Assembly (NCBI GenBank): GCA_020850415.1
Contig: JADZER010000010.1
Coordinates: 77,459-141,458 of the forward strand
Reading direction: 5' to 3'
DNA length: 64,000 nt
Source of the DNA: Phycisphaerales bacterium
Lineage (GTDB): Bacteria; Planctomycetota; Phycisphaerae; Phycisphaerales; UBA1924
Shown: positions 1 through 64,000 of the stretch, one piece after another
How the letters are laid out: every line of letters begins with the position of its first letter
Numbering within the stretch: position 1 is the first letter of the stretch
The notes under the pieces: model-generated
Database searches by the model: none
Told to the model about the DNA's origin: nothing
The model's input: the letters and a program-made list of their open reading frames with translations, nothing else
Program-made: the position numbers and the translations under genes

Positions 1-723
1 GTGATCAAGACCGCCGAGCTGAGCTGGGGCCAGTTCTGGGGGACGATCAGCAACGACCGGGTGCTTGCGTCGTTCGGTCTGAGTGTCGGGGGCTCGCTGG
101 TGGCGGCGACCGTGAACCTCGTGTTCGGGTTCGTGGTCGCGTGGGTGCTGGTCCGGTACTCGTTCCCGGGGCGGCGGATCGTGGACGCTCTGGTGGATCT
201 GCCGTTCGCGATGCCGACGGCGGTCTCGGGGATCGCGTTGACGGCGCTCTACGCCAGGACCGGCTGGCTCGGCGGGCCGCTCGATGCGCTCGGGGTGAAG
301 GCGGCGTTCAGCCGTCTGGGGGTGGTGATCGCGCTGATCTTCATCGGGCTGCCGTTCGTGGTTCGGACGCTGCAGCCCGCGCTGGCCGACCTGGAGTCGG
401 AGATCGAGGAGGCGGCGGCGAGCCTCGGCGCCGGTCGGGTGCAGACGATCCGTCGCGTGATCGTGCCCGCGGTGCTCCCGGCGGTGCTGACGGGCTTCGC
501 GCTGGCGTTCGCGCGGGCGGTCGGGGAGTACGGCTCGGTGGTGTTCATCAGCGGGAACATGCCGATGCGCACGGAGATCACGCCGCTGCTGATCATCACC
601 AAGCTGGAGCAGTACGACACGGCGGGGGCGACGGCGATCGCCGTTGTGCTGCTCGGGTTCTCGTTCCTGATGCTGCTGGCGGTCAACATGCTCCAGCTTT
701 GGAGCACGGCGCGGTCGCGCTGA
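1..723 (+). CDS. cysT: Sulfate/thiosulfate ABC transporter permease CysT (5' end outside window)
   Basis: The ORF is open at the window edge. It is a polytopic ABC permease with an EAA-type loop ([21 protein letters not shown]). It is followed by a paralogous permease and an ATPase in the canonical cysT-cysW-cysA order. Confidence 0.88.
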
Positions 724-735
724 GAGGAGGATCGC

Positions 736-1644
736 ATGGCCGGTTCTGCAAGCATGAGTGTCGCTGTGGGAGCCCGGGCCGCGCCGCCCGCCACGCGGGA
801 CGCGCCCGCGGTCCGGTGGACGCTGACCGCCATCGCCCTCGCGTTCCTGGCGTTGTTCCTGGTGCTGCCGCTGGTGGTCGTCTTCGCCGAGGCGTTCCGG
901 GAGGGGATCGGGGCGTATCTCGCGAGCTTCGACGATCCGGACGCGCTGGCGGCGATCAGCCTCACGCTGCTCACGGCGGCGGTCGCGGTGCCGCTGAATG
1001 TGGCCTTCGGCATCTGTGCCGCGTGGGCGATCACCAAGTTCAAGTTCCCGGGCCGCCCGCTGCTGGTGACCCTGATCGACCTTCCCTTCGCGGTCTCGCC
1101 GGTGGTGGCTGGTCTGATCTTCGTGCTGGTGTTCGGGCTGCAGGGGTGGCTCGGGCCCTGGCTGGTCGCGAGGGATATCCGGGTCATTTTCGCGGTCCCG
1201 GGGATCGTGCTGGCGACGCTGTTCATCACCTTCCCGTTCGTTGCACGGGAGCTGATCCCGCTCATGGAGGAGCAGGGGACGGAGGAGGAGCAGGCGGCGA
1301 TGACGCTCGGGGCCCGCGGGTGGACGATCTTCCGGCGCGTGACGCTGCCGAACATCCGCTGGGCGCTGCTGTACGGGGTGATCCTGTGCAACGCGCGGGC
1401 GATGGGCGAGTTCGGGGCCGTCTCTGTGGTGTCGGGCCACATCCGCGGGCGGACGAACACGCTCCCTCTGCATGTAGAGATCCTCTACAACGAGTACAGC
1501 TTCGTCGCGGCGTTCGCGACCGCGTCGCTGCTCGCGGTCCTGGCGATCGCCACGCTTGTGCTCAAGTCGCTTGTCGAGTACCGGATCCAGCGTCAGGTCG
1601 CGAGGGCGTCGGCCGGGGCTGCCGGTCGGGAGGCGTTGCCGTGA
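736..1644 (+). CDS. cysW: Sulfate ABC transporter permease CysW
   Basis: A 302-aa permease paralogous to the upstream ORF, with EAA loop [22 protein letters not shown]. Its stop overlaps the next start (GTGA at 1641-1644). Confidence 0.88.
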
Positions 1645-2693
1645 GTATCCAGATCCGCAATGTGACGAAGACCTTCGGGTCGTTCCGGGCGCTCGACGAT
1701 GTGTCGGCGGACATCCCGACCGGGGAGCTGGTGGCGCTGCTGGGCCCGTCGGGTTCGGGGAAGACGACGCTGCTGCGGCTGATCGCCGGCCTGGAGGACC
1801 TCGACCCCGGGCGCGGCTCGATCCGGTACTACGAAGAGGACATCACCGGGACGCCCGTCAGGAAGCGGCGCGTGGGCTTCGTGTTCCAGCACTACGCGTT
1901 GTTCCGGCACATGACGGTCTTCGAGAATGTGGCGTTCGGTCTGCGGGTGCTGCCCCGGGGCGCGCGGCCCACGAAGGCGGCGATCCGCGACCGCGTCCTC
2001 GAACTGCTCCGGCTCGTGCAGCTGGACGGGCTCGCGGGCCGGTATCCCGCGCAGCTCTCCGGCGGGCAGCGTCAGCGGGTGGCGTTGGCACGGGCGCTCG
2101 CGGTGGAGCCGCGGGTGCTGCTGCTCGACGAGCCCTTCGGTGCTCTGGACGCCAAGGTGCGGACCGAGCTGCGACAGTGGATCCGGAAGCTCCACGACGA
2201 GCTGCACATCACGAGCGTGTTCGTGACCCATGATCAGGACGAGGCGATGGAGATCGCCGACCAGGTGGTGGTCATGAACGGGGGGCGTGTGGAGCAGATC
2301 GGCTCGCCGGCGGAGGTGTACCACTCGCCGCGGACGGAGTTCGTGATGAACTTCCTCGGGCAGGTGAACACCTTCACCGGGCGGGCGGTGGGGCGGGACA
2401 TCGAGTTCGCGGATCTCCGCGTCGCCGCCTCCGACGGCCGGCTGCGGGACGGCGAGGTCCGGGTGTTCGTCCGCCCGCACGAGTTCGAGCTGCGGGGCAG
2501 GGCGAACGGCCAGCCTTGCGCCGCGGCGACCGTGCTCCGGATTCACGCCGCGGGCTCGGTCGCCAGGCTTGACCTCCAGCTCGCGGACGGCAAGCTGATC
2601 ACGGCCGAGGTTCCCCAGGATCGGTTCGCGGCGCTGGCGGCGTCGACCGGCGACCTCGTGTATGTGGCGCCGCGCCGAGTGCATGTGTTCTGA
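1641..2693 (+). CDS. cysA: Sulfate ABC transporter ATP-binding protein CysA
   Basis: GTG at 1641 is in frame with track ORF 141..2693. Motifs present: Walker [13 protein letters not shown] signature [15 protein letters not shown], Walker B LLLDEPF, and a C-terminal TOBE-like regulatory tail. The first 1.5 kb of the track ORF overlaps cysT/cysW and is not coding. Confidence 0.92.
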
Positions 2694-3248
2694 GTCGTTG
2701 TCCCGCGGCCTCCGTGGCTTGGCGGCGATCATGTGTGGCTGCTGGGGTGTCCGTGGGATAGGAACCCCGGATCGGGCATGCGAACGCTCCGTACCACGGC
2801 ACGCCCGTCCGCCGCGCAGAGGCGGGTCTCGGGTGTTGCCGCGCCGCCACCGTGTGTCTCCGGCACAGCCGGGGACGGGTGGAATCTGGCGCACCGCCGC
2901 GAGGGGGGACGACGCGGCAGGATGGTGCGATGCGTTCGCGTGTGACGGGGAGGCCCCGGCGCTCGCGGGCGGGTGGCATCGGCTGGGCCCGTCTCTCCGC
3001 GGATTGGCCATTGCGCGGACCGGGCACGCTCGGCGGGTCCCTCGGAGGGCCCGGCCGGTGCTTGTGCTGTCGCAGAACAAGATGTGAACATGCGAACCCC
3101 GTACCGCAAACAGACGGCGAATTGGCTTGATTCGAGCGGGCGCTCTCTCGGAGAGGGGCGGTTCATACGGATTCGGGCGCCTTCGGCGTTGCGGGGAGGT
3201 CGGCCCCCTTGTACGCTCTTTCGGGACGGTAGAACGAGCCGCCGCACA

Positions 3249-4337
3249 ATGGGGGGTATGCACATGCTGATGCCGTCGACGAGCCGCCGCGATCAAACCC
3301 TGGCGTCCGGTTCAGGCCGGGGTTGGTGGTGTCGGGGCGCCGTGGGTGTCGGTCGGTTGGTTGTGCTCGGCTGCGTGGGCGCGAGCCCCTTGGCGGCCTG
3401 CGGCCAGACGGCGTTGGCGTACGACCTCGTTGACCTGGGGATCGCGAACACGGAGTCGACCTTCGCGGGTTCGGGTCCGGTCATCAACGAATCCGGTGTA
3501 GTGGTCTACGGCGACCCGGTTGGTCTTGCGGTCTGGCGCCAAGGGGTCATCGAGTATGTCCCGGACAGCTCCGATGGCTCGTTCGCGATGGACATCTCCG
3601 ATCGCGGCGACATCGTCGGGCAGTCGCGGGAGGGCGCCCCGCTGGCGTGGATCGACGGCGAGGCGGTGGACCTGGACAGCATCGTGCCGCAGAGGGTCAC
3701 GCTGGTCACCGCGGTGAACGAGAAGGGCGAGTTTCTGGTCCAAACGATCGAGGCCAAGTCGTACTTCGTTCAGGGCGGGCTCGCGATCCAGATCGGGGGC
3801 GACGAAGACCGCGTGCTTGCGGAGGGCCTCAACGACTCGGGCTTCGTGGTCGGGCGTTTCTACACCGGCTCCGGGGATTTCATGCCGTTCCTGTGGTCCG
3901 GCGACCACGCGATCCCGCTGTTTCGGTCGGAGGGCGGGGCGTCGGCGATCAGCCAGGCCGGCGTCGTGTGCGGGAGTCGGACGGTCCAGTTCCCCGAGAC
4001 GCAGGCGTTTCTGTTCGCCGGCGGCGAGATCGAGTTTGCGGAGCCGATCCCCGGCGCCGACATGAACGCCCCGCTGGCGGTGGGTGACGACGGCGTGGCG
4101 GTCGGCGTGGTGCGGCTCGACGGCGGCGGCTTCAGGGCCGCGATCTGGCGCAACGGGCAGGGAGCACACCTCCAGGGGCTGATCCGCAACGATCCCGGCT
4201 GGGTGCTCGAGCAGGCCAGCGACCTGAACGCCCGCGGCCAGATCGTGGGGATCGCGGTAGAGCCGGACACCGGCACGCCGCACGCGGTGCTGCTCAATCC
4301 CTGGAAGCGTCCGCGGTTGTCTCAGCAGCATCCGTGA
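3249..4337 (+). CDS. Putative lipoprotein with HAF-type extracellular repeats
   Basis: The internal ATG at 3249 gives a signal peptide with the lipobox-like motif PLAAC. A recurring motif (ISDRGDIVGQS, LNDSGFVVGR, ISQAGVVCGS, LNARGQIVGIA) resembles the HAF-family extracellular repeat. The start choice is uncertain (alternatives 3258/3264/3270). Confidence 0.6.
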   Translation: MGGMHMLMPSTSRRDQTLASGSGRGWWCRGAVGVGRLVVLGCVGASPLAACGQTALAYDLVDLGIANTESTFAGSGPVINESGVVVYGDPVGLAVWRQGVIEYVPDSSDGSFAMDISDRGDIVGQSREGAPLAWIDGEAVDLDSIVPQRVTLVTAVNEKGEFLVQTIEAKSYFVQGGLAIQIGGDEDRVLAEGLNDSGFVVGRFYTGSGDFMPFLWSGDHAIPLFRSEGGASAISQAGVVCGSRTVQFPETQAFLFAGGEIEFAEPIPGADMNAPLAVGDDGVAVGVVRLDGGGFRAAIWRNGQGAHLQGLIRNDPGWVLEQASDLNARGQIVGIAVEPDTGTPHAVLLNPWKRPRLSQQHP

Positions 4338-4498
4338 GGGTCGGGTTGTGGGGGACGGAGGTGCGCGGCGCGAGTAAGTTCTGGCCCGATGTGTGCCGCC
4401 TGGCGCGAGGGTGCATTGACGGCGCTGGAAGGGATCTGGTATCCGCGGGCGTTCGATCAGGGGTGCTGATCGCCCGGGTGGTGGCGGGGAGGAGAAGG

Positions 4499-7400
4499 AT
4501 GGAGATGAGCAATCGGACGCACGCACAGATGATCGCCGCCGCGCTCTGTCTTACCCAGGCGGGCGCGGCGGTACAGGCCCAGGAGTGCGAGACCTGGCTC
4601 GAGAGCTTCCCGACGACGGAGCTGCTCGGCGCCCCCTGGTGCGCGGTGACCTGGGATGACGGCAGCGGGCCGGCCCTGTACGCGGGCGGGGAGTTCTCCG
4701 TCAGCGGCGGGGGTGCGGTGGCGCTGCACGGCATCGGCCGGTACCGGGCGGGCATCTGGGAGTCGATCGACGGCGGCATGGCCGTCGACGGGTCCGAGCC
4801 GGAGGTGCGGGCGCTGGTGGTGTTCGATGACGGTGGCGGCGAGGCTCTCTACGCGGGAGGAGGGTTCGAGACGGCGGGCGGGGTGGAGGTGAACTCCATC
4901 GCGCGTTGGGATGGTGAGAACTGGTCTGGCCTCGCCGGTGGGCTGACGCAGTCCGACGGCGCCCCGGGCTTCTGCTGGTCCGCCACCGTGTTTGAGGGGC
5001 AGCTGTTTGTCTGGGGCGCGTTCGACTTCGCGGGCGGTGTTGCGGCCGACGGATTCGCGTGCTGGGACGGGGCGAACTGGGTTGCGCTCAACAACAACCT
5101 GCAGAACGGGTCGAGCACCGCGGTGATCGTCTACGACCTCGAGGTCTACGACGACGGGCACGGCCCGGCGATCTACGCCGGCGGGCGGATCAACGCGTCC
5201 TATGGCCACATGACGACCGGTGTCGCGAAGTGGGAGGTTGATAGCTGGGAGCCGCTCGGTGTGCCCCTGCCCCTGCTCAACTTCGAGGATGTGCGCGATC
5301 TCCATGTCGCCGATCTCGGCGCCGGAGCGCGGCTGTATGTCGGCGGGGAGTTCCGGACTTCGATCAACGGGTATGACACCCAGGCCGTTGCCGCGTGGGA
5401 CGGGCAGGCATGGCACAACCTCGAATTGGGCCTGGAGAACGAAGGGAGCGGCGGCGCGGTGGTCTACGGGCTGGGGTCCTATGACTTCGGTGACGGTACG
5501 CGGCTCTTCGCGGCGGGGGACTTCGAGGCGCGGTGGCTCGGGGCGGAGAACTTCATCAGCTGGTTTGATGGCTGGAGCTGGCACCCGATGGAGTTGGGCA
5601 CGAGCCGCTACGCCACGGAAGTGGTCGCCTTCGATCGGGGCGAGGGTCCGCGGGTGTGGGTGCTCGGCACATTCGACCGCGCGGGCCATGTCGGGACGCC
5701 CAGCATCGCGGCGTGGGACGGCTCGCGGTTCGAGCGTGCGAGCGTGGGACTGCTCGACGGCACCACGGTCCGCGACCTTGAGGTCTTCGATGACGGCGAC
5801 GGTCCGGCCGTGTTCGCCGGGGGCTGGCTCTCCGGCACGGGGTACGGCACCGAGTTCCTTGCCCGGCTCGACGGTGAGGTGTGGACGCCTTATCCCGAGG
5901 TTGCGTCCCCGGTTGAAGCGCTCGGGGCGTTCGATCTCGGAGCGGGGACCGACCTCTATGTCGCCACCGAGGGCAGCGGGACGGATATCACCGTCGCGCG
6001 CCTCGGGGACGGCGTTTGGGAGCGGGTCGGCTCCACGCTCTTCAACGGCGGTGGGCAGGCACTCGGGGTCTTCGACGCGGGCGCTGGGGCGCAGCTGTAC
6101 TGCGGCGGCGATCTTGCGGGGCTCTGGGGGGCGTACTCCCGCTGGGCGACGACCTGGACCGGGAGCGAATGGACGCCGATGGACGGGCTCGACGGCATCG
6201 TGCATGACTGGGCCGTGTTCGATGACGGATCGGGCGAGGCGATCTACGCGGCCGGGACCTTCCGGGAGGTCCACGGCGAAGCGTGCCGCGGCATCGCCCG
6301 GTGGAACGGCGCCGCGTGGGAGTCGGTGGCGGGCGGTCTGAACGGGGACGCGTTCGCGCTCGAGGTGTTCGACGACGGCGGCGGTCCAGGGCTGTATGTG
6401 GGGGGCCAGTTCACGGTGCAGGGTGGCGGCGGGCCCTCGGCGGGAGTCGCCCGCTGGACCGGCCTGGGGTTTGAAGCGCTCGGGGATGGCCTCAGCGGGA
6501 ACCCGGTGGTGTATGACCTCCGCGCCTTCGACGACGGCTCGGGCATGGCGCTCTATGTCGGCGGCAACTTCGCCGCGGCCGGCGGGATCGCTGCGAGTGA
6601 CTGCGCGCGCTGGACCGGCTCGGGCTGGGAGGCCGTCGGCCTGGGGGTCGGGGGCGGATCCGGCTTTGTGCGCGCGCTCGAGGTCTTCGACGACGGCTCC
6701 GGGCCACGGCTGGCGGCGGGAGGGACCTTCATTCAGTACGACGGCATCCCGGCCGGTCGCGTCGCGGCATGGGACGGCGCCGCCTGGGCGCCGCTCGGGA
6801 CCGGGATGAACGACGGTGTTTGGACGCTGGCGGTCTTCGACGATGGGTCCGGCGAGCGGCTCTTCGCCGGCGGTCAGTTCGATCTCGCGGACGGGCAGCC
6901 GGCCGATCTCGTCGCCGGTTGGGACGGCGCGGCCTGGCACGGAGCCGGGTCCATCGACGATCGCGGGCGGGTGTACTCGCTTGAGGTGTTCGACCCCGGC
7001 ACCGGCGCGGTCCTCTACGCCGGCGGCACATTCACAGAGGCGGCCGGCCGGCCGGTGGGGTTCCTCGCCTCCTGGGACGGCGGCGGCTGGTCGGGTGCGC
7101 CGGACGCAGACGACTTCATCCACTCGCTCAAGGCCATGGTCTACGGGGACGCCCCTGTCCTGGGCGTCGGCGGCGAGTTCCGTCTTGTCGGGAGCGACGG
7201 CTCCACCGGCCTGGTGAGGCTGGACGGGGACCGGTGGGCCGGCGTTCCGAACTCCCCCCTCGACGGGACCGTGACGGACCTGCTCGAGCACGATGACGGG
7301 GGCGGCTCGGCCCTGTACCTGGGCGGCGGGTTCACGCAGCCGGGTCGGTATGTCGCCCGATACAAGGGGTCGGCGTGGGAGCCCCTTGGCGAGGGCTTCG

Positions 7401-8005
7401 ACGATTGGGTGCGCGCGCTCGAGGTCTTCGACGATGGCGCGGGCGCCGCGCTGTACGCCGCGGGCGACTTCACCGAGAGCGGCGGCACGCCGGCCGGGCG
7501 GGTGGCCCGGTGGGACGGCGATTCCTGGCAGCCGGTCGGGGGCGGGATCGACAACGGGGTCGTCACGGACCTCGAGGCTCACGATGGCCCGAACGGACCG
7601 TGGCTGGTCGCGTTGGGCAGCTTCACCTCGGTCGAGGGCGGCACGCCGAGCGATCGCATCGCCGCGTGGGACGGCGCCCGGTGGATCCCCTTCAGCCCGG
7701 GTCTCGACGACTACGCCGCCTGCGCGTTGTCAACCGACTATGGGGGCTCACCCCGCCTGTATGTGGGTGGGAGCTTCGGGTTGTCGGGTGGGGTGTCCGC
7801 CGGCGCGCTCGCCGTCTGGGGGGCGTGCCCCCCGCCCCCGTGCGTCGCCGACTTCAACGACGATGGCGCGGTCAACACCCTCGATGTTCTGGCGTTTCTC
7901 AACGCGTGGGTCTCGGGCGACGGCTCGGCGGACATCAACGGGGACGGCGATGTCAACACGCTGGATGTTCTCGCGTTCCTGAACCTCTGGAACGCCGGGT
8001 GCTGA
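4499..8005 (+). CDS. Giant secreted repeat (beta-propeller-like) protein with C-terminal GC-type dockerin-like module
   Basis: ATG at 4499 is preceded by GGAGAAGG. The signal peptide is MEMSNRTHAQMIAAALCLTQAGAAVQA. There are about 21 diverged copies of a roughly 55-aa unit (..VFDDGxGxxLYAGGxF....AxWDGxxW..). The protein ends CVADFNDDGAVNTLDVLAFLNAWVSGDGSADINGDGDVNTLDVLAFLNLWNAGC. Confidence 0.82.
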   Translation: MEMSNRTHAQMIAAALCLTQAGAAVQAQECETWLESFPTTELLGAPWCAVTWDDGSGPALYAGGEFSVSGGGAVALHGIGRYRAGIWESIDGGMAVDGSEPEVRALVVFDDGGGEALYAGGGFETAGGVEVNSIARWDGENWSGLAGGLTQSDGAPGFCWSATVFEGQLFVWGAFDFAGGVAADGFACWDGANWVALNNNLQNGSSTAVIVYDLEVYDDGHGPAIYAGGRINASYGHMTTGVAKWEVDSWEPLGVPLPLLNFEDVRDLHVADLGAGARLYVGGEFRTSINGYDTQAVAAWDGQAWHNLELGLENEGSGGAVVYGLGSYDFGDGTRLFAAGDFEARWLGAENFISWFDGWSWHPMELGTSRYATEVVAFDRGEGPRVWVLGTFDRAGHVGTPSIAAWDGSRFERASVGLLDGTTVRDLEVFDDGDGPAVFAGGWLSGTGYGTEFLARLDGEVWTPYPEVASPVEALGAFDLGAGTDLYVATEGSGTDITVARLGDGVWERVGSTLFNGGGQALGVFDAGAGAQLYCGGDLAGLWGAYSRWATTWTGSEWTPMDGLDGIVHDWAVFDDGSGEAIYAAGTFREVHGEACRGIARWNGAAWESVAGGLNGDAFALEVFDDGGGPGLYVGGQFTVQGGGGPSAGVARWTGLGFEALGDGLSGNPVVYDLRAFDDGSGMALYVGGNFAAAGGIAASDCARWTGSGWEAVGLGVGGGSGFVRALEVFDDGSGPRLAAGGTFIQYDGIPAGRVAAWDGAAWAPLGTGMNDGVWTLAVFDDGSGERLFAGGQFDLADGQPADLVAGWDGAAWHGAGSIDDRGRVYSLEVFDPGTGAVLYAGGTFTEAAGRPVGFLASWDGGGWSGAPDADDFIHSLKAMVYGDAPVLGVGGEFRLVGSDGSTGLVRLDGDRWAGVPNSPLDGTVTDLLEHDDGGGSALYLGGGFTQPGRYVARYKGSAWEPLGEGFDDWVRALEVFDDGAGAALYAAGDFTESGGTPAGRVARWDGDSWQPVGGGIDNGVVTDLEAHDGPNGPWLVALGSFTSVEGGTPSDRIAAWDGARWIPFSPGLDDYAACALSTDYGGSPRLYVGGSFGLSGGVSAGALAVWGACPPPPCVADFNDDGAVNTLDVLAFLNAWVSGDGSADINGDGDVNTLDVLAFLNLWNAGC

Positions 8006-8034
8006 ACCGGCTCGGGCGCCGTTGGGAGAGAGAG

Positions 8035-8625
8035 ATGAACGGACAGGTGTTCTTGATCGTGTCGGCGTGCATCGTGGGCGCGGACGCGCGGGCCGCGGAC
8101 ACGACCATCGATTTCGACGATCTGCTGCCGGGCTACTGGTCTGGAGGCGAGTATGCCGGGCAGGGTGTCACCTTCTCCACCGCTGGGAGCTTCCTGATCG
8201 CGGACGACAGCTCGTTCGATTCCGTCCCGATCTTGGTCGCCGGGAGCGTTGATGGGTCCCGTGCCGACGCCCCGATCACGGCGCGGTTCTGGCGCCCGGG
8301 CGGGGAGCCCGGTTTGACCGATGCCGTTCGGTTCAATGTCATCGATTTCGGGGGGGTGGAGGAGTGGAGCGCCCGGATCTATGGCGTCGGCGGCGAGTTG
8401 CTGGAGACGGTCGTCGGCACCGGCGGGGCGTTCGGCGATCCCCATCTGGTCGAGTTCACCAGGCCCTCCCCCGATATCCACGCCGTGACCTTCCTGCCGT
8501 CCGTCGAGTACGAGGGCATCGACACGCTGGTGTTCGGCGCCGTCGTGCCGGCCCCGGCGACACTCGGGCTGTGGGCGGGGGCGATTGTCTTGGGCGGCAA
8601 GCGGAGACCGCGAAGAGCCCGGTGA
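8035..8625 (+). CDS. PEP-CTERM sorting-domain protein
   Basis: ATG at 8035 follows the previous stop by 29 nt. It has an N-terminal signal (LIVSACIVGADARA). The C-terminus VPAPATLGLWAGAIVLGGKRRPRRAR matches the PEP motif + TM helix + Arg cluster layout. Confidence 0.7.
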   Translation: MNGQVFLIVSACIVGADARAADTTIDFDDLLPGYWSGGEYAGQGVTFSTAGSFLIADDSSFDSVPILVAGSVDGSRADAPITARFWRPGGEPGLTDAVRFNVIDFGGVEEWSARIYGVGGELLETVVGTGGAFGDPHLVEFTRPSPDIHAVTFLPSVEYEGIDTLVFGAVVPAPATLGLWAGAIVLGGKRRPRRAR

Positions 8626-8750
8626 GCGGGAGCGTTCCGGCGGCCAGCCGCGGTCCCTCGCCGGTCCGGATGCCGATCCGGATTGTCCGCCCCGCTCCGA
8701 ACCACCGCCCGAGAAGCGGCACCCGCCGCGTAGGGCCGGCGCAGCGCGGG

Positions 8751-11700
8751 CTACGCGCCGCGGTGTTCCTGCGGCGTGTGGTCGGGCTCCCGTGGTCCCG
8801 GCCGGGCCGTCAGACCCAGATCGGTGAGCAGCACATAGAGACAGGGCAGGACGAGCAGCACGAGCAGCGTGGACGCGAGCAGGCCGAACACGATGCTTAT
8901 GGCGATCGGGATCAGAACCTGGGCCTGCAGGCTTTGCTCGGCCATGAGCGGCAGCAGGCCGGCGATGGTGGTCAGCGAGGTCAGCAGGACAGCGCGGAAG
9001 CGCGCTCGGGTGGCTTGTGCGGCGGAGGCCTCCACATCGGCGTCCCCGGCCGCACGACGCTCCTTGAGGAACATGATCAGGAGAATCGAATCGTTGACGA
9101 CGACCCCGGCGAGCGAGATGAAGCCGAGCATGCTCGGGAGGCTCAGGTCGACGCCCATGAGGAGGTGGCCCCACACGACGCCGATGAGCGAGAACGGGAT
9201 GGCGGACATCACGATCAGCGGCTCGGTGTAGCTCCGGAACTGGAAGCTCAGGATGATGAACATCCCGAGAGCGCCCACGAGCATGGAGAGCATCATCGAG
9301 ACTCGCGTTCGGGCCCCTTCCGCGGCCTCGCCCTCGAAGCCCACACCGACCGAGGGCTTTGAAGTGTGCAACTCCGGGAGCATCTCCTCGCGGAACAGCG
9401 CGAGGATCTCGTTGCTGTTGGCCGTGCGGTCGTCGACATCGCCGCGGAGCGTCACCACCAGGCGGCCGTTGATCCGGGCGAGCCTCGCCCAGCCGCGGGC
9501 GTGCTCGACGGACGCGACCGCGTCGAGGGGCGCCTGGCTGCCGTCCGGCAGGCGCACTGTGGCCTCATCGAAGTCAGAGAGGCTGTCGCGGGCGGAGGCG
9601 GCGAGCATGACATCCACATCCTTGGACTCGGTGCCGACCTGGACCTGTGCCGCGGTATGACCCTGGTACATCGCCCGCAGCTGCTGGGAGATCCCGGCCG
9701 CGTCCAGCTGGAGGCCGAGAGTTCCCGGGCGCAGGGTGAGGCGCAGCTCCGGGCGCCCCGGCCTGAGGTCGTCGGAGAGGTTGGACACCCCGACGAACCG
9801 GGAGAGGTAGGCGCGGGAGGCCTCGGACGCGGCCTTGAGCTCGTCCAGGTCGTCGCCGAAGAAGCGGATCTCGATAGCGCGGCCCGAGGGGCCGAGCGAG
9901 GGCTCCTGGAACGCCAGGCCCAGCGCGTCGGGGATGTCGCCAACCTCTTCCCGCCACGCGGCGATGATGTCGTCGATGCGCGCCGAACGGTCCTCGGCGC
10001 TGAGCAGGTCGACCGTCACCGTGGCGATGTGCGGCCCGTTCTCGTACGCCTCCGCGTTCGCGTTGTACCGTACATACGACAGCGCGACGAGGTCGGCGCC
10101 GCCGGGTTGCGGGGCGAACCTCGTGTTGACGCGATCCAACGCCGCCCGCACGCGGGAGACCACCGACTCCGTGCGGGCGAGCGGCGTGCCCTGGGGCAGG
10201 AGTATCCGGGCTTCCAGCACATCGCCGTCGAGGCTGGGGAACGGCTGAAACTTGACGATGCCCCCGGCGACGAGGCCCAGCGAGACGAGAAACACGGCGA
10301 CCACCGCGCCCGCGCTCAGGTACCGGTGCCGGATCATGGCGGTCACTGGGCGGCCGACGAGCTGCTCCCGCACCCAATCGAGCCCGGAGTCGATCCTGCG
10401 GCGCACCCGCCCCGCCTTGGCCGGGTCGTAGGAGTGCATGCTGTGGGCCAGGTGCGCGGGGAGGATCAGGAGGGCTTCGAGCAGGCTGACGCTCAGCACC
10501 AGGATCAGGATGATCGGCACGACCCTGAGGACCTTGCCGATGTCGCCGGCGATGAACGCGAGCGGGCCCAGCACGCAGACGGTCGTCAGGAAGCTCGCCA
10601 CGACGCCGGGCAGCACCTCCCGGACGCCGTCCGCGGCCGCCTGCAGCGGGGCTTTGCCCCGGGCCCGGTGGGACGCGATGTTCTCGGTCACCACGATCGC
10701 GTCGTCCATCAGGAGGCCCAGGGCCAGCAGCAGGCCGACCATGGTCATCATGTTGATGGTGAGGTCCAGCGGCCCGAGGAAGTACATCGCGCCGAGGAAC
10801 GAGACGGGCAGCCCGGCTGCAACCCACAGCGAGAGCCTGAGCGCGAAGAACAGCCACATCGCCAGGAAGACCAGCACCATCCCCTGCCAGCCGTTGGTCA
10901 GCAGGAGGTTGAGCCGCCCCTCGACGAGGACGGAGATATCCTGCGTGACCTGGAACCGCATCATCGGGTGGCGGGCGCGCTCTTGTTCGAGGAAGTCGCG
11001 GGCGGCCTGCGCGACCCGGATGGTGTCCTCGGCGTCGGTCTTCTCGATGGAGAGCATGGCCGCCCGCACCCCGTCCACCTCGATGCGGTCCTCGGCGTGC
11101 TCGAATGTATCGGTGACCCGCCCGAGGTCGCCGAGTCGCACGACGCCCGCGCCGGGGCGCTCGACGATCACGAGGTCTTCGAGCTCGCGGGGGGTGCGTC
11201 TCTCCTCGGTGAGCCGGACGACGACCTCCCGGTCGCTCGCCTCGATGTCGCCGACGGGCGTGTCCACGCTCTGCAGGCTGATCCGATCGGCGACATCCCG
11301 GACGCTCAGCCCGTGCAGGCGCATCGCCAGGGGGGACAGCTCGACGCGGAGCTGGTGATCGGAGAAGCCCTCGATGGTGACGAGCGACACCTCGTCCAGC
11401 GCCTGCAGGCGGTCCTTGAGCCCATCGCAGAACTCCTTGAGCCCCGGGGCGGTCAGGGGTCCCGAGACCAGCACGGCGAGCACGCGGTCGGTGGTGCCCA
11501 GCTGCGTGATGACCGGCGCCTCCGCCGCGTCGGGGAAGTCGTCGATGGCGCCGACCTCCTGCTCGATATCGCTGCGGAGCGTCTGGATGTCCCCGGCGGG
11601 GATGAGCTCGGCGACAACCACCCCGACACCGTCGCGTGCGTCGGCCCGCACCTCGGCGATGGACTCGACGGAGTCCAGGGCGTCGATGAGGCGCTGACAG

Positions 11701-11882
11701 ACGGTGCGATCGACCTCCTCGGCGGTGGCGCCGGGGTAGACGACGCGGATCTCGATCTCGCTGGGGGCGAACTCGGGGAAGGTCTCACGCCGCAGCCCCG
11801 GCAGCGAAACCAGCCCGATGGCGATCAGCACAAGCATGAGCAGGTTGGAGGCCGTCGGGTGGTTCACGAAGAAGCGCGTCAC
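8751..11882 (-). CDS. RND efflux transporter permease (AcrB/CzcA superfamily)
   Basis: A 1043-aa protein with typical 12-TM RND architecture. N-terminus is MTRFFVNHPTASNLLMLVLIAIGLVSL. The TM4 motif MDDAIVVTENI is present. Its GTG start overlaps the adaptor stop (GTGA at 11879-11882). Confidence 0.93.
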   Translation of the reverse strand: MTRFFVNHPTASNLLMLVLIAIGLVSLPGLRRETFPEFAPSEIEIRVVYPGATAEEVDRTVCQRLIDALDSVESIAEVRADARDGVGVVVAELIPAGDIQTLRSDIEQEVGAIDDFPDAAEAPVITQLGTTDRVLAVLVSGPLTAPGLKEFCDGLKDRLQALDEVSLVTIEGFSDHQLRVELSPLAMRLHGLSVRDVADRISLQSVDTPVGDIEASDREVVVRLTEERRTPRELEDLVIVERPGAGVVRLGDLGRVTDTFEHAEDRIEVDGVRAAMLSIEKTDAEDTIRVAQAARDFLEQERARHPMMRFQVTQDISVLVEGRLNLLLTNGWQGMVLVFLAMWLFFALRLSLWVAAGLPVSFLGAMYFLGPLDLTINMMTMVGLLLALGLLMDDAIVVTENIASHRARGKAPLQAAADGVREVLPGVVASFLTTVCVLGPLAFIAGDIGKVLRVVPIILILVLSVSLLEALLILPAHLAHSMHSYDPAKAGRVRRRIDSGLDWVREQLVGRPVTAMIRHRYLSAGAVVAVFLVSLGLVAGGIVKFQPFPSLDGDVLEARILLPQGTPLARTESVVSRVRAALDRVNTRFAPQPGGADLVALSYVRYNANAEAYENGPHIATVTVDLLSAEDRSARIDDIIAAWREEVGDIPDALGLAFQEPSLGPSGRAIEIRFFGDDLDELKAASEASRAYLSRFVGVSNLSDDLRPGRPELRLTLRPGTLGLQLDAAGISQQLRAMYQGHTAAQVQVGTESKDVDVMLAASARDSLSDFDEATVRLPDGSQAPLDAVASVEHARGWARLARINGRLVVTLRGDVDDRTANSNEILALFREEMLPELHTSKPSVGVGFEGEAAEGARTRVSMMLSMLVGALGMFIILSFQFRSYTEPLIVMSAIPFSLIGVVWGHLLMGVDLSLPSMLGFISLAGVVVNDSILLIMFLKERRAAGDADVEASAAQATRARFRAVLLTSLTTIAGLLPLMAEQSLQAQVLIPIAISIVFGLLASTLLVLLVLPCLYVLLTDLGLTARPGPREPDHTPQEHRGA

Positions 11883-13267
11883 GGCCGGGCCCCCAGGGCA
11901 TCCGACGCCAGATCGGCGACGAGTTGCTCGTCGACCGTGCTGTCCACGAGGGCGCCCAGCGGCACGCCCACGGGGTCGGACACGATCACCAGGTCGCCCG
12001 CGGCGAGCCCCTCCTCGATGGTCGCGAACCCGGAGAGCGCGAGCCCGACGGTCACCGCGCGGCGGGTCAGGCGCCCGTCCGGGCCGACCACGCCGACTGT
12101 CCCTTCGGTGATCGCTGATCGCGGCACGATGAGGCGTCCCGGCAGCGGGGCGCCGCGCAGCTCCACCTCGCAGAACGCCCCCTCCAGGAGCGGCGGGCGC
12201 TCGCCGGGGATGAACTGCTCGTACGGGCGGTCGACCGCGACGAGCACGCCGGCGGTGCGGGTCTGGGGATCGATGGTCTCGCGGACCCGGTCAAACGACG
12301 CGTCCCAGCGGGCGGTCATGCCGCCCACCTCGAGCCGGACCTGGGCGGTCAGGTTCAGAGCCGCCCGGAGCTGGGAGAGATCGATCGTCTCGATGTCGAC
12401 GCCGTCGAACTGGCCTTCCTTGATGAGCGAGCGGAGCCCGCCCACGCGGACCTGCGCCTCCACTTCCGCCCGGTCCATCCCCGAAGCGTCGAACAACGGC
12501 TCGTAGCGTTGGAGAAACTGGCCCTGCTGCAGGCCGACCTCGCCGACTCGGCACGCGAAGGGCGATCGGACGACCGTCTTGCTGAGGTCCAGCTCGGCGA
12601 CGGCGAGCTGGGCCTGGCGTTCGGCGCGGCGCGCCTCGGCGGTACGACGCTGCGTCGGCAGCAGGGCGATCGAGTTCACCAGGTCCTGCACCCTGCGGCG
12701 CTGCTCGAGCACGAGGCGCTCGTGGTCGTTGATCTCGGTGACGGTCGCCGCGCTCTCGTCGAACGCCGACCGCACGCGGTCCAGATCGGCCATCACGATG
12801 GCGAGGGACGCCCGCTCGATCTCGAGGGACGCGCTCAGGTTGTCCTCGCTCGCCTTCAGTTCGGCGAGCTCGGCCTCGGTCTGGCCGATCTCGCTCTTGA
12901 GCTTGGCGACGGCCAGCTCGTACTCGGAGGGGTCGATCCGCAGCAGCTCCACGCCCTCCGGCAGGAGGGCGCCGGAGCGAAGGTCCGGGTGGATGGCGAC
13001 GACGCGTCCTGATACTTCCGCCACGGCGCGCCAGACGCGGGCCGGGCGCGCGGTGCCGTAGCCGATGGCCCGGGGCACGACGATCACCGGCTCCACCCGG
13101 ATAACGCGGAGCTTGTACACCGCCTCCGCGGCTTCGGTCCGGCGCGGCTCGGCTCGACGCGCGACAAGGACCGCGACCACACCAACACCGATCACGATCG
13201 GGAGCGCTGCGACCCAGCGACGGACCTTGCGGCGATGCGGCATGTTCTCATTCCTGCGAGCCCGCAA
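11879..13267 (-). CDS. RND efflux periplasmic adaptor (MFP/HlyD family)
   Basis: N-terminal TM anchor, a coiled-coil hairpin region (ELAVAKLKSEIGQTEAELAELKASEDNL...), and a beta-barrel tail. Translationally coupled to the RND pump. An alternative start lies at 13243. Confidence 0.85.
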   Translation of the reverse strand: MRARRNENMPHRRKVRRWVAALPIVIGVGVVAVLVARRAEPRRTEAAEAVYKLRVIRVEPVIVVPRAIGYGTARPARVWRAVAEVSGRVVAIHPDLRSGALLPEGVELLRIDPSEYELAVAKLKSEIGQTEAELAELKASEDNLSASLEIERASLAIVMADLDRVRSAFDESAATVTEINDHERLVLEQRRRVQDLVNSIALLPTQRRTAEARRAERQAQLAVAELDLSKTVVRSPFACRVGEVGLQQGQFLQRYEPLFDASGMDRAEVEAQVRVGGLRSLIKEGQFDGVDIETIDLSQLRAALNLTAQVRLEVGGMTARWDASFDRVRETIDPQTRTAGVLVAVDRPYEQFIPGERPPLLEGAFCEVELRGAPLPGRLIVPRSAITEGTVGVVGPDGRLTRRAVTVGLALSGFATIEEGLAAGDLVIVSDPVGVPLGALVDSTVDEQLVADLASDALGARP

Positions 13268-13439
13268 CCCGGGCCCGGTGCGTTCAGCCCGCCACCCGCG
13301 AGGTGGCGGCGGCAGTATACCGGCGGCCCCGTATTACATCCAAAACGGATAACTATGGATGCAATCCGTGCGCCCGCGGGCCACGCGGGAGCGGCGGGCC
13401 TGTCCACGCTCCGGGCGCACCGGGTGCTAAGGTATTCCC

Positions 13440-14888
13440 ATGAACCGATCCGCGCCGACGGCGCAGGGCAGTGCCGCATCCCGGTCGCGTGCGTTCCGTG
13501 AGGCGTGGCTGCGGAGCGAGCGGCACAGAGCGTTCGCGGTCATCCTGGTTGTCGGTGTGGTGGTGCTGCCCATCCTGGGGCTGGACCTTTCGCTGACGAT
13601 TGAGCCCTCGCTCAAGATCGTGGGGGCGTTGGCCGGCCTTGCGCTGCTGGCGATCCAGCTGACCTCGCTCGTGTTCATCCAGCGAGCATGGCGGGAGGGG
13701 GGCGCCATCCCCAGGTGGTTCGAGTTGCTCGGCGTTGCGGCGGAGTGCTCGGTGCCGACCGGCGCCGTGTTCGCGCACATCGAGATCGGGGCTGTCGCAC
13801 CGTACACGGCGCTCACCGCCCCGCCGCTGCTCGCCTACGGGATCCTCATCGGCCTGACGACGCTGCGCCTGCGGCCCGGCCTGTGCGTCTGGGCGGGGGC
13901 GGTGGCGGCGGCCGGCTACGCGGCGGCGCTCGGCTATGTCGCGTTGGGCCTGGGGCTCGCACCGCCGGAGGAGGGCTGGCCCCGACCGGGGTACTTCATG
14001 GCGGCGGTCTTGATCTTCACGAGCGGGATCGCCGCCGCATGGGTGGCGAGGGAGATCCGGACGCATGTCGAAGCCGCGCTCGATGAGGCCGACGCCCGGC
14101 GACGCATGGAACGGATCGAGCAGGACCTCTCGGTCGCCAGGACGATCCAGCAGGCGCTGCTCCCCCACGCGGCGCCCGACATCCCCGGGTTCGACATCGC
14201 GGGCTGGAACCGGCCCGCCGATCAGACCGGCGGCGACTACTACGACTGGCAGCCCCTGCCCGACGGGAACTGGATGATCACGCTCGCCGATGTCTCCGGC
14301 CACGGCATCGGGCCCGCGCTGGTCACGGCGGCCTGCCGGGCGTACATGCGGGCGGCGAGCACCCAATACCCCGACCTCGTCTCCCTCGCGCAGCGTGTGA
14401 ACCGGTTGCTCGCCGAGGACCTCCCCGACGGGCGGTTCATCACCATGGTCAATCTGCTCATCGACCCCGCGGGCGGCCCGCTGGCGATCCTCTCCGCCGG
14501 GCACGGCCCGACCGTGCTGTACCTGAGCGAATCGGGCGAGATGAGGACGATTCCCGCCCACGGCCTCCCCCTTGCCGTCGTCCCCGATCTCGACATCGGC
14601 CCGGCTCAGGGGCTCACCATGGCGTACGGCGATGTCCTCGTGCTGACCACCGACGGCATCATCGAATGGGCGCGTCCCGGCGAGAACGACCGGCAGGAGG
14701 CCTTCGGGCTCAAGCGCCTGCAGGACTCCCTCGCCCGTCATGCCCACCTGCCGTCGGCCGCGATCGTCGAGGCGGTGGTCCGAGACGCGGCAGCGTTCGC
14801 CGGCGCCACGCCGCAGCAGGATGATGTGACGCTTGTCGTGATCCGGCGCGGTGAGGGGGCGCGTGGCGAACCCGCTGTCCGCGGCTGA
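13440..14888 (+). CDS. Membrane-bound SpoIIE/RsbU-type PP2C serine phosphatase
   Basis: The N-terminal ~200 aa are multi-TM. The C-terminal half carries PP2C/SpoIIE motifs (QTGGDYYDW, LADVSGHGIGPAL, TTDGIIE, DDVTLVVI). Confidence 0.85.
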   Translation: MNRSAPTAQGSAASRSRAFREAWLRSERHRAFAVILVVGVVVLPILGLDLSLTIEPSLKIVGALAGLALLAIQLTSLVFIQRAWREGGAIPRWFELLGVAAECSVPTGAVFAHIEIGAVAPYTALTAPPLLAYGILIGLTTLRLRPGLCVWAGAVAAAGYAAALGYVALGLGLAPPEEGWPRPGYFMAAVLIFTSGIAAAWVAREIRTHVEAALDEADARRRMERIEQDLSVARTIQQALLPHAAPDIPGFDIAGWNRPADQTGGDYYDWQPLPDGNWMITLADVSGHGIGPALVTAACRAYMRAASTQYPDLVSLAQRVNRLLAEDLPDGRFITMVNLLIDPAGGPLAILSAGHGPTVLYLSESGEMRTIPAHGLPLAVVPDLDIGPAQGLTMAYGDVLVLTTDGIIEWARPGENDRQEAFGLKRLQDSLARHAHLPSAAIVEAVVRDAAAFAGATPQQDDVTLVVIRRGEGARGEPAVRG

Positions 14889-15297
14889 CGAGTCAGGGCC
14901 CTCGGTGCCCTGAGGTCGGCACAGGCCAGGACTCCGACCGGGCGCGGGGCGACGACGCGGGCGGATCATCCGGTCCGATCGGTCGGGGACGGGCCCTCCT
15001 TGGGTGCGCGGCGACCGGCATGGCGGCGTGACGGAGGCGGTGGGGATGCGTCCGATGTGGGCAAAGCGGATCGCGGGTAGAGTCTCGCGCCCCCGGGATG
15101 GGGCCCGGGTTCGTTTCGGGGCACTACATTCCGATGCAACGCGCAGACCCTGTTCCACGATTCCTCAAGGGAATCCCTTTGCCAGCGGCGAAGCACCCCG
15201 ACAGGCCGTCGATCACGCGAGCCGACTGCGCCGCGATCGGGGCGGGCCCCGGGTGTAGGCCGATGCCCGGTTATGATCTGGGGGCGCGACCAGGGAT

Positions 15298-16173
15298 GTG
15301 CCAACGATGTGTGAGTGCGTGCTCGTCTCGGATCTTCACGGCCACACCGATCGCTACACGAAGCTGTTCGGCCTCATCGAGGACGATCACCCCGCGGCGG
15401 TGTTCCTGGGCGGCGATCTGCTCCCGTCCGGCCTGTGCCATCGGGGTTCGGCCACCGGTGGGTCGGGGGAGGACTTCCTCGAGGGCGTGATCGCCCGGGG
15501 CTTCGCGAGGCTGCGAGATGCCCTGGGCGCCCGTTACCCGCGCGTGTTCGTGATTCTCGGGAATGACGACCCGAGGATCGAGGAGGCGGCGTTCCGGGAT
15601 CTCGCAGCACGGGGGCTCTGGACCTACGCGCACGGGCGTCGGGCGTCGTTCGGGGACTTCGATGTGTACGGGTACGCCTGTATCCCGCCCTCGCCCTTCC
15701 GGCTCAAGGACTGGGAGCGGTACGATGTGTCCCGCTATGTCGATCCCGGGTGCGTGCCCCCGGCGGAGGGGGTGCTGACGGTCCCGGTGCGAGAGCACGA
15801 GCTCGAGTACGGGACCATCCAGGCGGACCTGGATCGCATGACCGAGGGGTGCGATCTTGGGCGGGGCATACTCCTCCTGCACTGCCCGCCGTACCAGACG
15901 AAGCTCGACCGCGCCGCGCTCGATGGCCAGTCTGTCGACCACGCCCCGCTCGATATCCACATAGGGAGCATCGCGATCCGCCGCCTGATCGAGTCTCGCC
16001 AGCCGCTGCTGACGCTGCACGGCCATGTCCACGAGTCTGCGCGGCTCACCGGGTGCTGGAGGGACCGGATCGGCAGCACCCACCTCTTCAGCGCCGCGCA
16101 CGACGGCCCCGAGCTCGCGGTGGTCCGGTTCGATCCTGCGAATCCCGCGAACGCGGCACGCGAGCTGCTCTAG
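15298..16173 (+). CDS. Metallophosphoesterase (calcineurin-like)
   Basis: The N-terminal VLVSDLHGH motif, GGDLLP, ILGNDD and GHVHE motifs are typical of the family. The start is GTG at 15298 or ATG at 15307. Confidence 0.75.
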   Translation: MPTMCECVLVSDLHGHTDRYTKLFGLIEDDHPAAVFLGGDLLPSGLCHRGSATGGSGEDFLEGVIARGFARLRDALGARYPRVFVILGNDDPRIEEAAFRDLAARGLWTYAHGRRASFGDFDVYGYACIPPSPFRLKDWERYDVSRYVDPGCVPPAEGVLTVPVREHELEYGTIQADLDRMTEGCDLGRGILLLHCPPYQTKLDRAALDGQSVDHAPLDIHIGSIAIRRLIESRQPLLTLHGHVHESARLTGCWRDRIGSTHLFSAAHDGPELAVVRFDPANPANAARELL

Positions 16174-19100
16174 GCGGGCCCGGGCCGTGCGGGGGGGTCA
16201 AGGGCGCTGTTGCGGCCGAGTGTCAGCCGGCGGGCGGCGTCGGTCACCGCCCCGATTTTCGCCGCGAAGCTCGTCTTGTTCGCGATGTCTTCGTCGGTCA
16301 CATAGTGCGGATCGAGGAGGCCTTCCGTCTCGTACCCGGTCCGGAGGTAGTTGATCTCCGCCAGTGCGAGGCTCACGCCGTCCAGCCACAGGCGCAGGCG
16401 GGACCGTTGCTCGGCGTCGCCAGCGTCGTGGACGAGAAGGTCGATATCGCTCCCCGGGCCCGCGGTCGCGTTCTTGACACTGCCGATGAGGTAGAGCTGC
16501 TTGATCCCGAAGGCGGGGGCGTCGATCCTGGCCGCGATCCGCTCGGCCATCTGCAGGCGCCATCGCCAGTGTTCCTCCTGCGATCCGGTCTCGATCCACG
16601 CCGCCTCCTGCACGGATGTCTCGTCCCGTTCGGGCCGGGCCAGGAAGCCGACGGCCTCTTCGAGGTCGGCGTTCATGAGCACGCGGAGGATGTTGCCCCC
16701 GGTCTCGGCCTGCACATCGATGACCCGCACCGTGGCGCCGAGATCCTGGTGCTCGGGGACCAGGCTCGGCAGGATGTTCCTTGAGCTCTTGAGGAAGGTC
16801 TCGTTGAGCATCCCCGGGGGCTCGTCGGGGTACAGCGGGAGGTAGCGGATGCCGGCCTCGACCATATCCTGGAAGAAATGGGTGCCGAAGGAGAGCTCGG
16901 GCACATAGGAGCCGGAGGCGCGGGCGATCTCGAGCAGCATCGCCGCGTTGCTGATGTCCGAGTAGGTGACGCTGACCCCGAGCTTGATGTCGCCCCGGCT
17001 GCCCCATCGGCCGGGGCCGAGGAGGATGAACTGGCGTTTGGGCAGCAGGCTGTTGAGGCGTCCGACGGCGTGGGCGACATCCTTGAGCTCGCGGTAGCTG
17101 CCGAGGTTGGCGTACGCCTCCGGGTCCACATAGACGATGTGCGTGATGTTGGGCACCCGCCCGTTGGAGATGTGGCGCGAGGCGGAGAAGAGCAGGCGGT
17201 TGTGGGGGATATCCCGGGGGATCGCCGCGGGTGCGTACTCGGTCGACCGGCTCTGTGCGCGGCACTGCACGAGGTAGAGGTGCTCGCCGTCGTGGGCGAA
17301 CTCGATATCGACATCGGTGCCGAGCCCCTCCCGGAGGACGCCGAGCATCTCTCGCATCTGCTTCATGAAGGGCGTCTGCGACAGGACGCCCTCGAAGGTG
17401 ATGACGAAGTCGTCGGTCTCCCAGTTGGGTCCCAACGCCGAGGGCAGGCTGACATGGTCCGGCTGGACGATCGAGATCAGCCTCCGCGCCCCCGGGTAAT
17501 CGTCGCCGCACCCGCGGAGCAGCGTCGCGGCCTCCACCGTCGAGAACGCGCGGCGCTCCAGGTCGATCACATCGACCTTGCGCGGGGCGTAGCGGACGAT
17601 GTCTCGGGCCGAGGTGCTGACCCTCAGCGTGGGCTGGCCGGGGCTCACGAGCACGGGGTAGTCGTCCCCCGTCCGGTCCACCGCCCGGGTGCCCAGGCCG
17701 GGCACCATGCGGATGAGCCCGTCCTCCCGCTTGATGCGGGGCGACCAGCGGAACTCGTTGCTGCTGAACGCCACGCCGGCGAACGACGGGAAGAAGTAGT
17801 CGCCGGCGCGCCGGCCGACCACCTCCTGGATGAGAATGCCCATCTCCTCGCTGAAGTGGAGCAGCCCGCGCTCGATCCGGTACTCGATCGGGTCGGGGCC
17901 GAAGACCGAGGCGTAGATCTCGGCGATCGCGTCCTCGAGGGCGGCGAGGCGCTCGGCCTTGGTCCCCTGGTTGGCGAGGAACAGGCTCTTGTACTTGCCC
18001 GCGAAGGAGGCGCCGGAGCGGTCCTCCAGCAGGCTGGAGCTTCGGACGATGATGGGCCCGGGGGGCAGATCGTCGAGCGCCGCGGACAGCCCCTTGCGCA
18101 TCTCCGGTGGGAACTGCGAGTTCTTGAACACCTGGATGATGTGGGGGTACTCCTGGCGGACGCGCTCGATCTCCATGTACTTGTGGTTGTAGACCTCCTC
18201 GAGGTTGTTGTAATGGATGAACGCGAGCAGCCCGTCGGAGGCGACATACCAGGTCTTGGGCACGCGCAGATCGGCCAGCAGCCCGGAACTCCCCGCGTTG
18301 TCGCGGAGGATCCTGTGCGCCAGGACGAGCCCGGCGCCCTTCCCGCCGATCTTGCCGTGGCTGGCGGTGGGGTGGACGAGCCGGTCGACCACCTCGTACA
18401 GGTCGCTGATGGCGATGTGGTCCTTGGCGATGTTGATGAACTCGGGCTGATCGACGAAGTATCGGCGGACCAGCGCGACCCGGAGCGTGGTCTGCATCGC
18501 CGCGGGGAGGTCGCCCTCCACGACCCCGGAAGACCGGAAGCGCTTGAGCGCCTCGGCCGTCTCGGCGAGCCCCGAGTCGGGGTTCTCGAGCGTCTGGATC
18601 AGAAAGAGGCTCTTCTCTTCGTTCAGCCAGGTCTGGATGCAGGCGATGATCTCCGTGTCGTTGAGGTGCTCGGCCGCGAGCGCGAAGGTGCGACGGGTCA
18701 GCTCGTCCTCCGAGGAGAACCTCCTGCGCTGGGCGGGCCGGTTCTCATCCCCGTTCTCCGGTCCCTGCGACATCGGCACATGCCCGAGCAGATCGGAGGC
18801 CGACGGCACCCCCGACCAGCAGAGGTGGTTGGCCATCCGCCGGTTGATCCGGCCGAGCAGCTCGCGGTCCGTTCGCCTGAGGAAGTCGATCAGCACCTCC
18901 CAGGAGTGCGGGGGCGTGTCCCCGGCGCCGGGCGCTCCGCCGAGATGGGGCCCGGTGGTCAGAATCCGGGCCCTGAGAATCGCGTGCCCGATCCTCTGGG
19001 CGACCGCATCGATCAGGCGGCGCTCCTCCTTGAGGAACGGTCCCTCGTCCGACTCCGGGCAGGGCTCGGTGTACGCGACGGCGACCGTGCCGACGGGCTC

Positions 19101-19373
19101 GTTCTCGACCTCGACCGGCGAGCTCATGGTGGCGACGGCGCGGTTGAAGCGGTCCGTCGAGTAGCGGTCGAGACCGACGGTGAGCCGCGCCTCGCAGATC
19201 CCGGGGAACTGCCAGCCCGGCGGGATGGCCCGCACGACCTGCTCGAACACATCGGCGTCGAGCGCGCCCGCGTTCCCGACGAGCTCGTCGATCCGGTAGA
19301 GACAGGCCAGCTCCTTTGCGCGCTCCTTGAGCGAAGCGAGAATCGAGTCGAGCGGCTGGTCGGGGTTGCCCAT
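16170..19373 (-). CDS. Multidomain protein: GAF-like sensor + PEP/pyruvate-binding (PPDK_N/ATP-grasp) domain + C-terminal Pol-beta-type nucleotidyltransferase
   Basis: The N-terminus KERAKELACLYRIDEL... resembles a GAF-like sensor module. The centre has GGKGAGLVLAHRIL and RSSSLLEDRSGASFAGKYKS (PPDK N-terminal domain). The C-terminus has LYLIGSVKNATAGPGSDIDLLVH (NTase). I saw no phosphohistidine swivel motif (GG.TSH). Confidence 0.8.
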   Translation of the reverse strand: MGNPDQPLDSILASLKERAKELACLYRIDELVGNAGALDADVFEQVVRAIPPGWQFPGICEARLTVGLDRYSTDRFNRAVATMSSPVEVENEPVGTVAVAYTEPCPESDEGPFLKEERRLIDAVAQRIGHAILRARILTTGPHLGGAPGAGDTPPHSWEVLIDFLRRTDRELLGRINRRMANHLCWSGVPSASDLLGHVPMSQGPENGDENRPAQRRRFSSEDELTRRTFALAAEHLNDTEIIACIQTWLNEEKSLFLIQTLENPDSGLAETAEALKRFRSSGVVEGDLPAAMQTTLRVALVRRYFVDQPEFINIAKDHIAISDLYEVVDRLVHPTASHGKIGGKGAGLVLAHRILRDNAGSSGLLADLRVPKTWYVASDGLLAFIHYNNLEEVYNHKYMEIERVRQEYPHIIQVFKNSQFPPEMRKGLSAALDDLPPGPIIVRSSSLLEDRSGASFAGKYKSLFLANQGTKAERLAALEDAIAEIYASVFGPDPIEYRIERGLLHFSEEMGILIQEVVGRRAGDYFFPSFAGVAFSSNEFRWSPRIKREDGLIRMVPGLGTRAVDRTGDDYPVLVSPGQPTLRVSTSARDIVRYAPRKVDVIDLERRAFSTVEAATLLRGCGDDYPGARRLISIVQPDHVSLPSALGPNWETDDFVITFEGVLSQTPFMKQMREMLGVLREGLGTDVDIEFAHDGEHLYLVQCRAQSRSTEYAPAAIPRDIPHNRLLFSASRHISNGRVPNITHIVYVDPEAYANLGSYRELKDVAHAVGRLNSLLPKRQFILLGPGRWGSRGDIKLGVSVTYSDISNAAMLLEIARASGSYVPELSFGTHFFQDMVEAGIRYLPLYPDEPPGMLNETFLKSSRNILPSLVPEHQDLGATVRVIDVQAETGGNILRVLMNADLEEAVGFLARPERDETSVQEAAWIETGSQEEHWRWRLQMAERIAARIDAPAFGIKQLYLIGSVKNATAGPGSDIDLLVHDAGDAEQRSRLRLWLDGVSLALAEINYLRTGYETEGLLDPHYVTDEDIANKTSFAAKIGAVTDAARRLTLGRNSALDPPARPGPA

Positions 19374-19388
19374 GCTTGCGTCCCTGCG

Positions 19389-21143
19389 CTACGAGGTCCA
19401 GCGGATCACGCCGCGACGGGACCGCCCGTCGACCATCACGAGGAGGTGGTGGGGCAGCCTGAGGTGGCGCACGAGGCCGGACTCGGACTCTGCGGGCTGG
19501 CTGTCGAGCCAGGCCCAGTTGATGCCGGGCTGGTCGTAGTGCGGGACCATCAGATAACACGCCCGGAAGCTGATGAGGTTGTGGAAGAAGTGGGATCCCT
19601 GGCTCATCTCGAAGTTCATGTTCGGGAGCGTAGCCTCGACGATCACCCGGGCCCCGGCGATCTGATCCCATGTCACCGGGATGCCGCCCCAGGGATCGCT
19701 GCTCCCCCACCGGCCGAACCCGATCAGCACATAGGGCCGCTGCTGAGAGACGAGCTCCGCGTTCATCCTCGCGACCTGCTCGGCGATGACAGGGGTGTCG
19801 GTGGGCGCGAAGCCCTCCCGGCGCACATAGACGATGTCGCAGATCCCCGTCTCGGTCGTGTTCCCGATGACACGGGATGAGGCGAGCACCACATCCGACC
19901 GTGTGAGCTCCTCGAGCGTGAGCGTCGTCTCGTTGTCGGCCAGCGCCATCGGGCGGACCTGCACGAGCCGGAGCTCGGCGGCTTCTCCGGGCTCGTCCGG
20001 CAGATTCAGGGCGAACTCGATCTCCACCGCCCCGCCGAGCCGGCGCTCGCACACCCCGAGCAGGCGGGGCAGCGCCGCGGTAAACCCGAGGAGCGGGTCG
20101 CCCAAGACGGGCGCGAAGTTCACGATCCGGGGCCCGCGCCGGCGCAGGCCCGGGTCCACGCGGTCGGACTCGGCGTCGTAGGTGGACGCGACCGAGCCGA
20201 GCACGCCGTCCGCCTCCGCGTCGGCCAGGGGGCACCGCCGGAGGTACTCGGTCTCGGCGACCGGGTTGAACGGGGGCGGCGGGCCGATGTTCACGGCCCA
20301 GAAGCTGGACTGGCTGTGGTCGATCATGTCGTCGATGGACCCGAACGGCGGCGGGCTGGCGGGCCGGCGGGGCGGGAAGAACCACGAGCTACCCCCGTCG
20401 ACGATGGTCTTTCCGAGGCCCAGCGCGAGGTTCACGACGCCCTCCTCGTGGGCGATGTTCGGCGCGGGGTAGAAGTTGTAGGACGCTGCGACGCCCGAGA
20501 CCGTGGGGTAGAACCGGGCCCCGTGCGGGCGCCCCACGATCTCCTGGATCACCACCGCCATCTTCTCGTCCTCGATCGAACGCCCGGTGGTGCGGATGTA
20601 CCGCTTCGGCGCCGCGAAGAATGTCGACGCCCAGACCAGCTTGATCGCCTCGCAGAGCTTCCTGAATCGCTCGTCGGGATCGAGCTGGTTGTTGGGGGTC
20701 ATTTTGGTCTGGTAGACGCCGGCGAACGGCCTGAACAGCGCGTCCTCCAGGAGACTGGAGGAACGCACCGCCAGGGGGCTGCGCGTCCGGTCGGTGATCG
20801 CCCGCAGGCTGCCCACGAACGCCGGCGGCAGATCCGCCTTCTGGAACGCGTGGGCGATCTGGTGGTTGGGTCTGTCGGAGAGGGCCACCGGGCGGAGGTC
20901 GTTGCGTGCGATGAACGAATCGAACACATCGGTCGTCACGACCGTGAAGGGCGGGACGCCAGTGGTCAGCACCGGGGACTCTCCCGCGGGAAACTCCCGC
21001 GCGATGTCGTCGAGCACGCTGACCAGGCCGCGGGCCTTGCCGCCGATCTCGCCCTCGCCGATGCGTGTGACAAGACCGCCCCGCGCGGTCGGCGCGCGGC
21101 CGGACCCGACAGGTGAGCCCGAACTCGAGGCCCCTGTGCTCAT
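19389..21143 (-). CDS. PEP/pyruvate-binding domain protein (PPDK_N-like, no swivel domain)
   Basis: Contains EIGGKARGLVSVLDDI and RSSSLLEDALFRPFAGVYQTK. I chose the internal ATG at 21143 because the track start 21215 would overlap the gdhA stop. There is only a 15-nt gap to the downstream paralogous-domain gene. Confidence 0.75.
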   Translation of the reverse strand: MSTGASSSGSPVGSGRAPTARGGLVTRIGEGEIGGKARGLVSVLDDIAREFPAGESPVLTTGVPPFTVVTTDVFDSFIARNDLRPVALSDRPNHQIAHAFQKADLPPAFVGSLRAITDRTRSPLAVRSSSLLEDALFRPFAGVYQTKMTPNNQLDPDERFRKLCEAIKLVWASTFFAAPKRYIRTTGRSIEDEKMAVVIQEIVGRPHGARFYPTVSGVAASYNFYPAPNIAHEEGVVNLALGLGKTIVDGGSSWFFPPRRPASPPPFGSIDDMIDHSQSSFWAVNIGPPPPFNPVAETEYLRRCPLADAEADGVLGSVASTYDAESDRVDPGLRRRGPRIVNFAPVLGDPLLGFTAALPRLLGVCERRLGGAVEIEFALNLPDEPGEAAELRLVQVRPMALADNETTLTLEELTRSDVVLASSRVIGNTTETGICDIVYVRREGFAPTDTPVIAEQVARMNAELVSQQRPYVLIGFGRWGSSDPWGGIPVTWDQIAGARVIVEATLPNMNFEMSQGSHFFHNLISFRACYLMVPHYDQPGINWAWLDSQPAESESGLVRHLRLPHHLLVMVDGRSRRGVIRWTS

Positions 21144-21190
21144 GGTGGCGATGCCTCCCGCCGCCCGGCGCGGCGTACCGTCGTGTCCGA

Positions 21191-22483
<1,293 letters not shown>

Positions 22484-22725
22484 GGTTCGGGCCTCCGGGA
22501 GCCCCCGCGCCTGCGTCCCGGCGGGAGGCACGGGATTCTAGGGACGAGACCCTCCGATTTCGACCTCGCGATCAACCGCCTCCCACCCCCCTGCCAGGGT
22601 CGAGAGAGCGGCCCGATCGCGCCCTCGGGGCGATTTCCGCGCGGCGCCCGGGCCGGGTAGCGGGCCGGGCGGTCGCCGGAGGCACGCCAAGGGTGGTGCC
22701 GCGGTGGTTGGCGTCTCCGCGCCGG

Positions 22726-23535
22726 TCAGCAGCCCGCCACCCAGTCGTTCAAGAACCCGATGAAGTCACGGGTATCGATGACGCCGTCGCCGTTCCAGTC
22801 CGCCGACCCCTCGTCGGCCACCCACGCGTTCAGGAACGCGATCACATCCCTGGAATCGACGACCCCATCCCCGTTGAAGTCCGCGCGGCAGGAGGGCACG
22901 CCCTCGATCTGGAAGGACCACTCCTGGTCCCTGACCAGATTGAACTGCTCCATCTCGACCCAGGGCCCGTTGACCGTCCCGTCGCCGAGCACATCGAAGT
23001 TCCACCACGCCCGCGACGAACCGAGCGCCGTCCGCGTGGTGAACGCCGCGTTGTTGTTCTTCGGGCCGTTCAGGTCGACGGTCTGGAGCGTGCGGAAGGC
23101 CAGGAAGTAGCGGCCCGCGGGCAGGACCAGCCCCTCGGGCTCCATCGTGTTCGCCCACACCGTCCCGAAGGTGCCGTTGACCAGGCCGCTGTCCACGCGC
23201 GCGAGCGGCACGCCCGCCCCGTAGGCCAGCAGGGCCTGCGGCGGGCCCTCGTCCGGACCGGTGAAGATGTACCAGTCGCCGCCGAGAATCTCGGGCTGGC
23301 CGACCTCGCACCCGTAGAAGGTGATGGCCGTGATCCGCGTCGCGGCGTCGAGGGTGAAATCGTCGGCGGCAATCCTGTAGGACTGGTCGGGGGTCTCGCC
23401 GCGGATGGCGCTCCAGGCGTCCGCGGTTGCGGTCAGATCGCCGGGGTAGTTGGAGATGTTCAGCCACACGATGTCGGCGCCGAGGGCGGAGGCCGCGGCG
23501 CAAGCCAGGGCGGCGGTTGTGAGTCTCAGTCGCAT
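22726..23535 (-). CDS. Secreted protein with C-terminal GC-type dockerin-like module
   Basis: ATG at 23535 is preceded by AAAGGAGAGG. Signal peptide MRLRLTTAALACAAASALGA. Ends CRADFNGDGVVDSRDVIAFLNAWVADEGSADWNGDGVIDTRDFIGFLNDWVAGC. Confidence 0.75.
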   Translation of the reverse strand: MRLRLTTAALACAAASALGADIVWLNISNYPGDLTATADAWSAIRGETPDQSYRIAADDFTLDAATRITAITFYGCEVGQPEILGGDWYIFTGPDEGPPQALLAYGAGVPLARVDSGLVNGTFGTVWANTMEPEGLVLPAGRYFLAFRTLQTVDLNGPKNNNAAFTTRTALGSSRAWWNFDVLGDGTVNGPWVEMEQFNLVRDQEWSFQIEGVPSCRADFNGDGVVDSRDVIAFLNAWVADEGSADWNGDGVIDTRDFIGFLNDWVAGC

Positions 23536-23661
23536 GATCCTCTCCTTTGGGCGGGGGGTGCGTGATCGAGATGGCCCGCCGGGACCAGCATACACCCATC
23601 CCGCCGGATTCCAGCGCCTCGTCGTCCCCGAGCGCGACGATACTGCCCCGGGCCCCGGGCC

Positions 23662-24693
23662 TCATTGGCAGTCAGCCCAAAGACCCAGAAAGAAGATGAT
23701 GTCGCGGCTGTCCACCAGGCCGTTGCGGTCGAAATCGGCGTAGGGGTCCTTGACTACCCAGAGGTTCAGGTAGCACAGAAAGTCGGTGATGTCGATGTGG
23801 TAGTCCCTGTTGCAGTCGATGTAGAAGCATGGCGGGCCGGAGACATGCCCCCAGAAACGCGCCATGGCGCCGAGGGGGTCGAGGCAGGCGCCGAGCGCGT
23901 AGTCGCGGCACTCCTCCTGATCGTGGAAGCCGTCGGGCGGAGAGTCGTCGTCGAACTGGAGCGGGCCCTGCGTGCCGGGGGCGTCGGGGTCGCCGCGGGC
24001 GTCGCCGGTGGCCCAGAGCATGGGTTGGGCGCAGCTGGCGAGGACCCAGCACCCTGAGGTCGAGACGGCCTGGAGGAAGTACAGGAGGTACGAGCCTCGG
24101 CCTTGGACAGGGATGTTCCACTCGCCCGCGTCGGTGATGTCGACGGTGCTGTGGTAGTAGCCGCCGGGACAGGCGGGGAGCGTGCCGAAGTCGATGAGCC
24201 AGCCGGTGTAGTCGAGGCTGTCGGGCTCGCAGGGGTTGGACTCCTGGGTGAAGACGCCGATGATGCACCGCTCGGAGGTGCCGGAGCCGCCGCAGGTCCA
24301 GTACCACGCGAGGTCGGCGCGCCAGATGCCGTCGGCGATGAAGGTGTTGGGGTCCACGGTCATGTCGTTGGTGACGAACATGTTGCAGAAGCCGGAGCCG
24401 AAGTACCACCGTGCGGCGCCGAGGGCGCACCAGCTGGCGTCGTCGGGCACGCCGTCGAGGTCGTCGTCGCCGTAGCAGTCGAATACGGGGTCTCCTTCGC
24501 CCGCTCCGCTGGGGTAGCCGATCCAGTCGCCGGTCATGTGGCCGCCGTGGCCGGTGCAGATCGCGGGAGCGATCTGGAGGGGCGTCACCTCTGTGGCGTG
24601 TTGGAGCAGTTGGGGCGTGCGCTGGGCAGAGGCCGGAGCGCTGAGAAACACCGAGGCCGAGAGACCTGCCAACCGCCATAGTCGATTGGTCAT
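23662..24693 (-). CDS. Secreted Cys-rich protein with divergent dockerin-like C-terminus (paralog A)
   Basis: SD GGAGAAGG lies before ATG 24693. Signal peptide ..SVFLSAPASAQ. About 16 Cys residues. DDDLDGVPDD is a Ca-binding-like motif. The C-terminus is ..CNRDYHIDITDFLCYLNLWVVKDPYADFDRNGLVDSRDIIFFLGLWADCQ. Confidence 0.75.
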   Translation of the reverse strand: MTNRLWRLAGLSASVFLSAPASAQRTPQLLQHATEVTPLQIAPAICTGHGGHMTGDWIGYPSGAGEGDPVFDCYGDDDLDGVPDDASWCALGAARWYFGSGFCNMFVTNDMTVDPNTFIADGIWRADLAWYWTCGGSGTSERCIIGVFTQESNPCEPDSLDYTGWLIDFGTLPACPGGYYHSTVDITDAGEWNIPVQGRGSYLLYFLQAVSTSGCWVLASCAQPMLWATGDARGDPDAPGTQGPLQFDDDSPPDGFHDQEECRDYALGACLDPLGAMARFWGHVSGPPCFYIDCNRDYHIDITDFLCYLNLWVVKDPYADFDRNGLVDSRDIIFFLGLWADCQ

Positions 24694-24768
24694 GGAGCCT
24701 TCTCCGTGCCCGCGGGGGTGAGGGCGTGCGGGCGAGGCGGCGCGGGCGCCGGGGCCCGGGCACGCGGG

Positions 24769-25782
24769 CTAGCGGCATTCGGCCCAGACATCGAGGAACC
24801 AGATGAAGTCGCGCACATTCACGATGTCGTCGTTGTTGAGGTCGGCGTCGGGGTCGCTGACCGCCCACAGGTTCAGGTAGCACAAGAAGTCCGTCGTGTC
24901 GATGGAGTTGTCCCAGTTGCAGTTCACGATGTGACAAGGGGCACAGCACAGGGTTCCCCAGAACCGCAGCATGGCGCCCAGCGGGTCGGGGCACACCCCG
25001 AGGGCGTAGTCGCGGCACTCGTATTCGTCGTGGAAGCCGTCGCTGAAGTAGACCTCGTCGAACTGGTTGGGGCCCTGGGTGCCGGGGGCGACGAAGTCGC
25101 CGGTGGCGTCGCCGGTCCCCCAGAGCATGGGCTGGGCGCAGCTCGCGAACTCCTCACCGTCATTGGTGAGGAAGGCGATCACATACGAGCCGGAGGCCTC
25201 CCAGCGGATCGGCCACGAGCCCGTGCCGCTGAGGTCGAGGCTGGCGTGGTAGTAGCCCGCGGGGCAGCCTGCGAGCGTGCCGAAGTCGATGAGCCAGCCG
25301 GCGTAGTCGAGGCTGTCGGGCTCGCAGGGCATGGAGTCCTGGGTGAAGACGCCGATGACGCACTGCTCGGTCGTCGAGGGTCCCCAGGCTGTCCAGTACC
25401 ACGCGAGGTCGAGGCGGTAGAGGCCGTCGTCGGACATCGTGCCGAACGGCAGGGTCATGTCGTTCGTGACGAACAGGTTGCAGAACCCCGAGCCGAGGTA
25501 CCAGCGGGCGGCGCCGAGCCCGCACCAGTCCGCGCCGTCGGGGACGCCGTCGCGGTCCCAGTCGCCGTAGCAGTCGAAGACGGGGTCTCCCCAGCCGTGC
25601 CCGGGCTGGTACTCGAGCCAGTCTCCGACGCGCTGGGCCCGGTGCCCGGCGTAGACCGCCGGGGCGATGCGCGTGGGCGTTACCCCGATCGCGTGTTCCA
25701 CGAGGCGCGGCGTGTCCTGTCCGAACGCGGCGCACGCCGCAACGCAACCCCCTATCGCGCCCCAAACCGATCGCTTCGCCAT
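24769..25782 (-). CDS. Secreted Cys-rich protein with divergent dockerin-like C-terminus (paralog B)
   Basis: Collinear with paralog A (shared DCYGD.D.DGVPD...WC.LGAARWY.GSGFCN.FVTNDMT, CAQPMLW, ECRDYALG.C.DPLGAM.RFWG). ATG at 25782 has better SD spacing (GGAAGGGG) than the track GTG at 25791. Confidence 0.75.
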   Translation of the reverse strand: MAKRSVWGAIGGCVAACAAFGQDTPRLVEHAIGVTPTRIAPAVYAGHRAQRVGDWLEYQPGHGWGDPVFDCYGDWDRDGVPDGADWCGLGAARWYLGSGFCNLFVTNDMTLPFGTMSDDGLYRLDLAWYWTAWGPSTTEQCVIGVFTQDSMPCEPDSLDYAGWLIDFGTLAGCPAGYYHASLDLSGTGSWPIRWEASGSYVIAFLTNDGEEFASCAQPMLWGTGDATGDFVAPGTQGPNQFDEVYFSDGFHDEYECRDYALGVCPDPLGAMLRFWGTLCCAPCHIVNCNWDNSIDTTDFLCYLNLWAVSDPDADLNNDDIVNVRDFIWFLDVWAECR

Positions 25783-26484
25783 GTGATCCACCCCTTCCGC
25801 AAGGTCGGGCCGCGCGGCGTGGGGCCCAATACTGCGCGGATACCCGCACAGGAACTCAATGGCGCCCCGCGATCACGGACGGAGCGCCGTCAACACCACG
25901 CGTTTGGCTTCCGACAGGCCATCGATCCTCGGACCGCGAGATCGGCAGCGGGGAACCCGCGCGACTGCGGCCCATTCAGTCTGTACGCCCGCGGCGAGGC
26001 GGGGTTTCACCGGTTCCGGCGGGCCGCCGCGGCGCACCTGTGCCGCGGGCTGTCCGCCGACAAGGACGGCCCGGGCGTCCCGGGCGAGTTGCGGCCGGGG
26101 ACGGCGGCCGGCCCGGTCAGCCTCAGTGAGCGCCGGTGGCTCGCGGCGGTGCTGCGAACGCTCGCGGGGCAGTTCCTCGGCTGGGTTGCCCGACACGGCG
26201 ACTTCGTGGTCAACACCCGTGTGCCGAGGGTGCGGGCGCTCCACGCCTGGGCCGGGAGTCACCCCTCAGGGCCGTCGCGCTCATGAGCAATCGACGGGCT
26301 GACGCCACAAACGGCGATCGCACCCCCAACAGTGGGATCACGGTGCAGGAGGAAAGCCCCGAGCGAAACGGCCGCGGCACCCACGATGCGGTGCGTCGAG
26401 CCGCGGCGATATCATACAGGCAAGACGGGTTCGCCTGGGTGTTTCCTCGTCGGAGCTCGCGGGTGGGCGAGGGAGCGGGTCATC

Positions 26485-27768
26485 ATGGCGGGCAGCTGGC
26501 GCCGTCTCGACAATGCCGCGAGGGTCTTCGCCGCGCTCTCATCCCGGCGCACCACGACGGTCTTCCGCGTCGCGGTCACGCTGCGTAGCGCGGTCGATGC
26601 CGCGGTGCTTCAGCGGGCCCTCGACGCGGTGATGTCTCGATTCCCCTGCTTCCGCGTGCGCCTCCGGACGGGGGCCTTCTGGCACTACCTTGAGGAGATC
26701 GGCGGGGCGCCCGAGGTGCGCACGGAGCTCCGTGCCCCCTGCCGACGCATGACCCGGGAGGAGGACGGGCCGTGGCAGCTCCGCGTGCTCGTGTACGACC
26801 GGCGCATCTCGGTCGAGTTCTCCCACGCGATTACCGACGGCGCGGGGGCGATGGCGTTCCTCACCTCGCTTCTGGCCGAGTACCTCGCCGAGCGCGGCGT
26901 CACGGCCCCGCCGACCGCCGCGCTCATCCGCCCGACCGACCCGGTGCACCCCGAGGAAGCCGAGGACGCCTACCGCCGGTTCTACGATCCCGGCATCCCG
27001 CCCCCGCCGCTCGCGCCCCGCGCGTTCCGGCTGCCCAGCGCCCCCCTGCCCGACGACGAGCTCCGCGTGATGACAGGGGTCGTCCCGCTCGCACCCTTGC
27101 GGGAACTCAGCCGCGCGCACCAGGTCACGCTGACCGAGCTGCTCGCGTCCGTCCTGCTCGCGGCCCTGACCGATATCGCGCCGAACGCGCGGCGGCCGTT
27201 CGCGGTGATGATCCCGGTGAACCTGCGGACGCTGTACCGATCGCGGACCCTGCGGAACTTCTTCCTCTCGGTGACCGCGAGCATCGACCCCCGCCTGGGC
27301 TCCTACACCTTCGAGGAGATACTCCACGAGGTGCACCACAGTGTCCAGGGGCAGATCACCGCGAAGAGCATCAGCCGGCAGATACGCCGGAATGTCGGCG
27401 CCGAGAGGAACCCCATTATCAGGCACATCCCGCTGGTGCTGAAAGTCCCGGCCAAGCGCCGGCTGTACGCCTGGCGCTGGGGAGCAAGGTACACCACCGC
27501 GCTCTCCAATCTGGGGGCGGTCAGGATCCCCCCGGAGCTGGCGGCGCATGTCGAGCGCTTCGAGGCGATCCCCAACCCGAGCGCCGCCCACGGGGTCGGC
27601 TGCGCGGCGGTCGGCTTCGGCGACTCTCTGCTCATCATCTTCGCCAGCATCGTCGGCGGCGTGGAACTCCAGCGGGCGTTCTTCACGCGGCTGCGTCGGA
27701 TGGGCATCACCCCACGGATCGAGACCAACGAGGAGTCGGCATGGCGTACTGCTCACGGTGTGGCGTAG
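26485..27768 (+). CDS. Condensation/WS-DGAT-like acyltransferase (HxxxDG active-site motif)
   Basis: ATG at 26485 follows GGGAGCGGG. The SVEFSHAITDGAGAMAF motif (HxxxDG) is typical of the condensation/alcohol-acyltransferase superfamily. The protein is about 427 aa and soluble. Confidence 0.65.
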   Translation: MAGSWRRLDNAARVFAALSSRRTTTVFRVAVTLRSAVDAAVLQRALDAVMSRFPCFRVRLRTGAFWHYLEEIGGAPEVRTELRAPCRRMTREEDGPWQLRVLVYDRRISVEFSHAITDGAGAMAFLTSLLAEYLAERGVTAPPTAALIRPTDPVHPEEAEDAYRRFYDPGIPPPPLAPRAFRLPSAPLPDDELRVMTGVVPLAPLRELSRAHQVTLTELLASVLLAALTDIAPNARRPFAVMIPVNLRTLYRSRTLRNFFLSVTASIDPRLGSYTFEEILHEVHHSVQGQITAKSISRQIRRNVGAERNPIIRHIPLVLKVPAKRRLYAWRWGARYTTALSNLGAVRIPPELAAHVERFEAIPNPSAAHGVGCAAVGFGDSLLIIFASIVGGVELQRAFFTRLRRMGITPRIETNEESAWRTAHGVA

Positions 27769-28433
27769 AGGTCGAGGCGGGGGTGGGGGCGTGCCCGCTC
27801 TGCGGAGCGCCGATCCAGCGCCTCGACGAGGCCGAGCCCGAGACGCCCCGCTATCCCGCGGTCGTGCGGCCGGCCGGGCGCCAGGCCCGGCTCCTGACCT
27901 GGATGGTGTCCACGGTCGCGCTGCTCTCGGCCGCGCTCACCTTTGTCGGCCTCGATGTGGTGCTCAACCATCGCTTCTCGTGGTCGCTCTACCCCGTCAC
28001 GGGCGCGGGCGTGCTCTGGATCTTCCTCACGCTGGTGGTGCTCCTCGCGCGGCGTCCCATCTTCGTCATCGTCGGCCAGGCGATCGCCACCGCCGGGTTC
28101 CTCGTGCTGATCGATCTCTTCGATGGGCGGCTCGGGTGGTTCATGCCGCTCGGCCTGCCGATCGTGGCTGTCGTGACCGGGTCGACCCTGCTGGTCTGGC
28201 TGGCGGCACGCCTCAGCCGGAAATCGCCCGCGATGATCACGGCGGCGGTGTTGCTCGGCTGTGGGGCGGGGTCCGTGCTGATCGATCTGCTCAGCTCGGC
28301 CCACCTCCGCTCGCCAAGCGTGAGCTGGTCGCTGATCGTGCTCGGTGCGGTCGCCCCGCCGGTCGCCTTCCTGCTGTACTTCCACTGCCGCCTGCGGGCA
28401 CGCATCGACCTCGCCCGACTCCTCCACGCCTAG
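27741..28433 (+). CDS. Zinc-ribbon polytopic membrane protein
   Basis: The N-terminus MAYCSRCGVEVEAGVGACPLCGAP has CxxC..CxxC. It is followed by about 6 predicted TM helices. The ATG at 27741 overlaps the upstream gene by 28 nt. Confidence 0.65.
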   Translation: MAYCSRCGVEVEAGVGACPLCGAPIQRLDEAEPETPRYPAVVRPAGRQARLLTWMVSTVALLSAALTFVGLDVVLNHRFSWSLYPVTGAGVLWIFLTLVVLLARRPIFVIVGQAIATAGFLVLIDLFDGRLGWFMPLGLPIVAVVTGSTLLVWLAARLSRKSPAMITAAVLLGCGAGSVLIDLLSSAHLRSPSVSWSLIVLGAVAPPVAFLLYFHCRLRARIDLARLLHA

Positions 28434-28775
28434 CAGGATGTTCGCCCCGTGGTGCGCCCGCGGCCACCGCCAGACTCGCCCGGGTCGCACGGCGCGGACT
28501 GCTCCCCATCGGGTGGGCTATCCATCGGTGGAGGCGTTGAACCTGTGCGCCTGATTGGCGTGCCGGTTCACGAACCGACGGCGAACAGCCGGCCGTGTGC
28601 TGGAGCACGGCTGCGCCGCGGTCCCTCACCGGGCTCCGGTCCGCTAGACTCCTGCGTGAGTCCGCGCAGAGCGCCGAGACCCCGGTCCGGGGCCCCTGGG
28701 ACGCTCCTCGCGGCGACGATGTGCATGCCGCGGGGCCGCGGCGTCGGCCACGCGGGATCTACGGAGGAGTCATCC

Positions 28776-29690
28776 ATGAAGAAGTACGCGTCACTCTCGA
28801 TCGCGGCGGTCACGGCGATGCTCGCGGTGATGCCCGCGACCGCGCAGCTCTATGTCGGCATCGAGACCGGCTCTGCCCAGCCCATGCGGGTGTCGGACCT
28901 GAGCGGGTTCCCCGCCGTCACCTGGACGAACTTCCACGCCATGGAGGTCAGCGGGGCCGCGGCCACGCCCGAAGGCACGATCTATGTCTGCAACGGGGCG
29001 TTCTCCACCGACCTGTACCAGATCCCCGCGGGCGGGAACCCCGCGTACCTCTGCCGCATCGACAAGGACATGTCCGCCCTGGCGTTCGGGCGCGGGCGCC
29101 TCTACGGCTACTCCAACTACGCGGACCCGAAGGGGATCTACGAGATCAACCCCGCGACCGGCGTGACCACGCTGGCGGTGGATGTCTACACCGGGACCGG
29201 CTTCCGCTTCTTCGCGCTGGACTACAACCCGGCCGACGATCTGCTGTACGGGTACACGGAGTACGGCGACAGCGGCCTTTACTCCATCGACCTCGACACC
29301 GGGGAGATGCTCAAGATCTGCGACCCGTTCCCGGCGTCGAACACGCAGGGGCGCGGCCTGGCGGTCGGCAACCACACGGTGTATGTCACGGCGACGCGCG
29401 GCGACGACGGTATCCCCTTCTTCGCCTACGACCTCGCGCAGGGACCCAACGGCAGCTGGGTCGGCTTCGACAACGCCTTCCCGGCGTCCCACTCCACGGG
29501 TGGCGCGGCCTGGGTCGGCGCCCCTTGCCCCCCGGACATGAACGGCGACGGCGCCGTCGATACCCAGGACTTCCTCGCGTTCCTCAACGCCTGGGCGGGC
29601 GGCGACCCGGTCGCCGACTGGAACAGCGACGGCACGATCAACACCCAGGACTTCCTCGCGTATCTCAACGAGTGGGCCGCGGGCTGCTAA
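28776..29690 (+). CDS. Secreted protein with C-terminal GC-type dockerin-like module
   Basis: GGAGGAG lies before ATG 28776. Signal peptide MKKYASLSIAAVTAMLAVMPATAQ. Ends CPPDMNGDGAVDTQDFLAFLNAWAGGDPVADWNSDGTINTQDFLAYLNEWAAGC. Confidence 0.78.
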   Translation: MKKYASLSIAAVTAMLAVMPATAQLYVGIETGSAQPMRVSDLSGFPAVTWTNFHAMEVSGAAATPEGTIYVCNGAFSTDLYQIPAGGNPAYLCRIDKDMSALAFGRGRLYGYSNYADPKGIYEINPATGVTTLAVDVYTGTGFRFFALDYNPADDLLYGYTEYGDSGLYSIDLDTGEMLKICDPFPASNTQGRGLAVGNHTVYVTATRGDDGIPFFAYDLAQGPNGSWVGFDNAFPASHSTGGAAWVGAPCPPDMNGDGAVDTQDFLAFLNAWAGGDPVADWNSDGTINTQDFLAYLNEWAAGC

Positions 29691-29754
29691 GCGGGCAGAC
29701 CACCGGTCAGGCCCGGCCGGGTGTGATGGGGTCGACCCCGTCGGGGTCGCGACG

Positions 29755-32700
29755 CTACCGTGCCGCCCGCGTGCCGTACGGGTCGGTGCCCCAGCGCCGG
29801 ACGGCGCCGTCCGCGGACGCCGACCAGAGTGTCGTCCCCGGGCGGTTGAACATCACCGCCGACACGAGGTAGTCGTGCGCACGGAGCGACAGCATGAGCT
29901 CGCCGTGCTCCAGATCCCAGATGCCGATGGTGCGGTCGTCCGACGCGGAGGCGAGGCGGGAGCCGTCGGGGTGGTACACGAGCGCGTTGACGGGCAGCGA
30001 GTGCCCGCTGAGCGTGCGGGTGACGGCGAGTGAGTCGGCGTCGAGCAGGACCACCGAGGTCCCGTGCATGCCCACCGCGATCTCTGCGCCGCTCGGCGAG
30101 AACGCGGGCGCACGGGGAGCGCGGAACGGGAGCGTCGTACTCGCGAGCGTCTGGCCCGTGCCTGCGTCGAACATGGTGATCCTGCTGTCGCTCCAGGTGA
30201 CGACGAGCCGATCCCCTTCGGGGGAGAACCGCACGCCTGTGACCTGCGTGCCGTCCTGGACGGCCGAGAACCCGGGAGCGCCGCCGATCGAGTCCCACAG
30301 CACCAAGGCGCCGTTGCTCCAGCCGACGGCGAGCATGCCCGACGCGGAGATGTCGACCGCCACGGCCATGAGGTCCGGCGCGAGCTGCGCGGCGGGTGCG
30401 GGCGGTGAGAGATCGACCGGAGAGCCGACGAGCGGGCGCGTGGTGTGTGACAAGGGCCAGCACCGGACGACCCCCTCGCACACCCCCGCGACCGCCCAGG
30501 CATCGTCCGGGGAGATGGCGGCGGCGGAGTACTCGCGAACGCACGGCGTGTCGGCGAGCACGAGCGGCGGGGCGCCCGTGGCGAGATCGAGAAGCCTGAT
30601 GCTACCCGAGACCGTCACCAGCGCTGTGCGCTCGTCCGAGGATATCGCACAACGGATGATGCGTTCGCGCCCGACGACATCGAACAGGTCGGCGGCCGCC
30701 TCGGAGGGCCACACCCTGGCCGTAGAGTCGACCGAGCCGGTCACGAGACGCCCCGAATCGGGAGCGATGGCCAGCGCATCAATGGCGAGGTGGTGTCCGG
30801 CCCGGAGATGGAGGGGGAGAAAGGCCGGCACGCTCCATTCTCGGATCGTCCGGTCCCAGGACGCGCTGTAGAGTGAGGACCCGTTGTGCGCGAACGCGAC
30901 GGCATCCACCGCGAAGCCGTGCCCGTAGAGGGGCGCGAGCTCGGAGCGGGTGCTCAGATCCCAGATGTGCACGAGCCGGTCTGTGCCTCCCTGAGCCAGA
31001 TAGCGAGCATCGGGGCTGACGGCGATCGACCGGGCCTCGCCGGTGTACGAGGGGAGATCGAATCGGGTGTGGAGCGTGCCCGGGTCGAGCCAGAGCGTGG
31101 CCGTGGCGCCCGAGACGAGGAGCCCCGAGCCGTTCGGCAGCCACGCCACGCTCCTGACGATCTCCTCGAGATCCGTGCGTTCACACCGGGGGCGGAGTGT
31201 CCCGTCGGGGGCGGTGTCCCAAAGCCGGATGGCGCGGTCCTGGCCCACCGAGGCGAGGACCCCCGAGGGTGACACCGCGATCGCGTCGATCAGCCCCGCG
31301 TGTGCGTCGGTGCTCGCCAGCTGCGACCCGCCGGGCAGCGACCACGCGATGATCTGCCCGTCCCCGGCCGTGAGCAGGACATCGGCGCCGGGCAGGGGGC
31401 AGGGGATGGCCTCGCGCGGGTGGGCTTTCCACTCGGCAAGAGGTTCGCAGGCGGGCCAAGACCACACATGCACCACCCCGTCGCGGGTGCTGGTGATGAG
31501 ACGCCGAGCCGCGGAGTCGAAGGCTGCGCCCCGAACGATAGAGTTGTGCCGCAGGGTGACCTCGCTGTCATCGAGCCGCGTCGCCAGGTGACGCCACTCC
31601 CAGCCGCGCAGCGCTTCGGGAACCCCGCGGAGACTGCGTCCGGCGCCGAGCACATCATGCGAGCGGAGCGAGGCCTCGGCCGCGGCCAGCCTGGCGCCGG
31701 TCTCGCGCCTGGTCACGGCGAGCTCCCCGGCGACGGCGTCGGCGCGGGCCGATTCGGCGCGGGCCAGGAGAGCGGAGATCGTGGCCAGGGCCGTGACAAC
31801 GCCCGCGCCCGCCACGAGGACGGCGATCGAGAGCCCCGGGTGGCGCCGGACGAGCCTCGAGAGCATGTACGCGGCGGTGGGGGGGCGAGCCTCGATGGGC
31901 TCGCCGGCGAGCCACCGGCGCAGGTCCGCGCCGAACGCGTCGGCGCTGCCGTAGCGGTCGGCGGGTGACGGCGCGATGGCCCTCAGCACGATGGTGTCGA
32001 GATCGGTGTCGTTGACCGAGCCCGCTCGCGAGGGCGGGACGACGCGACGGTCCTGCGTCGTGTCGGCGGCCTCGGCGAAGGAGCGCGGCGTGCGCCACGG
32101 CAGGGCGCCGGTGAGCATGCGGTAGAGCACCAGGCCGAGGGCGTAGACATCCGATCGGGTATCGACGGCGTCGGGTGAGCCGCCGAACTGCTCGGGGGCC
32201 GCGTAGTCGGGCGTGCCGACAAAGCCCCGCGTGGTCAGCGAGCCGGGGTCGGAGCCCGGCTCGCTGAGCCGGGCTACGCCGAAGTCCACCACATGCGGCC
32301 GGTCGGCGCGATCGACGAGGATGTTCGACGGCTTGAGATCTCTGTGGATGACCCCCCGGTAGTGCGCGTGCGCGACGGCATCGGCAACGCGCCCGACGAG
32401 TGCGGAGCAGTCACGGCTTGACCGCCGATGCCCGTCCTCGCCGTCCGCCCAGAGGTCGGCCGGGATGCCCTCCACCAGCTCCATCACCAGGAAGGGCTGG
32501 TCCTCGTGGATCAGGCACTCGTGGACCGTGACGATCCCCTCGTGGGAGAGACTCCCGAGGATCCGGATCTCCCGCTCGAACCTGCTGCTCGCGCCGGGCG
32601 ATGCGAAGGCCCCGCCCGCCAGACGCTTCAGGGCCACCGTGCGCCCCGTGCCCGGCTGCAGCGCCGCGTAGACGCTCCCTTGCCCGCCGCGCCCGAGCTC

Positions 32701-32838
32701 CCGGACCAGCACATAGCCCCCCAGCTCGCCAAGCGGCTGCTCGCGCTCGGCCTCGCGCAGCTGCGAGAGCCAGGTGTCGCCGGACTCGAATCCGAAGGCC
32801 GCGGCGTCGGGCGGGGGCGAGCCCTCGTGCCGGCTCAT
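29755..32838 (-). CDS. Ser/Thr protein kinase with TM helix and about 12-14 WD40 repeats
   Basis: Hanks kinase motifs are present (GRGGQGSVY, VIHRDLKPSNILV, DFG, APE). One TM helix (GLSIAVLVAGAGVVTALATISALLA) follows. Repeated WD-like ends come next (VHVWSW, IRLWDT, VHIWDL, IGIWDL ...). The ATG overlaps the stop of the sigma gene (ATGA at 32835-32838). Confidence 0.9.
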   Translation of the reverse strand: MSRHEGSPPPDAAAFGFESGDTWLSQLREAEREQPLGELGGYVLVRELGRGGQGSVYAALQPGTGRTVALKRLAGGAFASPGASSRFEREIRILGSLSHEGIVTVHECLIHEDQPFLVMELVEGIPADLWADGEDGHRRSSRDCSALVGRVADAVAHAHYRGVIHRDLKPSNILVDRADRPHVVDFGVARLSEPGSDPGSLTTRGFVGTPDYAAPEQFGGSPDAVDTRSDVYALGLVLYRMLTGALPWRTPRSFAEAADTTQDRRVVPPSRAGSVNDTDLDTIVLRAIAPSPADRYGSADAFGADLRRWLAGEPIEARPPTAAYMLSRLVRRHPGLSIAVLVAGAGVVTALATISALLARAESARADAVAGELAVTRRETGARLAAAEASLRSHDVLGAGRSLRGVPEALRGWEWRHLATRLDDSEVTLRHNSIVRGAAFDSAARRLITSTRDGVVHVWSWPACEPLAEWKAHPREAIPCPLPGADVLLTAGDGQIIAWSLPGGSQLASTDAHAGLIDAIAVSPSGVLASVGQDRAIRLWDTAPDGTLRPRCERTDLEEIVRSVAWLPNGSGLLVSGATATLWLDPGTLHTRFDLPSYTGEARSIAVSPDARYLAQGGTDRLVHIWDLSTRSELAPLYGHGFAVDAVAFAHNGSSLYSASWDRTIREWSVPAFLPLHLRAGHHLAIDALAIAPDSGRLVTGSVDSTARVWPSEAAADLFDVVGRERIIRCAISSDERTALVTVSGSIRLLDLATGAPPLVLADTPCVREYSAAAISPDDAWAVAGVCEGVVRCWPLSHTTRPLVGSPVDLSPPAPAAQLAPDLMAVAVDISASGMLAVGWSNGALVLWDSIGGAPGFSAVQDGTQVTGVRFSPEGDRLVVTWSDSRITMFDAGTGQTLASTTLPFRAPRAPAFSPSGAEIAVGMHGTSVVLLDADSLAVTRTLSGHSLPVNALVYHPDGSRLASASDDRTIGIWDLEHGELMLSLRAHDYLVSAVMFNRPGTTLWSASADGAVRRWGTDPYGTRAAR

Positions 32839-33431
32839 CGGCCTTCCTCGTCGCGGATCTGCTGCTCGACCAGCGCCCTGAGGCGGTCGCGGACGCGTTG
32901 CTTGACCTTGTGGACGGCCTGCTCGGTCGTGCCGAACTCGCCCGCGACCGCCGCGGTGGACTCGCCGGCCAGGAGCCGGTCGAACATCTCGAGGCTCCTC
33001 GGATCAAAGGTCCTCCGCACCGTCGTCATCGCCATCCTCAGGTGGTGGTCCCGCCACTCGCGCTCCCAGGCCAGCTCCGAGGCCGGGTCTGCCGCCGCCT
33101 CGGCGGTCAGCGCTATGTCTACCGGCGTGGGACCCCCGATTGGACGCTCGCGCGTGTCGGCGATGGCCGATCGCACCGCGCGGTACAGATAGGATCGGAA
33201 TCGGCCCCTCGCGGGGTCGTACACGAAGCCGGGCATGATCCGGACCAGCTTGAGGAGCGTGAGCTGGTGGGCGTCCTCCGCGTCGGCGGGGTGCAGGCCC
33301 CGCGAGCGGCAAAGGCGGACGATCAAGTCCCGGTACTGCCGGTCGAACTCGTACCACGCCGCGGCGTCCCCGGGGTCGCCCAGGCGACCAATCAGCGTCG
33401 GTCTCGTCACTTCCGGATCCACGGCGGGCAT
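32835..33431 (-). CDS. ECF-type RNA polymerase sigma factor
   Basis: A 198-aa protein. The region 2-like segment is DAHQLTLLKLVRIM...RFRSYLYRAVRSAI. The region 4 HTH is STAAVAGEFGTTEQAVHKVKQRVRDRL. Translationally coupled to the downstream kinase. Confidence 0.85.
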   Translation of the reverse strand: MPAVDPEVTRPTLIGRLGDPGDAAAWYEFDRQYRDLIVRLCRSRGLHPADAEDAHQLTLLKLVRIMPGFVYDPARGRFRSYLYRAVRSAIADTRERPIGGPTPVDIALTAEAAADPASELAWEREWRDHHLRMAMTTVRRTFDPRSLEMFDRLLAGESTAAVAGEFGTTEQAVHKVKQRVRDRLRALVEQQIRDEEGR

Positions 33432-33556
33432 GGTACCGAGCGGGCCGCAGATTTTTCGTCGCCCGGCGTCCAGTCCCGCCGCGGCCAGGGGTATCCGACG
33501 GAGCCCGCGGCCGTGGTGGCCCCGTGCCCGGTCCGCTCAGCCTCCCGGAGTAAGTC

Positions 33557-35980
33557 ATGCGTCCCATATCCGCGTTCTCGAGGTCACGGTCGTTGGCGGT
33601 TTGGGGTGCTTTGCTCGGTCCGGTGGGGCTCGCGGCCTCAGCCGCGGCGGGGCAGGGGGACTGGAAGCTCGTCGAACTGCCGTTCTATTCCTACGCGCAG
33701 ATGCAACTCATGCAGCGGACGCCCGGGCAGGCGACCTGCCTTTATCAGCCGAATAATTCCGTGCTCGCCGTCGACATCGCGGCCGACGGGACCTTCACGA
33801 GCCGACAGGTCACACCCGACGACCCTGCCGGCATGGTGGTCATCTACGGCCTACAGCCGGACGGCGTGCTGACCGGTTGGGAGCGCGACTGCGGCGGGGA
33901 TGCCGACCACCGGACGCTCCTGTGGATCGATCCGGACGGCACCAAGACCCGGACGCTCTGCGGGCAGATTGGGTGGGTCGTCGGGAGCTTCGAAGACGGC
34001 ACAATCATGTCCTCCGCGTACCGGGACAACAAGCCGCTCATCTTCGGGACCCGGGACGGAGGGCGCGTGGATGTGAGCATCCCCGCCGAGTGGGAGGACA
34101 GTCTCGGCTTCAACTTCATCAGCGACGGCGGCGGCAGCGGGTGGCTCGGGGGGGGTGCCTTCAAGGATTCCGGGCAAGGGACCGTGGTCTTCACGGTGAT
34201 CTGGGATCGCGCGACGGGGCGGTTCATCCCGATCGACGAGGCCTCGTTCGGCTACCCGAGCGGCACCGAGGTGCGGGTGAGGGCACTCTCGGGCTCGTCG
34301 ATCGCGGTCGGGCTGCTCAGGCCGGATCAGAGTCAGGAGTTGGATACGGTCTGGATGTGGCGCGATGCGGACGGCGACGCCGAGGTCGATCCGGAGGAGG
34401 TCACCCCCGATCTGGTGGGCGATCAGGCCCCGCCCGGGAGCAAGCTGTCGGCCCGGGATGTCAACGAGGCGGGGGATGTGCTCCTCGCCGACATCTCAAC
34501 CTCTCCGTCCCCGCTGTACCTCTGGTCCGGCGGCACGCTCATCCCGGTGCAGTCCTTCGTTCCGGGCGGGAGTGTGTTCGAGGTCTTCGACCCCTCGGGT
34601 ACCATGTTCAACTACATGCTGACCGACGAGGGGTGGATCATGTGCTGGGCTCGCCACACGGGCACGGGTGAGTTCACAGCGGCGGTGCTGATCCCGCCCA
34701 GCCCCGACACCGACACCGACGGCGACGGCCTGCTCGACGACTGGGAGGACAACGGCATCCCCTACACGGGCGTCGACGGCGTGGAGAAGCGGTACATCCT
34801 GCCCGGCGCCGACAAGAGCCACAAGACGCTTTATGTCGAGGTCGACACGATGCCAGAGGCGCCCTTCACGCTCGCGTCGAAGCGGCTTGTCGAGCGGGCG
34901 TTCGCGCAGGCCCCGGTCCAGAACCCCGACGGGACGACCGGCATCGACCTCTTCATCCAGGTGGACGAGCCCGACCTGCCGACCGAGGCGGTCTCCGTCA
35001 CGCCGGATGATGACTTCCCGTTAAGTGCCTCGGTGAACAAGGGCCTGTTCTTCGGCGCCGCTGAGGAGCGGGCGGACCCCGACCGCGTCCCGATGCTGGA
35101 GGCCAAGGCCAAGGCGTTCCGGTACGCGCTCGGCTACCGCGAGGCCAGCGGGGACATGGGCGGCCTGGGCGAACTGGGCGGCGACGACTTCGTCATGTTC
35201 GCCGAGGGGTACAGCGACCTCGACTACGCCGCGGTCTTCATGCACGAGCTGGGGCACAACCTCAATCTCGATCACGGCGGCCACGACGACATCAACCGCA
35301 AGCCGAACTACCCCAGCATCATGAACTACGCGTTGAGCTACCGCCAGCCCTGGAACCGCCGCTTCTGGCGCCTGGACTTCTCGCGCGAGGAGCTGTCGGT
35401 GCTCAACGAGGCGGCGCTCGACGAACAGGTGAGCGTGGGCTTCGGCGGCAGCGGGCACTATCGGAGTTGGCGCACGCCCTGGTACGGCACGCCGCCCTTC
35501 GACAGCGTGTGCTACGCCGACGGGGGAATCCCGGCGGTCTTCTACGCCCCGCTCGACATCGCCACGGGGACCGACTTCGACCTCGACTGCGACACCAACG
35601 ACTTCAATATCACCGTCGATCTCAACCACGACCCGCTGGACCCGGACTCGGAGCCGTCTCCCGGAGAGATCATGCACGGCACCGACGACTGGTCGTTCAT
35701 GACCCTTGCGATCAGCCCGGACGGCGCCCCGTTCGGCGGCGCGGTGCCCAAGAACGAGCTCACCAACGCCGACCGCGACCACATCAACGCGACCTTCCCC
35801 GAGCCCGAGGGAGCCTGCGCCGGGGACTGGAACGACGACGGCGCGGTGAACACGCTCGATGTGCTCGCGTTCCTCAACGACTGGGCCGCAGCGGAGTACT
35901 GGGCCGACCTGAACCTCGATGGTCAGGTCAACACGCTCGATGTGCTGGCCTTTCTGAACGACTGGACCGTAGGCTGCTGA
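33557..35980 (+). CDS. Secreted metzincin-like zinc metalloprotease-domain protein with GC-type dockerin-like module
   Basis: Has a signal peptide, a TSP3-like Ca motif DTDTDGDGLLDDWED, and the zinc motif HELGHNLNLDH (HExxHxxxxxH spacing). Ends CAGDWNDDGAVNTLDVLAFLNDWAAAEYWADLNLDGQVNTLDVLAFLNDWTVGC. Confidence 0.8.
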   Translation: MRPISAFSRSRSLAVWGALLGPVGLAASAAAGQGDWKLVELPFYSYAQMQLMQRTPGQATCLYQPNNSVLAVDIAADGTFTSRQVTPDDPAGMVVIYGLQPDGVLTGWERDCGGDADHRTLLWIDPDGTKTRTLCGQIGWVVGSFEDGTIMSSAYRDNKPLIFGTRDGGRVDVSIPAEWEDSLGFNFISDGGGSGWLGGGAFKDSGQGTVVFTVIWDRATGRFIPIDEASFGYPSGTEVRVRALSGSSIAVGLLRPDQSQELDTVWMWRDADGDAEVDPEEVTPDLVGDQAPPGSKLSARDVNEAGDVLLADISTSPSPLYLWSGGTLIPVQSFVPGGSVFEVFDPSGTMFNYMLTDEGWIMCWARHTGTGEFTAAVLIPPSPDTDTDGDGLLDDWEDNGIPYTGVDGVEKRYILPGADKSHKTLYVEVDTMPEAPFTLASKRLVERAFAQAPVQNPDGTTGIDLFIQVDEPDLPTEAVSVTPDDDFPLSASVNKGLFFGAAEERADPDRVPMLEAKAKAFRYALGYREASGDMGGLGELGGDDFVMFAEGYSDLDYAAVFMHELGHNLNLDHGGHDDINRKPNYPSIMNYALSYRQPWNRRFWRLDFSREELSVLNEAALDEQVSVGFGGSGHYRSWRTPWYGTPPFDSVCYADGGIPAVFYAPLDIATGTDFDLDCDTNDFNITVDLNHDPLDPDSEPSPGEIMHGTDDWSFMTLAISPDGAPFGGAVPKNELTNADRDHINATFPEPEGACAGDWNDDGAVNTLDVLAFLNDWAAAEYWADLNLDGQVNTLDVLAFLNDWTVGC

Positions 35981-36149
35981 GAGCGCAGCAGCGGCGCGAG
36001 GCAGCACGCCCCCGCGGCGACCGCGGGACCAGCCCAGCGGGGGCATGAGGAAAGGGCCCCGCCCGCCCGAAGCCCCAGTTCTCACCAACGCCCCCGGCGG
36101 CGTCCGCGGCGACGCCGCCCGTTGCGGGGGGCGGGCGCAGACACGGACG

Positions 36150-36651
36150 GAGCGGGCGATCATGGCGCTCGACAACGAATCGGCCGGCGCCGCCACCTCG
36201 CGCTCGACCTCTCGCCCACCTACACCTCCGACTACTTCTTCCGCGGCATCGTTCAGAGGTCCGACCCGTTCAACCCCAGCGTGTCCCTTGCCTCCGAAGC
36301 ACACAACGCGCCGGTCGGTCCGGGGGGCAGCGTCGCGCTCGGTCTCGGGATCGGGCTGACCCGTCGATCTGGGTGAGTCGCCCCTCGGCCCGACCACCCG
36401 GCTGCTCCCGGTCGGCGTCGCGGTCGGCCTCGATGACTGCTACCAACGCATCGACGGGTTACCCGACACACTTGGCGACGCGGGGATTGGGGCGACGCTC
36501 TCGTTCGATCCGGCCGACTCGAGCGGCTCGGCCGCTCCGACGCTCGATGTCGGCGCATCGTACCCGTTCCTCGACGGCGCCCTCGACGATCTGCCCGGGG
36601 GGCGGCTCGGGCGACCTGGTGTCCACCGCCGGGCTGGGCTGGTGGTTCTGA
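36150..36651 (+). pseudogene. Possible frameshift-decayed small outer-membrane beta-barrel gene upstream of kdp
   Basis: Peptide signals are split over three frames. Frame 2: LDLSPTYTSDYFFRGIVQ..SVSLA. Frame 0: VGVAVGLDD..GATLSFD..LDVGASYPF. Frame 1: C-terminal GDLVSTAGLGWWF-stop (aromatic OMP-like terminus). I saw no intact signal peptide. Boundaries are approximate. Confidence 0.3.
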
Positions 36652-36754
36652 CGGCGCCTTGACGCCGTCTTGACGCTCCGGGGCGAACTCTGCACGCCGC
36701 GCAGAGCGACAAGGCAGAGCGCCCGCCCGATGCTTGTTCACTCAGGAGGCGCTC

Positions 36755-36850
36755 ATGTGGATTGTCATGCTGCTTCTCGGCCTTGCCATCTTCGCCCTGC
36801 TCGCGGCGATGACGGTCGCGTGCGAGCGATTCGGAAGGTCATCCTCATGA
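36755..36850 (+). CDS. Candidate 31-aa single-TM peptide translationally coupled to kdpF
   Basis: AGGAGG lies 5 nt upstream of ATG 36755. The product is MWIVMLLLGLAIFALLAAMTVACERFGRSSS. Its TGA (36848-36850) overlaps the kdpF ATG (36847) as ATGA. It is too short for the supplied track. Confidence 0.4.
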   Translation: MWIVMLLLGLAIFALLAAMTVACERFGRSSS

Positions 36851-36933
36851 TCTGGTTCTGCGCGATTCTGGCCGTCCTGTCCTTCGTGTACCTCATCGTG
36901 GCGATGCTCCGCCCCGAGTGGTTCAGCAACTGA
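36847..36933 (+). CDS. kdpF: K+-transporting ATPase subunit F
   Basis: The 28-aa hydrophobic peptide MIWFCAILAVLSFVYLIVAMLRPEWFSN lies immediately upstream of kdpA. The YL..A.LRPE.F ending is typical of KdpF. Confidence 0.8.
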   Translation: MIWFCAILAVLSFVYLIVAMLRPEWFSN

Positions 36934-36952
36934 TCCCAGAGGAGCAGAGACG

Positions 36953-38638
36953 ATGATGTGGACCCTTCCAATCCTGGTGATTCTGGGATGTGCCCTGTCG
37001 AGCGTGCCCCTGGGCCGGTACATGGCCTGGGCCATGAACAGCCGCGGCCCCGGCCTCCCGTGCCGGCTCGACGCGATGGTCGCCCGCGTCGGCGGGAGCC
37101 GGTGCGGCGAGGATCAACGCTGGCACAGGTACGCCATGAGCATGCTGGTCTTCAACGCGGTCATGTTCACCGTCGTGTTCGTGATCCTGACGGCCCAGGC
37201 GTGGCTGCCCTTCAACCCGGACGCCAAGGGGAACATGCCGGCCGACCTCGCCTACAACACCGCCGCGTCGTTCACCTCGAACACGAACCTGCAGCACTAC
37301 TCGGGCGAGCAGCACCTCTCGTACTTCTCCCAGCTCTTCGCGATCATGTGGCTCCAGTTCGTGTCCGCCGCGACCGGCATCGCGGGGCTCACCGCCTTGT
37401 GCCGCGGGCTCGCCGGGAGGTCCGCGCTCGGCAACTTCTACCGCGACCTCGCACGGGCGACGGTGCTGGTGCTGCTCCCGCTCGCGGCGGTCGTGGCGAT
37501 CGGCTTGGTGCTCTGCGGCACGCCTATGACGCTCCAGGGCTCCGCCGTCGCCACGACGCTGGAGGGCCTGACCCAGACCATCTCCCGCGGGCCGGTCGCG
37601 GCGGTCGTGGCCATCAAGCAGATCGGGACCAACGGCGGCGGCTACTTCGGCCCCAACAGCACCCACCCGTTCGAGAACCCCAGCCTCCTCAGCAACATCA
37701 TCGAGAACGCCTCGATCATCCTGCTCCCCATGGCCGCGGTCTGGATGTTCGGCCGGATCGTCGGATCGTGGAAGCAGGCGGCGGTCGTCTTCGCGGTCAT
37801 GGGCGTGCTGTACGCCGGGCTCGTCGGCACATCCGTCATCACCGAGCAGGCTCCGACGGCGGCGCTCGCCGGCCTGCCCGTGCAAGACGCGATGAACCTG
37901 GAGGGCAAGGAGCTCCGATTCGGGTCCTCCGCGGGGGCCCTGTGGGCGATCTCCACGACCGCGACCTCCAACGGGTCGGTCAACGCGATGCACGACAGCC
38001 TCAACCCGCTCACGGGCATGATGCCCATGATCGGCATGTGGCTCAATGTCGCGTTCGGCGGTGTGGGCGTGGGCTTCATCAACATGTTCTTGTACATCAT
38101 CACCGGCGTCTTCATCGCGGGCATGATGGTCGGGCGCACCCCCGAGTACCTCGGCAAGAAGATCGAGGCCCGCGAGATGAAGCTCGCCCTGCTCGCGCTG
38201 CTTGCCCACCCGCTGTTCATCCTCGGCGGGATTGCGATCTTCGCGGCGACGCCGTGGGGCGCCGCGACGGTGCAGGAGCCCGGCCCGCACGGGCTCAGCG
38301 AGATTATCTACGAGTTCAGCTCCGCCGCCGCGAACAACGGCTCCGGCTTCGAGGGGCTCGGCGACAACACCCCGCCCTGGAACATCGCCACCGGCACGGT
38401 GATGCTGCTCGCCCGCTTCATCCCGATCATCCTGCCCCTCGCGATCGCGGGATCTCTGGCGAGCAAAGAGCGTCTTGCAGAATCGGCGGGCACCTTCCGG
38501 ACGGACGGCGTGCTCTTCGGCGTCATCCTGACCGGTGTCGTCCTCATCGTCGGGGCCCTGCTGTTCCTGCCGCTCGGCGTGCTAGGCCCGATCGCCGAGC
38601 ATCTGGCGGTCTCCGGGGGATCTGCGGGGCCACGATGA
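36953..38638 (+). CDS. kdpA: K+-transporting ATPase subunit A
   Basis: A 561-aa polytopic protein with KdpA-typical selectivity-filter-like segments ([49 protein letters not shown]). GAGGAG lies upstream of the ATG. Confidence 0.95.
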
Positions 38639-40836
38639 GTGCGGATGGCTCCAAGACCCGCTTGCCCCGACTCCGGAACACGAGCGAGGTGCTCGACAAG
38701 CACGCCGTATTCGTCGAGCGACACGACACCCTGACCCTGCGGCTCCTACCGCGGGACATATGGAAGCGCCTTGCCATGGAACGCCAGAAGGACCTCAGCA
38801 TCTTCCAGCCTGCGTTCATCGCTCCCTCCGCGCGGCGGGCCGTACTCCGGCTCTCGCCACAGGCGATGATGGGCAACCCCGTCATGTTCGTCGCCTGGCT
38901 CGGTGCGCTGGTCACCAGCGTCGAGTCCGTCCGCGTGATCGCGACCGGGGGCGAGGGCCTGGTCTTCGTGCTCGCGGTCACCATCTTCCTCTGGCTGACC
39001 GTGTGGTTCGCCAACTTCGCCGAGTCACTGGCCGAGGCCCGCGGGCGGGCCCAGGCGGACACCCTCCGCTCGGCCAGGCAGGATGTCATGGCCACCAAGC
39101 TCGCGTCGGCGGACCGCTCGGCGGCACGGTCCGAGGTCCCCGGTGGTTCGCTGCGCAAGGGCGATATCGTCATCGTCGAAGCCGGCGGGGTGATCCCCGC
39201 CGACGGCGAGATCATCGAGGGCGTGGCGTCGGTCGACGAATCGGCCGTCACCGGCGAGTCGGCCCCCGTGATCCGGGAGTCCGGCGGCGACCGGTCGGCG
39301 GTGACGGGCGGCACGCGGGTGCTCTCGGACTGGATCATCGTCACGGTTACCGCCGATCCGGGCGAGGCCTTCCTGGACCGCATGATCTCGATGGTTGAGG
39401 GCGCGACCCGCCAGAAGACCCCTAACGAGATCGCCCTGACCATCGTGCTCGCGGGCTTCACCCTCGCCTTCCTGCTGGTCTGCGTGACGCTCTACCCCAT
39501 CGGCGCCTACTTCGACACCCGGATCGATGTGGTGACGCTCGTGGCCCTGCTGGTGTGCCTGATCCCGACCACGATCGGCGCCCTGCTCAGCGCGATCGGC
39601 ATCGCCGGCATGACCCGCCTCGGGGCGAGCAATGTCGTGGCGATGTCCGGTCGGGCGGTCGAAGCGGCGGGTGATGTGGATGTGCTGCTGCTGGACAAGA
39701 CCGGCACGATCACGCTCGGAAACCGCCGGGCGACCGCGTTCGTGCCGGCGGCGGGCGTGGACGAGTCCGCGGTCGCGGAAGGAGCCCAGCTCGCGTCGCT
39801 GGCCGACGAAACGCCCGAGGGCCGGTCCATCGTGGTGCTCGCCAAGGAGAAGCATGGGCTGCGGGGGCGAGACCTGCAGCAGGAGGGCGCGCGGTTCATC
39901 CCGTTCTCCGCCGAGACGCGGATGTCCGGCGTTGATGTGCAGGGGCGCAAGATCCGCAAGGGGGCCCTCGAAGCGATCCGCGCGTTCATCGAGAGCCACG
40001 CCGGCACGCTCGACCCAGGCGTCGCCAGGGCGGCCGACGAGATTGCCGCCGCCGGGGGCACACCCCTGGTCGTCGCCGAGGTCGTCAACGGCACGGCCCG
40101 GGCGCTCGGGGTGGTTCACCTGAAGGACATCGTCAAGGGCGGGATCCGCGAGCGGTTCGCCGAGCTCCGCAAGATGGGCATCAAGACCGTCATGATCACC
40201 GGCGACAACCCCAAGACCGCCGCCGCGATCGCCGCCGAGGCCGGCGTGGACGACTTCCTCGCCGAGGCGACGCCCGAGGCCAAGCTCAGGCTCATCCGCG
40301 AGTACCAGGCCAAGGGGCACCTCGTCGCCATGACCGGCGATGGCACCAACGACGCCCCCGCCCTCGCCCAGGCCGATGTCGCCGTCGCCATGCAGACCGG
40401 CACGCAGGCCGCCAAGGAGGCCGGCAACATGGTGGACCTCGACTCTAACCCCACCAAGCTCATCGACATCGTGGGCGTGGGCAAGCAGATGCTCATGACC
40501 CGCGGCTCGCTGACGACCTTCTCGATCGCCAACGATGTCGCGAAGTACTTCGCCATCATCCCCGCGATCTTCGTGGTCGCCCTGCCGCAGCTCGCGCCGC
40601 TGAACATCATGGGGCTGGAGTCGCCCCGCTCGGCGATCCTGTCGGCGGTGATCTTCAACGCGATCGTGATCCCCGCCCTCATCCCCATCGCCATGCGGGG
40701 CGTGGAGTACAAGCCCGTCAGCGCCGACGCCCTGCTCCGGCGCAACCTGCTCATCTACGGGCTCGGCGGTCTCATCGTGCCGTTCCTCGGCATCAAGCTC
40801 ATCGACTTCGCCGTGGCCGGCATCGGCCTGGCGTAA
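38635..40836 (+). CDS. kdpB: K+-transporting P-type ATPase subunit B
   Basis: ATG at 38635 overlaps the kdpA stop (ATGA). P-type motifs are present: phosphorylation site [17 protein letters not shown], and hinge [17 protein letters not shown]. The track ORF 36958..40836 upstream of 38635 is out-of-frame overlap of kdpA. Confidence 0.95.
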
Positions 40837-41420
40837 TGACGAACGGAGTGGCCCCCATGCTCGCCGACCTCATTGCATCCCTGCGCATCGCGCTCGCTTC
40901 AATCCTCGTCTGCGTCGTCGGGTACGCCGGCGCCCTGCTCGGTGCGGCCTCCCTGCTCGCGCCCGAGAGCCGGCTCGGCCGGCTCCTCGAGATCGACGCC
41001 CAAGTCGTCGGCGCCCGGGACCTCGCCCAGGCGTTCACCCGCCCCGAGTACATCTGGCCACGCCCTTCCGCCGTGGACTACGCCGCGGATGCCACCGGCG
41101 GCAGCAACCTCTCCCCGGCCAATCCACAGATCCGCGAGCGGGCCGAGCCCCTGCTCGAGGCCCTCGGGGCCACGCCGGAGAACCCCGCCCCGGCCGAGCT
41201 CGTTCTCGCGTCGGGATCCGGCCTCGACCCGCACATCACCGAGGCCGCGGCCATCTTCCAGGCCGACCGAGTGGCCCGGGCTCGCGGCGTGACGCCCGGG
41301 GTTATCAGGGAGGCCATCGAGGCCCGGGCCCGGCCCATCGGCCCCGGGGACCCCGCCCGGGTCGTGAATGTCCTCTTGCTCAACATCGATCTCGACCGCA
41401 TCGCGCCCGCCGGGGATTGA
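40836..41420 (+). CDS. kdpC: K+-transporting ATPase subunit C
   Basis: A 194-aa protein with an N-terminal TM helix. KdpC motifs are present (FWPRPSA-like YIWPRPSAV, SGGSNLSPANP, ASGSGLDPHIT). The start overlaps the kdpB stop (TAATG). An alternative start lies at 40857. Confidence 0.9.
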   Translation: MTNGVAPMLADLIASLRIALASILVCVVGYAGALLGAASLLAPESRLGRLLEIDAQVVGARDLAQAFTRPEYIWPRPSAVDYAADATGGSNLSPANPQIRERAEPLLEALGATPENPAPAELVLASGSGLDPHITEAAAIFQADRVARARGVTPGVIREAIEARARPIGPGDPARVVNVLLLNIDLDRIAPAGD

Positions 41421-41453
41421 TCGGGCACAATAGCCAAGGCGAGATCGACTGCC

Positions 41454-44210
41454 ATGGACCAAACGACCTTCCAGCCCGACCGTGATCCCCGGGACGAACG
41501 CCCCGATCCGGACGCCCTGCTCGCCAGCGTGGGCGAGGAAGAGACACCGTCGAAGAAGGGACGCCTGAAGATCTTCTTCGGCTACTCCGCGGGGGTTGGC
41601 AAGACCTTCGCCATGCTCTCCGCCGCTCGCGCGCTGGAGATGAAGCGGGGCGATGTGCTGGTCGGGTACATCGAGCCGCACGCACGCCCAGAGACCGAAG
41701 CGCTCCTCCTCGGCCTCGACATCCTGGCGTTCAAGGCGGTGAGCTACCGGGGCATCACGCTCCGCGAGTTGGACCTGGACGCCGCTCTCGCCCGCAAGCC
41801 GAAGCTCGTGCTGGTGGACGAGCTGGCCCACACCAACGCCGAGGGTTGCCGCCACGCGAAGCGCTGGCAGGATGTGCTCGAGCTCCTGGACGCCGGCATC
41901 GATGTCTATACGACCGTGAATGTCCAGCACATCGAGAGCCTGAACGATGTCGTCGGCAAGATCTCCGGCACCGCGGTCCGGGAGACCGTGCCGGATTCGG
42001 TGTTCGATCAGGCGAGCGACATCGAGCTCGTCGACCTCCCGCCCCACGAGCTGCTGGAGCGATTCTCCGAGGGCAAGGTGTATGTGCCCGAGCAGGCCCG
42101 GCGGGCGGCCGACCGGTTCTTCCGCAAGGAGACGCTGGTCGCCCTGCGAGAGCTGGCCCTCCGCAAGACCGCCGAGGTCGTCAACCGCCAGGTCGAGGCG
42201 GGACGCCGGGCGCTCCCGTCGAAGCCGATCTGGGCGACCCGCGAGCGGCTGATGGTGGCCGTCGGCCCCAGCCCGACCTCCGCCCGCCTGATCCGGGCCA
42301 CGCGACGGATGGCGACGGAGGTACGGGCGCCCTGGCACGCCGTCGCCGTGGAGCGGCCGTCCGCGGGGGCGATGCCGCTGCATGTCCGCGCCCACCTCGA
42401 TGAGAACCTCCGGCTTGCGCAGAGCCTCGGGGCGGAGGTGACAACGCTGCACGGCGAGAGGGTGCCCGATGCGCTGCTCGACTTCGCCCGCGACCGGGGC
42501 GTGACACGCCTCGTGGTCGGAAAGACGGCCGAGCCGCGATGGAAGCAGCTCCTCGGAGTGTCGATCGTTGACCGAATCGTCCGCCGATCCGGGGACCTGG
42601 AAGTGCTGGTGATCCGAGGCGATCCGGAGACCCCGCCGCCGAGGGTGGAGAACCCTCAGCACGGACGCGCACTCCCGCCCAAGGGCGAAGCCCGCCTCGC
42701 CCAGATGCTGACCGTCGGCCCCGCCCTCGCGATCGCGCTCCTGGTCGCCCTGGGCATGCGGGCGCTCGGGATCACCGAGCCCAACATCATCATGGTGTTC
42801 CTCTTGGCGGTCGTCATCGTGGCGTATGTCGCGGGCCGCATCGCGGCCTCGGCCCTCGCGGTCCTGTCCGTGCTGGCGTTCAACTTCTGCTTCACCCAGC
42901 CGCGCTACACCTTCGTCGTCTACGACCTCCAGTACCTGCTCACATTCGCGATCATGCTCGTCGTCGGACTGGTCGTCAGCGGGCTGGTCGGCCGCGTCCG
43001 ATCGCAGGCGGACGCCGCGACCCAGCGGGCAGACGCCAACGAGGTGCTCCACCGCGTGAGCAGCCAGCTCGCGACGACGACCGGTCGTCACCAGGTCGGT
43101 GTCGGACTGCTCTCCCTCCTCGACGACCGTCTGAAGCTCGACGCGGTCGTGTTCCTCCGTGAGGGAGACACCATCGGTCCCGGCATGGGGGACGCCGCAC
43201 TCATGGCAGCGCCCAACGAGCGTGCCGTGGCGACATGGGTGTTGGAGCACGCCACGCAGGCCGGGACCGGCACGGCCACGCTCCCCCACGCCGCGGCCTG
43301 GTACCTGCCCCTGTCCCCCACCGAGGGCGAGACGGTCGGCGTGCTCGGCGTCAGAACGAGGCAGGGAACGCTCGACTTCGGCTCGCGCCGACTGCTGCAC
43401 TCCATCGCCACCATCGCGGCCCAGGCCATCGAGCGCGAGAACCTCGTCGAGCGAGCAAGGGCCGCGTCGGTCGAGGCCGAGTCGGAGCGACTGCGCTCCG
43501 ACCTGCTCTCCGCCGTCTCGCACGACATGCGGACGCCGCTCGCCACCATCGGGGGAGCGGCCTCCACCATCCTCCATTCGGCCCAGGGTGACATCGGCGA
43601 GCGCGACCGCGCCCTGCTCCACGACATCTCCGACGAGGCCGAGCGGCTGTCCCGGCTCGTGGACAACCTCCTCCAGATGGGCAGGCTCGATGAGCGCCGC
43701 GAGACCATCGCCGCGGAGTGGTTCCCCATAGATGAGATCGTCGATGCCGCGTTGCGTCAGGTCCGCCGCCAAGACCAACCCGAGCGGATCCGCGTCGAGC
43801 TCCCGGACGAGCCGGTGCTCGTCTTCGCCGATTCGACCCTGCTCACGCAGCTGCTCTTCAATCTCTTTGACAACGCGCTCCGGTACGCCGGCGAGGGGGA
43901 GATTACGGTTCGGGCCGCGCAGGTCGGGCGCGCCACCCGCGTCGAGGTGCTCGACCGCGGCCTCGGGCTCGGCGACGAACCCGCCAAGCTCTTCGATCGA
44001 TTCGTCCGCGGCACAGCGCAGACCGGACGCGGCGTCGGCCTGGGTCTGGCGATCTGCCGGGCGATCACCGAAGCCCATGGAGGTTCCATCGAGGCCCGCA
44101 ACCGCGCCGACGGCGGCGCGCAGTTCGTCGCCTCGCTCCCCTACCCCAAGAACGCCGAGCCCCCTTCAATCCACGGCGAAGGCGCCACCACCGAAACCGA
44201 CAAGCCGTGA
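41454..44210 (+). CDS. kdpD: Sensor histidine kinase KdpD
   Basis: Contains the N-terminal KdpD domain (GRLKIFFGYSAGVGKTFAML), a USP-like region, four TM helices, the H-box SAVSHDMRTPL, and N/G boxes (FDNALRY, GVGLGLAICRAI). Confidence 0.93.
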   Translation: MDQTTFQPDRDPRDERPDPDALLASVGEEETPSKKGRLKIFFGYSAGVGKTFAMLSAARALEMKRGDVLVGYIEPHARPETEALLLGLDILAFKAVSYRGITLRELDLDAALARKPKLVLVDELAHTNAEGCRHAKRWQDVLELLDAGIDVYTTVNVQHIESLNDVVGKISGTAVRETVPDSVFDQASDIELVDLPPHELLERFSEGKVYVPEQARRAADRFFRKETLVALRELALRKTAEVVNRQVEAGRRALPSKPIWATRERLMVAVGPSPTSARLIRATRRMATEVRAPWHAVAVERPSAGAMPLHVRAHLDENLRLAQSLGAEVTTLHGERVPDALLDFARDRGVTRLVVGKTAEPRWKQLLGVSIVDRIVRRSGDLEVLVIRGDPETPPPRVENPQHGRALPPKGEARLAQMLTVGPALAIALLVALGMRALGITEPNIIMVFLLAVVIVAYVAGRIAASALAVLSVLAFNFCFTQPRYTFVVYDLQYLLTFAIMLVVGLVVSGLVGRVRSQADAATQRADANEVLHRVSSQLATTTGRHQVGVGLLSLLDDRLKLDAVVFLREGDTIGPGMGDAALMAAPNERAVATWVLEHATQAGTGTATLPHAAAWYLPLSPTEGETVGVLGVRTRQGTLDFGSRRLLHSIATIAAQAIERENLVERARAASVEAESERLRSDLLSAVSHDMRTPLATIGGAASTILHSAQGDIGERDRALLHDISDEAERLSRLVDNLLQMGRLDERRETIAAEWFPIDEIVDAALRQVRRQDQPERIRVELPDEPVLVFADSTLLTQLLFNLFDNALRYAGEGEITVRAAQVGRATRVEVLDRGLGLGDEPAKLFDRFVRGTAQTGRGVGLGLAICRAITEAHGGSIEARNRADGGAQFVASLPYPKNAEPPSIHGEGATTETDKP

Positions 44211-44908
44211 CAGACCCCTCCCCCACAGTCCTGATCGTCGAAGACGAGCGAGCCATCCGCCGATTCCTGCGGCCCGCGCTCGAGGGCGAGGGATACCGAG
44301 TCCTCGAAGCCGACGACCAGCGCTCCGGGCTCGGCATGGCCTCCAGCCACACGCCCGACCTCATCATCCTCGACCTCGGGCTCCCCGATCGCGACGGCCT
44401 GGAGCTGATCCGGGCGGTGCGGGAATGGTCATCCATGCCGATCATCATCGTCTCCGCCCGCGGCCAGGACGCGGACAAGGTCAAGGCTCTCGACCTCGGC
44501 GCCGACGACTACCTCACCAAGCCGTTCAGCGTGCAGGAACTCCTGGCCCGCGTTCGAGCGGCCCTCCGGCGCAGCGCGGCCGTCCGCGATGCCGCGGACG
44601 GCTCGCCCGTCTTCGCGGTGGGGAGCCTCACGATCGACCTTGCCAAACGCCGAGTCACGCTCGCGGCCGAGCCCGTGACACTGACCCCGCTGGAGTTCAA
44701 GCTGCTCGCCGAACTCGCGAAGCACCCCGGCCGCGTGCTGACCCACAAAGCGCTCCTGGACGCCGTCTGGGGCCCCAGCCGATCGAAGGAACCCCACCTC
44801 GTACGCGTCCACATGGCCAACCTGCGCCGGAAGCTGGAAGCCGATACCACCAGGCCCCGGTACCTGCTGACCGAGCCCACGGTCGGCTACCGACTGGCGG
44901 ACGCCTGA
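44207..44908 (+). CDS. kdpE: OmpR-family response regulator KdpE
   Basis: GTG overlaps the kdpD stop (GTGA). The receiver domain has LIILDLGLPDRDG. A winged-helix output domain follows (LTPLEFKLLAELAKHPGRVLTH..VGYRL). Confidence 0.92.
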   Translation: MTDPSPTVLIVEDERAIRRFLRPALEGEGYRVLEADDQRSGLGMASSHTPDLIILDLGLPDRDGLELIRAVREWSSMPIIIVSARGQDADKVKALDLGADDYLTKPFSVQELLARVRAALRRSAAVRDAADGSPVFAVGSLTIDLAKRRVTLAAEPVTLTPLEFKLLAELAKHPGRVLTHKALLDAVWGPSRSKEPHLVRVHMANLRRKLEADTTRPRYLLTEPTVGYRLADA

Positions 44909-45317
44909 CGAGCAACGGGGGCCGACCCCTCCCCGCCAAGCCGCAACCACCACGGCGCGCCGGCCAGGGCGCCCCCGGGGCACTCAACGAGGTCGTCGTG
45001 CCCCTGGCGGGGCGAGTGACCGACCGGGCGAAGCCCCCGGCCCCCGCGCCAGCGGCCTCTGCGGGTGGCCTACCGGGGTGCTGGTCCGGCTCCCCGACGC
45101 TCGCGCGGGGGCCTGAGCAACCCCGGTTGCGTGGGTTCGCAGGACCGGGCCATCAGGAATGGTCAGCCAGCCGACCGCGTGGTCGGGCCGCAGGTCTCTG
45201 GCGTTGGGATCTCGTGGAACCCCCCGTCCCACCGTGGATCGCGGTGCGCGATAGACTCTCCCCTTGGGGGCACTGTCGCTGGACGGGGGCGCCGGTGTCG
45301 CGTCAGGAGGGACCACG

Positions 45318-47801
45318 GTGAGCGCGGATGGATGCCTGACCGCCGAGGCCCTCGAGGCGCTCGCAAAGGGAAGCGACCCGGACGGCGGAGCCCAGCGGCA
45401 TGTCGATGCCTGCGCCGCCTGTCGTGCCACGCTCGACGAGATCAGGGAGATCAACCGCTTCCTGGCCCGGTTCGCACCCGGCGGGGATCCAGGGCCCCCG
45501 CCGCCGGACGCGCCCTCCGAACAAGCCCCGCCGCCCGACCTCGTCCCCGGCTACGAGATCCTTGGAGAGATCCACCGCGGGGGCCAGGGGATCGTCTACC
45601 GGGCCCTGCAGCGCGAGACGCGGCGCACCGTCGCGATCAAGATGCTGCTGGCCGGGTCGCGGGCCTCGCCCCGCCAGCGGGAGCGGTTCGAGCGCGAGCT
45701 TCAGCTCGCAGCCGCGCTCCGACACCCCAACATCGTCACCGTCTACGACGGCGGGTATGTCGCCGGCGGGCGCTACGCCTTCGCCATGGAGCTCGTCGAG
45801 GGGCTGCGTCTCGACGAGTGGTCCCGGTCGCTGGATCATCTGCCGGGGCGCGACGCCCGGCGCAGGGCGCTGCGCGAGCGACTTGGCCTGATGATGAAGG
45901 TCTGCGACGCGGTGCTCTGCGCGCACCAGCATGCGGTCGTCCACCGCGACCTCAAACCCGCGAACATCCTGGTGGACGGCGCGGGGGAGCCGCACATCCT
46001 GGATTTCGGGATCGCCCGGAGCATCGCGCCCGAGGATCGACCGCGCCTGACCCTCACCGGAGAGTTCGCCGGAACCCTCGCCTACGCCTCTCCCGAGCAG
46101 GTCTCGGGGGACCCTGACCGTGTGGGCACCCCCACCGACATCTACTCGCTCGGTGTCCTCATGTATCAGGTCGTGAGTGGGCGCATGCCCTACCCGGTGG
46201 ACGGCCCTATCTCGCAGGCGGTGCGCAACATCGAGTCCGCCGAGCCGGCCCCGCTCCTCGGGCGGACCGCGACCGCCGACGGCCCCTTCGTCGATGGTGA
46301 GGTGTCCACGATCATCCTCAAGGCGATGGCAAAGGACCCGGCACGCCGTTACCAGACCGTCGCGGGTTTGCGCAACGACATCGCGAGATACCTGAGCGGC
46401 GAGCCCATCGAGGCGCGGGGCGATAGTACTTGGTACATCCTCCGCAAGTCCGCGCGCCGCTACCGCCTCGCGCTCGCAACGCTCGCGCTGGTCTTTCTCC
46501 TCGTCGCGGGCTTCGGCGCCGCGATGGCCTGGCAGGCGCACCGCATCGGTGTCGAGAGGGATGCCGCGGCCGCCGAGAGCGAGCGCGCCAGATCCGTCAC
46601 GGAGTTCGTCGTCAGCTCGCTCGTCTCTCAGGACCCTCACCAGGGCGGGACGCAGGACATGTCCGTCGCCGGTGCGATGATGCAGACGCTCGAGGGGCTC
46701 CGCAGCGGAGACCTCGACGCCCAGCCGGAGACCAGGGCGTTGCTCCTCCGCACCATCGCCCTGATCCTCGACGGAAACGGCCGCAGCGTCGACGCCGAGG
46801 CCCCCGCCCGTGAAGCGCTCGAGATCGAGCAGGGGCTCCACCCCGGCCCCGACGCCCATGTCGCCGAGAGCCTCGAGGCGCTGGGCGCGGTGCTCGAATC
46901 GCTCGGGCGTGTGCAGGAGGCCGAGCCCCTGTACGCCGAAGCCCTGGATATGCGCCGCCGCACGCTCGACGAGAGCGATCCGCAGATCGCCTCAAGCATC
47001 AACAGCCTCGCCGGTGTGCTCGATGCGCTCGGCGACACGGACTCGGCCGAGGCGTTGTATGTGGAGGCCCTCGCGGCGGTGCGCCGTGCCTTCAAGGGAG
47101 ACCACCCCTTCGTCGCCAACGCCCTGAATAATCTCGCATACATCCGACAGGCACGGGGCAGCGGAGAAGAGTCGCGCCGGCTCTACAAGGAATCGCTCGA
47201 CATGACCCGCCGGCTCTACCCCGGGAACCACCCGGAGATCGCGGACAGCCTCAATAACCTCGCCCACACCCTCCAGATGCTGGAGTGCTTCGACGAGGCC
47301 GAGCCGTTGTTCCTCGAATCCCTTGAGATGAACCAGGCCCTCTTCGCCGGGGACCACCCGAGCATCGCAGACAGCCTCAACAACCTGGGCCACCTCCGCT
47401 ACGAGACCGGCCGGCGCGAGGAGGCCGAAGAGCTGATCGGGCAGGCTCTTGAGATGAACAAACGCCTCTTCCCCGGCGATCACCCCGGAATCGCCACCAA
47501 CCTCAACAACCTCGCGTATGTGGAGGCAGGCCTCGGGCGCGCCCCCGCCGCCGAGCCCCACTACATCGAGGCCATTGCTATGTACCAACGCCTCTACGGC
47601 GAAGAGCACCCCGATACCGTGAGCTGCAGGGCGAACTACGCCCGCTGCCTCCACGCTCTCGGGCGCAAGGGGGAAGCCATGTCTGAGGCGACCAGTGCCC
47701 TGGAGGTGGCGGTGCGGACGCTGGAAGCAGACCACCCGACCCGTCTGAAGTGCGAGGAAGTAGTCGCCGAGCTGGGCCGAGCGGGGGCGGATGGGGAGTG
47801 A
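45318..47801 (+). CDS. Ser/Thr protein kinase with TM helix and C-terminal TPR repeats
   Basis: AGGAGG lies 7 nt before GTG 45318. There is an N-terminal Cys/His motif HVDACAACRATL. Kinase motifs are present (VVHRDLKPANILV, DFG, SPE), plus a TM helix (LALATLALVFLLVAGFGAAMAW). At least 7 TPR-like units carry a recurring LNNLA/LNNLG motif. Confidence 0.88.
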   Translation: MSADGCLTAEALEALAKGSDPDGGAQRHVDACAACRATLDEIREINRFLARFAPGGDPGPPPPDAPSEQAPPPDLVPGYEILGEIHRGGQGIVYRALQRETRRTVAIKMLLAGSRASPRQRERFERELQLAAALRHPNIVTVYDGGYVAGGRYAFAMELVEGLRLDEWSRSLDHLPGRDARRRALRERLGLMMKVCDAVLCAHQHAVVHRDLKPANILVDGAGEPHILDFGIARSIAPEDRPRLTLTGEFAGTLAYASPEQVSGDPDRVGTPTDIYSLGVLMYQVVSGRMPYPVDGPISQAVRNIESAEPAPLLGRTATADGPFVDGEVSTIILKAMAKDPARRYQTVAGLRNDIARYLSGEPIEARGDSTWYILRKSARRYRLALATLALVFLLVAGFGAAMAWQAHRIGVERDAAAAESERARSVTEFVVSSLVSQDPHQGGTQDMSVAGAMMQTLEGLRSGDLDAQPETRALLLRTIALILDGNGRSVDAEAPAREALEIEQGLHPGPDAHVAESLEALGAVLESLGRVQEAEPLYAEALDMRRRTLDESDPQIASSINSLAGVLDALGDTDSAEALYVEALAAVRRAFKGDHPFVANALNNLAYIRQARGSGEESRRLYKESLDMTRRLYPGNHPEIADSLNNLAHTLQMLECFDEAEPLFLESLEMNQALFAGDHPSIADSLNNLGHLRYETGRREEAEELIGQALEMNKRLFPGDHPGIATNLNNLAYVEAGLGRAPAAEPHYIEAIAMYQRLYGEEHPDTVSCRANYARCLHALGRKGEAMSEATSALEVAVRTLEADHPTRLKCEEVVAELGRAGADGE

Positions 47802-48185
47802 GGACGGCTCCCCGCGGCCCCTATTGGACTCAGCCCGCCCGACGCGACGCGGCGAGCAACGCCATGCGCCGAGCTGGACGACCGGCCGGTCCCGAGGATC
47901 GAGGGGCCGACGGGGCCGCGGCGTCCTCGGGCGAGTCGTCCTCGCGGTCGCCACCAGGAGCGGCGCCGCCGAGGCCGCCCGGGGCTGCCCGTCCTGCGGG
48001 CCTTGATGTCCGGGGCAGGCAGCGTACAGTTGCCCAGTCAGGGAAGTCTTGATCTCAGCCGGGCGATGTCCGAGAGCCCATCGTTCGGCCGACTGCGTGT
48101 GCCCGCGGCAGCGGAACTGCGGACAGGATCCAGCGGTTCCGACTGCAACTCGGGCAGGGCGGCCGCTCTGGGGATCGAGGCGAAG

Positions 48186-48881
48186 ATGCAGCTCGGAGTC
48201 CGGGATGTCGCGTCCCAGTTCGGCGTGTCGGACAAGGTGGTTCTCCGGTGGGTCGACGAAGAGGGCCTGCCGGCGTCGAAGGTGGACGGGCAGTACCGCT
48301 TCAACCCGTCGGCCCTGTTCGAATGGGCCACCGGCCGGGGCATGCAGGTCCCGCCCGCGCTCTTCCGCGAGCCGCAGAACGGAGACCGCGAGGTCCTGCC
48401 GGACCTGGTTGATGCACTCCGCGCCGGTGGTGTGGTGCGAGACATCCCGGGGACCGACAAACGGTCGGTGCTGGCGGCGCTGATCGGGCACCTGCAGCTC
48501 CCCCGGAATGTCGACCGGGACGGGCTGCTGCAGATCGTCATGGCCCGGGAGCAGCTCGGCTCGACCGGGATCGGCGAGGGGATCGCGATCCCCCATGTGC
48601 GGAACCCGATCGTGCTCCGCGTGCCCAAGCCGATGCTCCTGCTCGGACTGCTTCAACAACCGATCGACTACGGGGCCGTCGACCGCAACCCGGTCCATTC
48701 GCTGTTCCTGGTCATCACCCCGACGACACGCTCCCACCTGCACATCCTCTCCCGGCTTGGGTACATCCTGCAGGACCGTGGCATCCGTGAATTGCTCAAG
48801 AGCCGCGCCCCCTCGGAGCAGTTGCTGGGCGCGATGGCGGCGGTCGAGTCGAAGATCCCTCACTCTGCCAAGACTGGATGA
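48186..48881 (+). CDS. HTH (excisionase/MerR-like) + PTS EIIA type-2 (PtsN-like) fusion regulator
   Basis: The N-terminal LGVRDVASQFGVSDKVVLRWVDEEGLPASKVDGQYRF is HTH-like. The C-terminal EIIA-2 fold carries GEGIAIPHVR (candidate phosphorylatable His). It stops 7 nt before the first gene of the Hyf-like cluster. Confidence 0.8.
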   Translation: MQLGVRDVASQFGVSDKVVLRWVDEEGLPASKVDGQYRFNPSALFEWATGRGMQVPPALFREPQNGDREVLPDLVDALRAGGVVRDIPGTDKRSVLAALIGHLQLPRNVDRDGLLQIVMAREQLGSTGIGEGIAIPHVRNPIVLRVPKPMLLLGLLQQPIDYGAVDRNPVHSLFLVITPTTRSHLHILSRLGYILQDRGIRELLKSRAPSEQLLGAMAAVESKIPHSAKTG

Positions 48882-48887
48882 ACCGAC

Positions 48888-50942
48888 ATGGGGGGTGACC
48901 CCGAGCACAGCTTGGTATCGCTCCTGGCGGTCTGGCTCCCCCTTGTCGGGGCCGCGATCGTCGGGGCGAGCGGGCTGCCGGGGCTCTTCTTGGCTCGAAG
49001 GTCGGCGCCGGGGGCGTGGACGGCGGCGGTCCTCCACCTGCTCGGCGCCGCGGCGGCGCTCGGGGGGGCGGCCGCGTCCGTCGTCACCGTGGGCGCGACA
49101 TCCCTGGATCTGCCGTGGGGGCTGCCCTTCGGTTCATTCCGGGTCGAGCTCGACGGGCTGAGCGCCGCGTTCTTGGTGCCGCTCGCCCTCGTGCCGGCGC
49201 TCGGGTCGGTCTACGGGCTGCGGTATTGGAGCCCGCGGGCGCACCCCGACACCAGCAGGAAGCTGCGGGTGTTCTACGGGATCCTCGCCGCCTCCCTGAT
49301 CCTCCTCACTGTCGCGCGTGACGGCGTGCTCTTCCTGTTCGCCTGGGAGGGGATGGCGCTCTCCGCGTTCTTCCTCGTCACGATCGACGACCGCGACGAC
49401 CAGGCCCGGTCCGCCGGATGGGTGTACTTCGTCGCCACCCATGTCGGCACCCTCGCGCTGTTCGGGCTCCTCGCGGCGGTCGCTTCGGCCGGCGGCTCAT
49501 TCGGGCTCGACCCGCTGCCCGACACGGCGGCGCCCCTCGGGGTGGGGACGGTCATCTTCCTGCTCGGCCTCATCGGGTTCGGTCTGAAGGCGGGGATCAT
49601 GCCGCTGCATGTGTGGCTCCCCGGTGCGCACGCGGTGGCGCCGAGCCATGTGTCCGCGGTGCTCTCGGGGGTCGTGCTCAAGGTCGGTATCTACGGGCTG
49701 GCGAGGCTGACCTGCATGCTGCCCCATCCCCCCGTGTTCTGGGGCGGGCTCCTGCTCACGCTCGGCGTGGTCAGCGGCATCGTCGGTGTGCTCTTCGCGG
49801 TGGCGCAGCATGACCTCAAGCGGCTGCTCGCCTACCACAGCATCGAGAACATCGGGATCATCACCATGGGCCTCGGGCTGGCGATGCTCGGCCGTTCCTA
49901 CGGGCGCGCGGATTGGATGGCGCTGGGGCTCGGGGGCGCCATCCTCCATGTCTGGAATCACGCCTTTTTCAAGTCGCTCCTGTTCATGGCGGCCGGGGCG
50001 GTGATCCACCGGGTGCACACCCGCGAGATCGACCGGATGGGCGGCCTCGCCAGGTCGATGCCGATCACCGGCGCGCTGTTCCTGTGTGGGGCGGTCGCCA
50101 TCTGTGGCCTGCCGCCCCTCAACGGGTTCGTCAGTGAGCTGCTGATCTATCTCGGACTCCTTCGGACGGTGCAGCCGATCGACGGCGTCGCCGCGGCCGG
50201 AGCGGCGTTCGCCGTGCCCGCGCTGGCGATCATCGGCGCTCTGGCCGTCGCGTGCTTCGTGAAGGTCTTCGGCGCGGTCTTCCTGGGCTCCCCGCGGGAG
50301 CATCACGACGCGACCCCGTCAGAGGCTCCGGGGTCGATGCTCGCGCCGATGCTGGTGCTCGCGGCGGTGTGCGTGGGGATCGGGGCGCTGCCCGCTCTGG
50401 CGCTGCCGTTCCTCGATGCCGCCGCACGCGCATGGTCGGTGGGAGCGCACGCGGAGGCGCTGCCGCTGGGCCTGCTCGCGCCCCTGTGGTGGGTCAGTGC
50501 GCTCGCCGGCGCCACATGGCTGTTCGCCATTCTCCTGGCGCTGGGCCTGCGGCGCCTCGTGCGACCGCCCGGCGCGGCCCGCGTGGGCACTTGGGACTGC
50601 GGGTATGCCGCGCCGTCCGCGCGGATGCAGTACACGGCTTCGTCGTTCGCGCAGATCCTCGTGGGGCTGTTCGCGTCGGTGCTGCACCCCCGCGAGCGAC
50701 GCCCCCGCGTGGGCCGCCTGTTCCCCCGAGGCAGAAGCTACAGCAGCCATGTGCACGATGTCGTGCTGGCGGAGTGGGTTGTGCCCGCCGTCGCGGTGCT
50801 GGCGCGCCAGGCCGCGCGCCTCCGGATCATCCAGGCCGGTCACATCCAGCTGTACATCCTCTATGTTCTCCTTATCGTGATCGCGCTCGTGCTGTCGGCC
50901 GTGCCGCTCCTTGACCTGCTGCGGAGCCTTGTCACGCGATGA
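48888..50942 (+). CDS. Hyf/Ehr complex antiporter-like subunit (HyfB/NuoL-like), copy 1
   Basis: A 684-aa polytopic Mrp/NuoL-type proton-conducting membrane transporter (GIMPLHVWLPGAHAVAPSHVSAVLSGVVLKVGIYG, LLAYHSIENIG). Confidence 0.9.
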   Translation: MGGDPEHSLVSLLAVWLPLVGAAIVGASGLPGLFLARRSAPGAWTAAVLHLLGAAAALGGAAASVVTVGATSLDLPWGLPFGSFRVELDGLSAAFLVPLALVPALGSVYGLRYWSPRAHPDTSRKLRVFYGILAASLILLTVARDGVLFLFAWEGMALSAFFLVTIDDRDDQARSAGWVYFVATHVGTLALFGLLAAVASAGGSFGLDPLPDTAAPLGVGTVIFLLGLIGFGLKAGIMPLHVWLPGAHAVAPSHVSAVLSGVVLKVGIYGLARLTCMLPHPPVFWGGLLLTLGVVSGIVGVLFAVAQHDLKRLLAYHSIENIGIITMGLGLAMLGRSYGRADWMALGLGGAILHVWNHAFFKSLLFMAAGAVIHRVHTREIDRMGGLARSMPITGALFLCGAVAICGLPPLNGFVSELLIYLGLLRTVQPIDGVAAAGAAFAVPALAIIGALAVACFVKVFGAVFLGSPREHHDATPSEAPGSMLAPMLVLAAVCVGIGALPALALPFLDAAARAWSVGAHAEALPLGLLAPLWWVSALAGATWLFAILLALGLRRLVRPPGAARVGTWDCGYAAPSARMQYTASSFAQILVGLFASVLHPRERRPRVGRLFPRGRSYSSHVHDVVLAEWVVPAVAVLARQAARLRIIQAGHIQLYILYVLLIVIALVLSAVPLLDLLRSLVTR

Positions 50943-52918
50943 GACCGATCGAACTCATCCTGGTCGCGGCGGCGCTGCAGGCGTGCAGCGGACTCCCCGG
51001 GCTGCTGGGGACCGGGCCGTCCCGATGGGGCGAGCGGACGGCCGCCGCCATGTTCGCCCTCGCCGCCGCGCTCGGGATGCTGGGCGTGCTCCTGCCGGCG
51101 GACGGGACCGACACACCACTCTCGGCGTCGTGGGGGCTGCCCGGGGGGGACCTCGCGGTCGCGATCGACCCCGTGAGCCGCGCCTTCCTGTTGCCGGTGC
51201 TTCTGATTCCCGCGCTCGGCGCGGTCTACGGCCTCGGGTATTGGCGCCAGGCCGACCACCCGACCAACGGGCGGAAGCTCAGGGTGTTCTACGGCTTGAT
51301 GCCGGCGGCGATGACCGTCGTCGTCCTGGCGCAAAACGGGATCGTGTTCCTGATGGCGTGGGAGGTCATGGCGATCGCCGGGTTCTTCCTGGTGAGCACC
51401 GAGGACGACCAGCGGGCGTCCCGAGAGGCCGCGTGGGTGTACTTCATCGCGGCGCACCTCGGGACATTGTGCCTGTTCGGGATGTTCGCGGTGCTGCACA
51501 GCGCCGCGGGGTCCTTTGACTTTGACGCCATCGCCGCCTCGCGCATGGCCCCGCCGCTGACCACCGCCGCGTTCCTGCTCGGTCTGATGGGATTCGGGAT
51601 AAAGGCGGGCCTCATGCCGCTGCATGTGTGGTTGCCCGGGGCGCACGCGAACGCTCCGAGCCATGTCTCGGCGGTGCTCTCCGGCGTGATGCTTAAGATG
51701 GGCATCTACGGCCTGGTCAGGATGACCTCGCTCCTCCCGGCACCGCCGACATGGTGGGGCGGCGCCCTGCTGGCGCTCGGGGCCGTCTCCGCGATCCTCG
51801 GCCTGGTGTTCGCGATGGCGCAGCACGACCTCAAGCGCCTGCTGGCGTACAGCAGCATCGAGAATGTCGGTGTCATCACGATCGGGCTGGGCCTGGCGCT
51901 GCTGGGCCGCTCGACGGGGAACCCGGCCTGGGCGGTTCTCGGCCTGGGGGGGGCCATCCTCCATGTCTGGAATCACAGCCTGTTCAAGCCGTTGCTGTTC
52001 TTCGGGGCCGGCTCGATCCTGCACGGCGCGGGGACGAGGCAGATCGATCACCTCGGCGGGCTCTCACGCCGAATGCCGCGGACGGCCGGGCTCTTCCTGG
52101 TCGGTTGCGTGGCGATCTGCGCCCTGCCCCCCCTCAACGGCTTCGCCAGCGAGTTGCTGATCTACCTGGGTCTGCTCGGCACGCTGGACGGACAGGGCGG
52201 GCTTCCATCCGCGGCCGCCGTGGTCCCGGTGCTCGCGCTGGCCGGAGGGTTGGCCGCCGTCGCGTTCGCCAAGCTCTTCGGAACGGCATTCCTCGGGGAG
52301 CCGCGGACCGAGACCGCGCGGCACGCGCACGAGTCTCCGCTCGCGATGATCCTCCCCATGTCAGTTCTCGCCGCGCTCTGCGTCGCGGTCGGGGCGTTCG
52401 CCGCCGTCCTGGCCCCGCTCCTCGATCGGGCGATCGCGGGCTGGTGGTCGGCGGTCGGCACGCAGGTTCCGTCGGTGGTGGAGGTCTCGCCCCTGCGGTG
52501 GTTGCCGCTCACCAGCGCGGCGATCTTCCTGGTGTCCGGCGTCGCCATCGTCGCGCTCCGCCGGGCCATGCGCACCACGGCGATCCGCCCGGGCACATGG
52601 GACTGCGGGTACGCCGAGCCCAGCCCCCGGATGCAGTACACCGGCTCGTCCTTCTCGCAGTTTGCGGGGTCTCTCTTCTCGTGGGCCCTGCTCCCCCGCG
52701 TCGACGCGCCGAGGATCAGAGGGCTGTTCCCGCCGACCGGCCGCTTCCGATCGGAGGTGCCCGACGCGGTCCTCGACCGGATGGTGCTCCCATCGGCACG
52801 CCTGGCCACGCATTTCCTGCGCTGGGCGCGCGTGCTCCAGCGGGGCAAGATCCAGATCTACATGCTGTATGTCCTGCTGACGGTGCTCGCCCTGTTCGTC
52901 TCAACCTTTGTGCTGTAG
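50939..52918 (+). CDS. Hyf/Ehr complex antiporter-like subunit (HyfB/HyfD-like), copy 2
   Basis: A 659-aa paralog of the upstream gene (GLMPLHVWLPGAHANAPSHVSAVLSGVMLKMGIYG, LLAYSSIENVG). ATGA overlap with copy 1. Confidence 0.9.
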   Translation: MRPIELILVAAALQACSGLPGLLGTGPSRWGERTAAAMFALAAALGMLGVLLPADGTDTPLSASWGLPGGDLAVAIDPVSRAFLLPVLLIPALGAVYGLGYWRQADHPTNGRKLRVFYGLMPAAMTVVVLAQNGIVFLMAWEVMAIAGFFLVSTEDDQRASREAAWVYFIAAHLGTLCLFGMFAVLHSAAGSFDFDAIAASRMAPPLTTAAFLLGLMGFGIKAGLMPLHVWLPGAHANAPSHVSAVLSGVMLKMGIYGLVRMTSLLPAPPTWWGGALLALGAVSAILGLVFAMAQHDLKRLLAYSSIENVGVITIGLGLALLGRSTGNPAWAVLGLGGAILHVWNHSLFKPLLFFGAGSILHGAGTRQIDHLGGLSRRMPRTAGLFLVGCVAICALPPLNGFASELLIYLGLLGTLDGQGGLPSAAAVVPVLALAGGLAAVAFAKLFGTAFLGEPRTETARHAHESPLAMILPMSVLAALCVAVGAFAAVLAPLLDRAIAGWWSAVGTQVPSVVEVSPLRWLPLTSAAIFLVSGVAIVALRRAMRTTAIRPGTWDCGYAEPSPRMQYTGSSFSQFAGSLFSWALLPRVDAPRIRGLFPPTGRFRSEVPDAVLDRMVLPSARLATHFLRWARVLQRGKIQIYMLYVLLTVLALFVSTFVL

Positions 52919-53046
52919 AGGAACCAACGCATGACAGCGTCGCGCCTGCCGACTCTTGACGATCCGGGATGCCGCCGGGCGGGTTGCGCTCGCTGCGGCC
53001 GGCCGGGCGCTCCGCACGCCCTCGGCGGCCCGATGGGGGATGCTCC

Positions 53047-53964
53047 ATGATCGACACGGCTGTGCAGGTTGTGCTGCTCCTGGTGATGCCGCCCCTGCTG
53101 CTCGGCGTGATCACCAAGACCAAGGCCGCGATCGCGGGCAGGGTCGGGGCCCCGCTCCTGCAGCCGTACCACGACATCATCAAGCTCCTCCGCAAGGGCT
53201 CGGTCCTGAGCCGCACGACCACCTGGGTCTTCCTCGCCGGCCCCGCGGTCACATGCGCCGCGGTGCTTCTGGCGGGCCTCCTGGTCCCCATGGGCGGCCA
53301 GCCGGCCCCGATCCGGTTCGCCGGCGACCTGATCCTCTTCGCGTACCTGCTCGCCCTGGGGAGGTTCTTCACCACGATCGCCGCGCTCGATACCGGCTCC
53401 TCGTTCGAGGGGATGGGGGCGGCGCGCGAGGTAACCTTCGCCTGCCTCGCGGAGCCGGCGCTGTTCTTCGGGCTCCTGGCCCTGGCCAGGCTGACCGAGG
53501 GGCTGAGCCTCTCGGCGTTCTTCGGCCCGGGTGTCGCCAGCGCGTGGGTCGATGCCGCCCCGAGCATGGTGCTCGTCCTCGCGGGCCTCTTCATCGTGCT
53601 GCTCGCCGAGAACTCACGCATCCCCTTCGACGACCCGAACACCCACCTCGAGCTAACGATGATCCACGAGGTCATGGTGCTCGACCACGGCGGACCGGCG
53701 CTGGGCACGGTCCTGTACGGCGCGGCGGTCAAGCTCTTCGTCCTCTCCTCGCTCGTGGCGCGCCTGGCCGTCCCGATGGAAACCGGCCAGCCCCTGCTGC
53801 GGTGGCCGGTGTTCATCGCTTCCGTGCTCATGGTCGCGGTAGTGATCGGGCTGGTCGAATCGACCATGGCGAGGCTGCGGCTGCTGCATGTGCCCAACCT
53901 CCTTGTGGGCGCGTGCCTGCTGACCGGGTTCGGGTTCATCCTTCTTCTGGGGTCGCCGCGATGA
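53047..53964 (+). CDS. Hyf/Ehr complex membrane subunit (HyfC/HycD/NuoH-like)
   Basis: The N-terminus MIDTAVQVVLLLVMPPLLLGVITKTKAAIAGRVGAPLLQPYHDIIKLL matches the HycD/NuoH layout. It also contains the ENSRIPFD and EL.MIHE motifs. Confidence 0.9.
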   Translation: MIDTAVQVVLLLVMPPLLLGVITKTKAAIAGRVGAPLLQPYHDIIKLLRKGSVLSRTTTWVFLAGPAVTCAAVLLAGLLVPMGGQPAPIRFAGDLILFAYLLALGRFFTTIAALDTGSSFEGMGAAREVTFACLAEPALFFGLLALARLTEGLSLSAFFGPGVASAWVDAAPSMVLVLAGLFIVLLAENSRIPFDDPNTHLELTMIHEVMVLDHGGPALGTVLYGAAVKLFVLSSLVARLAVPMETGQPLLRWPVFIASVLMVAVVIGLVESTMARLRLLHVPNLLVGACLLTGFGFILLLGSPR

Positions 53965-54602
53965 GTTCCGCCACCGACGCGCTCTTGGTCCTGATCCTCC
54001 TGCTGAACTTCTTCGTGCTCGGTTCCAGCCGGATCCGCTCCATCATCTACACGATCGCCGCGCAGGGCCTGCTGCTGGGTGTTCTGCCCCTGCTGGTGCA
54101 CGAGAGCATCGGCGTGCGCGAGGGGCTGGTGAGCGTCGGCGCGATCGCGCTCAAGTCCGTCGTGATCCCGCGCATGCTCCTGCGGGCGATGGCCGACCTC
54201 CCGATCCGGCGCGAGATCGAGCCGCTCGTGGGCTACCGCACCTCGCTGCTGCTCGGCGCCGCCGCCACGGGCGCGTCGATGGCGCTGGCCGCCCGTTTGC
54301 CGCTGGAGATCGTCCACCCGCCGCCGCTGCTCGTCCCGGCCTCGTTCGCCACGGTCCTCACCGGGTTCATCGTGCTGACCACCCGCACCAAGGCCATCAC
54401 GCAGGTGCTGGGGTACCTGATGCTGGAGAACGGCATCTTCATCTTCGGGGTGCTGCTGCTCGAGGCGATGCCGTTCCTGGTCGAGGTCGGGGTGCTGCTG
54501 GACCTCTTCGTCGCGATCTTCGTGATGGGGATCATCATCAACCACATCAGCCGAGAGTTCGCGTCGGTCAGCACCGAGCGCCTGGCGGAGCTGAGAGAAT
54601 GA
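53961..54602 (+). CDS. Hyf/Ehr complex membrane subunit (HyfE-like)
   Basis: A 213-aa hydrophobic protein with ATGA overlap to the upstream gene. The LMLENGIFIFGVLL motif is typical of HyfE/hydrogenase-4 component E. Confidence 0.85.
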   Translation: MSSATDALLVLILLLNFFVLGSSRIRSIIYTIAAQGLLLGVLPLLVHESIGVREGLVSVGAIALKSVVIPRMLLRAMADLPIRREIEPLVGYRTSLLLGAAATGASMALAARLPLEIVHPPPLLVPASFATVLTGFIVLTTRTKAITQVLGYLMLENGIFIFGVLLLEAMPFLVEVGVLLDLFVAIFVMGIIINHISREFASVSTERLAELRE

Positions 54603-56041
54603 TACTCGCACTCACACTGGCCGGTGTCCCCCTGTGCGGCGCGGCGATCGCGTACGCCATCCCGTCGAACACGGCGCGACCACTGGTGCTGCCCGTGTGC
54701 GCGCTCGCGCACCTGGCCGCGGCAGTGGCGGCGTTCGCGGGGGTTGACGCGGGCGCCGGCTGGCTCGCCCTCGACCCGCCGGGCCGGCTCGTGCTGCTCC
54801 TGGTGAGCGTCCTCTTCGCCGCCTGCTCGTTCTACGCAGTGGGGTACCTCCGGCTCCGTGGCGAGCGCGACAACAAGGTGTTCTGCGCCTGCCTGCTGGC
54901 GTTCCTGGGCATGACGAGCCTGATCGCCTGCGCCCAGCATCTCGGGCTCTTCTGGGTCGCGGTCGAGGCGACCACGCTCTCCAGCGCACCGCTGCTGTAC
55001 TTCAACCGCACGGGGCATTCGCTCGAAGCGACATGGAAGTACCTGCTCATCGGCTCGGTGGGGATCGCGCTCGCGCTGCTCGGGTCGCTCTTCCTCGGCT
55101 ACTCGGCTCTGGCCGGGGGCCAGGACTCCTCGCTCCTCTTCGATGACCTGGTCAGGAACGCCCCGAGCTTCTCCAAACCGTGGCTCCACGGCGCGTTCAT
55201 CCTCCTCTTCGTCGGCTACGGCACGAAGATGGGCCTCGCGCCCATGCACACATGGAAGCCCGACGCCTACGGCGAGACCCCCGGCGTTGTCGGCGCCCTG
55301 CTCGCCGGAGGATTGACCAGCTGCGCCTTCCTGGGCATCGTCCGGACATTCCGTGTGGTGGTCGCGGCCGGCGAGGCCGAGTTCGCCAGCCAGATCCTGG
55401 TGGTCATGGGCGTCGTGTCGATGGCGGTCGCCGGGGTGTTCATGGTGCAGCAACGAGACTTCAAACGCATGCTGGCCTACTCCAGCGTCGAGCACATGGG
55501 GCTGCTGATCCTGGGCCTGGGCCTGGGGCCCGTGGGCGCGTACGGCTCGCTCCTGCACATGGTGAACAACGGCCTGGTCAAGGGCGTTATGTTCCTCACC
55601 GCGGGCAACATCCATCGCGCCTACGAGAGCAAGTCGACCGACGAAGTCTCGGGCGCGCTCCGGAGGCTGCCATGGTCCGGCGGGCTCTTTCTCGCCGGAT
55701 TCATCGCCGTGACGGGATCCCCGCCCTTCGCCCCGTTCGTCAGCGAATTCACCATCCTGAACGCAGCCATCGGCGAGGGACGGTACATCATCGGCGGCCT
55801 CATGCTCGTACTCCTCCTGGTGATCTTCATGGGGATGGGGGCGACCGTCCTGGCGGTCGTGCAGGGACAACCATCGGCGCGAGCGAAGCGGACACCCTTC
55901 CATGACCGGGCCATCACGATCCTGCCCCCGCTCGTGCTGATGACCGGCGTGGTCATCCTTGGCCTCTTCGTGCCCGCGCCGCTGCGCCGCACGATCGAAG
56001 AGGCCGTGCGATTCCTCGGATTCCCGGAGCCCCAGCCGTGA
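54599..56041 (+). CDS. Hyf/Ehr complex antiporter-like subunit (HyfF/NuoN-M-like)
   Basis: A 480-aa polytopic protein (GLAPMHTWKPDAYGETP, MLAYSSVEHMG). ATGA overlap upstream and GTGA overlap downstream. Confidence 0.9.
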   Translation: MILALTLAGVPLCGAAIAYAIPSNTARPLVLPVCALAHLAAAVAAFAGVDAGAGWLALDPPGRLVLLLVSVLFAACSFYAVGYLRLRGERDNKVFCACLLAFLGMTSLIACAQHLGLFWVAVEATTLSSAPLLYFNRTGHSLEATWKYLLIGSVGIALALLGSLFLGYSALAGGQDSSLLFDDLVRNAPSFSKPWLHGAFILLFVGYGTKMGLAPMHTWKPDAYGETPGVVGALLAGGLTSCAFLGIVRTFRVVVAAGEAEFASQILVVMGVVSMAVAGVFMVQQRDFKRMLAYSSVEHMGLLILGLGLGPVGAYGSLLHMVNNGLVKGVMFLTAGNIHRAYESKSTDEVSGALRRLPWSGGLFLAGFIAVTGSPPFAPFVSEFTILNAAIGEGRYIIGGLMLVLLLVIFMGMGATVLAVVQGQPSARAKRTPFHDRAITILPPLVLMTGVVILGLFVPAPLRRTIEEAVRFLGFPEPQP

Positions 56042-57567
56042 TCAATGTGTCCCGCTTCCTCACGATGGGCAACGCCGACCCGGTGGAGCACAGCGATATC
56101 CCCGTGCTGCCGTTCGACCAGTTCAGATCCGATGTCGTCGGGGCAATCGCCGATGGGCTCCGCCTCGGGGCCCTGACCGCCCGCGCCGAGAGCGACCACT
56201 CCGTGCGCATCTACGCGGTCCTGCTCGACGACCTGACGGGCTTGATCCACGCCGCCAGCGCGACAACCCCGCACGGCTCGTTCCCGTCCCTCACGCCGGA
56301 CTGCCCCCAGGCGCACCTGTTCGAGCGAGAGATCACCGAGCAGCTCGGGGTCGAGCCCCGCGGCCACCCATGGCTGAAGCCGGTCCGCTTTCACGCGGCC
56401 TACTCCGGACGCCCCCAGCCGTGGGCCGGCCCCGACGGGGCGCCTCCCCTCATCGGTGTCACCGACTACTTCAGGGTGGAGGGCGACGAGGTGCACGAGG
56501 TCGCCGTGGGCCCGGTCCACGCCGGGATCATCGAGCCGGGGCACTTCCGGTTCCAGTGCCACGGCGAGGAAGTGTTCCACCTGGAGATCTCGCTCGGCTA
56601 CCAGCACCGCGGGATCGAGCGTCGCCTCCTGGGCGGGCCGGACCGGCGCACCATCCACTACTTCGAAACGCTGGCCGGCGATACCACGGTCGGTCACACC
56701 ATGGCGTACTGCCACGCCGTCGAGGCCCTGATCGGCCTCCATGCCCCGGCCCGAGCGCAGGCCCTGCGCGGCATCGCCCTCGAGCTGGAGCGCCTGGCCA
56801 ACCATGTCGGCGACCTCGGCGCCCTGGCGGGGGATGTGGGCTTCCTGCCCACCGCCGCGTACTGCGGCCGCCTCCGCGGGGACTTCCTGAACATGACCGC
56901 GGCGATGTGCGGGAGCCGCTTCGGCCGGGACCTCGTCCGCCCGGGCGGCGTGGTCTTCGATCTCGAGCCCGAGCAGGTCGGCGCCCTCACCAGCCGCCTC
57001 GCCGACGCCGAACGAGACACCGCCTCGGCGGTCAACCTGCTGTGGAACACCCCGTCCGTCATGGCGCGGCTCGAAGACACCGGCCGGCTCGAGCGCGGCA
57101 CCGCCGAGAGCATCGGGCTCGTCGGGCCCGCCGCACGGGCGTGCGGGATCAGCCGCGATGTACGCCACGACTTCCCATCCGGGATCTACCAGTTCAGCCA
57201 CCTGCCGGTCTCCACATGGGGCACCGGCGATGTGTTTGCCCGTGCGTATGTGCGCTGGCTGGAGATTCAGCAGTCGATCCGGTTCATCCGCGAGCAGCTC
57301 CAGGTGCTGCCCGGGGGGCCCTGCATCGCGGAGGTGGGCCCCCTGCCGCCGGGCCGGTTCGTGGTCTCGCTGATCGAGGGCTGGCGCGGCGAGATCTGTC
57401 ACATCGCGACGACCGGCCCCGACGGCGCCTTCGCCCACTACAAGGTGATCGACCCCTCGTTCCACAACTGGTTCGGGCTGGCGCTCGCCCTCCGCGGGCA
57501 ACAGATCTCGGACTTTCCCCTCTGCAACAAGAGCTTCAACCTGTCGTACTCGGGGCATGACCTCTAG
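56038..57567 (+). CDS. NuoC-NuoD/HycE-like 'large subunit' lacking NiFe-binding cysteines (Ehr-type)
   Basis: GPVHAGIIEPGHFRF and LGYQHRGIE place it in the group-4 hydrogenase/NuoD family. Where HycE-type proteins have R.CG.C...H, this protein has LAGDTTVGH. The C-terminus is DFPLCNKSFNLSYSGHDL instead of DPC..C. Confidence 0.9.
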   Translation: MINVSRFLTMGNADPVEHSDIPVLPFDQFRSDVVGAIADGLRLGALTARAESDHSVRIYAVLLDDLTGLIHAASATTPHGSFPSLTPDCPQAHLFEREITEQLGVEPRGHPWLKPVRFHAAYSGRPQPWAGPDGAPPLIGVTDYFRVEGDEVHEVAVGPVHAGIIEPGHFRFQCHGEEVFHLEISLGYQHRGIERRLLGGPDRRTIHYFETLAGDTTVGHTMAYCHAVEALIGLHAPARAQALRGIALELERLANHVGDLGALAGDVGFLPTAAYCGRLRGDFLNMTAAMCGSRFGRDLVRPGGVVFDLEPEQVGALTSRLADAERDTASAVNLLWNTPSVMARLEDTGRLERGTAESIGLVGPAARACGISRDVRHDFPSGIYQFSHLPVSTWGTGDVFARAYVRWLEIQQSIRFIREQLQVLPGGPCIAEVGPLPPGRFVVSLIEGWRGEICHIATTGPDGAFAHYKVIDPSFHNWFGLALALRGQQISDFPLCNKSFNLSYSGHDL

Positions 57568-57819
57568 CCCCGCCCGGTGACCGCCCCGAGGAGGCCCCAT
57601 GCAGACCGACAAGACCAGCCTCGCACACCTGCCGGGGCACTACCCCCACGCCGCAGGAAGCGCCGAGGTGAGCAGAGACCCGCGCAGCCGATGGCCTCGA
57701 TGCGTTCGCGCTCTCACGCTCGCCGGCTGTGACACCCTCGGGGGCCCCGGACGACGACGCGGCGTGCCGCTCCCCCCATCGAGGCGAGCGCCGCCGCAAT
57801 CCGGATCGGAGACCCAACA

Positions 57820-58605
57820 GTGATCCATGTGCTTCTGGCCCGCTACCGTCAACGACACCGGACGATGCGCTACCCGGCCGGCCCGCCGCCCGAACTGCCC
57901 GCCCACTTCCGCGGCCGGCCGACCATCGACGCGGCCAGGTGCCCCCCGGCGTGCCGCGAGTGTGCCGAGGCCTGCCCAACGCAGGCGATCACGATCAACG
58001 GGACGCCCCGGATCGACCTGGGCCGATGCCTCTTCTGCACGGACTGCCTGCGGGCATGCCCGTCCGACGCGATCGCGTTCTCGCGCGACTATCGGCTCTC
58101 GACGGACACGCGTGAAGCGCTCGTCATGGAGGACAATGTGCTCGAACTGGCCCGAGGACTCCAGGGAAAGACGCGACGCCTCTTCGGCAGATCGCTCAAG
58201 CTCCGTCAGGTGTCGGCCGGCGGGTGCAACGGCTGCGAGATGGACACCAATGTCCTGAGCACCATCGGCTGGGACCTGGCCCGGTTCGGCATCCAGTTCG
58301 TCGCCTCGCCGCGCCACGCCGACGGCCTCCTCGTCACCGGCTGCGTGACGGAGAACATGCAGCTCGCGCTGCAAAAGACCTACGACGCGTTAACACCGCC
58401 GAAGATCGTCATCGCCGTCGGGGCCTGCGCGATCTCCGGGGGACCATTCATCGATCACCCCGAAGGCCACAACGGCGTCACCGGGCGGCTCCCCGTCGAC
58501 CTGTTCATCCCCGGGTGCCCGCCGCACCCGCTGACCATCCTCGACGGCCTGCTGCGGTTCCTGGGCCGGATCGACCCGGAGCCGACCCCCGGGCAACGCA
58601 CATGA
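57820..58605 (+). CDS. Fusion of 2x[4Fe-4S] ferredoxin (HycF/NuoI-like) and NuoB/HycG-like small subunit
   Basis: The N-terminal half carries CPPACRECAEACP and CLFCTDCLRACP. The C-terminal half carries GGCNGCE, GACAISGG and GCPPHP, which together supply the four Cys of the N2-type cluster. The start is GTG at 57820. Confidence 0.88.
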   Translation: MIHVLLARYRQRHRTMRYPAGPPPELPAHFRGRPTIDAARCPPACRECAEACPTQAITINGTPRIDLGRCLFCTDCLRACPSDAIAFSRDYRLSTDTREALVMEDNVLELARGLQGKTRRLFGRSLKLRQVSAGGCNGCEMDTNVLSTIGWDLARFGIQFVASPRHADGLLVTGCVTENMQLALQKTYDALTPPKIVIAVGACAISGGPFIDHPEGHNGVTGRLPVDLFIPGCPPHPLTILDGLLRFLGRIDPEPTPGQRT

Positions 58606-58798
58606 GCCAACCTCCGACCTGCGACGCCAGCCGCTCCACGCCCGCTCCCCTGGCGTGGATGCGCCCGCGTTGGGCAGCGTCGGACCCCTGATCGGGGCTC
58701 TCCCCCTCCCCGCGCCACGGCCGGCGCTCCATACCCTGTGCACCCCGACCACGAGAGCCCCCGGCACAGAGAACGGGGCAGGTCGCAAGGATCAGACG

Positions 58799-59968
58799 AT
58801 GTTCGTTGCCCAAGCCCATTCCTTCACGCAGCAGGCCCGGCTCGCGATCTCGCTTGCCTGGGTCGCCGGCTACACCAACATCCTGACGGTTATCACCTGC
58901 GGCACGGTCACATCGCATCTATCCGGGACCGCCTCGAATCTTGGTCGGCAAGTCGCCGAGGGTTCGTGGTCGCTCGCGTGGTTCTCGTTCCTCCTGCTCG
59001 TGGCCTTTGTCCTCGGTGCGATGGCGTCCGGAGCGCTCACCGAACTGGGCCGCCGCCGCGGGTGGGAGTCGATCTATGTGCTCCCGATCGCCGTGGAAGC
59101 GGTCCTCCTGGCGGCATTCGCCGTGGGGGTGGAGGTGCACGATCACGGAACCCGCCAGAGCGGCGTTCCGCTCTACTGGCTCACCGGCATCGCGTCGTGC
59201 GCCATGGGATTGCAGAACGGGACCATCACACGCATCTCGTCCGGAGTCGTCCGCACCACGCACATCACAGGGGTGCTGACGGACCTGGGCCTTGAGACAA
59301 CCCAGTTCCTCCTGTGGGCACGCGATCGCGGCCGCGATTCCCCGCCCGTGCCGCCGCGCTCGTTGCTGCGCAGCGCGAGCGTTCACCCCACCGCGCGGCG
59401 GCTGGCGCTCCTGGCATCAATCGTCGGGTCGTTCGCCGTCGGCGGTGGCCTGGGCACACTCGCGCACGGGTTCGCCGAGCGGTGGGCGATGTTCCCCCCC
59501 GTCGTCTTCTTGATATGGCTCATCTACAGGGACCTGGTCATTCCCATCGCGGAAGTCGAGCCGTCGGAACTCGTGGGTGGAGAGAACGGTCTGCAACTGC
59601 CGACGACCATGGCGGTCTTTCATGTGCGCAACGAGAAGGACCATCGCGGCAAGGCGCACCGCATGCCCGACCTGCAGGCGTGGGGAGAACGGCTACCCGC
59701 AACCGTGCGGGTGGTCGTGCTCGATCTGGGGGAAATGGCCACATTCGACAGCAACGCGGTCATGGAACTGCGCGCGGTGCTCAGGAGCTTCGCGACGCAG
59801 AACAGGAAGCTGCTGATCACGGGACTGGGCTTCGAGCAGTTCCAGGAACTCCGCCGAGTCGGCTCGACCGAGTTCCTCGACCTGACCAACTTCTGTCCGG
59901 ACCTCGAGCTCGCGATCGCCCGGGCAATGATCATGGTCGAGAGCATCCCCGCGCCCAACCGCGCGTGA
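58799..59968 (+). CDS. DUF1275/YoaK-family membrane protein fused to a C-terminal STAS domain
   Basis: The membrane half has the YoaK-like motifs VTSHLSGTASNLG and GLQNGTITRISSGVVRTTHITGVLTDLG. The C-terminal ~110 aa look STAS-like (VVVLDLGEMATFDSNAVMELRAVL...LLITGL). ATG at 58799 is chosen inside track ORF 58655..59968. Confidence 0.72.
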   Translation: MFVAQAHSFTQQARLAISLAWVAGYTNILTVITCGTVTSHLSGTASNLGRQVAEGSWSLAWFSFLLLVAFVLGAMASGALTELGRRRGWESIYVLPIAVEAVLLAAFAVGVEVHDHGTRQSGVPLYWLTGIASCAMGLQNGTITRISSGVVRTTHITGVLTDLGLETTQFLLWARDRGRDSPPVPPRSLLRSASVHPTARRLALLASIVGSFAVGGGLGTLAHGFAERWAMFPPVVFLIWLIYRDLVIPIAEVEPSELVGGENGLQLPTTMAVFHVRNEKDHRGKAHRMPDLQAWGERLPATVRVVVLDLGEMATFDSNAVMELRAVLRSFATQNRKLLITGLGFEQFQELRRVGSTEFLDLTNFCPDLELAIARAMIMVESIPAPNRA

Positions 59969-60017
59969 GCACCACGGACCCGGCCTCGGTCCGACGCACC
60001 CGAGCGAGCAGCGCCGC

Positions 60018-60521
60018 ATGACTCGGGCCCCCCGGCCGCGTCATCGGCCTCGAACGCGTCCCAACAGCGAGCGCGCCGAGTACACCCGCGACGAGGCCCT
60101 CATCGGCCTGGGGCACTGGGACCTCGACCGTCGCCCCGACTTCCGCGAGGGCGTGCTCCACATCCCTGACCGCAAGAGCGACGCGTTCTTCGTGACCCTG
60201 CACAAGACCGAGGACGCGTACTCCCCAACGACCATGTACGAGGACTACGCGATCAGCGACCAGCTCTTCCACTGGCAGTCCCAGAGCACCACCTCGGCCG
60301 ATTCGCCTACCGGCCAACGCTACACCCGCCACCGCGAGCAGGGCTACACGCCCATGCTCTTCGTCCGCGAACGCAAGGCCCTTCCCAGCGGTCTCGCCTC
60401 CCCCTACGCCTTTCTCGGCCCGGCGGATCATGTATCTCACAGCGGCAGCCGCCCGATCAGCATCGTGTGGCGATTGCGGACCCCAATGCCGACGCGCCTC
60501 GCGCGAGTCGCAGTTGGCTAG
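60018..60521 (+). pseudogene. Orphan C-terminal DUF3427-like fragment (normally the tail of a large helicase/nuclease protein)
   Basis: Residues ..REGVLHIPDRKSDAFFVTLHKTEDAYSPTTMYEDYAISDQLFHWQSQSTT..GQRY..LFVRERK..PYAFLGPA..H.G.RPISIVWRL..PMP match my recollection of the DUF3427 domain. No helicase domain lies upstream. The N-terminal 30 aa are Arg/Pro junk. Confidence 0.5.
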
Positions 60522-60598
60522 TCACCTCGGGTGGGGGGCTTCACTCATCGAGGCCGCCGAGGTCGAGCCATGGGACGACACCTGCCAATGCCCGCGGC

Positions 60599-60850
60599 GA
60601 TCATGCGGCGAACGCTCGGCGATCATGCCAGGCGCACTGGATGAACGAGGGCATCGCGCCGTACCTCGTCGCGCGGTGGCTCGGGCACAGCCTGACCGTG
60701 AGCGCCAGGCACTACACGCTGGCCATGCCCGACGAGGTGCTGTCGCGGGTGACGGGCCGAACGGTGACCCCACCCGCGGCGACAAAAGTGACGCAAAAAG
60801 TGACGCAGCACGCGTCCGCACCGGAGCGCACGGCGCACCGAATCGCCTGA
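60599..60850 (+). pseudogene. Tyrosine recombinase (phage-type integrase) C-terminal fragment
   Basis: Only the last ~60-80 aa are recognisable: ..ARRSCQAHWMNEGIAPYLVARWLGHSLTVSARHYT. (R, H and catalytic Y region). The remainder of a ~350-aa integrase is absent. Confidence 0.55.
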
Positions 60851-60892
60851 TCGAGCCTCTCCGACATCCCGCGCAACCCCCCCAAAAGCAAA

Positions 60893-60926
60893 GGCTTGCG
60901 CCCCGGTGCAACCCGGTGCGCAAGCC
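60893..60926 (-). terminator. Intrinsic terminator for a minus-strand transcript
   Basis: GGCTTGCGC (60893-60901) pairs with GCGCAAGCC (60918-60926). An inner CCGG/CCGG extension gives 13 bp with one mismatch. On the minus strand the stem is followed by TTTGCTTTTGG. It lies 8 nt downstream of the tRNA-like 3' end. Confidence 0.6.
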
Positions 60927-60934
60927 TCGAAGAA

Positions 60935-60961
60935 TGGAGCCGGGGGGATCGAACCCCCGGG
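60935..60961 (-). ncRNA. tRNA-like T-arm plus acceptor 3' strand (fragment, or the 3' end of an unidentified structured RNA)
   Basis: The minus strand reads CCC GGGGG TTCGATC CCCCC GGCTCCA, which is a canonical T-stem / T-loop / T-stem followed by an acceptor-like strand. I could not find a matching 5' acceptor strand or cloverleaf within the preceding 90 nt. Confidence 0.5.
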
Positions 60962-61111
60962 CGATTCCGCGTGTTGCCTGGATATCAAGGCCAAAACGCG
61001 TATGTCGCCCGAAGCGCGACGCAAAATGTGACGCACAGGTTTCCGCCTGTCGCACAACCTCTGGCATACCGACTTCAGGACCACCCCCATTTGGAGCGGG
61101 TAGGGAGACGA

Positions 61112-61138
61112 CGCGCCGCACGCGCCGCACGCTCCGCA
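61112..61138. repeat. Tandem 9-mer x3 (CGCGCCGCA CGCGCCGCA CGCTCCGCA)
   Basis: Read directly from the sequence in a non-coding stretch. Confidence 0.8.
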
Positions 61139-61298
61139 ATCAACCCGAGGCCCGCGCCTGCCGCCCCGTCCGGTCCTCCCGCCGCCGCGGCGTTGGCCTC
61201 GCTGCCGCCCCACGACGCCGCGTGCGGCGTTCCGGTCGAGCGGGCCGATACCGGGGCCAAAGCGCCCGCCCACGCGGCACGGGGCGACGACGCCCGCG

Positions 61299-61516
61299 GC
61301 CGCCAGTTGGCCACAACACCCTTCGGTGGTGGCCTTCTGGCGGGTACGGCGGACGGGGAGTGGGGGGGTTCCGGTAGCCGCCAGTTGGACACAATCTCTT
61401 TCGATTGTGGCCTTGTGGCGGTCACGGTGGTGGCGGCATGAGGGGGGTTTCCCCTGGTCGCCGGGTGGGCGCGATCTGTCCCGTCCAGGGGGCGGTCACG
61501 GTGGGGGCGGCGTGAG
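61299..61516. repeat. Two tandem ~78-nt units, each with a 44-nt imperfect hairpin, plus a third partial unit
   Basis: Hairpin A is 61300-61343 and hairpin B is 61378-61421. They share the outer stems CCGCCAG..CTGGCGG and GG(C/A)CAC..GTGGCC, but the apical stems differ while still pairing (CACC/GGTG versus AATC/GATT). The 14-nt GGCGGTCACGGTGG recurs at 61417 and 61491. Confidence 0.8.
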
Positions 61517-61653
61517 CCTGATCCGACCGGCGGACCCCAAGTACCTGACTTGGCTCCATCAATGACAACGGCAAGGTAGAGTGTCGGCGAATGTCCCGCC
61601 CCTCTCGGGGGCCAAACGGCCGCACCTAAAGGCCATCAGAAGCGCCGCGCACG

Positions 61654-64000
61654 ATGAAGCGAGAGCAGGCCATCTTCGGTCGATGGACGAGCGTCGTTTC
61701 CTGCGGGGTAGTAGCGGCTGGCGTGTGGGGTCTGGCGAGTGGGGCGGTTCATTCCTCGCTGGGCTTCGTCATCGACTACCTCGCGTCGGTCCGCGCTGAT
61801 GTGTTGTCAACCGCGGTGCTCGTGCTGGTCGTGGCCGCTTGCTGGCCGTTTGGGCGGCGGCGCTGGCTGGCATTCCTCGGACTTCGACACCTCGGAACCT
61901 ACCCACCTCTGTGGATCGCTGTCGCAGTTGCCTTGCTGATCATTGGAGTCTACGAGGGGATCGCCGGGCGATGGGAACCGGCGATTGCGGGGCCAGGCCT
62001 GATCTGGTCGCTGATCACGACGGCTCCCGCTTGGGTTTGGCTCGCAGCCGGTGTCGTCCTGGGGACGCGCCTCCTTCACAAGAGTTGGCCAGCAGCAAAC
62101 GCCCGAGCGCCAGACGGTGATGGTGGTGGTCTCTCGGCGCTGATCACTTGGTTACGTGATGATCACGAGATTTCCCAGCCTCACGAAGACCGGTTCGGTC
62201 ACGATGCTGTGGCCACTCGCATCGCCGAGCGTCTCAAAGCCCAGGGCGAAAGTCCGACCATGGCTGTCGTTGGACCTCTCGGTTCTGGCAAGTCCACGAT
62301 TCGCCAGCTTGTTGAGCATCACTTGGGTACGCAACGCTCGACCGTGATGGTCCATCTCAGTCTTTGGCCGTTTGATACTCCCGACGCCGCTGTCGCTGGG
62401 ATCATCCGGTCCGTCATCCGAGCGTTGGGGCAGCGAGTGAACGTTCTGGCCATTGCCGGGCTGTCCGAACGCTATGTGGAGGTCATTGAGCGTACCGGCG
62501 GACGCTGGGGTGTCCTAGCGAGGCTGATGCGTGGGGACTCCAGGCCCGACGTGATCCTCCGGTCTCTGGCGACCATTGCGACTGCGGCAGGTCTTAAACT
62601 CGTTCTCTGGATCGAGGACATGGAGCGATTCACCGGGGCTGACCGACTCGGCCCGGAAGATGCGGCCATCAGAGAGGCAGAACGACTCGGGCCGATTCTG
62701 TCGCTTCTCGTGCTGCTCGATCGGTGCGACTCGATCTCGGTTATCGTCGGCGACACATCGCTGCGCTCGCGGTTGGATGTCGGAAAGATAGCCCGATTCG
62801 TCGAGAGTCCTCCCCGTCCGGGTGCGAAGGAGATCTGGCGGCAGATCGAATCCCTCCGATCAGCGTGCCTTTCCGAAGACGTACTTGATCCGGCCAGTGA
62901 AGAGTGTCGCGCAGTACTCACTCCGCCCGAGAGCGACCTTCAATACGGTATTTGGTTGTGGAGTGTCCGGGACAGCGAACCGCGCATTCAAGAAGCGCTT
63001 CCATTGCTGCTAACCACACCACGATCGTTCAAGTGGGCACTTCGTATCACATGGGAGACCTGGGAGCGACTAGCCGGTGAAGTTGATATCGACAGCGTAC
63101 TGGTCGCGTCCGCTCTCAGGGTGTCTCGGCCGGAGCTGTTTGCGTTTATTGATGAACATGTGGATCTCATGCGAAGCGGCTTTCGTGATCCAGTCGCCAG
63201 TGTCGACGGTCAACGATCTGCGCATCCGGTGTTTGAGCAACTCCGTGCCTTGCTGGACAAGGAGAACACTGAGCGAATGCGAAATGCAGTCGCTACCGCG
63301 ATCGGCTTTGTGTTCCCTGCAGTATTCAGCCACTACGAGCGCGATCGTGATTACATGGAGCGCCCCCAAGGTCTAGGTGTAGCGCGCCATGCAGACTACT
63401 GGCAGCGATACCTGACGCTCCCGGTTATCGCGGAGGGAATCAGTGATCAATCGGCATTGAAGGCGATCGCTGCTTCGAAGACCGGCCAGAGTAGTGACCT
63501 GGTGGCAAGGCTCATGGATGCCGAACGCTCCGAACAAGTCGAGACGTTCGTCGGGCAGTTTGACGCAGAACACCTCTGCCGACTCCTGACGGAGCTGGTA
63601 GCCGTTCTCCAGGATCAATCTGCACGGGCGTGGGAAGACGGGCGACATGCACCCGGCATTGTGCCAGTATGGCGCATGATGCACCGACGCCAACCTCCCG
63701 TGGCTTTGCTGGGTGACACGCTTGTCCGAGTCATGAGTGCATTGGCAATGCGGCATTTGCCGCTGACGCAAGACATCTGGTACTACTTCGCGGAAGAACA
63801 GCATGGAAGTGTCTCCAGTCTACTTGATGACGTTCAGCGCGAACGGGTCCGAGTCGCCATCCGCGGGGGCATGGTGGGCACCTTCAAACAGAATGCTGGC
63901 GATCGCCTATTGCAGGCGATGCACCATGGCTCGCCATGGGTTGTCTGGTATCTCTGCATGGCGGTTGCGACCAATGAAGCCGGGGGGCCGCCATTTGATG
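61654..64000 (+). CDS. Membrane-anchored KAP-like P-loop NTPase (3' end outside window; absent from supplied ORF track)
   Basis: My own translation of the frame containing 61654. A stop (TAA) lies at 61627-61629, the ATG is at 61654, and there is no stop to position 64000. The N-terminal ~150 aa hold about 4 TM helices. Next comes DDHEISQPHEDRFGHDAVATRIAERL...VVGPLGSGKST (Walker A, 62272-62298) and Walker B-like LKLVLWIEDMERF. Local G+C is about 60% against about 68% elsewhere. Confidence 0.8.
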   Translation, partial: MKREQAIFGRWTSVVSCGVVAAGVWGLASGAVHSSLGFVIDYLASVRADVLSTAVLVLVVAACWPFGRRRWLAFLGLRHLGTYPPLWIAVAVALLIIGVYEGIAGRWEPAIAGPGLIWSLITTAPAWVWLAAGVVLGTRLLHKSWPAANARAPDGDGGGLSALITWLRDDHEISQPHEDRFGHDAVATRIAERLKAQGESPTMAVVGPLGSGKSTIRQLVEHHLGTQRSTVMVHLSLWPFDTPDAAVAGIIRSVIRALGQRVNVLAIAGLSERYVEVIERTGGRWGVLARLMRGDSRPDVILRSLATIATAAGLKLVLWIEDMERFTGADRLGPEDAAIREAERLGPILSLLVLLDRCDSISVIVGDTSLRSRLDVGKIARFVESPPRPGAKEIWRQIESLRSACLSEDVLDPASEECRAVLTPPESDLQYGIWLWSVRDSEPRIQEALPLLLTTPRSFKWALRITWETWERLAGEVDIDSVLVASALRVSRPELFAFIDEHVDLMRSGFRDPVASVDGQRSAHPVFEQLRALLDKENTERMRNAVATAIGFVFPAVFSHYERDRDYMERPQGLGVARHADYWQRYLTLPVIAEGISDQSALKAIAASKTGQSSDLVARLMDAERSEQVETFVGQFDAEHLCRLLTELVAVLQDQSARAWEDGRHAPGIVPVWRMMHRRQPPVALLGDTLVRVMSALAMRHLPLTQDIWYYFAEEQHGSVSSLLDDVQRERVRVAIRGGMVGTFKQNAGDRLLQAMHHGSPWVVWYLCMAVATNEAGGPPFD

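Follow-up and report, generated by a model that had tools for sequence, protein, structure and literature searches.

The locus considered here raises the question of what a complex-I-like membrane module built from hydrogenase-4-like subunits does, and how it comes to have an EIIA-type regulator of its own. The window analyzed, a 64,000-nucleotide (64 kb) stretch of a contig from a Phycisphaerales bacterium, encodes on its forward strand, at 48186-58605, an HTH-EIIA protein, two HyfB-like subunits in tandem, HyfC/NuoH-like, HyfE-like and HyfF-like subunits, a NuoC-D/HycE-like large subunit, and a small subunit that fuses a 2x[4Fe-4S] domain to a NuoB-like domain. These identities and their layout, first read from the sequence alone, were borne out by Pfam and NCBIfam profile searches. 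The first gene, g0 (48186-48881), encodes the HTH-EIIA one-component regulator (HTH_17, 1.6e-08; PTS_EIIA_2, 2e-23). Two EhrA-type HyfB/NuoL-type antiporter-like subunits follow, g1 (48888-50942) and g2 (50939-52918), which are 51% identical to each other, match Proton_antipo_M (1.9e-54 and 4.4e-54), and have hydrogenase 4 subunit B as best NCBIfam model (4.4e-167 and 3.7e-171). Next are the EhrB-type NuoH/HyfC/HycD-like membrane subunit g3 (52969-53964; NADHdh, 1.1e-34; HycD by tblastn, 3.7e-30), the EhrC-type HyfE-like small membrane subunit g4 (53961-54602), with about six hydrophobic segments (HyfE model PRK11492, 3.8e-22, under its curated cut-off; HyfE by tblastn, 1.8e-05), and the EhrD-type HyfF/NuoN-M-type antiporter-like subunit g5 (54599-56041; HyfF model, 4.4e-91). 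The EhrL-type NuoC-NuoD/HycE-like large subunit g6 (56038-57567) carries Complex1_30kDa and Complex1_49kDa domains. The EhrS-type small subunit g7 (57820-58605) joins a HycF/NuoI-like domain with two Fer4 motifs to a HycG/NuoB-like domain (Oxidored_q6, 5.9e-27), the tblastn match to HycF spanning 57862-58131 and that to HycG 58120-58575. Each of the Hyc/Hyf core subunits used as a tblastn query found a match, and always within 49.1-58.6 kb of the window.

The region from 48.2 to 58.6 kb is a single operon encoding an Ehr-type complex. Consecutive genes overlap by four nucleotides, as ATGA at 50939, 53961, and 54599 and as GTGA at 56038; a fifth such overlap, counted in the sequence-only reading, is instead the short 6-nt spacer between g0 and g1 (between 48881 and 48888). 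For g3, translation probably starts at ATG 53047, because the orthologue in a 94%-identical locus, L001, is 305 residues long; this start would give g3 the same length and set it 128 nt from g2. The order and identities of the seven genes described as tightly packed stand, but a small ORF of 74 codons (57599-57823) had been overlooked in the 252 nt that separate g6 from g7. Its Shine-Dalgarno sequence is strong (GAGGAGG), and a GTGA overlap joins the ORF to g7; the counterpart in L001, called as a 77-residue gene, is diverged in its interior, with indels of -4 and +13 nt. The ORF has no Pfam match and is missing from the Brocadiia and Methylomirabilota loci examined; it may be a translated spacer or no gene at all. 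Downstream lies g8 (58655-59968), encoding a DUF1275 (YoaK-like) membrane protein (2.8e-31, Pfam) with a sub-threshold C-terminal STAS match (17.6 bits, cut-off 22.6). Judging by L001, where the protein has the same length, g8 probably starts at 58799 (389 residues), about 190 nt from g7 and uncoupled from it. This gene had been offered as a regulatory clue, but among 84 loci a DUF1275-STAS gene recurs downstream in just two, the near-identical L001 and, as a weak match, the Leptospiraceae locus L045; g8 is probably a flanking gene outside the Ehr system.

Ehr homologues in databases are often mislabelled "group 4f hydrogenase," and several results could be taken to mean that the operon encodes a true H2-evolving group 4 (Hyf/4f) [NiFe] hydrogenase: the top NCBIfam matches are hydrogenase-4 subunits, homologues are annotated as "hydrogenase, group IVf" or "Ni,Fe-hydrogenase III large subunit," and the closest solved structure for g6 is HycE (7z0s_E, 3.4e-47). 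Every NCBIfam score, however, falls under its curated cut-off, and the claim that the large subunit cannot bind NiFe proves correct. Relative to HycE, C241 is replaced by A213, C244 by T216, and the C-terminal CxxC pair by S503 and G506, and all four metal-binding cysteines are likewise replaced in 120 of the 120 closest homologues of g6. The family instead shows the signatures ETLAGDT[TS][IV]GH and DFPLCNKSFNLSY[C/S]GHDL, with Asp215 universal across cysteine-less clades where true enzymes and NuoCD have Val, Ala, Ile, or Leu. A neighbor-joining tree places g6 inside a cysteine-less clade, with E. coli HycE and HyfG outside it. The nearest ligand-bearing relatives, the group 4f-like [NiFe] hydrogenases P0359, P0362, and P0376 (about 38% identity, range 37-39%), also fall outside the g6 clade; they share with g6 its overall length, the EPGHFRF loop, and the C-terminal motif DFPL.NKSF.L.Y..D[LR], but carry ICG[VA]C and ELCY[SA]C where g6 has AGDT and NLSYSG. 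The AF2 model of g6, with a pLDDT of 59.9, is of too low a quality to show what has become of the active site. Searches of the full 64 kb by tblastn with E. coli HypA-F, HycI, HycH/HyfJ, HycA, HycB/HyfA, FdhF, FocB, FhlA/HyfR, and HydN returned nothing at E<=1e-3, confirming that the window contains no fdhF, hyp, hycI, or formate channel gene, and no hyp, hycI, fdhF, or focB occurs among the sampled flanking genes of related loci. With its NiFe cysteines gone, an H2-evolving enzyme is refuted by the sequence, and we give that reading practically no chance.

The loss of NiFe ligands, the position in the tree, the missing accessory genes, and a subunit make-up unlike Nuo together support the earlier assignment to the Ehr complexes, and we regard that assignment as nearly certain. 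Descent from group-4 (4f-like) [NiFe] hydrogenases, with H2 no longer made or used, is the best explanation of the complex. Against E. coli hydrogenase 4/formate hydrogenlyase-2 (HyfA-J) and hydrogenase 3 (Hyc), homologues of HyfB, C, E, F, G, H, and I are present in the same order at 29-37% identity, but a second HyfB-like gene replaces HyfD, the equivalents of HyfH and HyfI are fused, and the NiFe ligands, HyfA/HycB, HyfJ/HycH, HycI, HyfR, and FocB are missing; regulation by a sigma-54 activator in E. coli contrasts with the HTH-EIIA protein here. The Ehr family is found in at least 596 GTDB species from more than 12 phyla. The Ehr complex of Geobacter sulfurreducens (ehrA-1/A-2/B/C/D/L/S) has the identical subunit list, two NuoL-like, one each NuoH-, HyfE-, and HyfF-like, one large, and one small (PMC7894505 supplement), orthology being inferred via other Geobacterales. 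As here, the large subunit of Ehr complexes such as that one is without CxxC motifs. In G. sulfurreducens one NuoL-like gene is set apart (ehrA-2 is GSU0734, while ehrA-1/B/C/D/L and so on are GSU0739-0745), whereas both stand in tandem within one operon here, and the 74-codon ORF is specific to the present lineage. Cultured Geobacterales, among them Geomonas limicola (58% identity), have homologues whose genes are arranged in the same order, EIIA gene included.

Experiments on Ehr complexes have not identified a substrate (PMC6349859, PMC10284858, PMC6728331). The G. sulfurreducens subunits have been detected, which shows expression of the family in a cultured relative, and their abundance is highest in cells grown on formate (PMC7894505), as might be expected if the operon encoded the membrane module of a formate-oxidizing "FDH-Ehr" complex, supplied with electrons by a separately encoded formate dehydrogenase as in formate hydrogenlyase. 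For Margulisbacteria and Saganbacteria such a complex has been put forward (PMC6349859), and in Methylocystis a "group 4f" cluster is induced together with formate dehydrogenases (bioRxiv 10.1101/2025.08.29.672306). We nevertheless consider it improbable here, for homologues of fdhF, hycB/hyfA, focB, and fhlA/hyfR are absent from the window, including the HycB/HyfA-type connector by which FHL tethers its FdhF, and the recurrent Pfam families listed for 261 genes in the flanks of related loci include no molybdopterin family. More generally, neither a partner dehydrogenase nor a HycB/HyfA-type connector is found in the window or recurs in the sampled flanks of related loci. The lack of such a gene nearby fits a soluble carrier that would dock directly. 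Soluble carriers are known to dock in this way on Ech, Mbh, and NDH-1.

Could the cluster simply be an ordinary Nuo complex? It shares with complex I/NDH-1 a modular L-shaped design, homologues of NuoB, C, D, H, I, and L/M/N, and the proton-path residues, but complex I has a NuoE/F/G input module and NuoA/J/K, none of which is found in the window; tblastn with NuoA/E/F/G/H/J/K over the full 64 kb gave nothing at E<=1e-3. At the quinone-binding positions of complex I, Tyr87 corresponds to an invariant Gly214 in g6 and His38 to Ile, which further argues against an ordinary Nuo complex. Nonetheless, none of the structural subunits that make up a minimal Ech/Hyf-type enzyme is missing, and the parts expected to carry electrons and ions are intact. 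The small subunit g7 retains the ligands of three [4Fe-4S] clusters; all 12 cluster cysteines (C-x3-C-x2-C-x3-CP, C-x2-C-x2-C-x3-CP, and GGCNxCE / GACAISGG / PGCPPHP) are kept in 67 small-subunit homologues from many phyla, a conservation which indicates that redox function is under selection. All three antiporter-like subunits also keep the charged residues of the proton paths, which mirror those of E. coli HyfB and HyfF: E154, K234, K265, H354/H358/K362, and E417 of g1 align with functional residues of NuoL/M/N and HyfB, g2 keeps E142, K222, K253, H342/H346/K350, and E405, and g5 keeps E123, K210, K328, and E383, with Ser at its TM8 position comparable to Asn in E. coli HyfF. Pyrococcus MBX/MBS, the membrane-bound sulfane reductase, sets a precedent for a group-4 derivative without NiFe chemistry that acts as a ferredoxin-driven ion pump with another acceptor. 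It is an archaeal and distant relative with a 13-subunit Mrp-type membrane arm (MbsL, 6u8y_L, is detectable as a homologue at 4.9e-18), and its sulfur chemistry finds no support here.

The EIIA-type regulator proves to be more than a local feature. An HTH-EIIA(Ntr) gene is a conserved partner of Ehr operons across many bacterial phyla, a finding new here: it adjoins the HyfB-like gene in 41 of 55 loci (the other 14 have no EIIA gene nearby), and in reciprocal look-ups all three of the EIIA homologues examined (49-61% identity) had an Ehr operon immediately downstream. A functional link between the two is very probable. The N-terminus of g0 is an excisionase/MerR-like winged HTH and its C-terminus is EIIA-Ntr-like, with the phospho-His motif GEGIAIPH137; 40 homologues show no substitution at H137 or H184. 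The best solved structure is PtsN (5.9e-16, His motif aligned), and an AF2 model (pLDDT 86.5, two domains and a disordered linker) also finds PtsN as top Foldseek match (TM 0.80-0.82). With PtsN, the EIIA-Ntr of the nitrogen PTS, g0 thus shares the fold and a GxGxAIPH motif, but it bears the extra HTH, starts an Ehr operon, and scores 65.9 bits against the PtsN equivalog cut-off of 138.7. In many loci a tandem TGTCCA repeat lies about 50 nt upstream of the HTH-EIIA gene. The strict form, TGTCYA, occurs in 11 of 47 upstream regions versus 7 of 2350 controls, and in 19 of the 47 a PWM gives a score beyond the 99th percentile of the controls, at near-constant spacing about 50 nt from the start codon; the promoter region in this window has no TGTCCA repeats.

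Instead of being a pure transcription factor, g0 could also be subunit-like or serve in docking, which would agree with the tight translational coupling of EIIA and HyfB-like genes and with their constant co-occurrence. In E. coli the targets of PtsN include TrkA and KdpD. An Mrp-type cation/proton antiporter for pH, Na+, or K+ homeostasis, redox-independent or merely redox-gated, with a structural or sensory peripheral arm and an EIIA-Ntr-like protein acting on the transporter directly, would accommodate the three Mrp/NuoL-type subunits with their charged residues, the lack of a conserved redox partner gene in the window and sampled flanks, and the EIIA gene, which wherever it occurs adjoins a HyfB-like gene, often with an overlap of stop and start codon. 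Regulatory cytoplasmic domains of SLC4 exchangers are a further match to the EIIA fold, TrkA_N/ion-channel genes flank two loci, and this window has kdpA, kdpB, kdpD, and kdpE-like genes 3-11 kb upstream, although that neighborhood is lost even in L001. The "group 4f" cluster of Methylocystis, which may or may not fall within the Ehr clade, rises 4.2-4.5 log2-fold at pH 5 (bioRxiv 10.1101/2025.08.29.672306). The 12 conserved Fe-S cysteines are hard to explain without electron transfer and the HTH domain argues for DNA binding, leaving the antiporter a rather unlikely alternative. Neighboring genes in a few loci suggest CO2 hydration or inorganic-carbon uptake, like that of cyanobacterial NDH-1MS or DabAB: a beta-carbonic anhydrase gene is divergent from the operon in the Brocadiia locus L002, DabA and a DabB-like gene lie downstream in L011, SulP+STAS transporters occur in three loci, and P-II in two. 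Each association is limited to at most three of about 70 loci, and no CupA/DabA-type partner is conserved or present in this window, making this role very doubtful.

On balance we lean toward a ferredoxin-linked ion pump that is driven by redox chemistry not involving hydrogen and is controlled by a PTS-Ntr-type system. Its soluble carrier, of low potential and with ferredoxin as the likeliest candidate, would dock at the HycF/NuoI-like 2x[4Fe-4S] domain of the NuoB-fused subunit; that ferredoxin is the redox partner has about an even chance of being right. Electrons would pass through the proximal cluster to an acceptor other than H+ at the interface of the large subunit and HyfC. Membrane menaquinone is our best guess for this other partner, a tentative one, and its reduction would need a different site because the canonical Tyr and His of complex I are missing from g6. 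The redox step would drive H+ or Na+ along a route formed by HyfC/HyfE and the three antiporter-like subunits, or the complex might run in reverse, using proton-motive force to produce reduced ferredoxin. The HTH-EIIA protein would bind DNA at the operon promoter, where many relatives carry the tandem TGTCCA repeats, and be switched by phosphorylation of His137 by an NPr/HPr-type protein. Expression of the pump, and possibly its activity, would in this way be tied to the PEP, nitrogen, or K+ status of the cell.

The nine co-directional genes between 48186 and 59968, all on the plus strand, were characterized by an ORF map, translations, and Pfam and NCBIfam matches, which together bear out the gene block and subunit identities proposed by the sequence-only reading. 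First comes g0 (48186-48881), which joins an HTH_17 domain to a PTS_EIIA_2 domain. It is followed by two HyfB-type antiporter-like subunits, g1 (48888-50942) and g2 (50939-52918), which match the hydrogenase-4 subunit B model at 4.4e-167 and 3.7e-171, below its curated cut-off in both cases; by a NuoH/HyfC-type subunit (g3, 52969-53964), a HyfE-type subunit (g4, 53961-54602), and a HyfF-type subunit (g5, 54599-56041); and by a large subunit of NuoC plus NuoD, or HycE, type (g6, 56038-57567) and a small subunit (g7, 57820-58605) in which two ferredoxin-type 4Fe-4S motifs are fused to a NuoB/HycG domain. The last gene, g8 (58655-59968), encodes a DUF1275 protein with a sub-threshold STAS match. 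Comparison with L001, the closest related locus at 94% identity, suggests 53047 as the probable start of g3 and 58799 as that of g8. The two HyfB-type subunits are 51% identical to each other and so are old paralogs, with no recent duplication. Where five overlapping junctions had been claimed, the junction sequences show four ATGA/GTGA overlaps, at 50939, 53961, 54599, and 56038, but a spacing of 6 nt between g0 and g1 (48881/48888).

The 252-nt gap between g6 and g7 holds a small plus-strand ORF of 74 codons (57599-57823), with a strong GAGGAGG Shine-Dalgarno sequence and a GTGA stop-start overlap with g7; its counterpart in L001 is called as a 77-aa gene. The ORF has no Pfam match and is absent from other phyla. 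Its status as a conserved protein is doubtful, since the interior has diverged from L001 and is put out of frame in places by indels of -4 and +13 nt, and from this comparison it is regarded as a translated spacer or a non-gene.

The closest solved structure to the large subunit is E. coli HycE (7z0s_E, 3.4e-47), followed by MbhL (5.8e-33) and Nqo4 (9.6e-33), with MbsL (6u8y_L) at 4.9e-18. Alignment to HycE replaces C241, C244, and the two cysteines of the C-terminal CxxC with A213, T216, S503, and G506 in g6, in keeping with the earlier claim that this subunit cannot bind nickel-iron. The four-cysteine pattern of group 4 [NiFe] hydrogenases (RxCGxCxxxH ... DPCxxC) is lacking, and the L1 and L2 CxxC ligands are likewise missing from the 120 closest database homologs (62-94% identity), with an L1 CxxC in none of these sequences or g6. 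Signatures common to the whole set are ETLAGDT[TS][IV]GH and DFPLCNKSFNLSY[C/S]GHDL. No exact-sequence match to g6 is on record; among genomes, GCA_964268965.1 comes nearest, at 94% identity. Complex I holds the quinone head group with Tyr87 and His38 (Thermus thermophilus), whereas the Nqo4 alignment puts Gly214 and Ile164/165 of g6 at these positions, and the tyrosine of E. coli NuoCD also aligns with Gly214. The missing tyrosine and histidine make a canonical quinone site in g6 unlikely. Judged by its aligned residues, g6 is neither a hydrogenase nor NuoD; it shares with Ehr complexes, the complex-I-like relatives of energy-converting hydrogenases, a group-4-hydrogenase-like large subunit without the L1 and L2 CxxC.

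When 1.84 billion representatives were searched exhaustively with HMMER, 974 relatives of the large subunit emerged at E<=1e-30. Among the full-length relatives retrieved, cysteine-less forms reach down to about 34-40% identity, and the motif ICG[VA]C...ELCY[SA]C is still present in three sequences at 37-39% identity (P0359, P0362, and P0376). In a neighbor-joining tree with NuoCD as outgroup, g6 falls in a cysteine-less clade named for the sequence AGDT at the former L1 CxxC; a second cysteine-less clade, SGDS, and the three cysteine-bearing sequences, which are true hydrogenases, come next, and E. coli HycE and HyfG lie outside. Both cysteine-less clades have Asp215 throughout, in the middle of the former CxxC, where true hydrogenases and NuoCD have a hydrophobic residue. 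Two cysteines, Cys174 and Cys496, are specific to the AGDT clade and invariant there; at position 505, where Cys is usual in that clade and specific to it, 91 of 121 sequences have Cys and g6 has Ser. Taken together, the four positions may point to a replacement active site. The AlphaFold2 model of g6, built on a 12-sequence alignment, has a pLDDT of 59.9, falling below 50 over the former active site (residues 135-216 and 477-509).

The loss of the metal site is matched by a lack of maturation genes nearby. The Hyc, Hyf, Hyp, FdhF, FocB, FhlA, HydN, and Nuo proteins of E. coli K-12, taken from annotated records, served as tblastn queries against all 64 kb. At E<=1e-3 the window has no match to HypA-F, HycI, HycH/HyfJ, HycA, HycB/HyfA, FdhF, FocB, FhlA/HyfR, or HydN, which upholds the sequence-only reading on fdhF, hyp, hycI, and the formate channel, nor to NuoA/E/F/G/H/J/K. 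Every match to core Hyc/Hyf subunits is confined to 49.1-58.6 kb; g3 was matched by the HycD and HyfC queries, though the NuoH query matched nothing. Group 4 [NiFe] hydrogenases differ in depending on HypA-F and HycI, and for formate hydrogenlyase on FdhF and HycB/HyfA, so that a true hydrogenase, for all the closeness of g6 to HycE, is barely credible here. Complex I differs in its NADH-oxidizing N-module (NuoE/F/G) and in NuoA/J/K; with these unmatched in the window and the quinone Tyr and His missing from g6, the ordinary Nuo complex that could have overturned the sequence-only reading finds no footing.

In contrast to the lost catalytic site, the rest of the machinery is well preserved. 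All twelve cysteines expected for two ferredoxin-type clusters and a NuoB-type proximal cluster are kept in 67 small subunits from many phyla, the proximal [4Fe-4S] ligands lying in the conserved NuoB/HycG-like motifs GGCNGCE, GACAISGG, and PGCPPHP. In g1, g2, and g5, the TM5 Glu, TM7 Lys, TM11 His/Lys, and TM12 Glu align with functional residues of NuoL/M/N and HyfB/F; the TM8 Lys is kept in g1 and g2 and is Ser in g5, comparable to Asn in E. coli HyfF. With cysteines and membrane charges intact and the NiFe site gone, the complex retains an electron wire and a complete proton-translocating arm without its original catalytic site. A redox-gated Mrp-like antiporter would draw on the same antiporter-like subunits, and we consider it unlikely.

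The cluster is a new case of the known, uncharacterized Ehr family, and the Ehr assignment made from the sequence stands: CxxC motifs lost, proximal ligands kept in the small subunit, no maturation genes in the window, and a membrane arm of one NuoH-like subunit plus Mrp/NuoL-type antiporter-like subunits that follows the EhrA/B/C/D pattern of Geobacter sulfurreducens. Ehr complexes without CxxC motifs have been described, with function not known (PMC6349859, PMC10284858, PMC6728331, PMC10432482, bioRxiv 10.1101/765248). The G. sulfurreducens genes ehrA-2 (GSU0734) and ehrA-1/B/C/D/L... (GSU0739-0745) encode exactly the subunit set of the window (PMC7894505), and all subunits were detected there, at higher abundance on formate (PMC7894505; PMC8691401). 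A module coupled to a formate dehydrogenase might be read from that abundance; across 127 upstream and 134 downstream genes of related loci, tallied by Pfam, formate dehydrogenase, hyp, nuoEFG, and ferredoxin oxidoreductase are all lacking among the families listed, and we hold such coupling to be improbable.

The same tally, which was the neighborhood comparison called for earlier, reveals no recurrent partner among the families listed, the commonest of which occur at only 3-4 loci. Scattered neighbors include SulP+STAS (3 loci), TrkA_N/ion channel (2), and P-II (2) genes, DabA with a DabB-like gene beside the Ehr operon in L011 (3782-8451), and a beta-carbonic anhydrase beside that in L002 (3354-4133). 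The inorganic-carbon and anion neighbors (DabA, beta-carbonic anhydrase, SulP+STAS) are too few for an association, and a role in CO2 hydration, which they might bring to mind, is very improbable.

At E<=1e-20 the database holds more than 8000 relatives of the large subunit, and a scan of one genome per GTDB species finds carriers in at least 596 species. Carrier phyla include Planctomycetota, Verrucomicrobiota, Acidobacteriota, Desulfobacterota, Spirochaetota, Elusimicrobiota, Fibrobacterota, Gemmatimonadota, Chlamydiota, Omnitrophota, Hydrogenedentota, Riflebacteria, and Myxococcota, with Methylomirabilota added from another locus. Phycisphaerales MAGs match the window best, in accord with a source in Planctomycetota. 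Among the cultured carriers are Geomonas limicola, Geomonas agri, Citrifermentans bremense, Pelotalea chapellei, and Geothrix paludis; the Geomonas, Citrifermentans, and Pelotalea large subunits are family members at 57-60% identity, G. limicola has the gene order of the window, and other Geobacterales and Geothrix carry the large subunit. G. sulfurreducens is absent among the matches listed for the large subunit. Directly beside the window-type cluster, L050 (13251-20569) and L067 (2268-10004) each have a second, more distant Ehr cluster with a cysteine-less SGDS-type large subunit of ~530 aa, so that some genomes carry two Ehr paralog systems in tandem. Many cysteine-less homologs, P0013 and P0006 among them, are labeled "hydrogenase, group IVf" or "Ni,Fe-hydrogenase III large subunit", which is systematic mis-annotation. 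One paper on an anammox genome describes a group 4f enzyme (PMC6828613). Metagenome studies routinely count Ehr complexes as "group 4f hydrogenases" by mistake, which inflates estimates of H2 metabolism.

Both flanking genes had been offered as regulatory clues, and only the upstream one is conserved. Searching 84 loci with the window's proteins, we found the DUF1275 gene again in L001 only and, weakly, in L045, and DUF1275-STAS was rejected as a system component because it is not conserved. The HTH_17+PTS_EIIA_2 gene, in contrast, immediately precedes the operon in a Phycisphaerae genome as well as in Brocadiia and Methylomirabilota, and is present in 41 of the 55 loci with >=900 nt before the first HyfB-like gene. 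Where present it always adjoins a HyfB-like gene, as EIIA-B, B-EIIA-B, or a divergent EIIA-B pair. The protein has 2541 homologs at E<=1e-10; three chosen from long contigs (49-61% identity; one a 3.8-Mb contig, one from Lentisphaeria, one from Candidatus Eisenbacteria) were looked up in reverse, and all three lie immediately upstream of an Ehr operon. By this conserved gene order, the HTH-EIIA(Ntr) protein is very probably part of the Ehr system, as had been proposed, and a predicted DNA-binding regulator. Our literature search for a link between EIIA or PtsN and Ehr or Hyf-type complexes found no paper.

PtsN is the nearest match to the C-terminal domain of g0 (5.9e-16), and the two align at the phospho-His motif GEGIAIPH; H137 and H184 are invariant in 40 homologs. 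The AlphaFold2 model of g0 (pLDDT 86.5) predicts a winged-helix domain at the N terminus, joined by a disordered linker to an EIIA domain; Foldseek returns PtsN structures first (TM 0.80-0.82), then cytoplasmic regulatory domains of SLC4 exchangers. The model thus has the EIIA type-2 fold with a phosphorylatable His in GxGxAIPH that g0 shares with PtsN, but PtsN stands alone at ~160 aa, whereas g0 is a 231-aa fusion to HTH_17 and scores 65.9 bits against a cut-off of 138.7 for TIGR01419.

Before the EIIA gene, many loci have a tandem direct repeat, (A/T)TGTC(C/T)A-N4-(A/T)TGTC(C/T)A. Its boxes, 2 or 4 in number, recur every 10-11 bp about 40-52 nt ahead of the start codon, and a TTGACA hexamer stands just before them. 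Of 47 upstream regions, 11 have the strict pattern, compared with 7 of 2350 control segments; with a position weight matrix, 19 of the 47 score above the 99th percentile of controls, six of them outside the set from which the matrix was built. Loci bearing the repeat include L008, L010, L016, L019, L009, L013, L034, L004, L060, L023, and L031. It is absent upstream in the window and L001, and a TGTCCA search of the window found none near the operon and three matches elsewhere, a chance level. Excisionase/MerR-like winged helices such as Xis and BldC bind direct repeats head-to-tail, and we regard the repeat as a candidate operator of the HTH-EIIA regulator. A sigma-70 scan found no promoter, terminator-like sites were not above chance, and 44-64 kb had no Rfam match. 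A GG-N10-GC element ahead of g0 resembles a sigma-54 site and was rejected on inspection by eye because its spacing is off by 2.

PtsN acts on KdpD in E. coli. Kdp genes occur at 36953-44908 (+; kdpA, kdpB, kdpD, and a kdpE-like response regulator), and the gene directly before the EIIA gene, at 45264-47801 (+), encodes a Ser/Thr kinase with TPR repeats; these surroundings are not common to L001, and the kdp operon was rejected as a functional neighbor for that reason. Other products encoded in the window are ABC permeases, an RND efflux pair, a SpoIIE phosphatase, other Ser/Thr kinases, and an adjacent pair of large PPDK_N proteins (16170-21215 and 21191-22531, both minus strand) adjoining glutamate dehydrogenase. 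PPDK_N is the PEP/pyruvate dikinase nucleotide-binding domain, and neither protein is a PTS enzyme I homolog. The stretch 62001-64000 has a G+C of 0.60, against about 0.69-0.72 elsewhere, with no tRNAs and with short ORFs lacking Pfam matches.

The cluster combines a complete Ech/Hyf-type subunit set with a conserved three-cluster wire and proton arm, a dedicated HTH-EIIA(Ntr) gene, no NiFe site or complex-I quinone ligands, and no linked partner enzyme. We infer that a soluble low-potential carrier, most likely ferredoxin, would dock on the HycF/NuoI-like domain, as carriers do in Ech, Mbh, and NDH-1, and that electrons would exit at the interface of the large subunit and HyfC to a non-proton acceptor, driving ion translocation. 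Three antiporter-like subunits suggest a large free-energy span, such as ferredoxin to menaquinone; in reverse mode, proton-motive force might be used to reduce ferredoxin. The HTH-EIIA protein would most likely bind the operon promoter, switched by phosphorylation of His137, or alternatively act on HyfB by protein-protein contact. PtsN docks on TrkA and KdpD, and SLC4 exchangers are regulated by EIIA-fold domains; by analogy, the EIIA domain could, beyond transcription, dock on the adjoining HyfB-type subunit in a phosphorylation-dependent manner. A bolder proposal, speculative and on balance unlikely, is that HTH-EIIA(Ntr) and Ehr form an unrecognized multi-phylum PTS-phosphorelay circuit in which EIIA perhaps docks on HyfB; if so, Ehr would be a PTS-gated device for redox and ion homeostasis rather than a conventional respiratory enzyme.

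Both the observation and the interpretation in the sequence-only reading were essentially correct. The window itself adds no new chemistry; what is new here is the conservation of the EIIA(Ntr)-type regulator and its candidate operator. Ehr occupies an evolutionarily intermediate position between group 4 hydrogenases and complex I, in hundreds of species that include Geobacter relatives, comammox Nitrospira, Planctomycetota, and Mycobacterium. A predicted DNA-binding regulator whose phospho-His is invariant, tandem repeats as its candidate operator in many lineages, and cultured carriers give an experimental handle. The signal that switches the regulator would reveal when the Ehr complex is needed, the shortest route to its substrates, and the conserved regulator and candidate operator make Ehr function approachable by experiment in cultured Geobacterales and Geothrix.

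Follow-up and report, generated by a model that had tools for sequence, protein, structure and literature searches.

A most probably Ehr-type large subunit without NiFe ligands in an uncultured Phycisphaerales planctomycete

Described relatives of the complex

Within the superfamily of complex I and group-4 hydrogenases, the complexes designated Ehr (energy-converting hydrogenase-related) and Hyq are defined in print by the missing NiFe ligands of their large subunit (PMC4758237, PMC6349859, PMC3357923, PMC10284858, PMC12342949). The Ehr type, described in the years 2005-2013 from Geobacter, rhizobia, Nitrospira and Mycobacterium tuberculosis (Rv0082-87) and reported to be phylogenetically near group 4f, is among the most widespread members of this superfamily without a known reaction and stands, in evolutionary terms, where hydrogenases and complex I meet. 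Its function was stated to be still unknown in a paper from 2025, and no biochemical assay of any Ehr was found in the literature searched. The main representatives comprise the Ehr of Geobacter sulfurreducens, encoded by GSU0739-GSU0745 (Coppi 2005; Marreiros et al. 2013), and the Hyq of Azorhizobium caulinodans and other rhizobia, encoded by hyqRBCEFGI under NifA/sigma-54 control, the HyqG being a 504-aa NuoC::D fusion that has no CxxC motifs and whose Cys-491 is conserved (PMC3357923). The genes Rv0082-Rv0087 of M. tuberculosis—named 'hyc' or formate-hydrogenlyase-like, DosR/Rv0081-regulated, Rv0081 being a transcriptional hub—are treated in the literature as coding for an Ehr complex unable to be a hydrogenase.

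It should be pointed out that the loss of the ligands in the large subunit presented here is a rediscovery of the feature defining Ehr/Hyq, i.e. it is not new, and, since it has already been published, the observation alone changes nothing. The present analysis adds the exact replacement residues with the degree of conservation of each, the evidence for the inheritance of the C-terminal tail from Cys-bearing group-4f-like enzymes, and the almost universal occurrence of a PtsN-like HTH-EIIA gene with this Ehr type, offering a regulatory handle on the conditions of its use.

The cassette and its counterparts

The gene for the large subunit belongs to an eight-gene cassette (48186-58605; Table 1) found in the 64-kb window, that is the whole stretch of DNA analysed, from an uncultured Phycisphaerales planctomycete. 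It is an ORF of 509 aa with a GTG start, overlapping by 4 nt the stop of the hyfF-like gene upstream. Among the membrane subunits, the first HyfB-like copy had hydrogenase 4 subunit B as its best NCBIfam match (557 bits), and the HyfE-like protein, giving no Pfam match, had a match to NF008556 'hydrogenase 4 membrane subunit' (79 bits), both scores being below the cut-off. Concerning the first gene, its mechanical ORF opens at 48003, the likely start being the ATG at 48186, which gives 231 aa, as in the relative L001; PtsN was the top NCBIfam match, below the cut-off, and the phospho-His motif G.G.AIPH.R is conserved to at least 90%.

Table 1 Coordinates of the cassette genes and of the degenerate ligand motifs in the window
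Feature	Position	Strand	Match or remark
Gene 1, HTH_17 fused to PtsN-like PTS EIIA_2	48186..48881	+	PF12728 + PF00359
HyfB/NuoL-like antiporter-type membrane subunit, copy 1 (EhrA-like)	48888..50942	+	PF00361
HyfB/NuoL-like antiporter-type membrane subunit, copy 2	50939..52918	+	PF00361
HyfC/HycD/NuoH-like membrane subunit (EhrB-like)	52969..53964	+	PF00146 NADHdh; conserved synteny
HyfE-like small membrane subunit (EhrC-like), 213 aa	53961..54602	+	NCBIfam NF008556
HyfF/NuoN-like antiporter-type membrane subunit (EhrD-like)	54599..56041	+	PF00361; best NCBIfam match hydrogenase 4 subunit F
Large subunit (EhrL/HyqG-like), HycE homologue lacking NiFe ligands, NuoC::NuoD fusion	56038..57567	+	PF00329 + PF00346
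L1 motif, degenerate: ETLAGDTTVGH instead of RxCGxCxxxH	56665-56697	+	A213 and T216 in the Cys ligand columns
L2 tail, degenerate: DFPLCNKSFNLSYSGHDL instead of DPCxxCxxR	57511..57564 (with stop to 57567)	+	S503 and G506 in the Cys ligand columns
Small subunit (EhrS-like), N-terminal HycF/NuoI-type 2x[4Fe-4S] domain and NuoB/HycG-type domain	57820..58605	+	Pfam Fer4 families + PF01058

The same cassette was present in all 80 related genome loci, covering Planctomycetota, Verrucomicrobiota, Desulfobacterota, Acidobacteriota, Omnitrophota, Elusimicrobiota and others. A homologue of the HTH-EIIA gene precedes the operon in 65 of the 66 related loci reaching far enough upstream, and the number of HyfB-like copies, counted in 65 related loci, is two in 20 and one in 45. 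No conserved genes were seen outside the cassette in the related loci compared; in particular, neither NuoEFG or another input module nor NuoA/J/K is encoded in the cassette or conserved in its flanks. The ORFs of the 64-kb window that were scanned included no hyp or hycI genes, and no sigma-54 box was found at the cassette.

As judged from the published subunit list, the Geobacter Ehr resembles the present complex in its seven structural genes, the NuoL-like EhrA in more than one copy (EhrA-1), the HyfE-like EhrC, the EhrL without NiFe ligands, and EhrS; no mention of the conserved HTH-EIIA gene or of the NuoI-NuoB fusion was found in the Ehr literature consulted. The gene order of Hyq, regulator-B-C-E-F-G-I, corresponds to the regulator-B(-B)-C-E-F-G-I seen here, although Hyq has a single HyfB copy, a 98-aa HTH protein without EIIA as HyqR (in the Rhizobium locus), a plain NuoB-like HyqI of 177 aa (on the Rhizobium plasmid) lacking the 2x[4Fe-4S] domain of the present small subunit, and the sigma-54 control mentioned above. 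With the hydrogenases-4 and -3 of E. coli (HyfBCDEFGHI; HycE in FHL-1, 7Z0S) the cassette shares the subunit set and the order B, C, E, F, G, H, I, HyfH and HyfI being, however, separate genes, and both systems possessing in addition a donor module (HyfA/HycB and FdhF) as well as hyp genes. The complex has the architecture of Hyf/FHL-2: its membrane subunits are two HyfB copies, HyfC, HyfE and HyfF, its large subunit is a NuoC::D fusion, and in its small subunit NuoI and NuoB are fused. The group 4f [NiFe]-hydrogenases (HydDB 'Ehf', uncharacterised) are the nearest Cys-bearing relatives, 33-36% identical and alike in gene order, but with separate Fer4 and NuoB genes. The Q-module of respiratory complex I (NuoCD/Nqo4-Nqo5, NuoB, NuoI, NuoH) likewise places a metal-free NuoD-type subunit beside a terminal [4Fe-4S] cluster and comes with antiporter-like pumps, the NuoC::D fusion being shared with the E. 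coli enzyme; complex I differs in its NuoEFG, NuoA and NuoJ/K set, and the identity is only 22-23%.

Ligand columns, cluster chain and conservation

By both sequence and fold, the closest solved relative of the large subunit is HycE of the E. coli FHL (7z0s_E; phmmer E=3e-47, Foldseek TM 0.79), the match to MbhL being weaker (6e-33, phmmer against the PDB). The ligand columns were set by three independent alignments—phmmer against the PDB chains of HycE (7z0s_E), MbhL (6cfw_L) and Nqo4 (2fug_4), MAFFT with E. coli HycE, HyfG and NuoCD, and the family profile against the PDB—with identical placement in all of them. Within the MAFFT alignment, HycE and HyfG together with the four distant relatives P0239, P0241, P0242 and P0256 served as a positive control, showing C-C-C-C in exactly these columns. 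The stretch DRVCGICGFAH of HycE is aligned with ETLAGDTTVGH, the two cysteines being replaced by A213 and T216, and SLDPCYSCTDR with SFNLSYSGHDL, where they correspond to S503 and G506. The Arg of L1 (now T211) and the Asp-Pro of L2 (now N501-L502) are lost as well, and the protein terminates with …GHDL, having no C-terminal protease extension, whereas HycE and HyfG contain all four cysteines and an extension that is cut off by a protease.

The original prediction, made from the sequence of this gene, that at least three of the four NiFe-ligating cysteines had been lost was thus understated, all four being gone in the three alignments; a NiFe site therefore cannot exist in the large subunit. 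The family motifs it quoted (GPVHAGIIEPGHFRF, LGYQHRGIE and ERLANH) are all present in the ORF. The single Cys it noticed in the degenerate C-terminal motif is C496 (PLCNKS), the sole one of the tail, which faces an Ile of HycE and precedes ligand 3 by seven residues, outside the ligand columns. Two further cysteines, C174 (FQCH) and C225 (AYCH), which would have refuted the prediction had they taken over ligand positions, are found opposite a Val and a Thr of HycE, respectively, so that neither falls in a ligand column.

With regard to the small subunit, the expectation that its NuoB-like domain had kept all four Cys of the proximal [4Fe-4S] cluster proved correct: the cysteines of GGCNGCE, GACAISGG and PGCPP are invariant in the alignment with HycG, HyfI and HyqI. 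The CxxC of this domain is of the hydrogenase type, not the tandem Cys-Cys of the complex I NuoB. In the 2x[4Fe-4S] domain all eight cysteines are retained in comparison with HycF/HyfH/NuoI, which makes 12 of 12 for the FeS clusters. The complex accordingly retains a chain of three [4Fe-4S] clusters with no NiFe site, in line with the proposal that electron transfer to the large subunit has been preserved.

The family of the large subunit counts more than 8000 homologues and at least 530 species genomes, with 60-65% identity between phyla. Both subunits are under purifying selection, dN/dS against a 94%-identical relative being 0.14 for the large and 0.09 for the small one. Since the ligands are lost while the FeS chain is intact and purifying selection operates, the large subunit is a working protein with chemistry unlike that of a [NiFe] hydrogenase, as had been anticipated. 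A 76%-identical homologue carries the annotation 'hydrogenase, group IVf'.

The residues S503, G506, C496, N497, K498 and Y504 are invariant in 121 family sequences. The same applies to the polar residues near the old metal site (D215, T216, T/S217, N497, K498, N501 and Y504), to the stretch G506-H507-D508, and to E166 (IIEPGH, the proton-relay Glu of hydrogenases), H169 and H220; the EPGHFR loop of this relay is shared with the E. coli hydrogenases-4 and -3. C174 and C496 occur together in much of the family, and C496, counted from the C-terminus, takes the position of Cys-491 in the HyqG of A. caulinodans. The Rhizobium HyqG (38% identity to the large subunit) ends with DFPLCNKSFNCSYSGHDL; HyqG is in general ~505 aa long, and the tail of Hyq follows DFPLCNKSFN.SYSGHDL and adds an extra Cys (…FNCSY…). 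The actinobacterial homologue from Rhodococcus (~36% identity) exhibits QRISGDTTIGH at L1 and the tail DFPLTNKSFNLSYAGNDL; the Rhodococcus/M. tuberculosis type differs in having the NuoB-like gene first, no Fer4 fusion and no tail Cys. The group 4f enzymes, matching the Pfam NiFeSe_Hases, keep C-C-C-C in L1 ER[IV]CG[AV]C..SH and L2 DFPL[IV]NKSF[EN]LCYSC, the latter built on the same scaffold as the tail of the large subunit. The tail with CNKSFNLSY, previously considered unusual, is indeed conserved among the homologues (121 sequences), its scaffold being common to the Cys-bearing relatives; it has thus been inherited from group-4f-like enzymes of this kind and not newly invented.

Assignment and possible reaction

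Based on the above results, the gene very probably codes for the large subunit of an Ehr-type (Hyq/'group-4f-like') membrane complex. A group-4/NuoD-type large subunit without Ni-Fe-coordinating residues is accompanied by a NuoB-like small subunit with cluster ligands and by NuoH-like, HyfE-like and Mrp/NuoL-type antiporter-like subunits in one operon, the synteny holding in 80 loci. The large subunit fits neither a group 4 [NiFe]-hydrogenase, the four Cys ligands of L1 and L2 being missing, nor the quinone-reducing NuoD of complex I, His38/Tyr87 being replaced and NuoEFG and NuoA/J/K absent from the cassette and its conserved flanks. With Hyq, gene order, fusion and tail Cys agree, while the plain HyqI, the short HTH HyqR and the sigma-54 control do not.

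As to the mechanism, the complex is rather more probably than otherwise an oxidoreductase that pumps ions, takes its electrons from ferredoxin and passes them to something else than protons. A soluble carrier of low potential, ferredoxin being the most likely one, would deliver the electrons to the NuoI-like domain; no donor module (formate dehydrogenase, NuoEFG) is encoded with the complex. They would next reach the proximal cluster in the NuoB-like domain and pass from there to an acceptor in the emptied pocket, which would lie where the large and small subunits meet the NuoH-like one. The metal-free NuoD of complex I is employed in this manner. The reaction would drive, or be driven by, ion translocation via the three antiporter-like subunits, whose number suggests a driving force above that of ferredoxin to H+. 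The expression of the cassette is probably tied to nitrogen-PTS signalling via the conserved PtsN-like HTH-EIIA gene.

A membrane quinone may be the best guess for the acceptor that is not H+ at a NiFe centre, and the complex would then be a reversible ferredoxin:quinone oxidoreductase; this more specific proposal is, however, only tentative. The Asp matching Nqo4 D139 is kept (D266), but the diagnostic residues do not indicate a quinone site of the complex I type, to which the original prediction had alluded: the column of the Nqo4 ligand His38 contains Ile/Val (I165, an Ile in 120 of 121 sequences) and that of Tyr87 Gly (G214, in 121 of 121). The CxxC of the small subunit, in place of tandem Cys-Cys, also speaks against it, as does the report of Ehr in Riflemargulisbacteria genomes where no full pathway of quinone biosynthesis was found. 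The AF2 model has low confidence in the pocket-forming residues 140-174 and 492-509, and therefore no structural argument is possible.

The missing quinone ligands and the reported occurrence of Ehr in genomes without quinone synthesis would suit a non-quinone acceptor reduced directly at the proximal cluster, either polysulfide, as in the MBS/Mbx of P. furiosus, or another small soluble oxidant. The Mbx is a group-4 derivative that changed its substrate and is detectable as a relative (6u8y_L), and the invariant polar residues near the old metal site would also be compatible with such an acceptor. This solution nevertheless seems rather unlikely: neither the cassette nor its conserved flanks contain genes for sulfur metabolism or other substrate-specific genes, MbsL is far more distant than HycE (E=5e-18 vs 3e-47), and the family is found in aerobes, microaerophiles and strict anaerobes alike, a breadth that speaks against so specialised an acceptor as polysulfide.

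It is unlikely, too, that the complex is still a hydrogenase with a non-canonical, possibly nickel-free site, like the Hyq 'endo-hydrogenase' for which intracellular H2 oxidation or evolution coupled to the quinone pool has been proposed. Mutants of A. caulinodans with the deletion ΔhyqRBCEFGI released ~10-15 times more H2 when fixing N2 and less in microaerobiosis, the shift in H2 evolution, of about tenfold, being read by the authors as hydrogenase activity (PMC3357923, PMC2650096). The invariant E166, H169 and H220, as well as the sister position of the family to Cys-bearing group-4 enzymes sharing the tail scaffold, would be in agreement with that reading. The evidence on Hyq is genetic only, however, and the phenotype could arise indirectly if Hyq fills or empties the low-potential pool of nitrogenase, because an altered electron flux would alter the release of H2 by this enzyme. 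Not only the four metal ligands but also the Arg of L1 and the Asp-Pro of L2 are lost, and positions 503 and 506 are occupied by invariant Ser and Gly, unable to hold a metal. Moreover, no cysteine set is shared throughout the wider family, the tail of the Rhodococcus/M. tuberculosis type being free of Cys, hyp genes were not found among the scanned ORFs, M. tuberculosis is reported to lack NiFe maturation genes, and the Ehr of N. moscoviensis (Nitrospira) was not induced by H2.

In another, similarly improbable scenario, the invariant replacement residues (D215, T216 and H220 at the old L1; C496, N497, K498, Y504 and G506-H507-D508 in the old L2 tail) together with C174 may form a new catalytic centre, cofactor-free or with an alternative metal, so that hydrogenases and complex I would be joined by Ehr as a third functional class. 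If true, such a centre would explain the H2 phenotype of the Hyq mutants or catalyse a hitherto undescribed ferredoxin-dependent reaction at the membrane, a dedicated PtsN-like HTH-EIIA regulator would couple its expression to the nitrogen-PTS, and Ehr would be no quinone reductase in disguise.

The dominance of antiporter-like subunits and the fact that no acceptor site was recognised invite the view that the complex is a redox-gated ion transporter without net catalysis, in which the FeS chain senses the redox state of ferredoxin and switches an Mrp-like cation/proton antiporter. A strong induction of Ehr-like genes has been seen with acid stress in Methylocystis and, in M. tuberculosis, through hypoxia regulators; a PtsN-like regulator also accompanies the operon, PtsN controlling K+ homeostasis in E. 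coli. It would, however, be hard to see why a mere sensor should keep the pocket of the former active site so extremely conserved, the tail being invariant in 121 sequences, and there is no precedent for it in the complex I superfamily, which makes this view very improbable. Finally, a decaying pseudo-hydrogenase, recently deprived of its ligands and drifting, has nothing but the ligand loss in its favour and is refuted by the conservation data, i.e. by the invariant replacement residues, the dN/dS of 0.14, the 60-65% identity across phyla in so large a family, and the intact, translationally coupled ORF.

Loss of the NiFe ligands in the large subunit

The gene for the large subunit of the energy-converting-hydrogenase-related complex (Ehr, also known as Hyq or "group-4f-like") opens with GTG, a start codon that has a 4-nt overlap with the stop of the gene ahead of it, and its product of 509 aa is matched in Pfam weakly by NuoC (PF00329) and strongly by NuoD (PF00346); all the family motifs quoted for it in the original prediction are present. 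Among solved structures, E. coli HycE from the formate hydrogenlyase (7Z0S chain E) comes closest, with E=3e-47, ahead of P. furiosus MbhL (6e-33) and T. thermophilus Nqo4 (1e-32), and the predicted structure (pTM 0.82) also resembles HycE best (TM 0.79), then NuoCD subunits. It should be noted that residues 140-174 and 492-509 of this AF2 model are unreliable.

Concerning the four NiFe-ligating cysteines of hydrogenases—located in the motifs L1 (RxCGxCxxxH) and L2 (DPCxxC)—the same columns were given by three independent alignments, i.e. phmmer pairwise comparison with PDB chains, a MAFFT alignment including the genuine HycE, HyfG and NuoCD from E. coli MG1655, and a family profile built from 51 sequences and run against the PDB. 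The segment DRVCGICGFAH of HycE corresponds to ETLAGDTTVGH and SLDPCYSCTDR to SFNLSYSGHDL, with A213, T216, S503 and G506 occupying the four cysteine columns; the Arg of L1 and the Asp-Pro of L2 are likewise substituted. The loss of at least three ligands, as originally claimed, was thus an understatement, all four being gone. C496, the sole cysteine of the tail, lies opposite an Ile and precedes the third ligand by seven residues, and the cysteines of FQCH (C174) and AYCH (C225), once named as possible occupants of the ligand columns, face Val and Thr of HycE, respectively. As a positive control, the same alignment has Cys in all four columns of HycE/HyfG and of four distant relatives (P0239, P0241, P0242 and P0256).

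The residues that replaced the ligands are nearly frozen: across 121 sequences sharing 62% identity or more, position 213 is Ala in 113 and Ser in 6, T216 is kept in 114, and G214, D215, H220, C496, N497, K498, L502, S503, Y504, G506 and D508 are invariant. At position 505, which misses the fourth ligand column by one residue, 91 sequences have Cys, 26 Ser (the present protein among them) and 4 Ala; a cysteine there is therefore dispensable. Among representatives clustered at 50%, the Cys-less x-x-S-G pattern is kept down to about 33% identity. Decay into a pseudo-hydrogenase is excluded by strong purifying selection, since dN/dS values against the 94%-identical relative of 0.14 for the large and 0.09 for the small subunit mean that the protein is functional.

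Relatives with all four cysteines emerge at 33-36% identity; they include the four control proteins (related locus L088, 2524-4119) and carry L1 as ER[IV]CG[AV]C..SH and L2 as DFPL[IV]NKSF[EN]LCYSC. The one that was checked has the cassette gene order and a Pfam NiFeSe_Hases match, with separate Fer4 and NuoB genes. Such proteins probably belong to group 4f and represent the true hydrogenases nearest to Ehr. Their possession of the same NKSF tail argues that the CNKSFNLSY tail, considered unusual in the original prediction, is the inherited L2 scaffold of group-4 hydrogenases with two Cys replaced by Ser and Gly, and no new structure.

Throughout the close family, C174 and C496 are invariant, and among representatives down to about 37% identity they mostly occur together; the Rhodococcus/M. 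tuberculosis type has neither. A disulfide between them, or a site shared by the two close to the former active centre, is conceivable. A new four-Cys metal site made from the five clade-invariant cysteines (C174, C276, C291, C454 and C496) was rejected, as only C174 and C496 persist in remoter members, most of the five being missing from proteins of the actinobacterial and Hyq types.

The cassette and its distribution

The large-subunit gene is the seventh of eight same-strand genes, the stop and start codons of which mostly overlap (see the table below). In the small subunit, a HycF/HyfH/NuoI-type domain, containing all eight cysteines for two [4Fe-4S] clusters, is joined to a HycG/HyfI/NuoB-type domain, which, as originally predicted, retains all four cysteines for the proximal cluster; these are spaced as in hydrogenases (CxxC). 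For none of the cassette subunits did an NCBIfam model exceed its cut-off, and the ORFs scanned in the 64-kb window include no hyp, hycI, formate dehydrogenase or NuoEFG genes.

Features of the window with their coordinates
Feature	Position	Strand	Remark
PPDK_N paralogue 1	16170-19373	-	region 16170-22531
PPDK_N paralogue 2	19389-21215	-
Glutamate dehydrogenase	21191-22531	-
kdpA-kdpB-kdpC-kdpD-kdpE	36953-44908	+	potassium uptake
Ser/Thr kinase-TPR	45264-47801
HTH_17 + PTS-EIIA_2 protein	48186-48881	+	cassette gene 1
HyfB/NuoL-like subunit, copy 1	48888-50942	+	tandem pair 48888-52918
HyfB/NuoL-like subunit, copy 2	50939-52918	+
HyfC/NuoH-like subunit	52969-53964	+
HyfE-like subunit	53961-54602	+
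HyfF/NuoN-like subunit	54599-56041	+
Large subunit	56038-57567	+
C174 codon	56557-56559	+
C496 codon	57523-57525	+
Spacer	57568-57819		252 bp
Spacer ORF	57599-57823		74 aa, rejected as a gene
Small subunit	57820-58605	+
DUF1275 membrane protein	58655-59968	+
DUF3427 fragment	60018-60521
Segment of lower G+C	62001-64000

The protein search (E≤1e-10) retrieved at least 8000 homologues of the large subunit, the best 120 being 62-94% identical; the nearest among the matches listed (94%, assembly GCA_964268965.1) has an identical gene order. A scan with one genome per species found relatives in more than 530 species. The best 80 of these, all metagenome-assembled genomes with 57-74% identity, cover Phycisphaerae and other Planctomycetota, Verrucomicrobiota, Lentisphaerota/Kiritimatiellia, Desulfobacterota, Acidobacteriota, Omnitrophota, Elusimicrobiota, Myxococcota and others, and the cassette is common to all 80 loci, with no conservation of the genes around it.

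The tandem HyfB/NuoL-like genes occur as two copies in 20 of 65 related loci (mostly of the Planctomycetota type) and as one copy in the other 45, the number of pump modules therefore varying within the family. The spacer dividing the two genes for the large and small subunits, which abut in almost all related loci, is poorly conserved even in the 94%-identical relative; the ORF within it shows no conservation there either, and the spacer is therefore probably non-coding.

Published Ehr and Hyq systems and a possible role

The absence of the NiFe ligands has already been described in the literature, so that the large subunit joins a named family with an unsolved function; a specialist would not be surprised, and the finding is of value for the question of Ehr function. 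Both "ehr" (Marreiros et al. 2013) and "hyq" (Sprecher et al.) are listed by Degli Esposti (PMC4758237), and the same definition of Ehr is used by Matheus Carnevali et al. (PMC6349859), who stated its partners and acceptors to be unknown. In G. sulfurreducens, GSU0739-45 comprise EhrA-1 (NuoL-like), EhrC (HyfE-like), EhrL and EhrS, with the highest abundance on formate. Annotations of the homologues disagree, ranging over "Ni,Fe-hydrogenase III large subunit", "NADH-quinone oxidoreductase subunit C" and "hydrogenase, group IVf".

The link between Hyq and Ehr was checked directly on annotated plasmids. The Rhizobium hyq locus has the order HTH, hyfB, NuoH, hyfE, hyfF, large subunit and NuoB, its large subunit being 38% identical to the present one, with L1 as GRVSGDSTVAY and the tail DFPLCNKSFNCSYSGHDL. 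In a Rhodococcus locus, the genes of which are ordered as in M. tuberculosis, L1 reads QRISGDTTIGH and the tail DFPLTNKSFNLSYAGNDL, and a Variovorax locus (43% identity) exhibits the same Fer4-NuoB fusion as the window cassette. A "group 4f" cluster of Methylocystis, strongly induced at acid pH (2025-26 preprint, bioRxiv 10.1101/2025.08.29.672306), appears to be of the Hyq type, since its motifs PLHQIPVGP…ANGExVVRL…AARVS match SLHQIAVGP…ANGETVVRL…GRVSGD of the Cys-less Rhizobium HyqG; what was reported as a hydrogenase may thus in fact be an Ehr/Hyq complex.

The Ehr cassette combines an intact three-cluster wire with neither NiFe ligands nor a dedicated donor module, and its membrane arm consists of a NuoH-like and three antiporter-like subunits. 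In Ech, Mbh and photosynthetic NDH-1, docking of the ferredoxin type takes place at the NuoI-like part, and complex I handles its acceptor with a cofactor-free NuoD. By analogy, a soluble low-potential carrier, most likely ferredoxin, would dock at the NuoI-like domain, and its electrons would arrive at the proximal cluster and be taken over by an acceptor in the vacated pocket, where the large, small and NuoH-like subunits meet, with coupling to ion translocation and, possibly, in the reverse direction, too.

The favoured acceptor, if only tentatively, is a membrane quinone, because three pump modules imply a driving force greater than ferredoxin → H+ can supply, and because a complex working reversibly as a ferredoxin:quinone oxidoreductase would account for three observations in the literature: expression dependent on NifA together with an indirect H2 phenotype of diazotrophs via nitrogenase electron supply, the hypoxia regulation in M. 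tuberculosis, and the presence of the family in aerobes and anaerobes alike. Against a quinone stand the columns of Nqo4 His38 and Tyr87, occupied by Ile and Gly, the CxxC of the NuoB-like domain as opposed to the tandem Cys-Cys of complex I, and the report of no identified quinone pathway in some Ehr hosts, namely Riflemargulisbacteria (PMC6349859). D266, the equivalent of Nqo4 D139, does not discriminate, since MbhL also carries this Asp. The cautious part of the original interpretation, electron transfer probably retained with altered chemistry, was broadly right.

These points leave some room for an MBS-like reduction of a non-quinone acceptor, which is unlikely; in the 80 loci, no conserved neighbours naming a donor or an acceptor (FDH, hyp, quinone or sulfur genes) are seen beyond the cassette. 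A non-canonical hydrogenase, as claimed for Hyq, is still less probable: its deletion in A. caulinodans altered H2 evolution about tenfold (genetic evidence; PMC2650096, PMC3357923), but M. tuberculosis Rv0081-87, described as Ehr, were held not to be a hydrogenase since maturation genes are absent, and the Nitrospira Ehr, with its function still stated as unknown in 2025, is not induced by H2. Least probable of these three readings is that the complex acts as a redox-gated transporter.

The regulator gene and the genomic surroundings

The cassette opens with a gene whose product joins an HTH_17 domain to a PtsN-like EIIA domain, the phospho-histidine motif of which (G.G.AIPH.R) is at least 90% conserved among the related loci. 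Of the 66 related loci reaching far enough upstream, which cover many phyla, 65 have a homologue ahead of the Ehr operon, and the Ehr/Hyq literature searched makes no mention of it; in the Hyq type, its place is taken by just a short HTH protein. The conservation of this gene and its AIPH motif ahead of the operon suggests control by the nitrogen-PTS, i.e. by carbon, nitrogen and energy status. Matches to a NifA/sigma-54-type promoter were rarer than chance and none was found upstream of the operon, unlike in hyq.

A full kdp operon lies just upstream, separated from the cassette by a gene for a Ser/Thr kinase with TPR. In E. coli, PtsN regulates KdpD, which makes the closeness to a PtsN-like gene suggestive; it is, however, treated as a coincidence, kdp not being adjacent in the 94%-identical relative (locus L001). 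Directly downstream of the cassette is the gene for a DUF1275 membrane protein with a C-terminal extension of about 130 aa, which adjoins the cassette also in L001 (same side) and in the related locus L002 (upstream, opposite strand), and in no other lineage.

Elsewhere in the window, two large adjacent paralogues with PPDK_N (PEP-utilising, ATP-binding) domains adjoin a glutamate dehydrogenase gene. Towards the window end, a DUF3427 fragment is followed by a stretch without convincing genes and then by a drop of the G+C content from about 0.69 to 0.60, which may therefore mark the border of a foreign or mobile segment.

Follow-up and report, generated by a model that had tools for sequence, protein, structure and literature searches.

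An ssrA 3′-end fragment at a likely seam between stacked integrative islands in a Phycisphaerales genome

Results

A tRNA-like 3′ end between an integrase relic and a low-GC flank

The 64-kb stretch of DNA analysed here (the window) lies on contig C10, which is 144 kb long, of a genome that was searched as 84 contigs totalling 4.43 Mb. Toward the right end of the window a complex-I-like operon and, next to it, a DUF1275 gene are followed by the C-terminal fragment of a DUF3427 protein (60018-60521, plus strand; Pfam DUF3427 profile positions 132-275 of 280), and this fragment abuts the 3′ relic of a tyrosine integrase gene on the same strand (60544-60850, stop codon at 60848-60850). Convergent with the relic, on the minus strand, are a terminator-type hairpin (60884-60926), a short copy of the 3′ end of ssrA, the tmRNA gene (60932-60959), and a conserved stretch of about 180 nt (60960-61137). 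We refer to the ssrA copy as the att core, to the conserved stretch on its right as the P arm, and to the side that carries the hairpin and the integrase relic as the P′ arm. Farther to the right is a gene for a KAP-family P-loop NTPase (61654-64000, plus strand; Pfam KAP_NTPase and AAA_16), which continues past the window and is followed on the contig by a ParB-N6/N4 methylase. GC content is 0.56-0.62 on the right, P-arm side of the junction as against 0.67-0.72 on the left, and it is thus the right side that has the composition and gene content of foreign DNA (low GC, the KAP NTPase and the ParB-methylase), the KAP gene being cargo at the distal end of an island.

An earlier note on this DNA, made from the sequence alone, had described a tRNA-like 3′ end that lacks a cloverleaf, and this is indeed what the minus strand holds. 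Positions 60959-60935 read CGGGGGTTCGATCCCCCCGGCTCCA, with the T arm and the 3′ strand of the acceptor at 60935-60958, and the core as a whole takes in the T stem with its 6-nt T loop, the 3′ strand of the acceptor, the discriminator A and a further 3 nt. ARAGORN made 0 tRNA and 0 tmRNA calls across the whole 64-kb window and Rfam gave no match there at its gathering score; a permissive Rfam search of 60500-62000 returned as its sole relevant match a partial one of 13.6 bits, to the T arm and acceptor of the tmRNA model. The fragment is accordingly neither a canonical tRNA, for which ARAGORN found no complete cloverleaf with acceptor 5′ strand, D arm and anticodon arm, nor a tmRNA in one-piece or permuted form, for which neither ARAGORN nor Rfam found the tRNA-like domain, tag reading frame and pseudoknots.

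The genome encodes, according to ARAGORN, a single tmRNA gene, located at C56:15247-15597 and specifying the tag ANNSGYALAA; Rfam confirms it with 169 bits to RF00023, which served as a positive control. A second copy of the fragment attached to a complete tmRNA, as the earlier note had suggested looking for, thus exists. The core aligns with C56:15572-15600, a 28-nt block that is identical between fragment and intact gene apart from a 1-nt deletion, and we conclude that the fragment, judged by its sequence, is copied from the final ~28 nt of this genome's ssrA and lacks one base of the T loop. The intact ssrA begins GGGGCCG and ends CGGCTCCA; because the gene begins in this way, the U in the fragment falls at the G3:U70 position, as the earlier note had supposed. 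The same note had called the T arm textbook, and here it was one base too generous: the T loop has 6 nt (TTCGAT) in the window instead of the 7 nt (TTCGATT) seen in the intact gene and all the other copies that were examined, making the window core the only copy with a shortened loop. Beyond the gene the two sequences remain similar for a few bases, the window junction reading GGGGGTTCGAT-CCCCCCGGCTCCA-TTCTTC on the minus strand and the intact 3′ end GGGGGTTCGATTCCCCCCGGCTCCA-TTTTTC. The T-loop deletion could be a 1-nt assembly error.

A search of the genome with a 24-mer pattern allowing up to 2 mismatches found the window copy alone, because the other copies differ from it by an indel; BLAST with the end of ssrA recovered four more, so that the genome holds four ssrA 3′ fragments (in the window and on contigs C41, C67 and C79) and one intact gene. 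The block is exact over 28-31 nt in the C41, C79 and C67 copies. On C41 the core lies at the very end of the contig, which breaks exactly at the T stem. All four fragments are followed by the same spacer, an identical hairpin and about 400 nt of further common sequence that includes the 3′ end of an integrase gene.

The terminator follows the integrase lineage

Between the core and the hairpin is an 8-nt spacer, TTCTTCGA (60934-60927). The hairpin itself occupies 60926-60893 and has the form GGCTTGCGC-A-CCGG-GTTGCA-CCGG-G-GCGCAAGCC, with 9+4 bp and a 6-nt loop, and its tail, TTTGCTTTT, runs from 60892 to 60884. The 13-bp hairpin and tail that the earlier note placed 8 nt downstream of the tRNA-like end are therefore exactly where it put them. 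Folding and a terminator scan identify this element as a predicted intrinsic (Rho-independent) terminator, in that a GC-rich hairpin of 9+4 bp is directly followed by UUUGCUUUU.

The integrase relic keeps the last 77 residues in frame, 84% identical to residues 334-402 of the 402-aa integrase encoded on C41, including the LGH...HY region with the catalytic tyrosine; about 20 more codons, corresponding to residues 315-337, are present in another frame. The relic is put at the last ~77-88 codons, and DNA homology between the window and C41 stops at 60544. The C41 gene is complete, with an open frame of 402 aa that matches Pfam Phage_integrase and Phage_int_SAM_5, and the copies on C79 (with a Pfam integrase catalytic domain) and C67 are cut by the start and the end of their contigs, respectively. 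NCBIfam gave this integrase lineage only weak, below-cutoff matches to Xer-type models and otherwise matches to generic tyrosine-recombinase models. Integrase genes, or in the window the relic, thus lie beside the cores of the window, C41 and C79, as they do beside the intact ssrA of C56 and beside ssrA in the related genome G003 described below. Short C-terminal relics of the integrase are also found beside the core at three loci of related genomes (L006 of G002, L009 of G001 and L013 of G007), and those of L006 and L009 begin near residue 334-342, as in the window; this shared start suggests either a recurrent deletion endpoint or an inherited stub.

The hairpin found in the window is repeated without change after the cores on C41, C67 and C79, and beside a 96%-identical integrase in another metagenome-assembled genome (MAG). 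More generally, the identical hairpin accompanies integrases that are 84-96% identical to that of C41, and a diverged variant accompanies the group at 73-79%. Since the hairpin tracks the lineage of the integrase and not that of the host, the terminator appears to be island-borne, a part of the island's own P′ arm, rather than demonstrably native to ssrA.

One of the two readings offered in the earlier note was that the fragment and hairpin are the original 3′ end of a tRNA or tmRNA gene with its native terminator, displaced by an island that lies to the right. Applied to ssrA, this would mean that a single insertion moved the original gene end and its terminator, and that the left flank is the chromosome that originally lay downstream. 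Two observations lend this some weight: in G004, which is of the same genus, the identical hairpin stands after an intact ssrA and the 1.6-kb locus (L012) shows no detectable C41-type integrase, and the recurrence of short integrase relics beside the core (L006, L009, L013) means that relic and hairpin together could be an inherited flank that now acts as native downstream sequence. The association of hairpin variant with integrase rather than host argues against it, however, as do the presence in one genome of four hairpin copies, each with an integrase 3′ end, and the fact that the intact ssrA of this genome has a different terminator that comes with a different integrase. We consider a native terminator improbable. 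What survives of the earlier proposal is that the 3′ part of a tmRNA gene sits at the boundary of an island extending to the right, where the low-GC KAP gene is; the terminator is better assigned to an island, and the left flank starts with an integrase tail.

A complete island of this family in a related genome

The arrangement can be seen in full in G003, a complete, one-contig genome of the same genus. Its ssrA (3,754,255-3,754,605, minus strand) is followed directly by a C41-type integrase gene, with 78% nucleotide identity over 1.4 kb, and about 36 kb further on is a junction, consisting of P arm and core, that is 82% identical to window 60891-61137. The two ends of this island have in common the block C-GGGGGTTCGATTCCCCCCGGCTCCATTT. 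Gene and fragment therefore lie in the same orientation on one replicon in G003, with the 36-kb island between them. After the far-end junction G003 carries a full PLD-helicase-DUF3427 gene, whose longest ORF is 1169 aa (L019 6765-10274). The DUF3427 piece in the window represents the last 167 residues and is in the opposite orientation, relative to the junction, to the full gene of G003, an indication that a restriction-like gene has been rearranged or has decayed at the edge of an array.

A scan of public genomes with the C41 integrase yielded eight relatives, seven in MAGs labelled Phycisphaerales or Phycisphaeraceae and one in a MAG labelled Candidatus Eisenbacteria. Four of the eight are convergent with an intact tmRNA gene (L028, L031, L033 and L034) and two of the eight converge on a P-arm-core junction like that of the window. 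The Eisenbacteria-labelled MAG contains the closest public integrase (L027, JADJQY010000022.1; 96% identity), together with an identical hairpin and P arm; mis-binning, mislabelling or recent transfer are all possible explanations for the label. Among the relatives examined we did not find an empty site in which ssrA is joined to the left flank of the window, and the flanks are not syntenic: the operon of the window's left flank is absent from G003 at the DNA level, and tblastx of both window flanks against 12 related junction loci gave nothing useful.

Conservation of the P arm

The P arm and core, with an arm of ~180 nt, are kept on C67, in the same-genus genomes G003, G008, G009 and G002, and in G022, which belongs to another genus of the same family. 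We aligned the window with these six homologues, giving seven sequences with a mean column identity of 82%. The three hairpins that the earlier note had drawn upstream of the T stem all fall within the P arm and could be located there, at 61035-61050, 61004-61020 and 60968-61000. A further hairpin, CCGCTCC-AAATG-GGGGTGG (61081-61099, minus strand), is for the most part conserved as a helix (columns 31-37 paired with 43-49 in the RNAalifold consensus), and its changes are all one-sided. In permuted order, its strands look like those of the tmRNA acceptor stem, first the 3′ and then the 5′ strand, and CCCTACCCGCTCCAAAT within it resembles CCCCCCGGCTCCATTT of the core; it could be a second, degenerate core or a core-type site of the integrase. 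A short tandem motif, GCGGAGCGTGCGGCGCGTGCGGCGCGTC, marks the outer edge of the arm (61105-61140, minus strand) and is kept in the six homologous arms (columns 1-19). Between the P arm and the KAP gene, hairpin-bearing tandem units at 61192-61516 make up a dispersed repeat, which recurs at 91-94% identity on C76, C47, C35 and C74 and, at 79%, next to the P arm of C67; its appearance is that of a MITE- or REP-like element, not of a local structure.

The second reading in the earlier note was that the fragment is the 3′ end of a longer, tRNA-like-terminated non-coding RNA. Stated for this locus, the conserved ~180 nt upstream, the T arm, the acceptor strand and the terminator would be transcribed together into a structured small RNA whose 3′ end is tRNA-like, such as an island-borne mimic of the tRNA-like domain of tmRNA; if this were true, the RNA might engage SmpB, alanyl-tRNA synthetase or RNase P, and the island would carry a decoy or regulator of trans-translation in place of mere recombination debris. 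The 211-nt stretch does fold better than its shuffles (z = -3.5), with the terminator hairpin as the largest single helix, the upstream arm is conserved together with the core in seven loci and has a terminator downstream, and the hairpin at 61081-61099 does look like a permuted acceptor stem. The alignment nevertheless speaks against an RNA. The covariation term of RNAalifold was unfavourable (+1.5) and the helices of the earlier note were not recovered, seven sequences giving limited power; 81.5% of the cells in those helices held a standard pair as compared with 81.7% in column shuffles, and one pair showed a two-sided change where column shuffles predicted 1.0. At the ACAGG/CCTGT hairpin the 3′ strand is invariant and the 5′ strand varies without compensation. 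The most conserved blocks instead do not vary in sequence, a pattern expected of DNA to which proteins bind; the search for a sigma-70-like promoter came back negative, and ARAGORN made 0 calls in three homologues that have a normal 7-nt T loop (L005, L008 and L016). Because the upstream hairpins lack covariation, the structured-RNA reading is not supported, and we regard it as very unlikely. An origin of the P arm in the body of tmRNA was also considered and rejected, the local alignment score being 20 as against 18.2 +/- 2.6 for shuffles. Covariation is absent across the seven homologues, and upstream of the T stem nothing resembles the body of tmRNA; this part of the earlier proposal finds no support. 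We take the fragment to be a recombination site and leftover DNA, not a gene for an RNA.

Candidate arm-type sites on both sides of the core

The most notable conserved sequence of the P arm is CCTGTGCGTCACATTnTGCGTC. The motif TGCGTCAC-ATTT-TGCGTC (61018-61035, minus strand) is nearly invariant in all seven aligned arms, with one variable base. The same motif occurs on the same strand in the P′ arm, where two direct TGCGTCAC repeats (60788-60807, minus strand) lie inside the codons of the integrase tail that specify KVTQKVTQ. These repeats are at +151 and +163 from the core in the window; the motif is at +152 and +164 on C41 and at +164 on C67 and C79. The pattern TGCGTC[AC]C occurs 321 times in the 4.43 Mb of the genome, and nine of these occurrences are within 400 nt of the four fragment cores, when ~0.3 would be expected for the five cores searched, a set that includes the intact ssrA, which has 0. 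All nine are on one strand, at offsets of -77 (-53 on C79), about +151 and about +163. Given their enrichment and conservation, we suggest that the TGCGTCAC repeats are candidate arm-type integrase sites on both attP arms.

Other islands at ssrA in the same genome

The intact ssrA on C56 is followed by a downstream sequence and a terminator different from those of the four fragments, the terminator being supplied with a different integrase. Directly downstream of the gene are a tyrosine integrase, a T4 coupling protein and ParB, from which we conclude that ssrA is an active, busy insertion target for islands in this genome. The C56 and C41 integrases have no similarity detectable by BLASTP. 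With its unrelated integrase, its ParB and a coupling protein of the TraG/TraD type, the island at the intact gene (L002, 6248-11941) looks like an integrative conjugative or mobilisable element. On C79 (L018, 830-6784) an ssrA-fragment junction with a variant upstream arm, TGTGCGTCCCCCTGTGCGTCC, lies beside Cas3 and Csd1/Cas8c genes of type I-C CRISPR-Cas, and the right end of the contig resembles a CRISPR repeat; CRISPR-Cas may be island cargo there.

The intact ssrA (C56) and the window fragment (C10) are on separate contigs in compatible orientations, and a search for end overlaps among C10, C56, C41, C67 and C79 gave no links; the window junction and the C56 ssrA may belong to one array. 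The small contigs with the extra copies (C41, C67 and C79) could come from co-binned strains. That the junction in the window is the intact attP of an excised circle, or of an element from a co-binned strain, misjoined to the chromosome by the assembler, is the least credible of the explanations we weighed: its order of P arm, core and P′ arm is formally that of an attP, and the break of C41 at the T stem indicates that the repeat disturbs assembly, but all that the P′ side has of the integrase is a stub of ~77-88 codons, and this stub abuts the DUF3427 fragment and, on a contig of 144 kb, a long conserved operon, an arrangement that ill suits a live circular element.

Discussion

We have presented evidence that the tRNA-like sequence at 60932-60959 very probably belongs to an attachment-site junction formed by mobile islands whose target is the 3′ end of ssrA. 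Such insertion would proceed by recombination, catalysed by a tyrosine integrase, between the attP of an island and ssrA within a block of ~28-31 bp that begins on the 5′ side of the T stem and ends a few bases beyond the gene. The island would bring its own copy of the block together with a terminator, in a P′ arm that lies beside the integrase gene, so that ssrA stays whole, and the earlier copy of the block would be displaced to the far end of the island, behind the P arm. The P arm (60960-61137) and core (60932-60959) of the window would then mark where an island extending to the right has its far end, and the sequence at 60544-60926, comprising the terminator and integrase stub, would be the remnant of an older member of the family, or else of a flank that descends from such a member. 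This left member would have been deleted down to the terminator and the last ~77-88 codons of the integrase, ~400 bp in all. Because the left side begins with an integrase tail, the site is a seam between two stacked islands of the same family, with P arm, core and P′ arm in order, and not a plain edge of the chromosome.

The two strands of the T stem are the obvious candidates for inverted core sites and the T loop for the overlap between them, so that the crossover would probably take place in or near the T loop. The 1-nt deletion in the T loop of the window copy, assuming that it is not an assembly error, would be expected to hinder recombination at this site and thereby fix the boundary of the right-hand island.

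A tRNA-like end that lacks a cloverleaf is explained in this way as an ordinary scar of integration, a known kind of feature that poses no challenge to current understanding. What the junction does mark is the limit of an island acquired by horizontal transfer, whose genes include a likely defence gene, the KAP NTPase. The genome holds several ssrA-targeting islands of one integrase family, and next to one of the fragment junctions lies a type I-C CRISPR-Cas module. With the att core, both conserved arms and the candidate arm-site motif it should also be possible to delimit islands of the C41-type integrase family in related MAGs.

The junction bears comparison with the attachment sites of lambda-type phages. 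In an attP of the lambda type the core has a P arm on one side and a P′ arm on the other, and these bear arm-type sites for the integrase. The direct TGCGTCAC repeats described here similarly flank the core, at fixed distances from it, and one set falls within the 3′ end of the integrase gene; enrichment and conservation are the grounds on which we propose this likeness.

The islands themselves appear to belong to the class recognised by Islander and TIGER, in which tyrosine-integrase islands occupy tRNA and tmRNA genes (Hudson, Lau & Williams 2015, PMC4383910, citing Williams 2002, 2003). The signature of such an island is a tDNA together with a fragment of tDNA, an integrase lying beside them, the attP fragment restores the interrupted gene, the gene and the fragment displaced from it delimit the island, and tandem arrays, formed by the insertion of further islands, are known (PMC4383910). 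As in those islands, we find an intact target and displaced 3′ fragments, an integrase beside the target, and an island copy that restores the gene. The block of identity begins on the T stem's 5′ side, as in the 'T-stem region' class of sites in Islander, and, as in the tandem arrays of PMC4383910, each member has its own fragment and integrase. The present case differs from the Islander and TIGER islands in that the assembly is fragmented, which leaves the order of the array unset, and in that the left member has been reduced to only ~400 bp.

Stacking of islands at ssrA has been described in Dehalococcoides (McMurdie et al. 2011, PMC3146451). The Dehalococcoides islands use the serine recombinase DsiB and a 20-bp repeat, whereas those described here have a tyrosine integrase, a block of 28-31 bp and a terminator of their own. 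The two cases are nevertheless alike in that several islands are stacked behind a single-copy ssrA, that insertion is in the region of the T loop, and that conserved sequence lies beside the repeats; as in Dehalococcoides (PMC3146451), some members are decayed, and CRISPR modules, which are cargo there, may be cargo here as well.

Follow-up and report, generated by a model that had tools for sequence, protein, structure and literature searches.

A KAP-family P-loop NTPase from a Phycisphaerales genome as a probable stand-alone, horizontally mobile defence protein

The 64,000-nucleotide stretch of Phycisphaerales DNA analysed here (the window) ends inside a gene for a KAP-family P-loop NTPase, P0001, that we interpret, with a probability of about 0.6, as a horizontally mobile defence protein that stands alone and is of the same kind as PifA, Tmn, and EF_KAP. 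The protein combines four predicted N-terminal transmembrane (TM) helices, an NTPase core with invariant KAP motifs, and a C-terminal region of no recognisable fold, and its gene deviates in base composition from the rest of the window. Its relatives share no conserved neighbour gene and recurrently adjoin integrases or recombinases.

Results

The preliminary description of this DNA had pointed out an uninterrupted frame of more than 782 codons containing position 61654 that the accompanying list of open reading frames (ORFs) did not contain. Translation of this frame confirmed that it stays open for 782 codons to base 64000 without a stop, and it is missing from the list for the sole reason that it runs off the end of the window. 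In each of the five remaining frames of 61654-64000, 9 to 28 stops occur, and the probability of a 782-codon open frame at this base composition is ~1e-11. An in-frame TAA lies just 5' of the ORF, and the ATG at 61654 is the earliest possible start. Over 100% of its length, the window translation showed 100% identity to P0001 (GenBank MCC7387507.1; locus tag IT431_01935), a 902-amino-acid protein encoded on a 143,853-bp contig of a Phycisphaerales MAG. Given this match, the gene is intact; the window holds the first 87% of the protein, and the final 120 codons lie past it (Table 1). When the gene was compared with that of a 78%-identical relative (L073), the differences were distributed 122/80/287 over the three codon positions, a split that indicates purifying selection.

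Table 1. Features of the P0001 gene and of the region upstream of it, in window coordinates
Feature	Position	Strand	Evidence
Truncated DUF3427 gene, C-terminal half of the domain only	60018..60521	+	Pfam DUF3427, E = 2e-21, profile positions 132-275 of 280
Putative tyrosine recombinase remnant, last ~50 aa (..WLGHSLTVSARHYT..)	60611..60760	+	Pfam, tblastn
20-nt repeat GTGACGCAAAAAGTGACGCA, left of the core, candidate arm-type recombinase site	60788..60807	+	Two copies in the window, 0 expected
tRNA-like T-arm and 3' acceptor strand CGCCCGGGGGTTCGATCCCCCCGGCTCCA, putative att core	60935..60963	-	Unique in the window, 0 expected by chance
Second 20-nt repeat copy GCGACGCAAAATGTGACGCA, right of the core	61016..61035	+	Invariant in L073
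Non-coding tandem ~78-nt units with compound hairpins	61299..61516	+	Repeat search, families D1 and D5
KAP-family NTPase gene (P0001), codons 1-782 of 902	61654..64000	+	Open frame, 100% identity to P0001
Membrane domain, residues 14-135, four predicted TM helices	61693..62058	+	Hydropathy, AF2 helices
KAP module, residues 165-635: P-loop NTPase core and helical domains common to other KAP proteins	62146..63558	+	Pfam, hhalign, Foldseek
Walker A GPLGSGKST	62272..62298	+	G207, G210, G212, K213 invariant in 41 homologues
Walker B strand and KAP signature KLVLWIEDMERF	62596..62631	+	W319, D322, R325, F326 invariant in 41 homologues
TPRSFKWALR (TPRxxK) motif, start of a lid-like helix	63016..63045	+	P456, R457, K460, R464 invariant in 41 homologues
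Start of the family-specific C-terminal region (whole region, residues 636-902)	63559..64000	+	AF2 model, Foldseek

By sequence, P0001 belongs to the KAP family of P-loop NTPases. The Pfam KAP_NTPase profile (PF07693), which many of the P0001 homologues also carry, matched at 24.0 bits (cut-off 20; E = 2.8e-5) over profile positions 3-95 of 293 only. The hhalign comparison was more extensive, aligning residues 165-635 with a bona fide KAP protein (98.2%, E = 2.9e-14, 427 columns) and residues 170-501 with residues 14-362 of the 741-residue F-plasmid protein PifA (93.8%, E = 1.7e-7, 297 columns). The PADLOC profiles for PifA (E = 5.6e-15) and QatA (E = 9e-6) likewise matched the NTPase head. 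A check of the coordinates placed both Walker motifs where they had been described, and P0001 carries the motif pair used to recognise KAP proteins, a Walker A of the form GxxxxGK[ST] and a Walker B of the hhhhDDxDR type. In the hhalign alignment, its Walker A pairs with GAWGSGKT and its Walker B (LVLWIEDMERF) with FIVVMDDLDRL of PifA. The TPRSFKWALR motif, which aligned with STPREIHQAIN of PifA and also in the comparison with the bona fide KAP protein, likely contributes a sensor-2-type arginine.

When the whole structural model was searched with Foldseek, ORC/Cdc6-type AAA+ proteins, clamp loaders, and proteasomal ATPases were returned at TM-scores of at most 0.46, with RdrA at rank 29; these matches fit an ASCE/AAA+-like NTPase and are not diagnostic. 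Against the Foldseek viral library, the matches were AAA+ proteins of giant viruses and a single KAP-annotated protein. Matches of STAND-type Pfam families (NB-ARC, nSTAND) to the P-loop were weak and all below threshold. PDB sequence searches, whether with the single protein or with a profile, matched ABC transporters at the Walker A only and were uninformative on the family.

The four N-terminal TM helices of the preliminary description correspond to hydrophobic segments at residues 14-32, 48-66, 86-104, and 117-135, which are conserved in the homologues, reach Kyte-Doolittle peaks of 1.55-2.25, and are helical in the AF2 model, hydropathy and AF2 being the two sources of this prediction. 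Averaged over 41 homologues, lysine plus arginine numbered 4.2 in the N-terminal tail, 3.2 in loop 2, and 5.2 after TM4, and 1.4 and 0.8 in loops 1 and 3, respectively; the charge bias is positive-inside, and the predicted topology is N-in with a cytoplasmic NTPase. All four helices lie outside the P-loop domain, in line with the description of KAP proteins in PMC13001434. The title of Aravind et al. 2004, as cited in PMC12632615, instead refers to TM helices inserted within the NTPase domain. Neither hydropathy nor the AF2 model gave a TM-grade segment between Walker A and Walker B of P0001, and the insert at residues 243-311 is modelled as amphipathic helices. Since PifA and a Trichormus KAP protein also lack an inserted TM segment, this feature is not universal in the family. 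Taken together, the Pfam, hhalign, and hydropathy results and the invariant motifs support the earlier assignment of the protein as a membrane-anchored KAP-type P-loop NTPase.

The C-terminal region (~270 amino acids) is alpha-helical with one beta-hairpin, in an AF2 model of residues 505-902 with a pLDDT of 82.3. We found no recognisable fold in the C-terminal 398 amino acids, the best Foldseek match in the PDB (E = 0.14) being a loose resemblance to helical-repeat proteins, and neither TPRs nor any other defined repeat family were recognised in P0001. Given that Foldseek gave no C-terminal match under an E value of 0.1, we abandoned the idea of a recognisable enzymatic effector. Together with the TM domain and the linker at residues 146-165, the C-terminal region is among the least conserved parts of the protein. 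Avs4 was among its noise-level Foldseek fold matches.

The P0001 gene also stands out by base composition. The preliminary description had estimated a G+C drop to about 60% from about 68%, and windowed G+C values of 0.60 against 0.69, with a deviating GC3, agreed with this estimate. The ORF has a G+C content of 0.603 and a GC3 of 0.639 in a window of 0.69 G+C overall, all other 2-kb bins range from 0.67 to 0.73, and the GC3 of the neighbouring genes is 0.84-0.92. The deviation is limited to the P0001 gene; the 1.6 kb of debris upstream has a host-like G+C content. The KAP gene was lower in G+C than its flanks at three of the five other loci sampled and in L073, where the same low-GC gene lies between high-GC flanks; hence, the low G+C is not simply the mark of a very recent arrival. 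With its foreign base composition, the gene was likely acquired horizontally.

Upstream of the gene, the preliminary description had noted a tRNA-like att-type remnant and an integrase fragment. The tRNA-like piece is present and unique in the window, nearly invariant in L073, and not part of any called tRNA gene. ARAGORN at default settings called no tRNA gene in the window, an Rfam search of 58-64 kb returned nothing relevant and no full tRNA at this fragment, and no second copy of the putative core was found in the window at up to 3 mismatches. The integrase part of the claim fared less well, the stub matching weakly both the last 36 positions of the Pfam Phage_integrase profile (E = 0.14, positions 131-166 of 172) and, by tblastn, the C-terminus of the intact integrase of locus L021 (E = 0.016). 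The adjoining DUF3427 fragment has a host-like GC3 of 0.85. Within the window, the intact integrase and intact tRNA or tmRNA that would bound a tRNA-targeting island are thus represented only by a ~50-amino-acid stub and a 29-nt fragment, though intact forms of both may be situated past base 64000, and the compositional deviation of such an island is seen for the P0001 gene only.

Two candidate genes in this region were rejected. A pseudo-tRNA-Ser (60934-61024), called by ARAGORN only at an 80% threshold, was not accepted as a tRNA gene, since the 20-nt repeat overlaps its 5' half and this half is unable to pair with the 3' strand of the acceptor; in L073, its "anticodon" region is less conserved than the T-arm and acceptor fragment. 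An ORF at 60896-61441, which overlaps the tandem ~78-nt units and is open in L073 as well, has indels and no Pfam match, and was treated as non-coding given its 54% amino acid versus 77% nucleotide identity to L073. The tandem ~78-nt units (61299-61376 and 61377-61454, with a partial third copy at 61491-61516) lie ~140-350 nt upstream of the start codon, are unique in the window, and have a fold z-score of -2.75; two of them are present in L073 too. A sigma-70 promoter scan of 60.8-61.8 kb returned nothing, a result that is uninformative for a planctomycete. No T-loop-like att fragments were found between the integrase and the KAP gene in L016, L021, L024, or L068, and the arrangement seen in the window is common to L073 only.

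The position of the gene raises the question of whether its product benefits the mobile element instead of the host, for example by keeping out rival plasmids, ICEs, or phages at the membrane or by making the element more stable, with phage defence being incidental. KAP genes of this subfamily do lie directly beside integrases or recombinases and an att-like sequence, the att core, intergenic region, and KAP gene are conserved as a single block in L073, and a comparable argument has been made for PifA, for which phage restriction may not be the primary function (PMC13552941). Many copies, however, have no mobile-element genes within 10 kb. We consider this explanation unlikely, even though the present data do not separate it from host defence.

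Our preferred reading of P0001 as a stand-alone module draws on its relatives, which form at least 1027 clusters at 50% identity. Across ~50 of their loci, no neighbour gene was conserved and the sole recurrent neighbours were integrases or recombinases, which implies that the gene behaves as a self-contained single-gene module. The recombinases were tyrosine integrases or large serine recombinases with DUF2924. Defence genes adjoined several relatives, as the preliminary description had anticipated for KAP NTPases: a serine recombinase with TerB, BrxC/D-like, and DEAD genes at L007; a DUF4011 helicase, type III restriction-modification (R-M), Mrr, PIN, and IS1595 at L010; PglZ, BrxD-like, and DEAD genes at L012; TIR, SIR2, and a restriction enzyme at L013; and a tyrosine integrase with PemK and PIN at L016. 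At 30 further loci with 145 neighbour ORFs, the commonest Pfam family was Phage_integrase, and PADLOC identified type IIG, III, and IV R-M, pAgo, AbiE, and RT genes. As a raw tally, these BREX, R-M, TIR/SIR2, pAgo, and AbiE neighbours support the frequent placement of relatives in defence islands. Roughly one in two of the contexts sampled, among them L003, L004, L008, and many JGI loci, is an ordinary housekeeping neighbourhood. Only two loci, distant and short, were found in a collection of species-representative genomes, which suggests a patchy distribution. A tblastn search of phage genomes gave no matches.

These neighbourhoods also bear on the proposal in the preliminary description that P0001 may open a defence or conflict system of several genes, with partners beyond the window. 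Its downstream neighbours in this genome do lie past base 64000, some KAP NTPases, such as QatA, to which P0001 has a weak match, act in operons, and a TerB/BrxCD-like/DEAD set follows the KAP gene on the same strand at L007. Nevertheless, apart from the integrases and recombinases, no neighbour family recurs in the ~50 loci, the downstream genes differ among the closest relatives and are often on the opposite strand (L012, L073, L004, and L003), and neither QatB, QatC, or QatD genes nor QueC- or TatD-type genes were found beside any of the sampled loci, so that partner genes seem quite doubtful. Alternatively, P0001 could have a housekeeping role outside any conflict, as a membrane NTPase for the assembly or regulation of a membrane complex in Planctomycetota and other environmental bacteria. 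Such a role would suit the size of the family, the metabolic genes around several relatives, and the first proposal for KAP NTPases as regulators of membrane-associated complexes (cited in 10.1101/2022.08.21.504612), but is very improbable given the GC3 contrast with neighbours (0.64 versus 0.84-0.92), the lower G+C than flanks in most other sampled loci, the lack of conserved synteny, the integrases and defence genes adjoining many loci, and the patchy distribution.

Discussion

A role for KAP NTPases in conflicts with foreign DNA was predicted some twenty years ago. To our knowledge, almost no defence biology has been described in the phyla that carry the P0001 subfamily. Only in 2025-2026 were several KAP NTPases shown to be potent single-gene phage defences (PMC13552941, PMC13001434). 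The locus described here adds a large, cleanly delimited subfamily to these proteins and opens no new category of system. Given its simple layout of a four-TM anchor, an NTPase, and a C-terminal region of no recognisable fold, P0001 offers a convenient entry to the coupling of a nucleotide switch to the membrane.

The preliminary description had called the system uncharacterised. This holds for the subfamily and not for its kind, given that phage blocking has been demonstrated in experiments for PifA, Tmn, and several single-gene KAP NTPases (PMC13552941, PMC13001434). PifA, which mediates single-gene T7 exclusion from the F plasmid, shares with P0001 a KAP core followed by a helical module, with alignable Walker A, DDLDR-type Walker B, and (S/T)TPR motifs, as well as the encoding by a single gene on mobile DNA and a membrane action, which for P0001 is predicted. 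Upon T7 infection, PifA causes membrane depolarisation and leakage (as summarised in PMC13001434). The exclusion of T7-like phages that defines the PifA system has gp1.2 or gp10 as its trigger. Unlike P0001, PifA has its NTPase at the very start and no N-terminal TM block that aligns, and it lacks TM helices (PMC13001434); identity is ~21%, and the C-terminal halves are unrelated. P0001 did not match the PADLOC PifA profile over near its full length, the best stretch covering ~100 positions (6-105 of 720).

EF_KAP and three other KAP NTPases that defend Enterococcus faecalis (PMC13552941; preprint PMC12632615) resemble P0001, by their published architecture, in having TM helices, a KAP NTPase, and ~300 amino acids without a recognisable domain, and in being encoded by stand-alone genes beside recombinases. 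P0001 shows this same architecture of TM helices, KAP NTPase, and C-terminal region of no known fold in one stand-alone gene, and their C-terminal regions also lack structural matches. For these TM-containing single-gene defences, both the Walker B and the uncharted C-terminal region are needed (PMC13552941). EF_KAP differs in the number and position of its TM helices: it has two, and in the published version one of these lies within the NTPase domain, whereas the four of P0001 are all N-terminal. The hosts also differ (Bacillota versus Planctomycetota), and the E. faecalis genes adjoin small serine recombinases, unlike the tyrosine or large serine ones beside P0001 relatives.

Tmn provides a mechanistic template. 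This TM P-loop NTPase is decameric, senses the phage protein RIIB with its solenoid arms, and exports Mg2+ (PMC13001434), such that sensing by the arms is followed by ATP turnover and then by ion export across the membrane. Like P0001, this single-gene defence is a membrane-embedded P-loop NTPase with long helical or solenoid cytosolic regions; unlike P0001, it belongs to the YobI family and has two TM helices inserted in its P-loop domain. The precedents differ in mechanism, namely leakage, Mg2+ export without leakage, and non-abortive protection (PMC13552941, PMC13001434).

For P0001, we infer a function and mechanism along these lines. Either the helical region at the C-terminus or the helical arms of the KAP module would recognise a phage protein, and this recognition would switch the NTPase, probably in a membrane-embedded oligomer. 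Through the TM bundle at the N-terminus, the nucleotide cycle would be coupled to an inner-membrane change, such as ion export or leakage or a block to DNA entry, that would halt phage multiplication. The gene would have come on an integrative element and now lie just to the right of the tRNA-like att core, which would divide it from a decayed older element comprising the DUF3427 and integrase stubs.

A more specific version, which we put forward tentatively, is that P0001 represents a distinct and widespread environmental defence lineage defined by four N-terminal TM helices, a KAP domain without inserted TM helices, and a unique C-terminal domain, in which the TM bundle of the oligomer may be the effector, an NTP-gated ion exporter or pore turned on when the C-terminal domain binds a phage protein. 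If true, this would be the first defined defence mechanism of such a type in Planctomycetota and the second mechanistic class of membrane P-loop defence beside Tmn.

The Trichormus variabilis protein WP_011316385, the bona fide KAP protein of the hhalign comparison above, is a TM-less plasmid protein encoded beside a restriction endonuclease. It matches Pfam KAP_NTPase over its full length (E = 4e-85) and aligned with residues 165-635 of P0001 (hhalign, 98.2%), but is only ~21% identical, has 706 amino acids, starts with its NTPase in place of a TM block, and does not share the last ~270 amino acids of P0001. STAND/Avs-type NLR-like NTPases follow the same three-part order, from an output module at the N-terminus through a central NTPase switch to a helical, sensor-like region at the C-terminus, but by profile comparison the NTPase of P0001 groups with KAP. 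By PADLOC and NCBIfam, P0001 matches no named defence system, its matches being partial and sub-threshold, as with the QatA equivalog (24.8 bits versus an NCBIfam cut-off of 600); these partial matches are of practical use for annotation. P0001 gave no YobI match at an E value of 1 or less, and its relative P0016 matched YobI at E = 0.003 (17.6 bits, cut-off 27).

An intact KAP NTPase gene of foreign composition

The KAP gene, which encodes the 902-aa protein P0001 (MCC7387507.1, locus tag IT431_01935), opens at ATG 61654 and, as the preliminary description had claimed, contains no stop across the 782 codons to the window end; each of the remaining five frames over this 2.3 kb holds 9 to 28 stops, and at this base composition an open frame of that length would arise by chance with a probability of about 1e-11. 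An in-frame TAA lies 24 nt 5' of ATG 61654, the first start codon after it. Its absence from the ORF listing is due solely to its running off the window. Since its translation is 100% identical over the full length to P0001, which comes from a Phycisphaerales metagenome-assembled genome contig of 143,853 bp, the gene is intact, extending 120 codons past the window end. The gene is colinear with that of the closest relative, L073 (78% amino acid identity), and the differences between them number 122/80/287 at codon positions 1, 2, and 3, which indicates that the KAP gene is under purifying selection.

The reported drop in G+C was borne out by binned values. The KAP ORF has a G+C of 0.603 and a GC3 of 0.639, compared with a window mean G+C of 0.694 (0.67 to 0.73 in all other 2-kb bins) and a GC3 of 0.84 to 0.92 in neighboring genes. 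Among loci carrying relatives of P0001, the KAP gene is lower in G+C than the DNA on either side in L003, L004, L007, and L073; in L008 and L010, gene and flanks are about equal.

P0001 is predicted to be a membrane-anchored KAP NTPase

The P-loop NTPase domain spans residues 165 to 390, and residues in the motifs of the KAP module are invariant among 41 homologues: G207, G210, G212, and K213 in Walker A (GPLGSGKST); W319, D322, R325, and F326 in Walker B (LVLWIEDMERF); and P456, R457, K460, and R464 in the TPRSFKWALR motif that follows Walker B. Pfam KAP_NTPase matched P0001 at 24 bits (cut-off, 20), with coverage confined to the initial third of the profile. We regard profile-profile comparison, with the 41-sequence family profile as the query, as the decisive link to KAP: residues 165 to 635 of P0001 aligned with the canonical Trichormus plasmid KAP protein (98.2% probability, E = 2.9e-14, 427 columns), itself a full-length KAP_NTPase match (E = 4e-85). 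The family profile also matched F-plasmid PifA (93.8% probability, E = 1.7e-7, 297 columns), pairing WIEDMERF with MDDLDRL and TTPRSFK with STPREIH. As judged by these profile and motif tests, P0001 belongs to the KAP superfamily. PADLOC matches to PifA (E = 5.6e-15) and QatA (E = 9e-6) covered the NTPase head only, and by the models of the respective systems, P0001 is not PifA, Tmn, or QatA. A Foldseek search of the PDB with the P0001 model returned ORC/Cdc6-type AAA+ proteins, as well as RdrA over 855 columns.

Hydropathy analysis identified four N-terminal hydrophobic segments (residues 14 to 32, 48 to 66, 86 to 104, and 117 to 135), as in the relatives, and the AlphaFold2 model (pLDDT, 82.9; pTM, 0.71) renders all four as helices; neither places a transmembrane (TM) segment between Walker A and Walker B. 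The mean number of Lys plus Arg residues in the 41 homologues is 4.2 in the N-terminal tail, 3.2 in loop 2, and 5.2 in the segment after TM4, relative to 1.4 in loop 1 and 0.8 in loop 3. Given that this pattern obeys the positive-inside rule, it predicts an N-in/C-in topology with the NTPase on the cytoplasmic side. The proposal of a membrane-anchored KAP-type P-loop NTPase thus agrees with hydropathy, motifs, Pfam, and profile comparison alike, and P0001 is an intact protein with competent catalytic motifs.

Conservation is highest in the NTPase and lowest in the TM domain, the linker at residues 146 to 165, and the C-terminal region; this region, the last ~270 aa, is confined to the P0001 family. 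A separate model of residues 505 to 902 (pLDDT, 82.3) is all helical except for one beta-hairpin; against the PDB it gave no significant match (best E = 0.14), with a loose likeness to helical-repeat proteins only.

Relatives of P0001 often lie in defense islands or mobile elements

An exhaustive profile search with a threshold of E ≤ 1e-30 returned 1,027 representatives of clusters formed at 50% identity; those listed (150) were mostly ~900-aa proteins matching over nearly their full length. None of the libraries used gives this large family an informative name. We viewed 9 contexts from assemblies and 55 from JGI metagenomes. Many are defense islands or mobile elements, an enrichment that is qualitative: TerB, BrxC/D-like, and DEAD genes (L007); a DUF4011 helicase, type III restriction-modification (R-M), Mrr, PIN, and IS1595 (L010); PglZ, BrxD-like, and DEAD genes (L012); TIR, SIR2, and an Eco57I-like restriction enzyme (L013); an integrase, PemK, and PIN (L016); and an SNF2 helicase and MmeI-like type IIG R-M (L030). 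Ordinary metabolic genes surround the KAP gene in L003, L004, and L008. Among 145 pooled neighbor ORFs, Phage_integrase was the commonest Pfam family, and PADLOC detected type IIG, III, and IV R-M, pAgo, AbiE, RT, and PDC-S11.

The suggestion that the KAP gene begins a multigene system continuing past the window received no support from these comparisons: clustering of all ORFs within 6 kb at about 50 loci revealed no conserved partner gene. Tyrosine integrase was the sole neighbor family in more than two independent loci (L016, L021, L024, and L068). A DUF2924 gene lies directly beside the KAP gene in two unrelated loci, L007, where it forms a pair with a large serine recombinase, and L013, whose contig stops just past it; KAP genes therefore also occur at the edge of serine-recombinase-mobilized elements, besides tyrosine-integrase ones. 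In L028, a gene for a 2,454-aa RHS/teneurin-like YD-shell polymorphic toxin, ~2.5 kb upstream of the family member, is another conflict-system neighbor. The DNA downstream of the L073 KAP gene holds a small, glycine-rich ORF in the opposite orientation and the beginning of a gene encoding ..ITPYDKNPR.., which recalls ParB-like N-terminal domains (no Pfam match at 53 aa); the element carrying the L007 KAP gene includes a ParB_N-methyltransferase.

A probable role in defense

According to PMC13001434 and references therein, PifA is a KAP protein without TM helices that responds to T7 gp1.2 or gp10 with membrane depolarization and nucleotide leakage. [quoted passage not shown] It increases ATP turnover and exports Mg2+, so that cells plasmolyze but do not leak (PMC13001434). 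Protection of up to 6 logs is reported for EF_KAP and three further single-gene KAP NTPases, all of which have TM helices and a C-terminal region whose fold is unknown; in EF_KAP, neither Walker B nor the C-terminal region is dispensable for protection, which is nonabortive by multiplicity-of-infection tests (PMC13552941; preprint PMC12632615). Essentially the same architecture as that of P0001 has been described for KAP proteins in which four TM helices lie outside the P-loop domain (PMC13001434) and for the EF_KAP-type single-gene defenses, which suggests that P0001 is a new candidate among the known KAP-type defenses. The observation in the preliminary description was confirmed, and most of its interpretation holds.

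The KAP gene combines the lack of a conserved partner gene with a mobile-element location and foreign composition. By analogy, the variable helical C-terminal region would sense a phage component, the NTPase would act as a switch inside an oligomer, and the N-terminal TM bundle would deliver the output at the inner membrane. Since the precedents are at odds over the nature of that output, we put the probability of a defense role at roughly 0.6 and offer the specific sensor-switch-membrane scheme only tentatively, as less likely than not.

A putative attachment site upstream of the KAP gene

Features of the window and of loci carrying P0001 relatives
Sequence	Feature	Coordinates	Strand	Remarks
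Window	Fused NuoC/NuoD-like protein (Complex1_30kDa plus 49kDa)	56038-57567	+	Host energy metabolism
Window	2x[4Fe-4S] plus NuoB-like protein	57820-58605	+	Host energy metabolism
Window	DUF1275-STAS protein, 437 aa	58655-59968	+	DUF1275 membrane domain, E 2.8e-31; weak C-terminal STAS, E 0.003
Window	Truncated DUF3427 gene, C-terminal half only	60018-60521	+	E 2e-21, profile 132-275 of 280
Window	Tyrosine recombinase stub, ~50 aa	60611-60760		LGH...RHY end; weak: Pfam E 0.14, tblastn E 0.016
Window	20-nt direct repeat GTGACGCAAAAWGTGACGCA, two copies	60788-60807, 61016-61035	+	None expected by chance
Window	15-nt inverted repeat AGGCTTGCGCCCCGG / CCGGTGCGCAAGCCT	60891-60927		Directly left of tRNA-like core
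Window	tRNA-like T-arm plus acceptor fragment, 29 nt	60935-60963	-	Unique in window
Window	~78-nt tandem hairpin units, two plus partial third	61299-61516	+	Compound hairpin in each of two units; unique in window
L007	DUF2924 gene	7400-9721		With large serine recombinase
L013	DUF2924 gene	12856-13663
L028	RHS/teneurin-like toxin gene	77-7438
L073	Glycine-rich ORF and ..ITPYDKNPR.. gene start	3529-3959

The NuoC/NuoD-like and NuoB-like genes represent the complex I or group-4 hydrogenase type (GC3, 0.88 to 0.92). The last gene of clearly host-like character is that for the DUF1275-STAS protein, after which 1.6 kb of debris follows. The DUF3427 fragment starts 50 nt past the stop of the DUF1275-STAS gene; given its host-like GC3 of 0.85, we consider the fragment a probable old relic of a DUF3427 helicase-type gene. 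The claimed integrase fragment corresponds to a weakly scoring stub with the LGH...RHY end of a tyrosine recombinase, and the tRNA-like att-type remnant was recovered as the T-arm and acceptor fragment. No second copy of this core was found in the window by the repeat check, no tRNA gene was called in the window, and no relevant Rfam family was found in 58-64 kb. The GTGACGCAAAAWGTGACGCA copies bracket the core at -128 and +53 nt, in a layout reminiscent of attP and its arm-type sites. Part of the inverted repeat was caught by the terminator scan on the minus strand.

DNA similarity to L073 runs from the first bases of that contig (window position 60933, at the core) through the KAP gene. The core and the right-hand GTGACGCAAAAWGTGACGCA copy are nearly invariant, exceeding the adjacent coding sequence in conservation, which suggests a functional attachment site moving together with the gene. 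A 3' tRNA fragment on the minus strand that lacks its 5' half is the signature left at the distal end of an element situated to its right. We infer tandem accretion of two elements, in which the older, on the left, would have left the DUF3427 and integrase stubs and the newer, on the right, would carry the KAP NTPase as its first cargo gene; the integrase of the newer element, along with an intact tRNA or tmRNA, would lie beyond the window.

Between the core and the KAP gene, 140 to 350 nt upstream of the start codon, lie the hairpin units (fold z-score, -2.75), two of which also occur in L073. An ORF overlapping them was ruled noncoding by comparison with L073. Possible identities for the units include a regulatory RNA, a site bound by a protein, and a portion of the att region.
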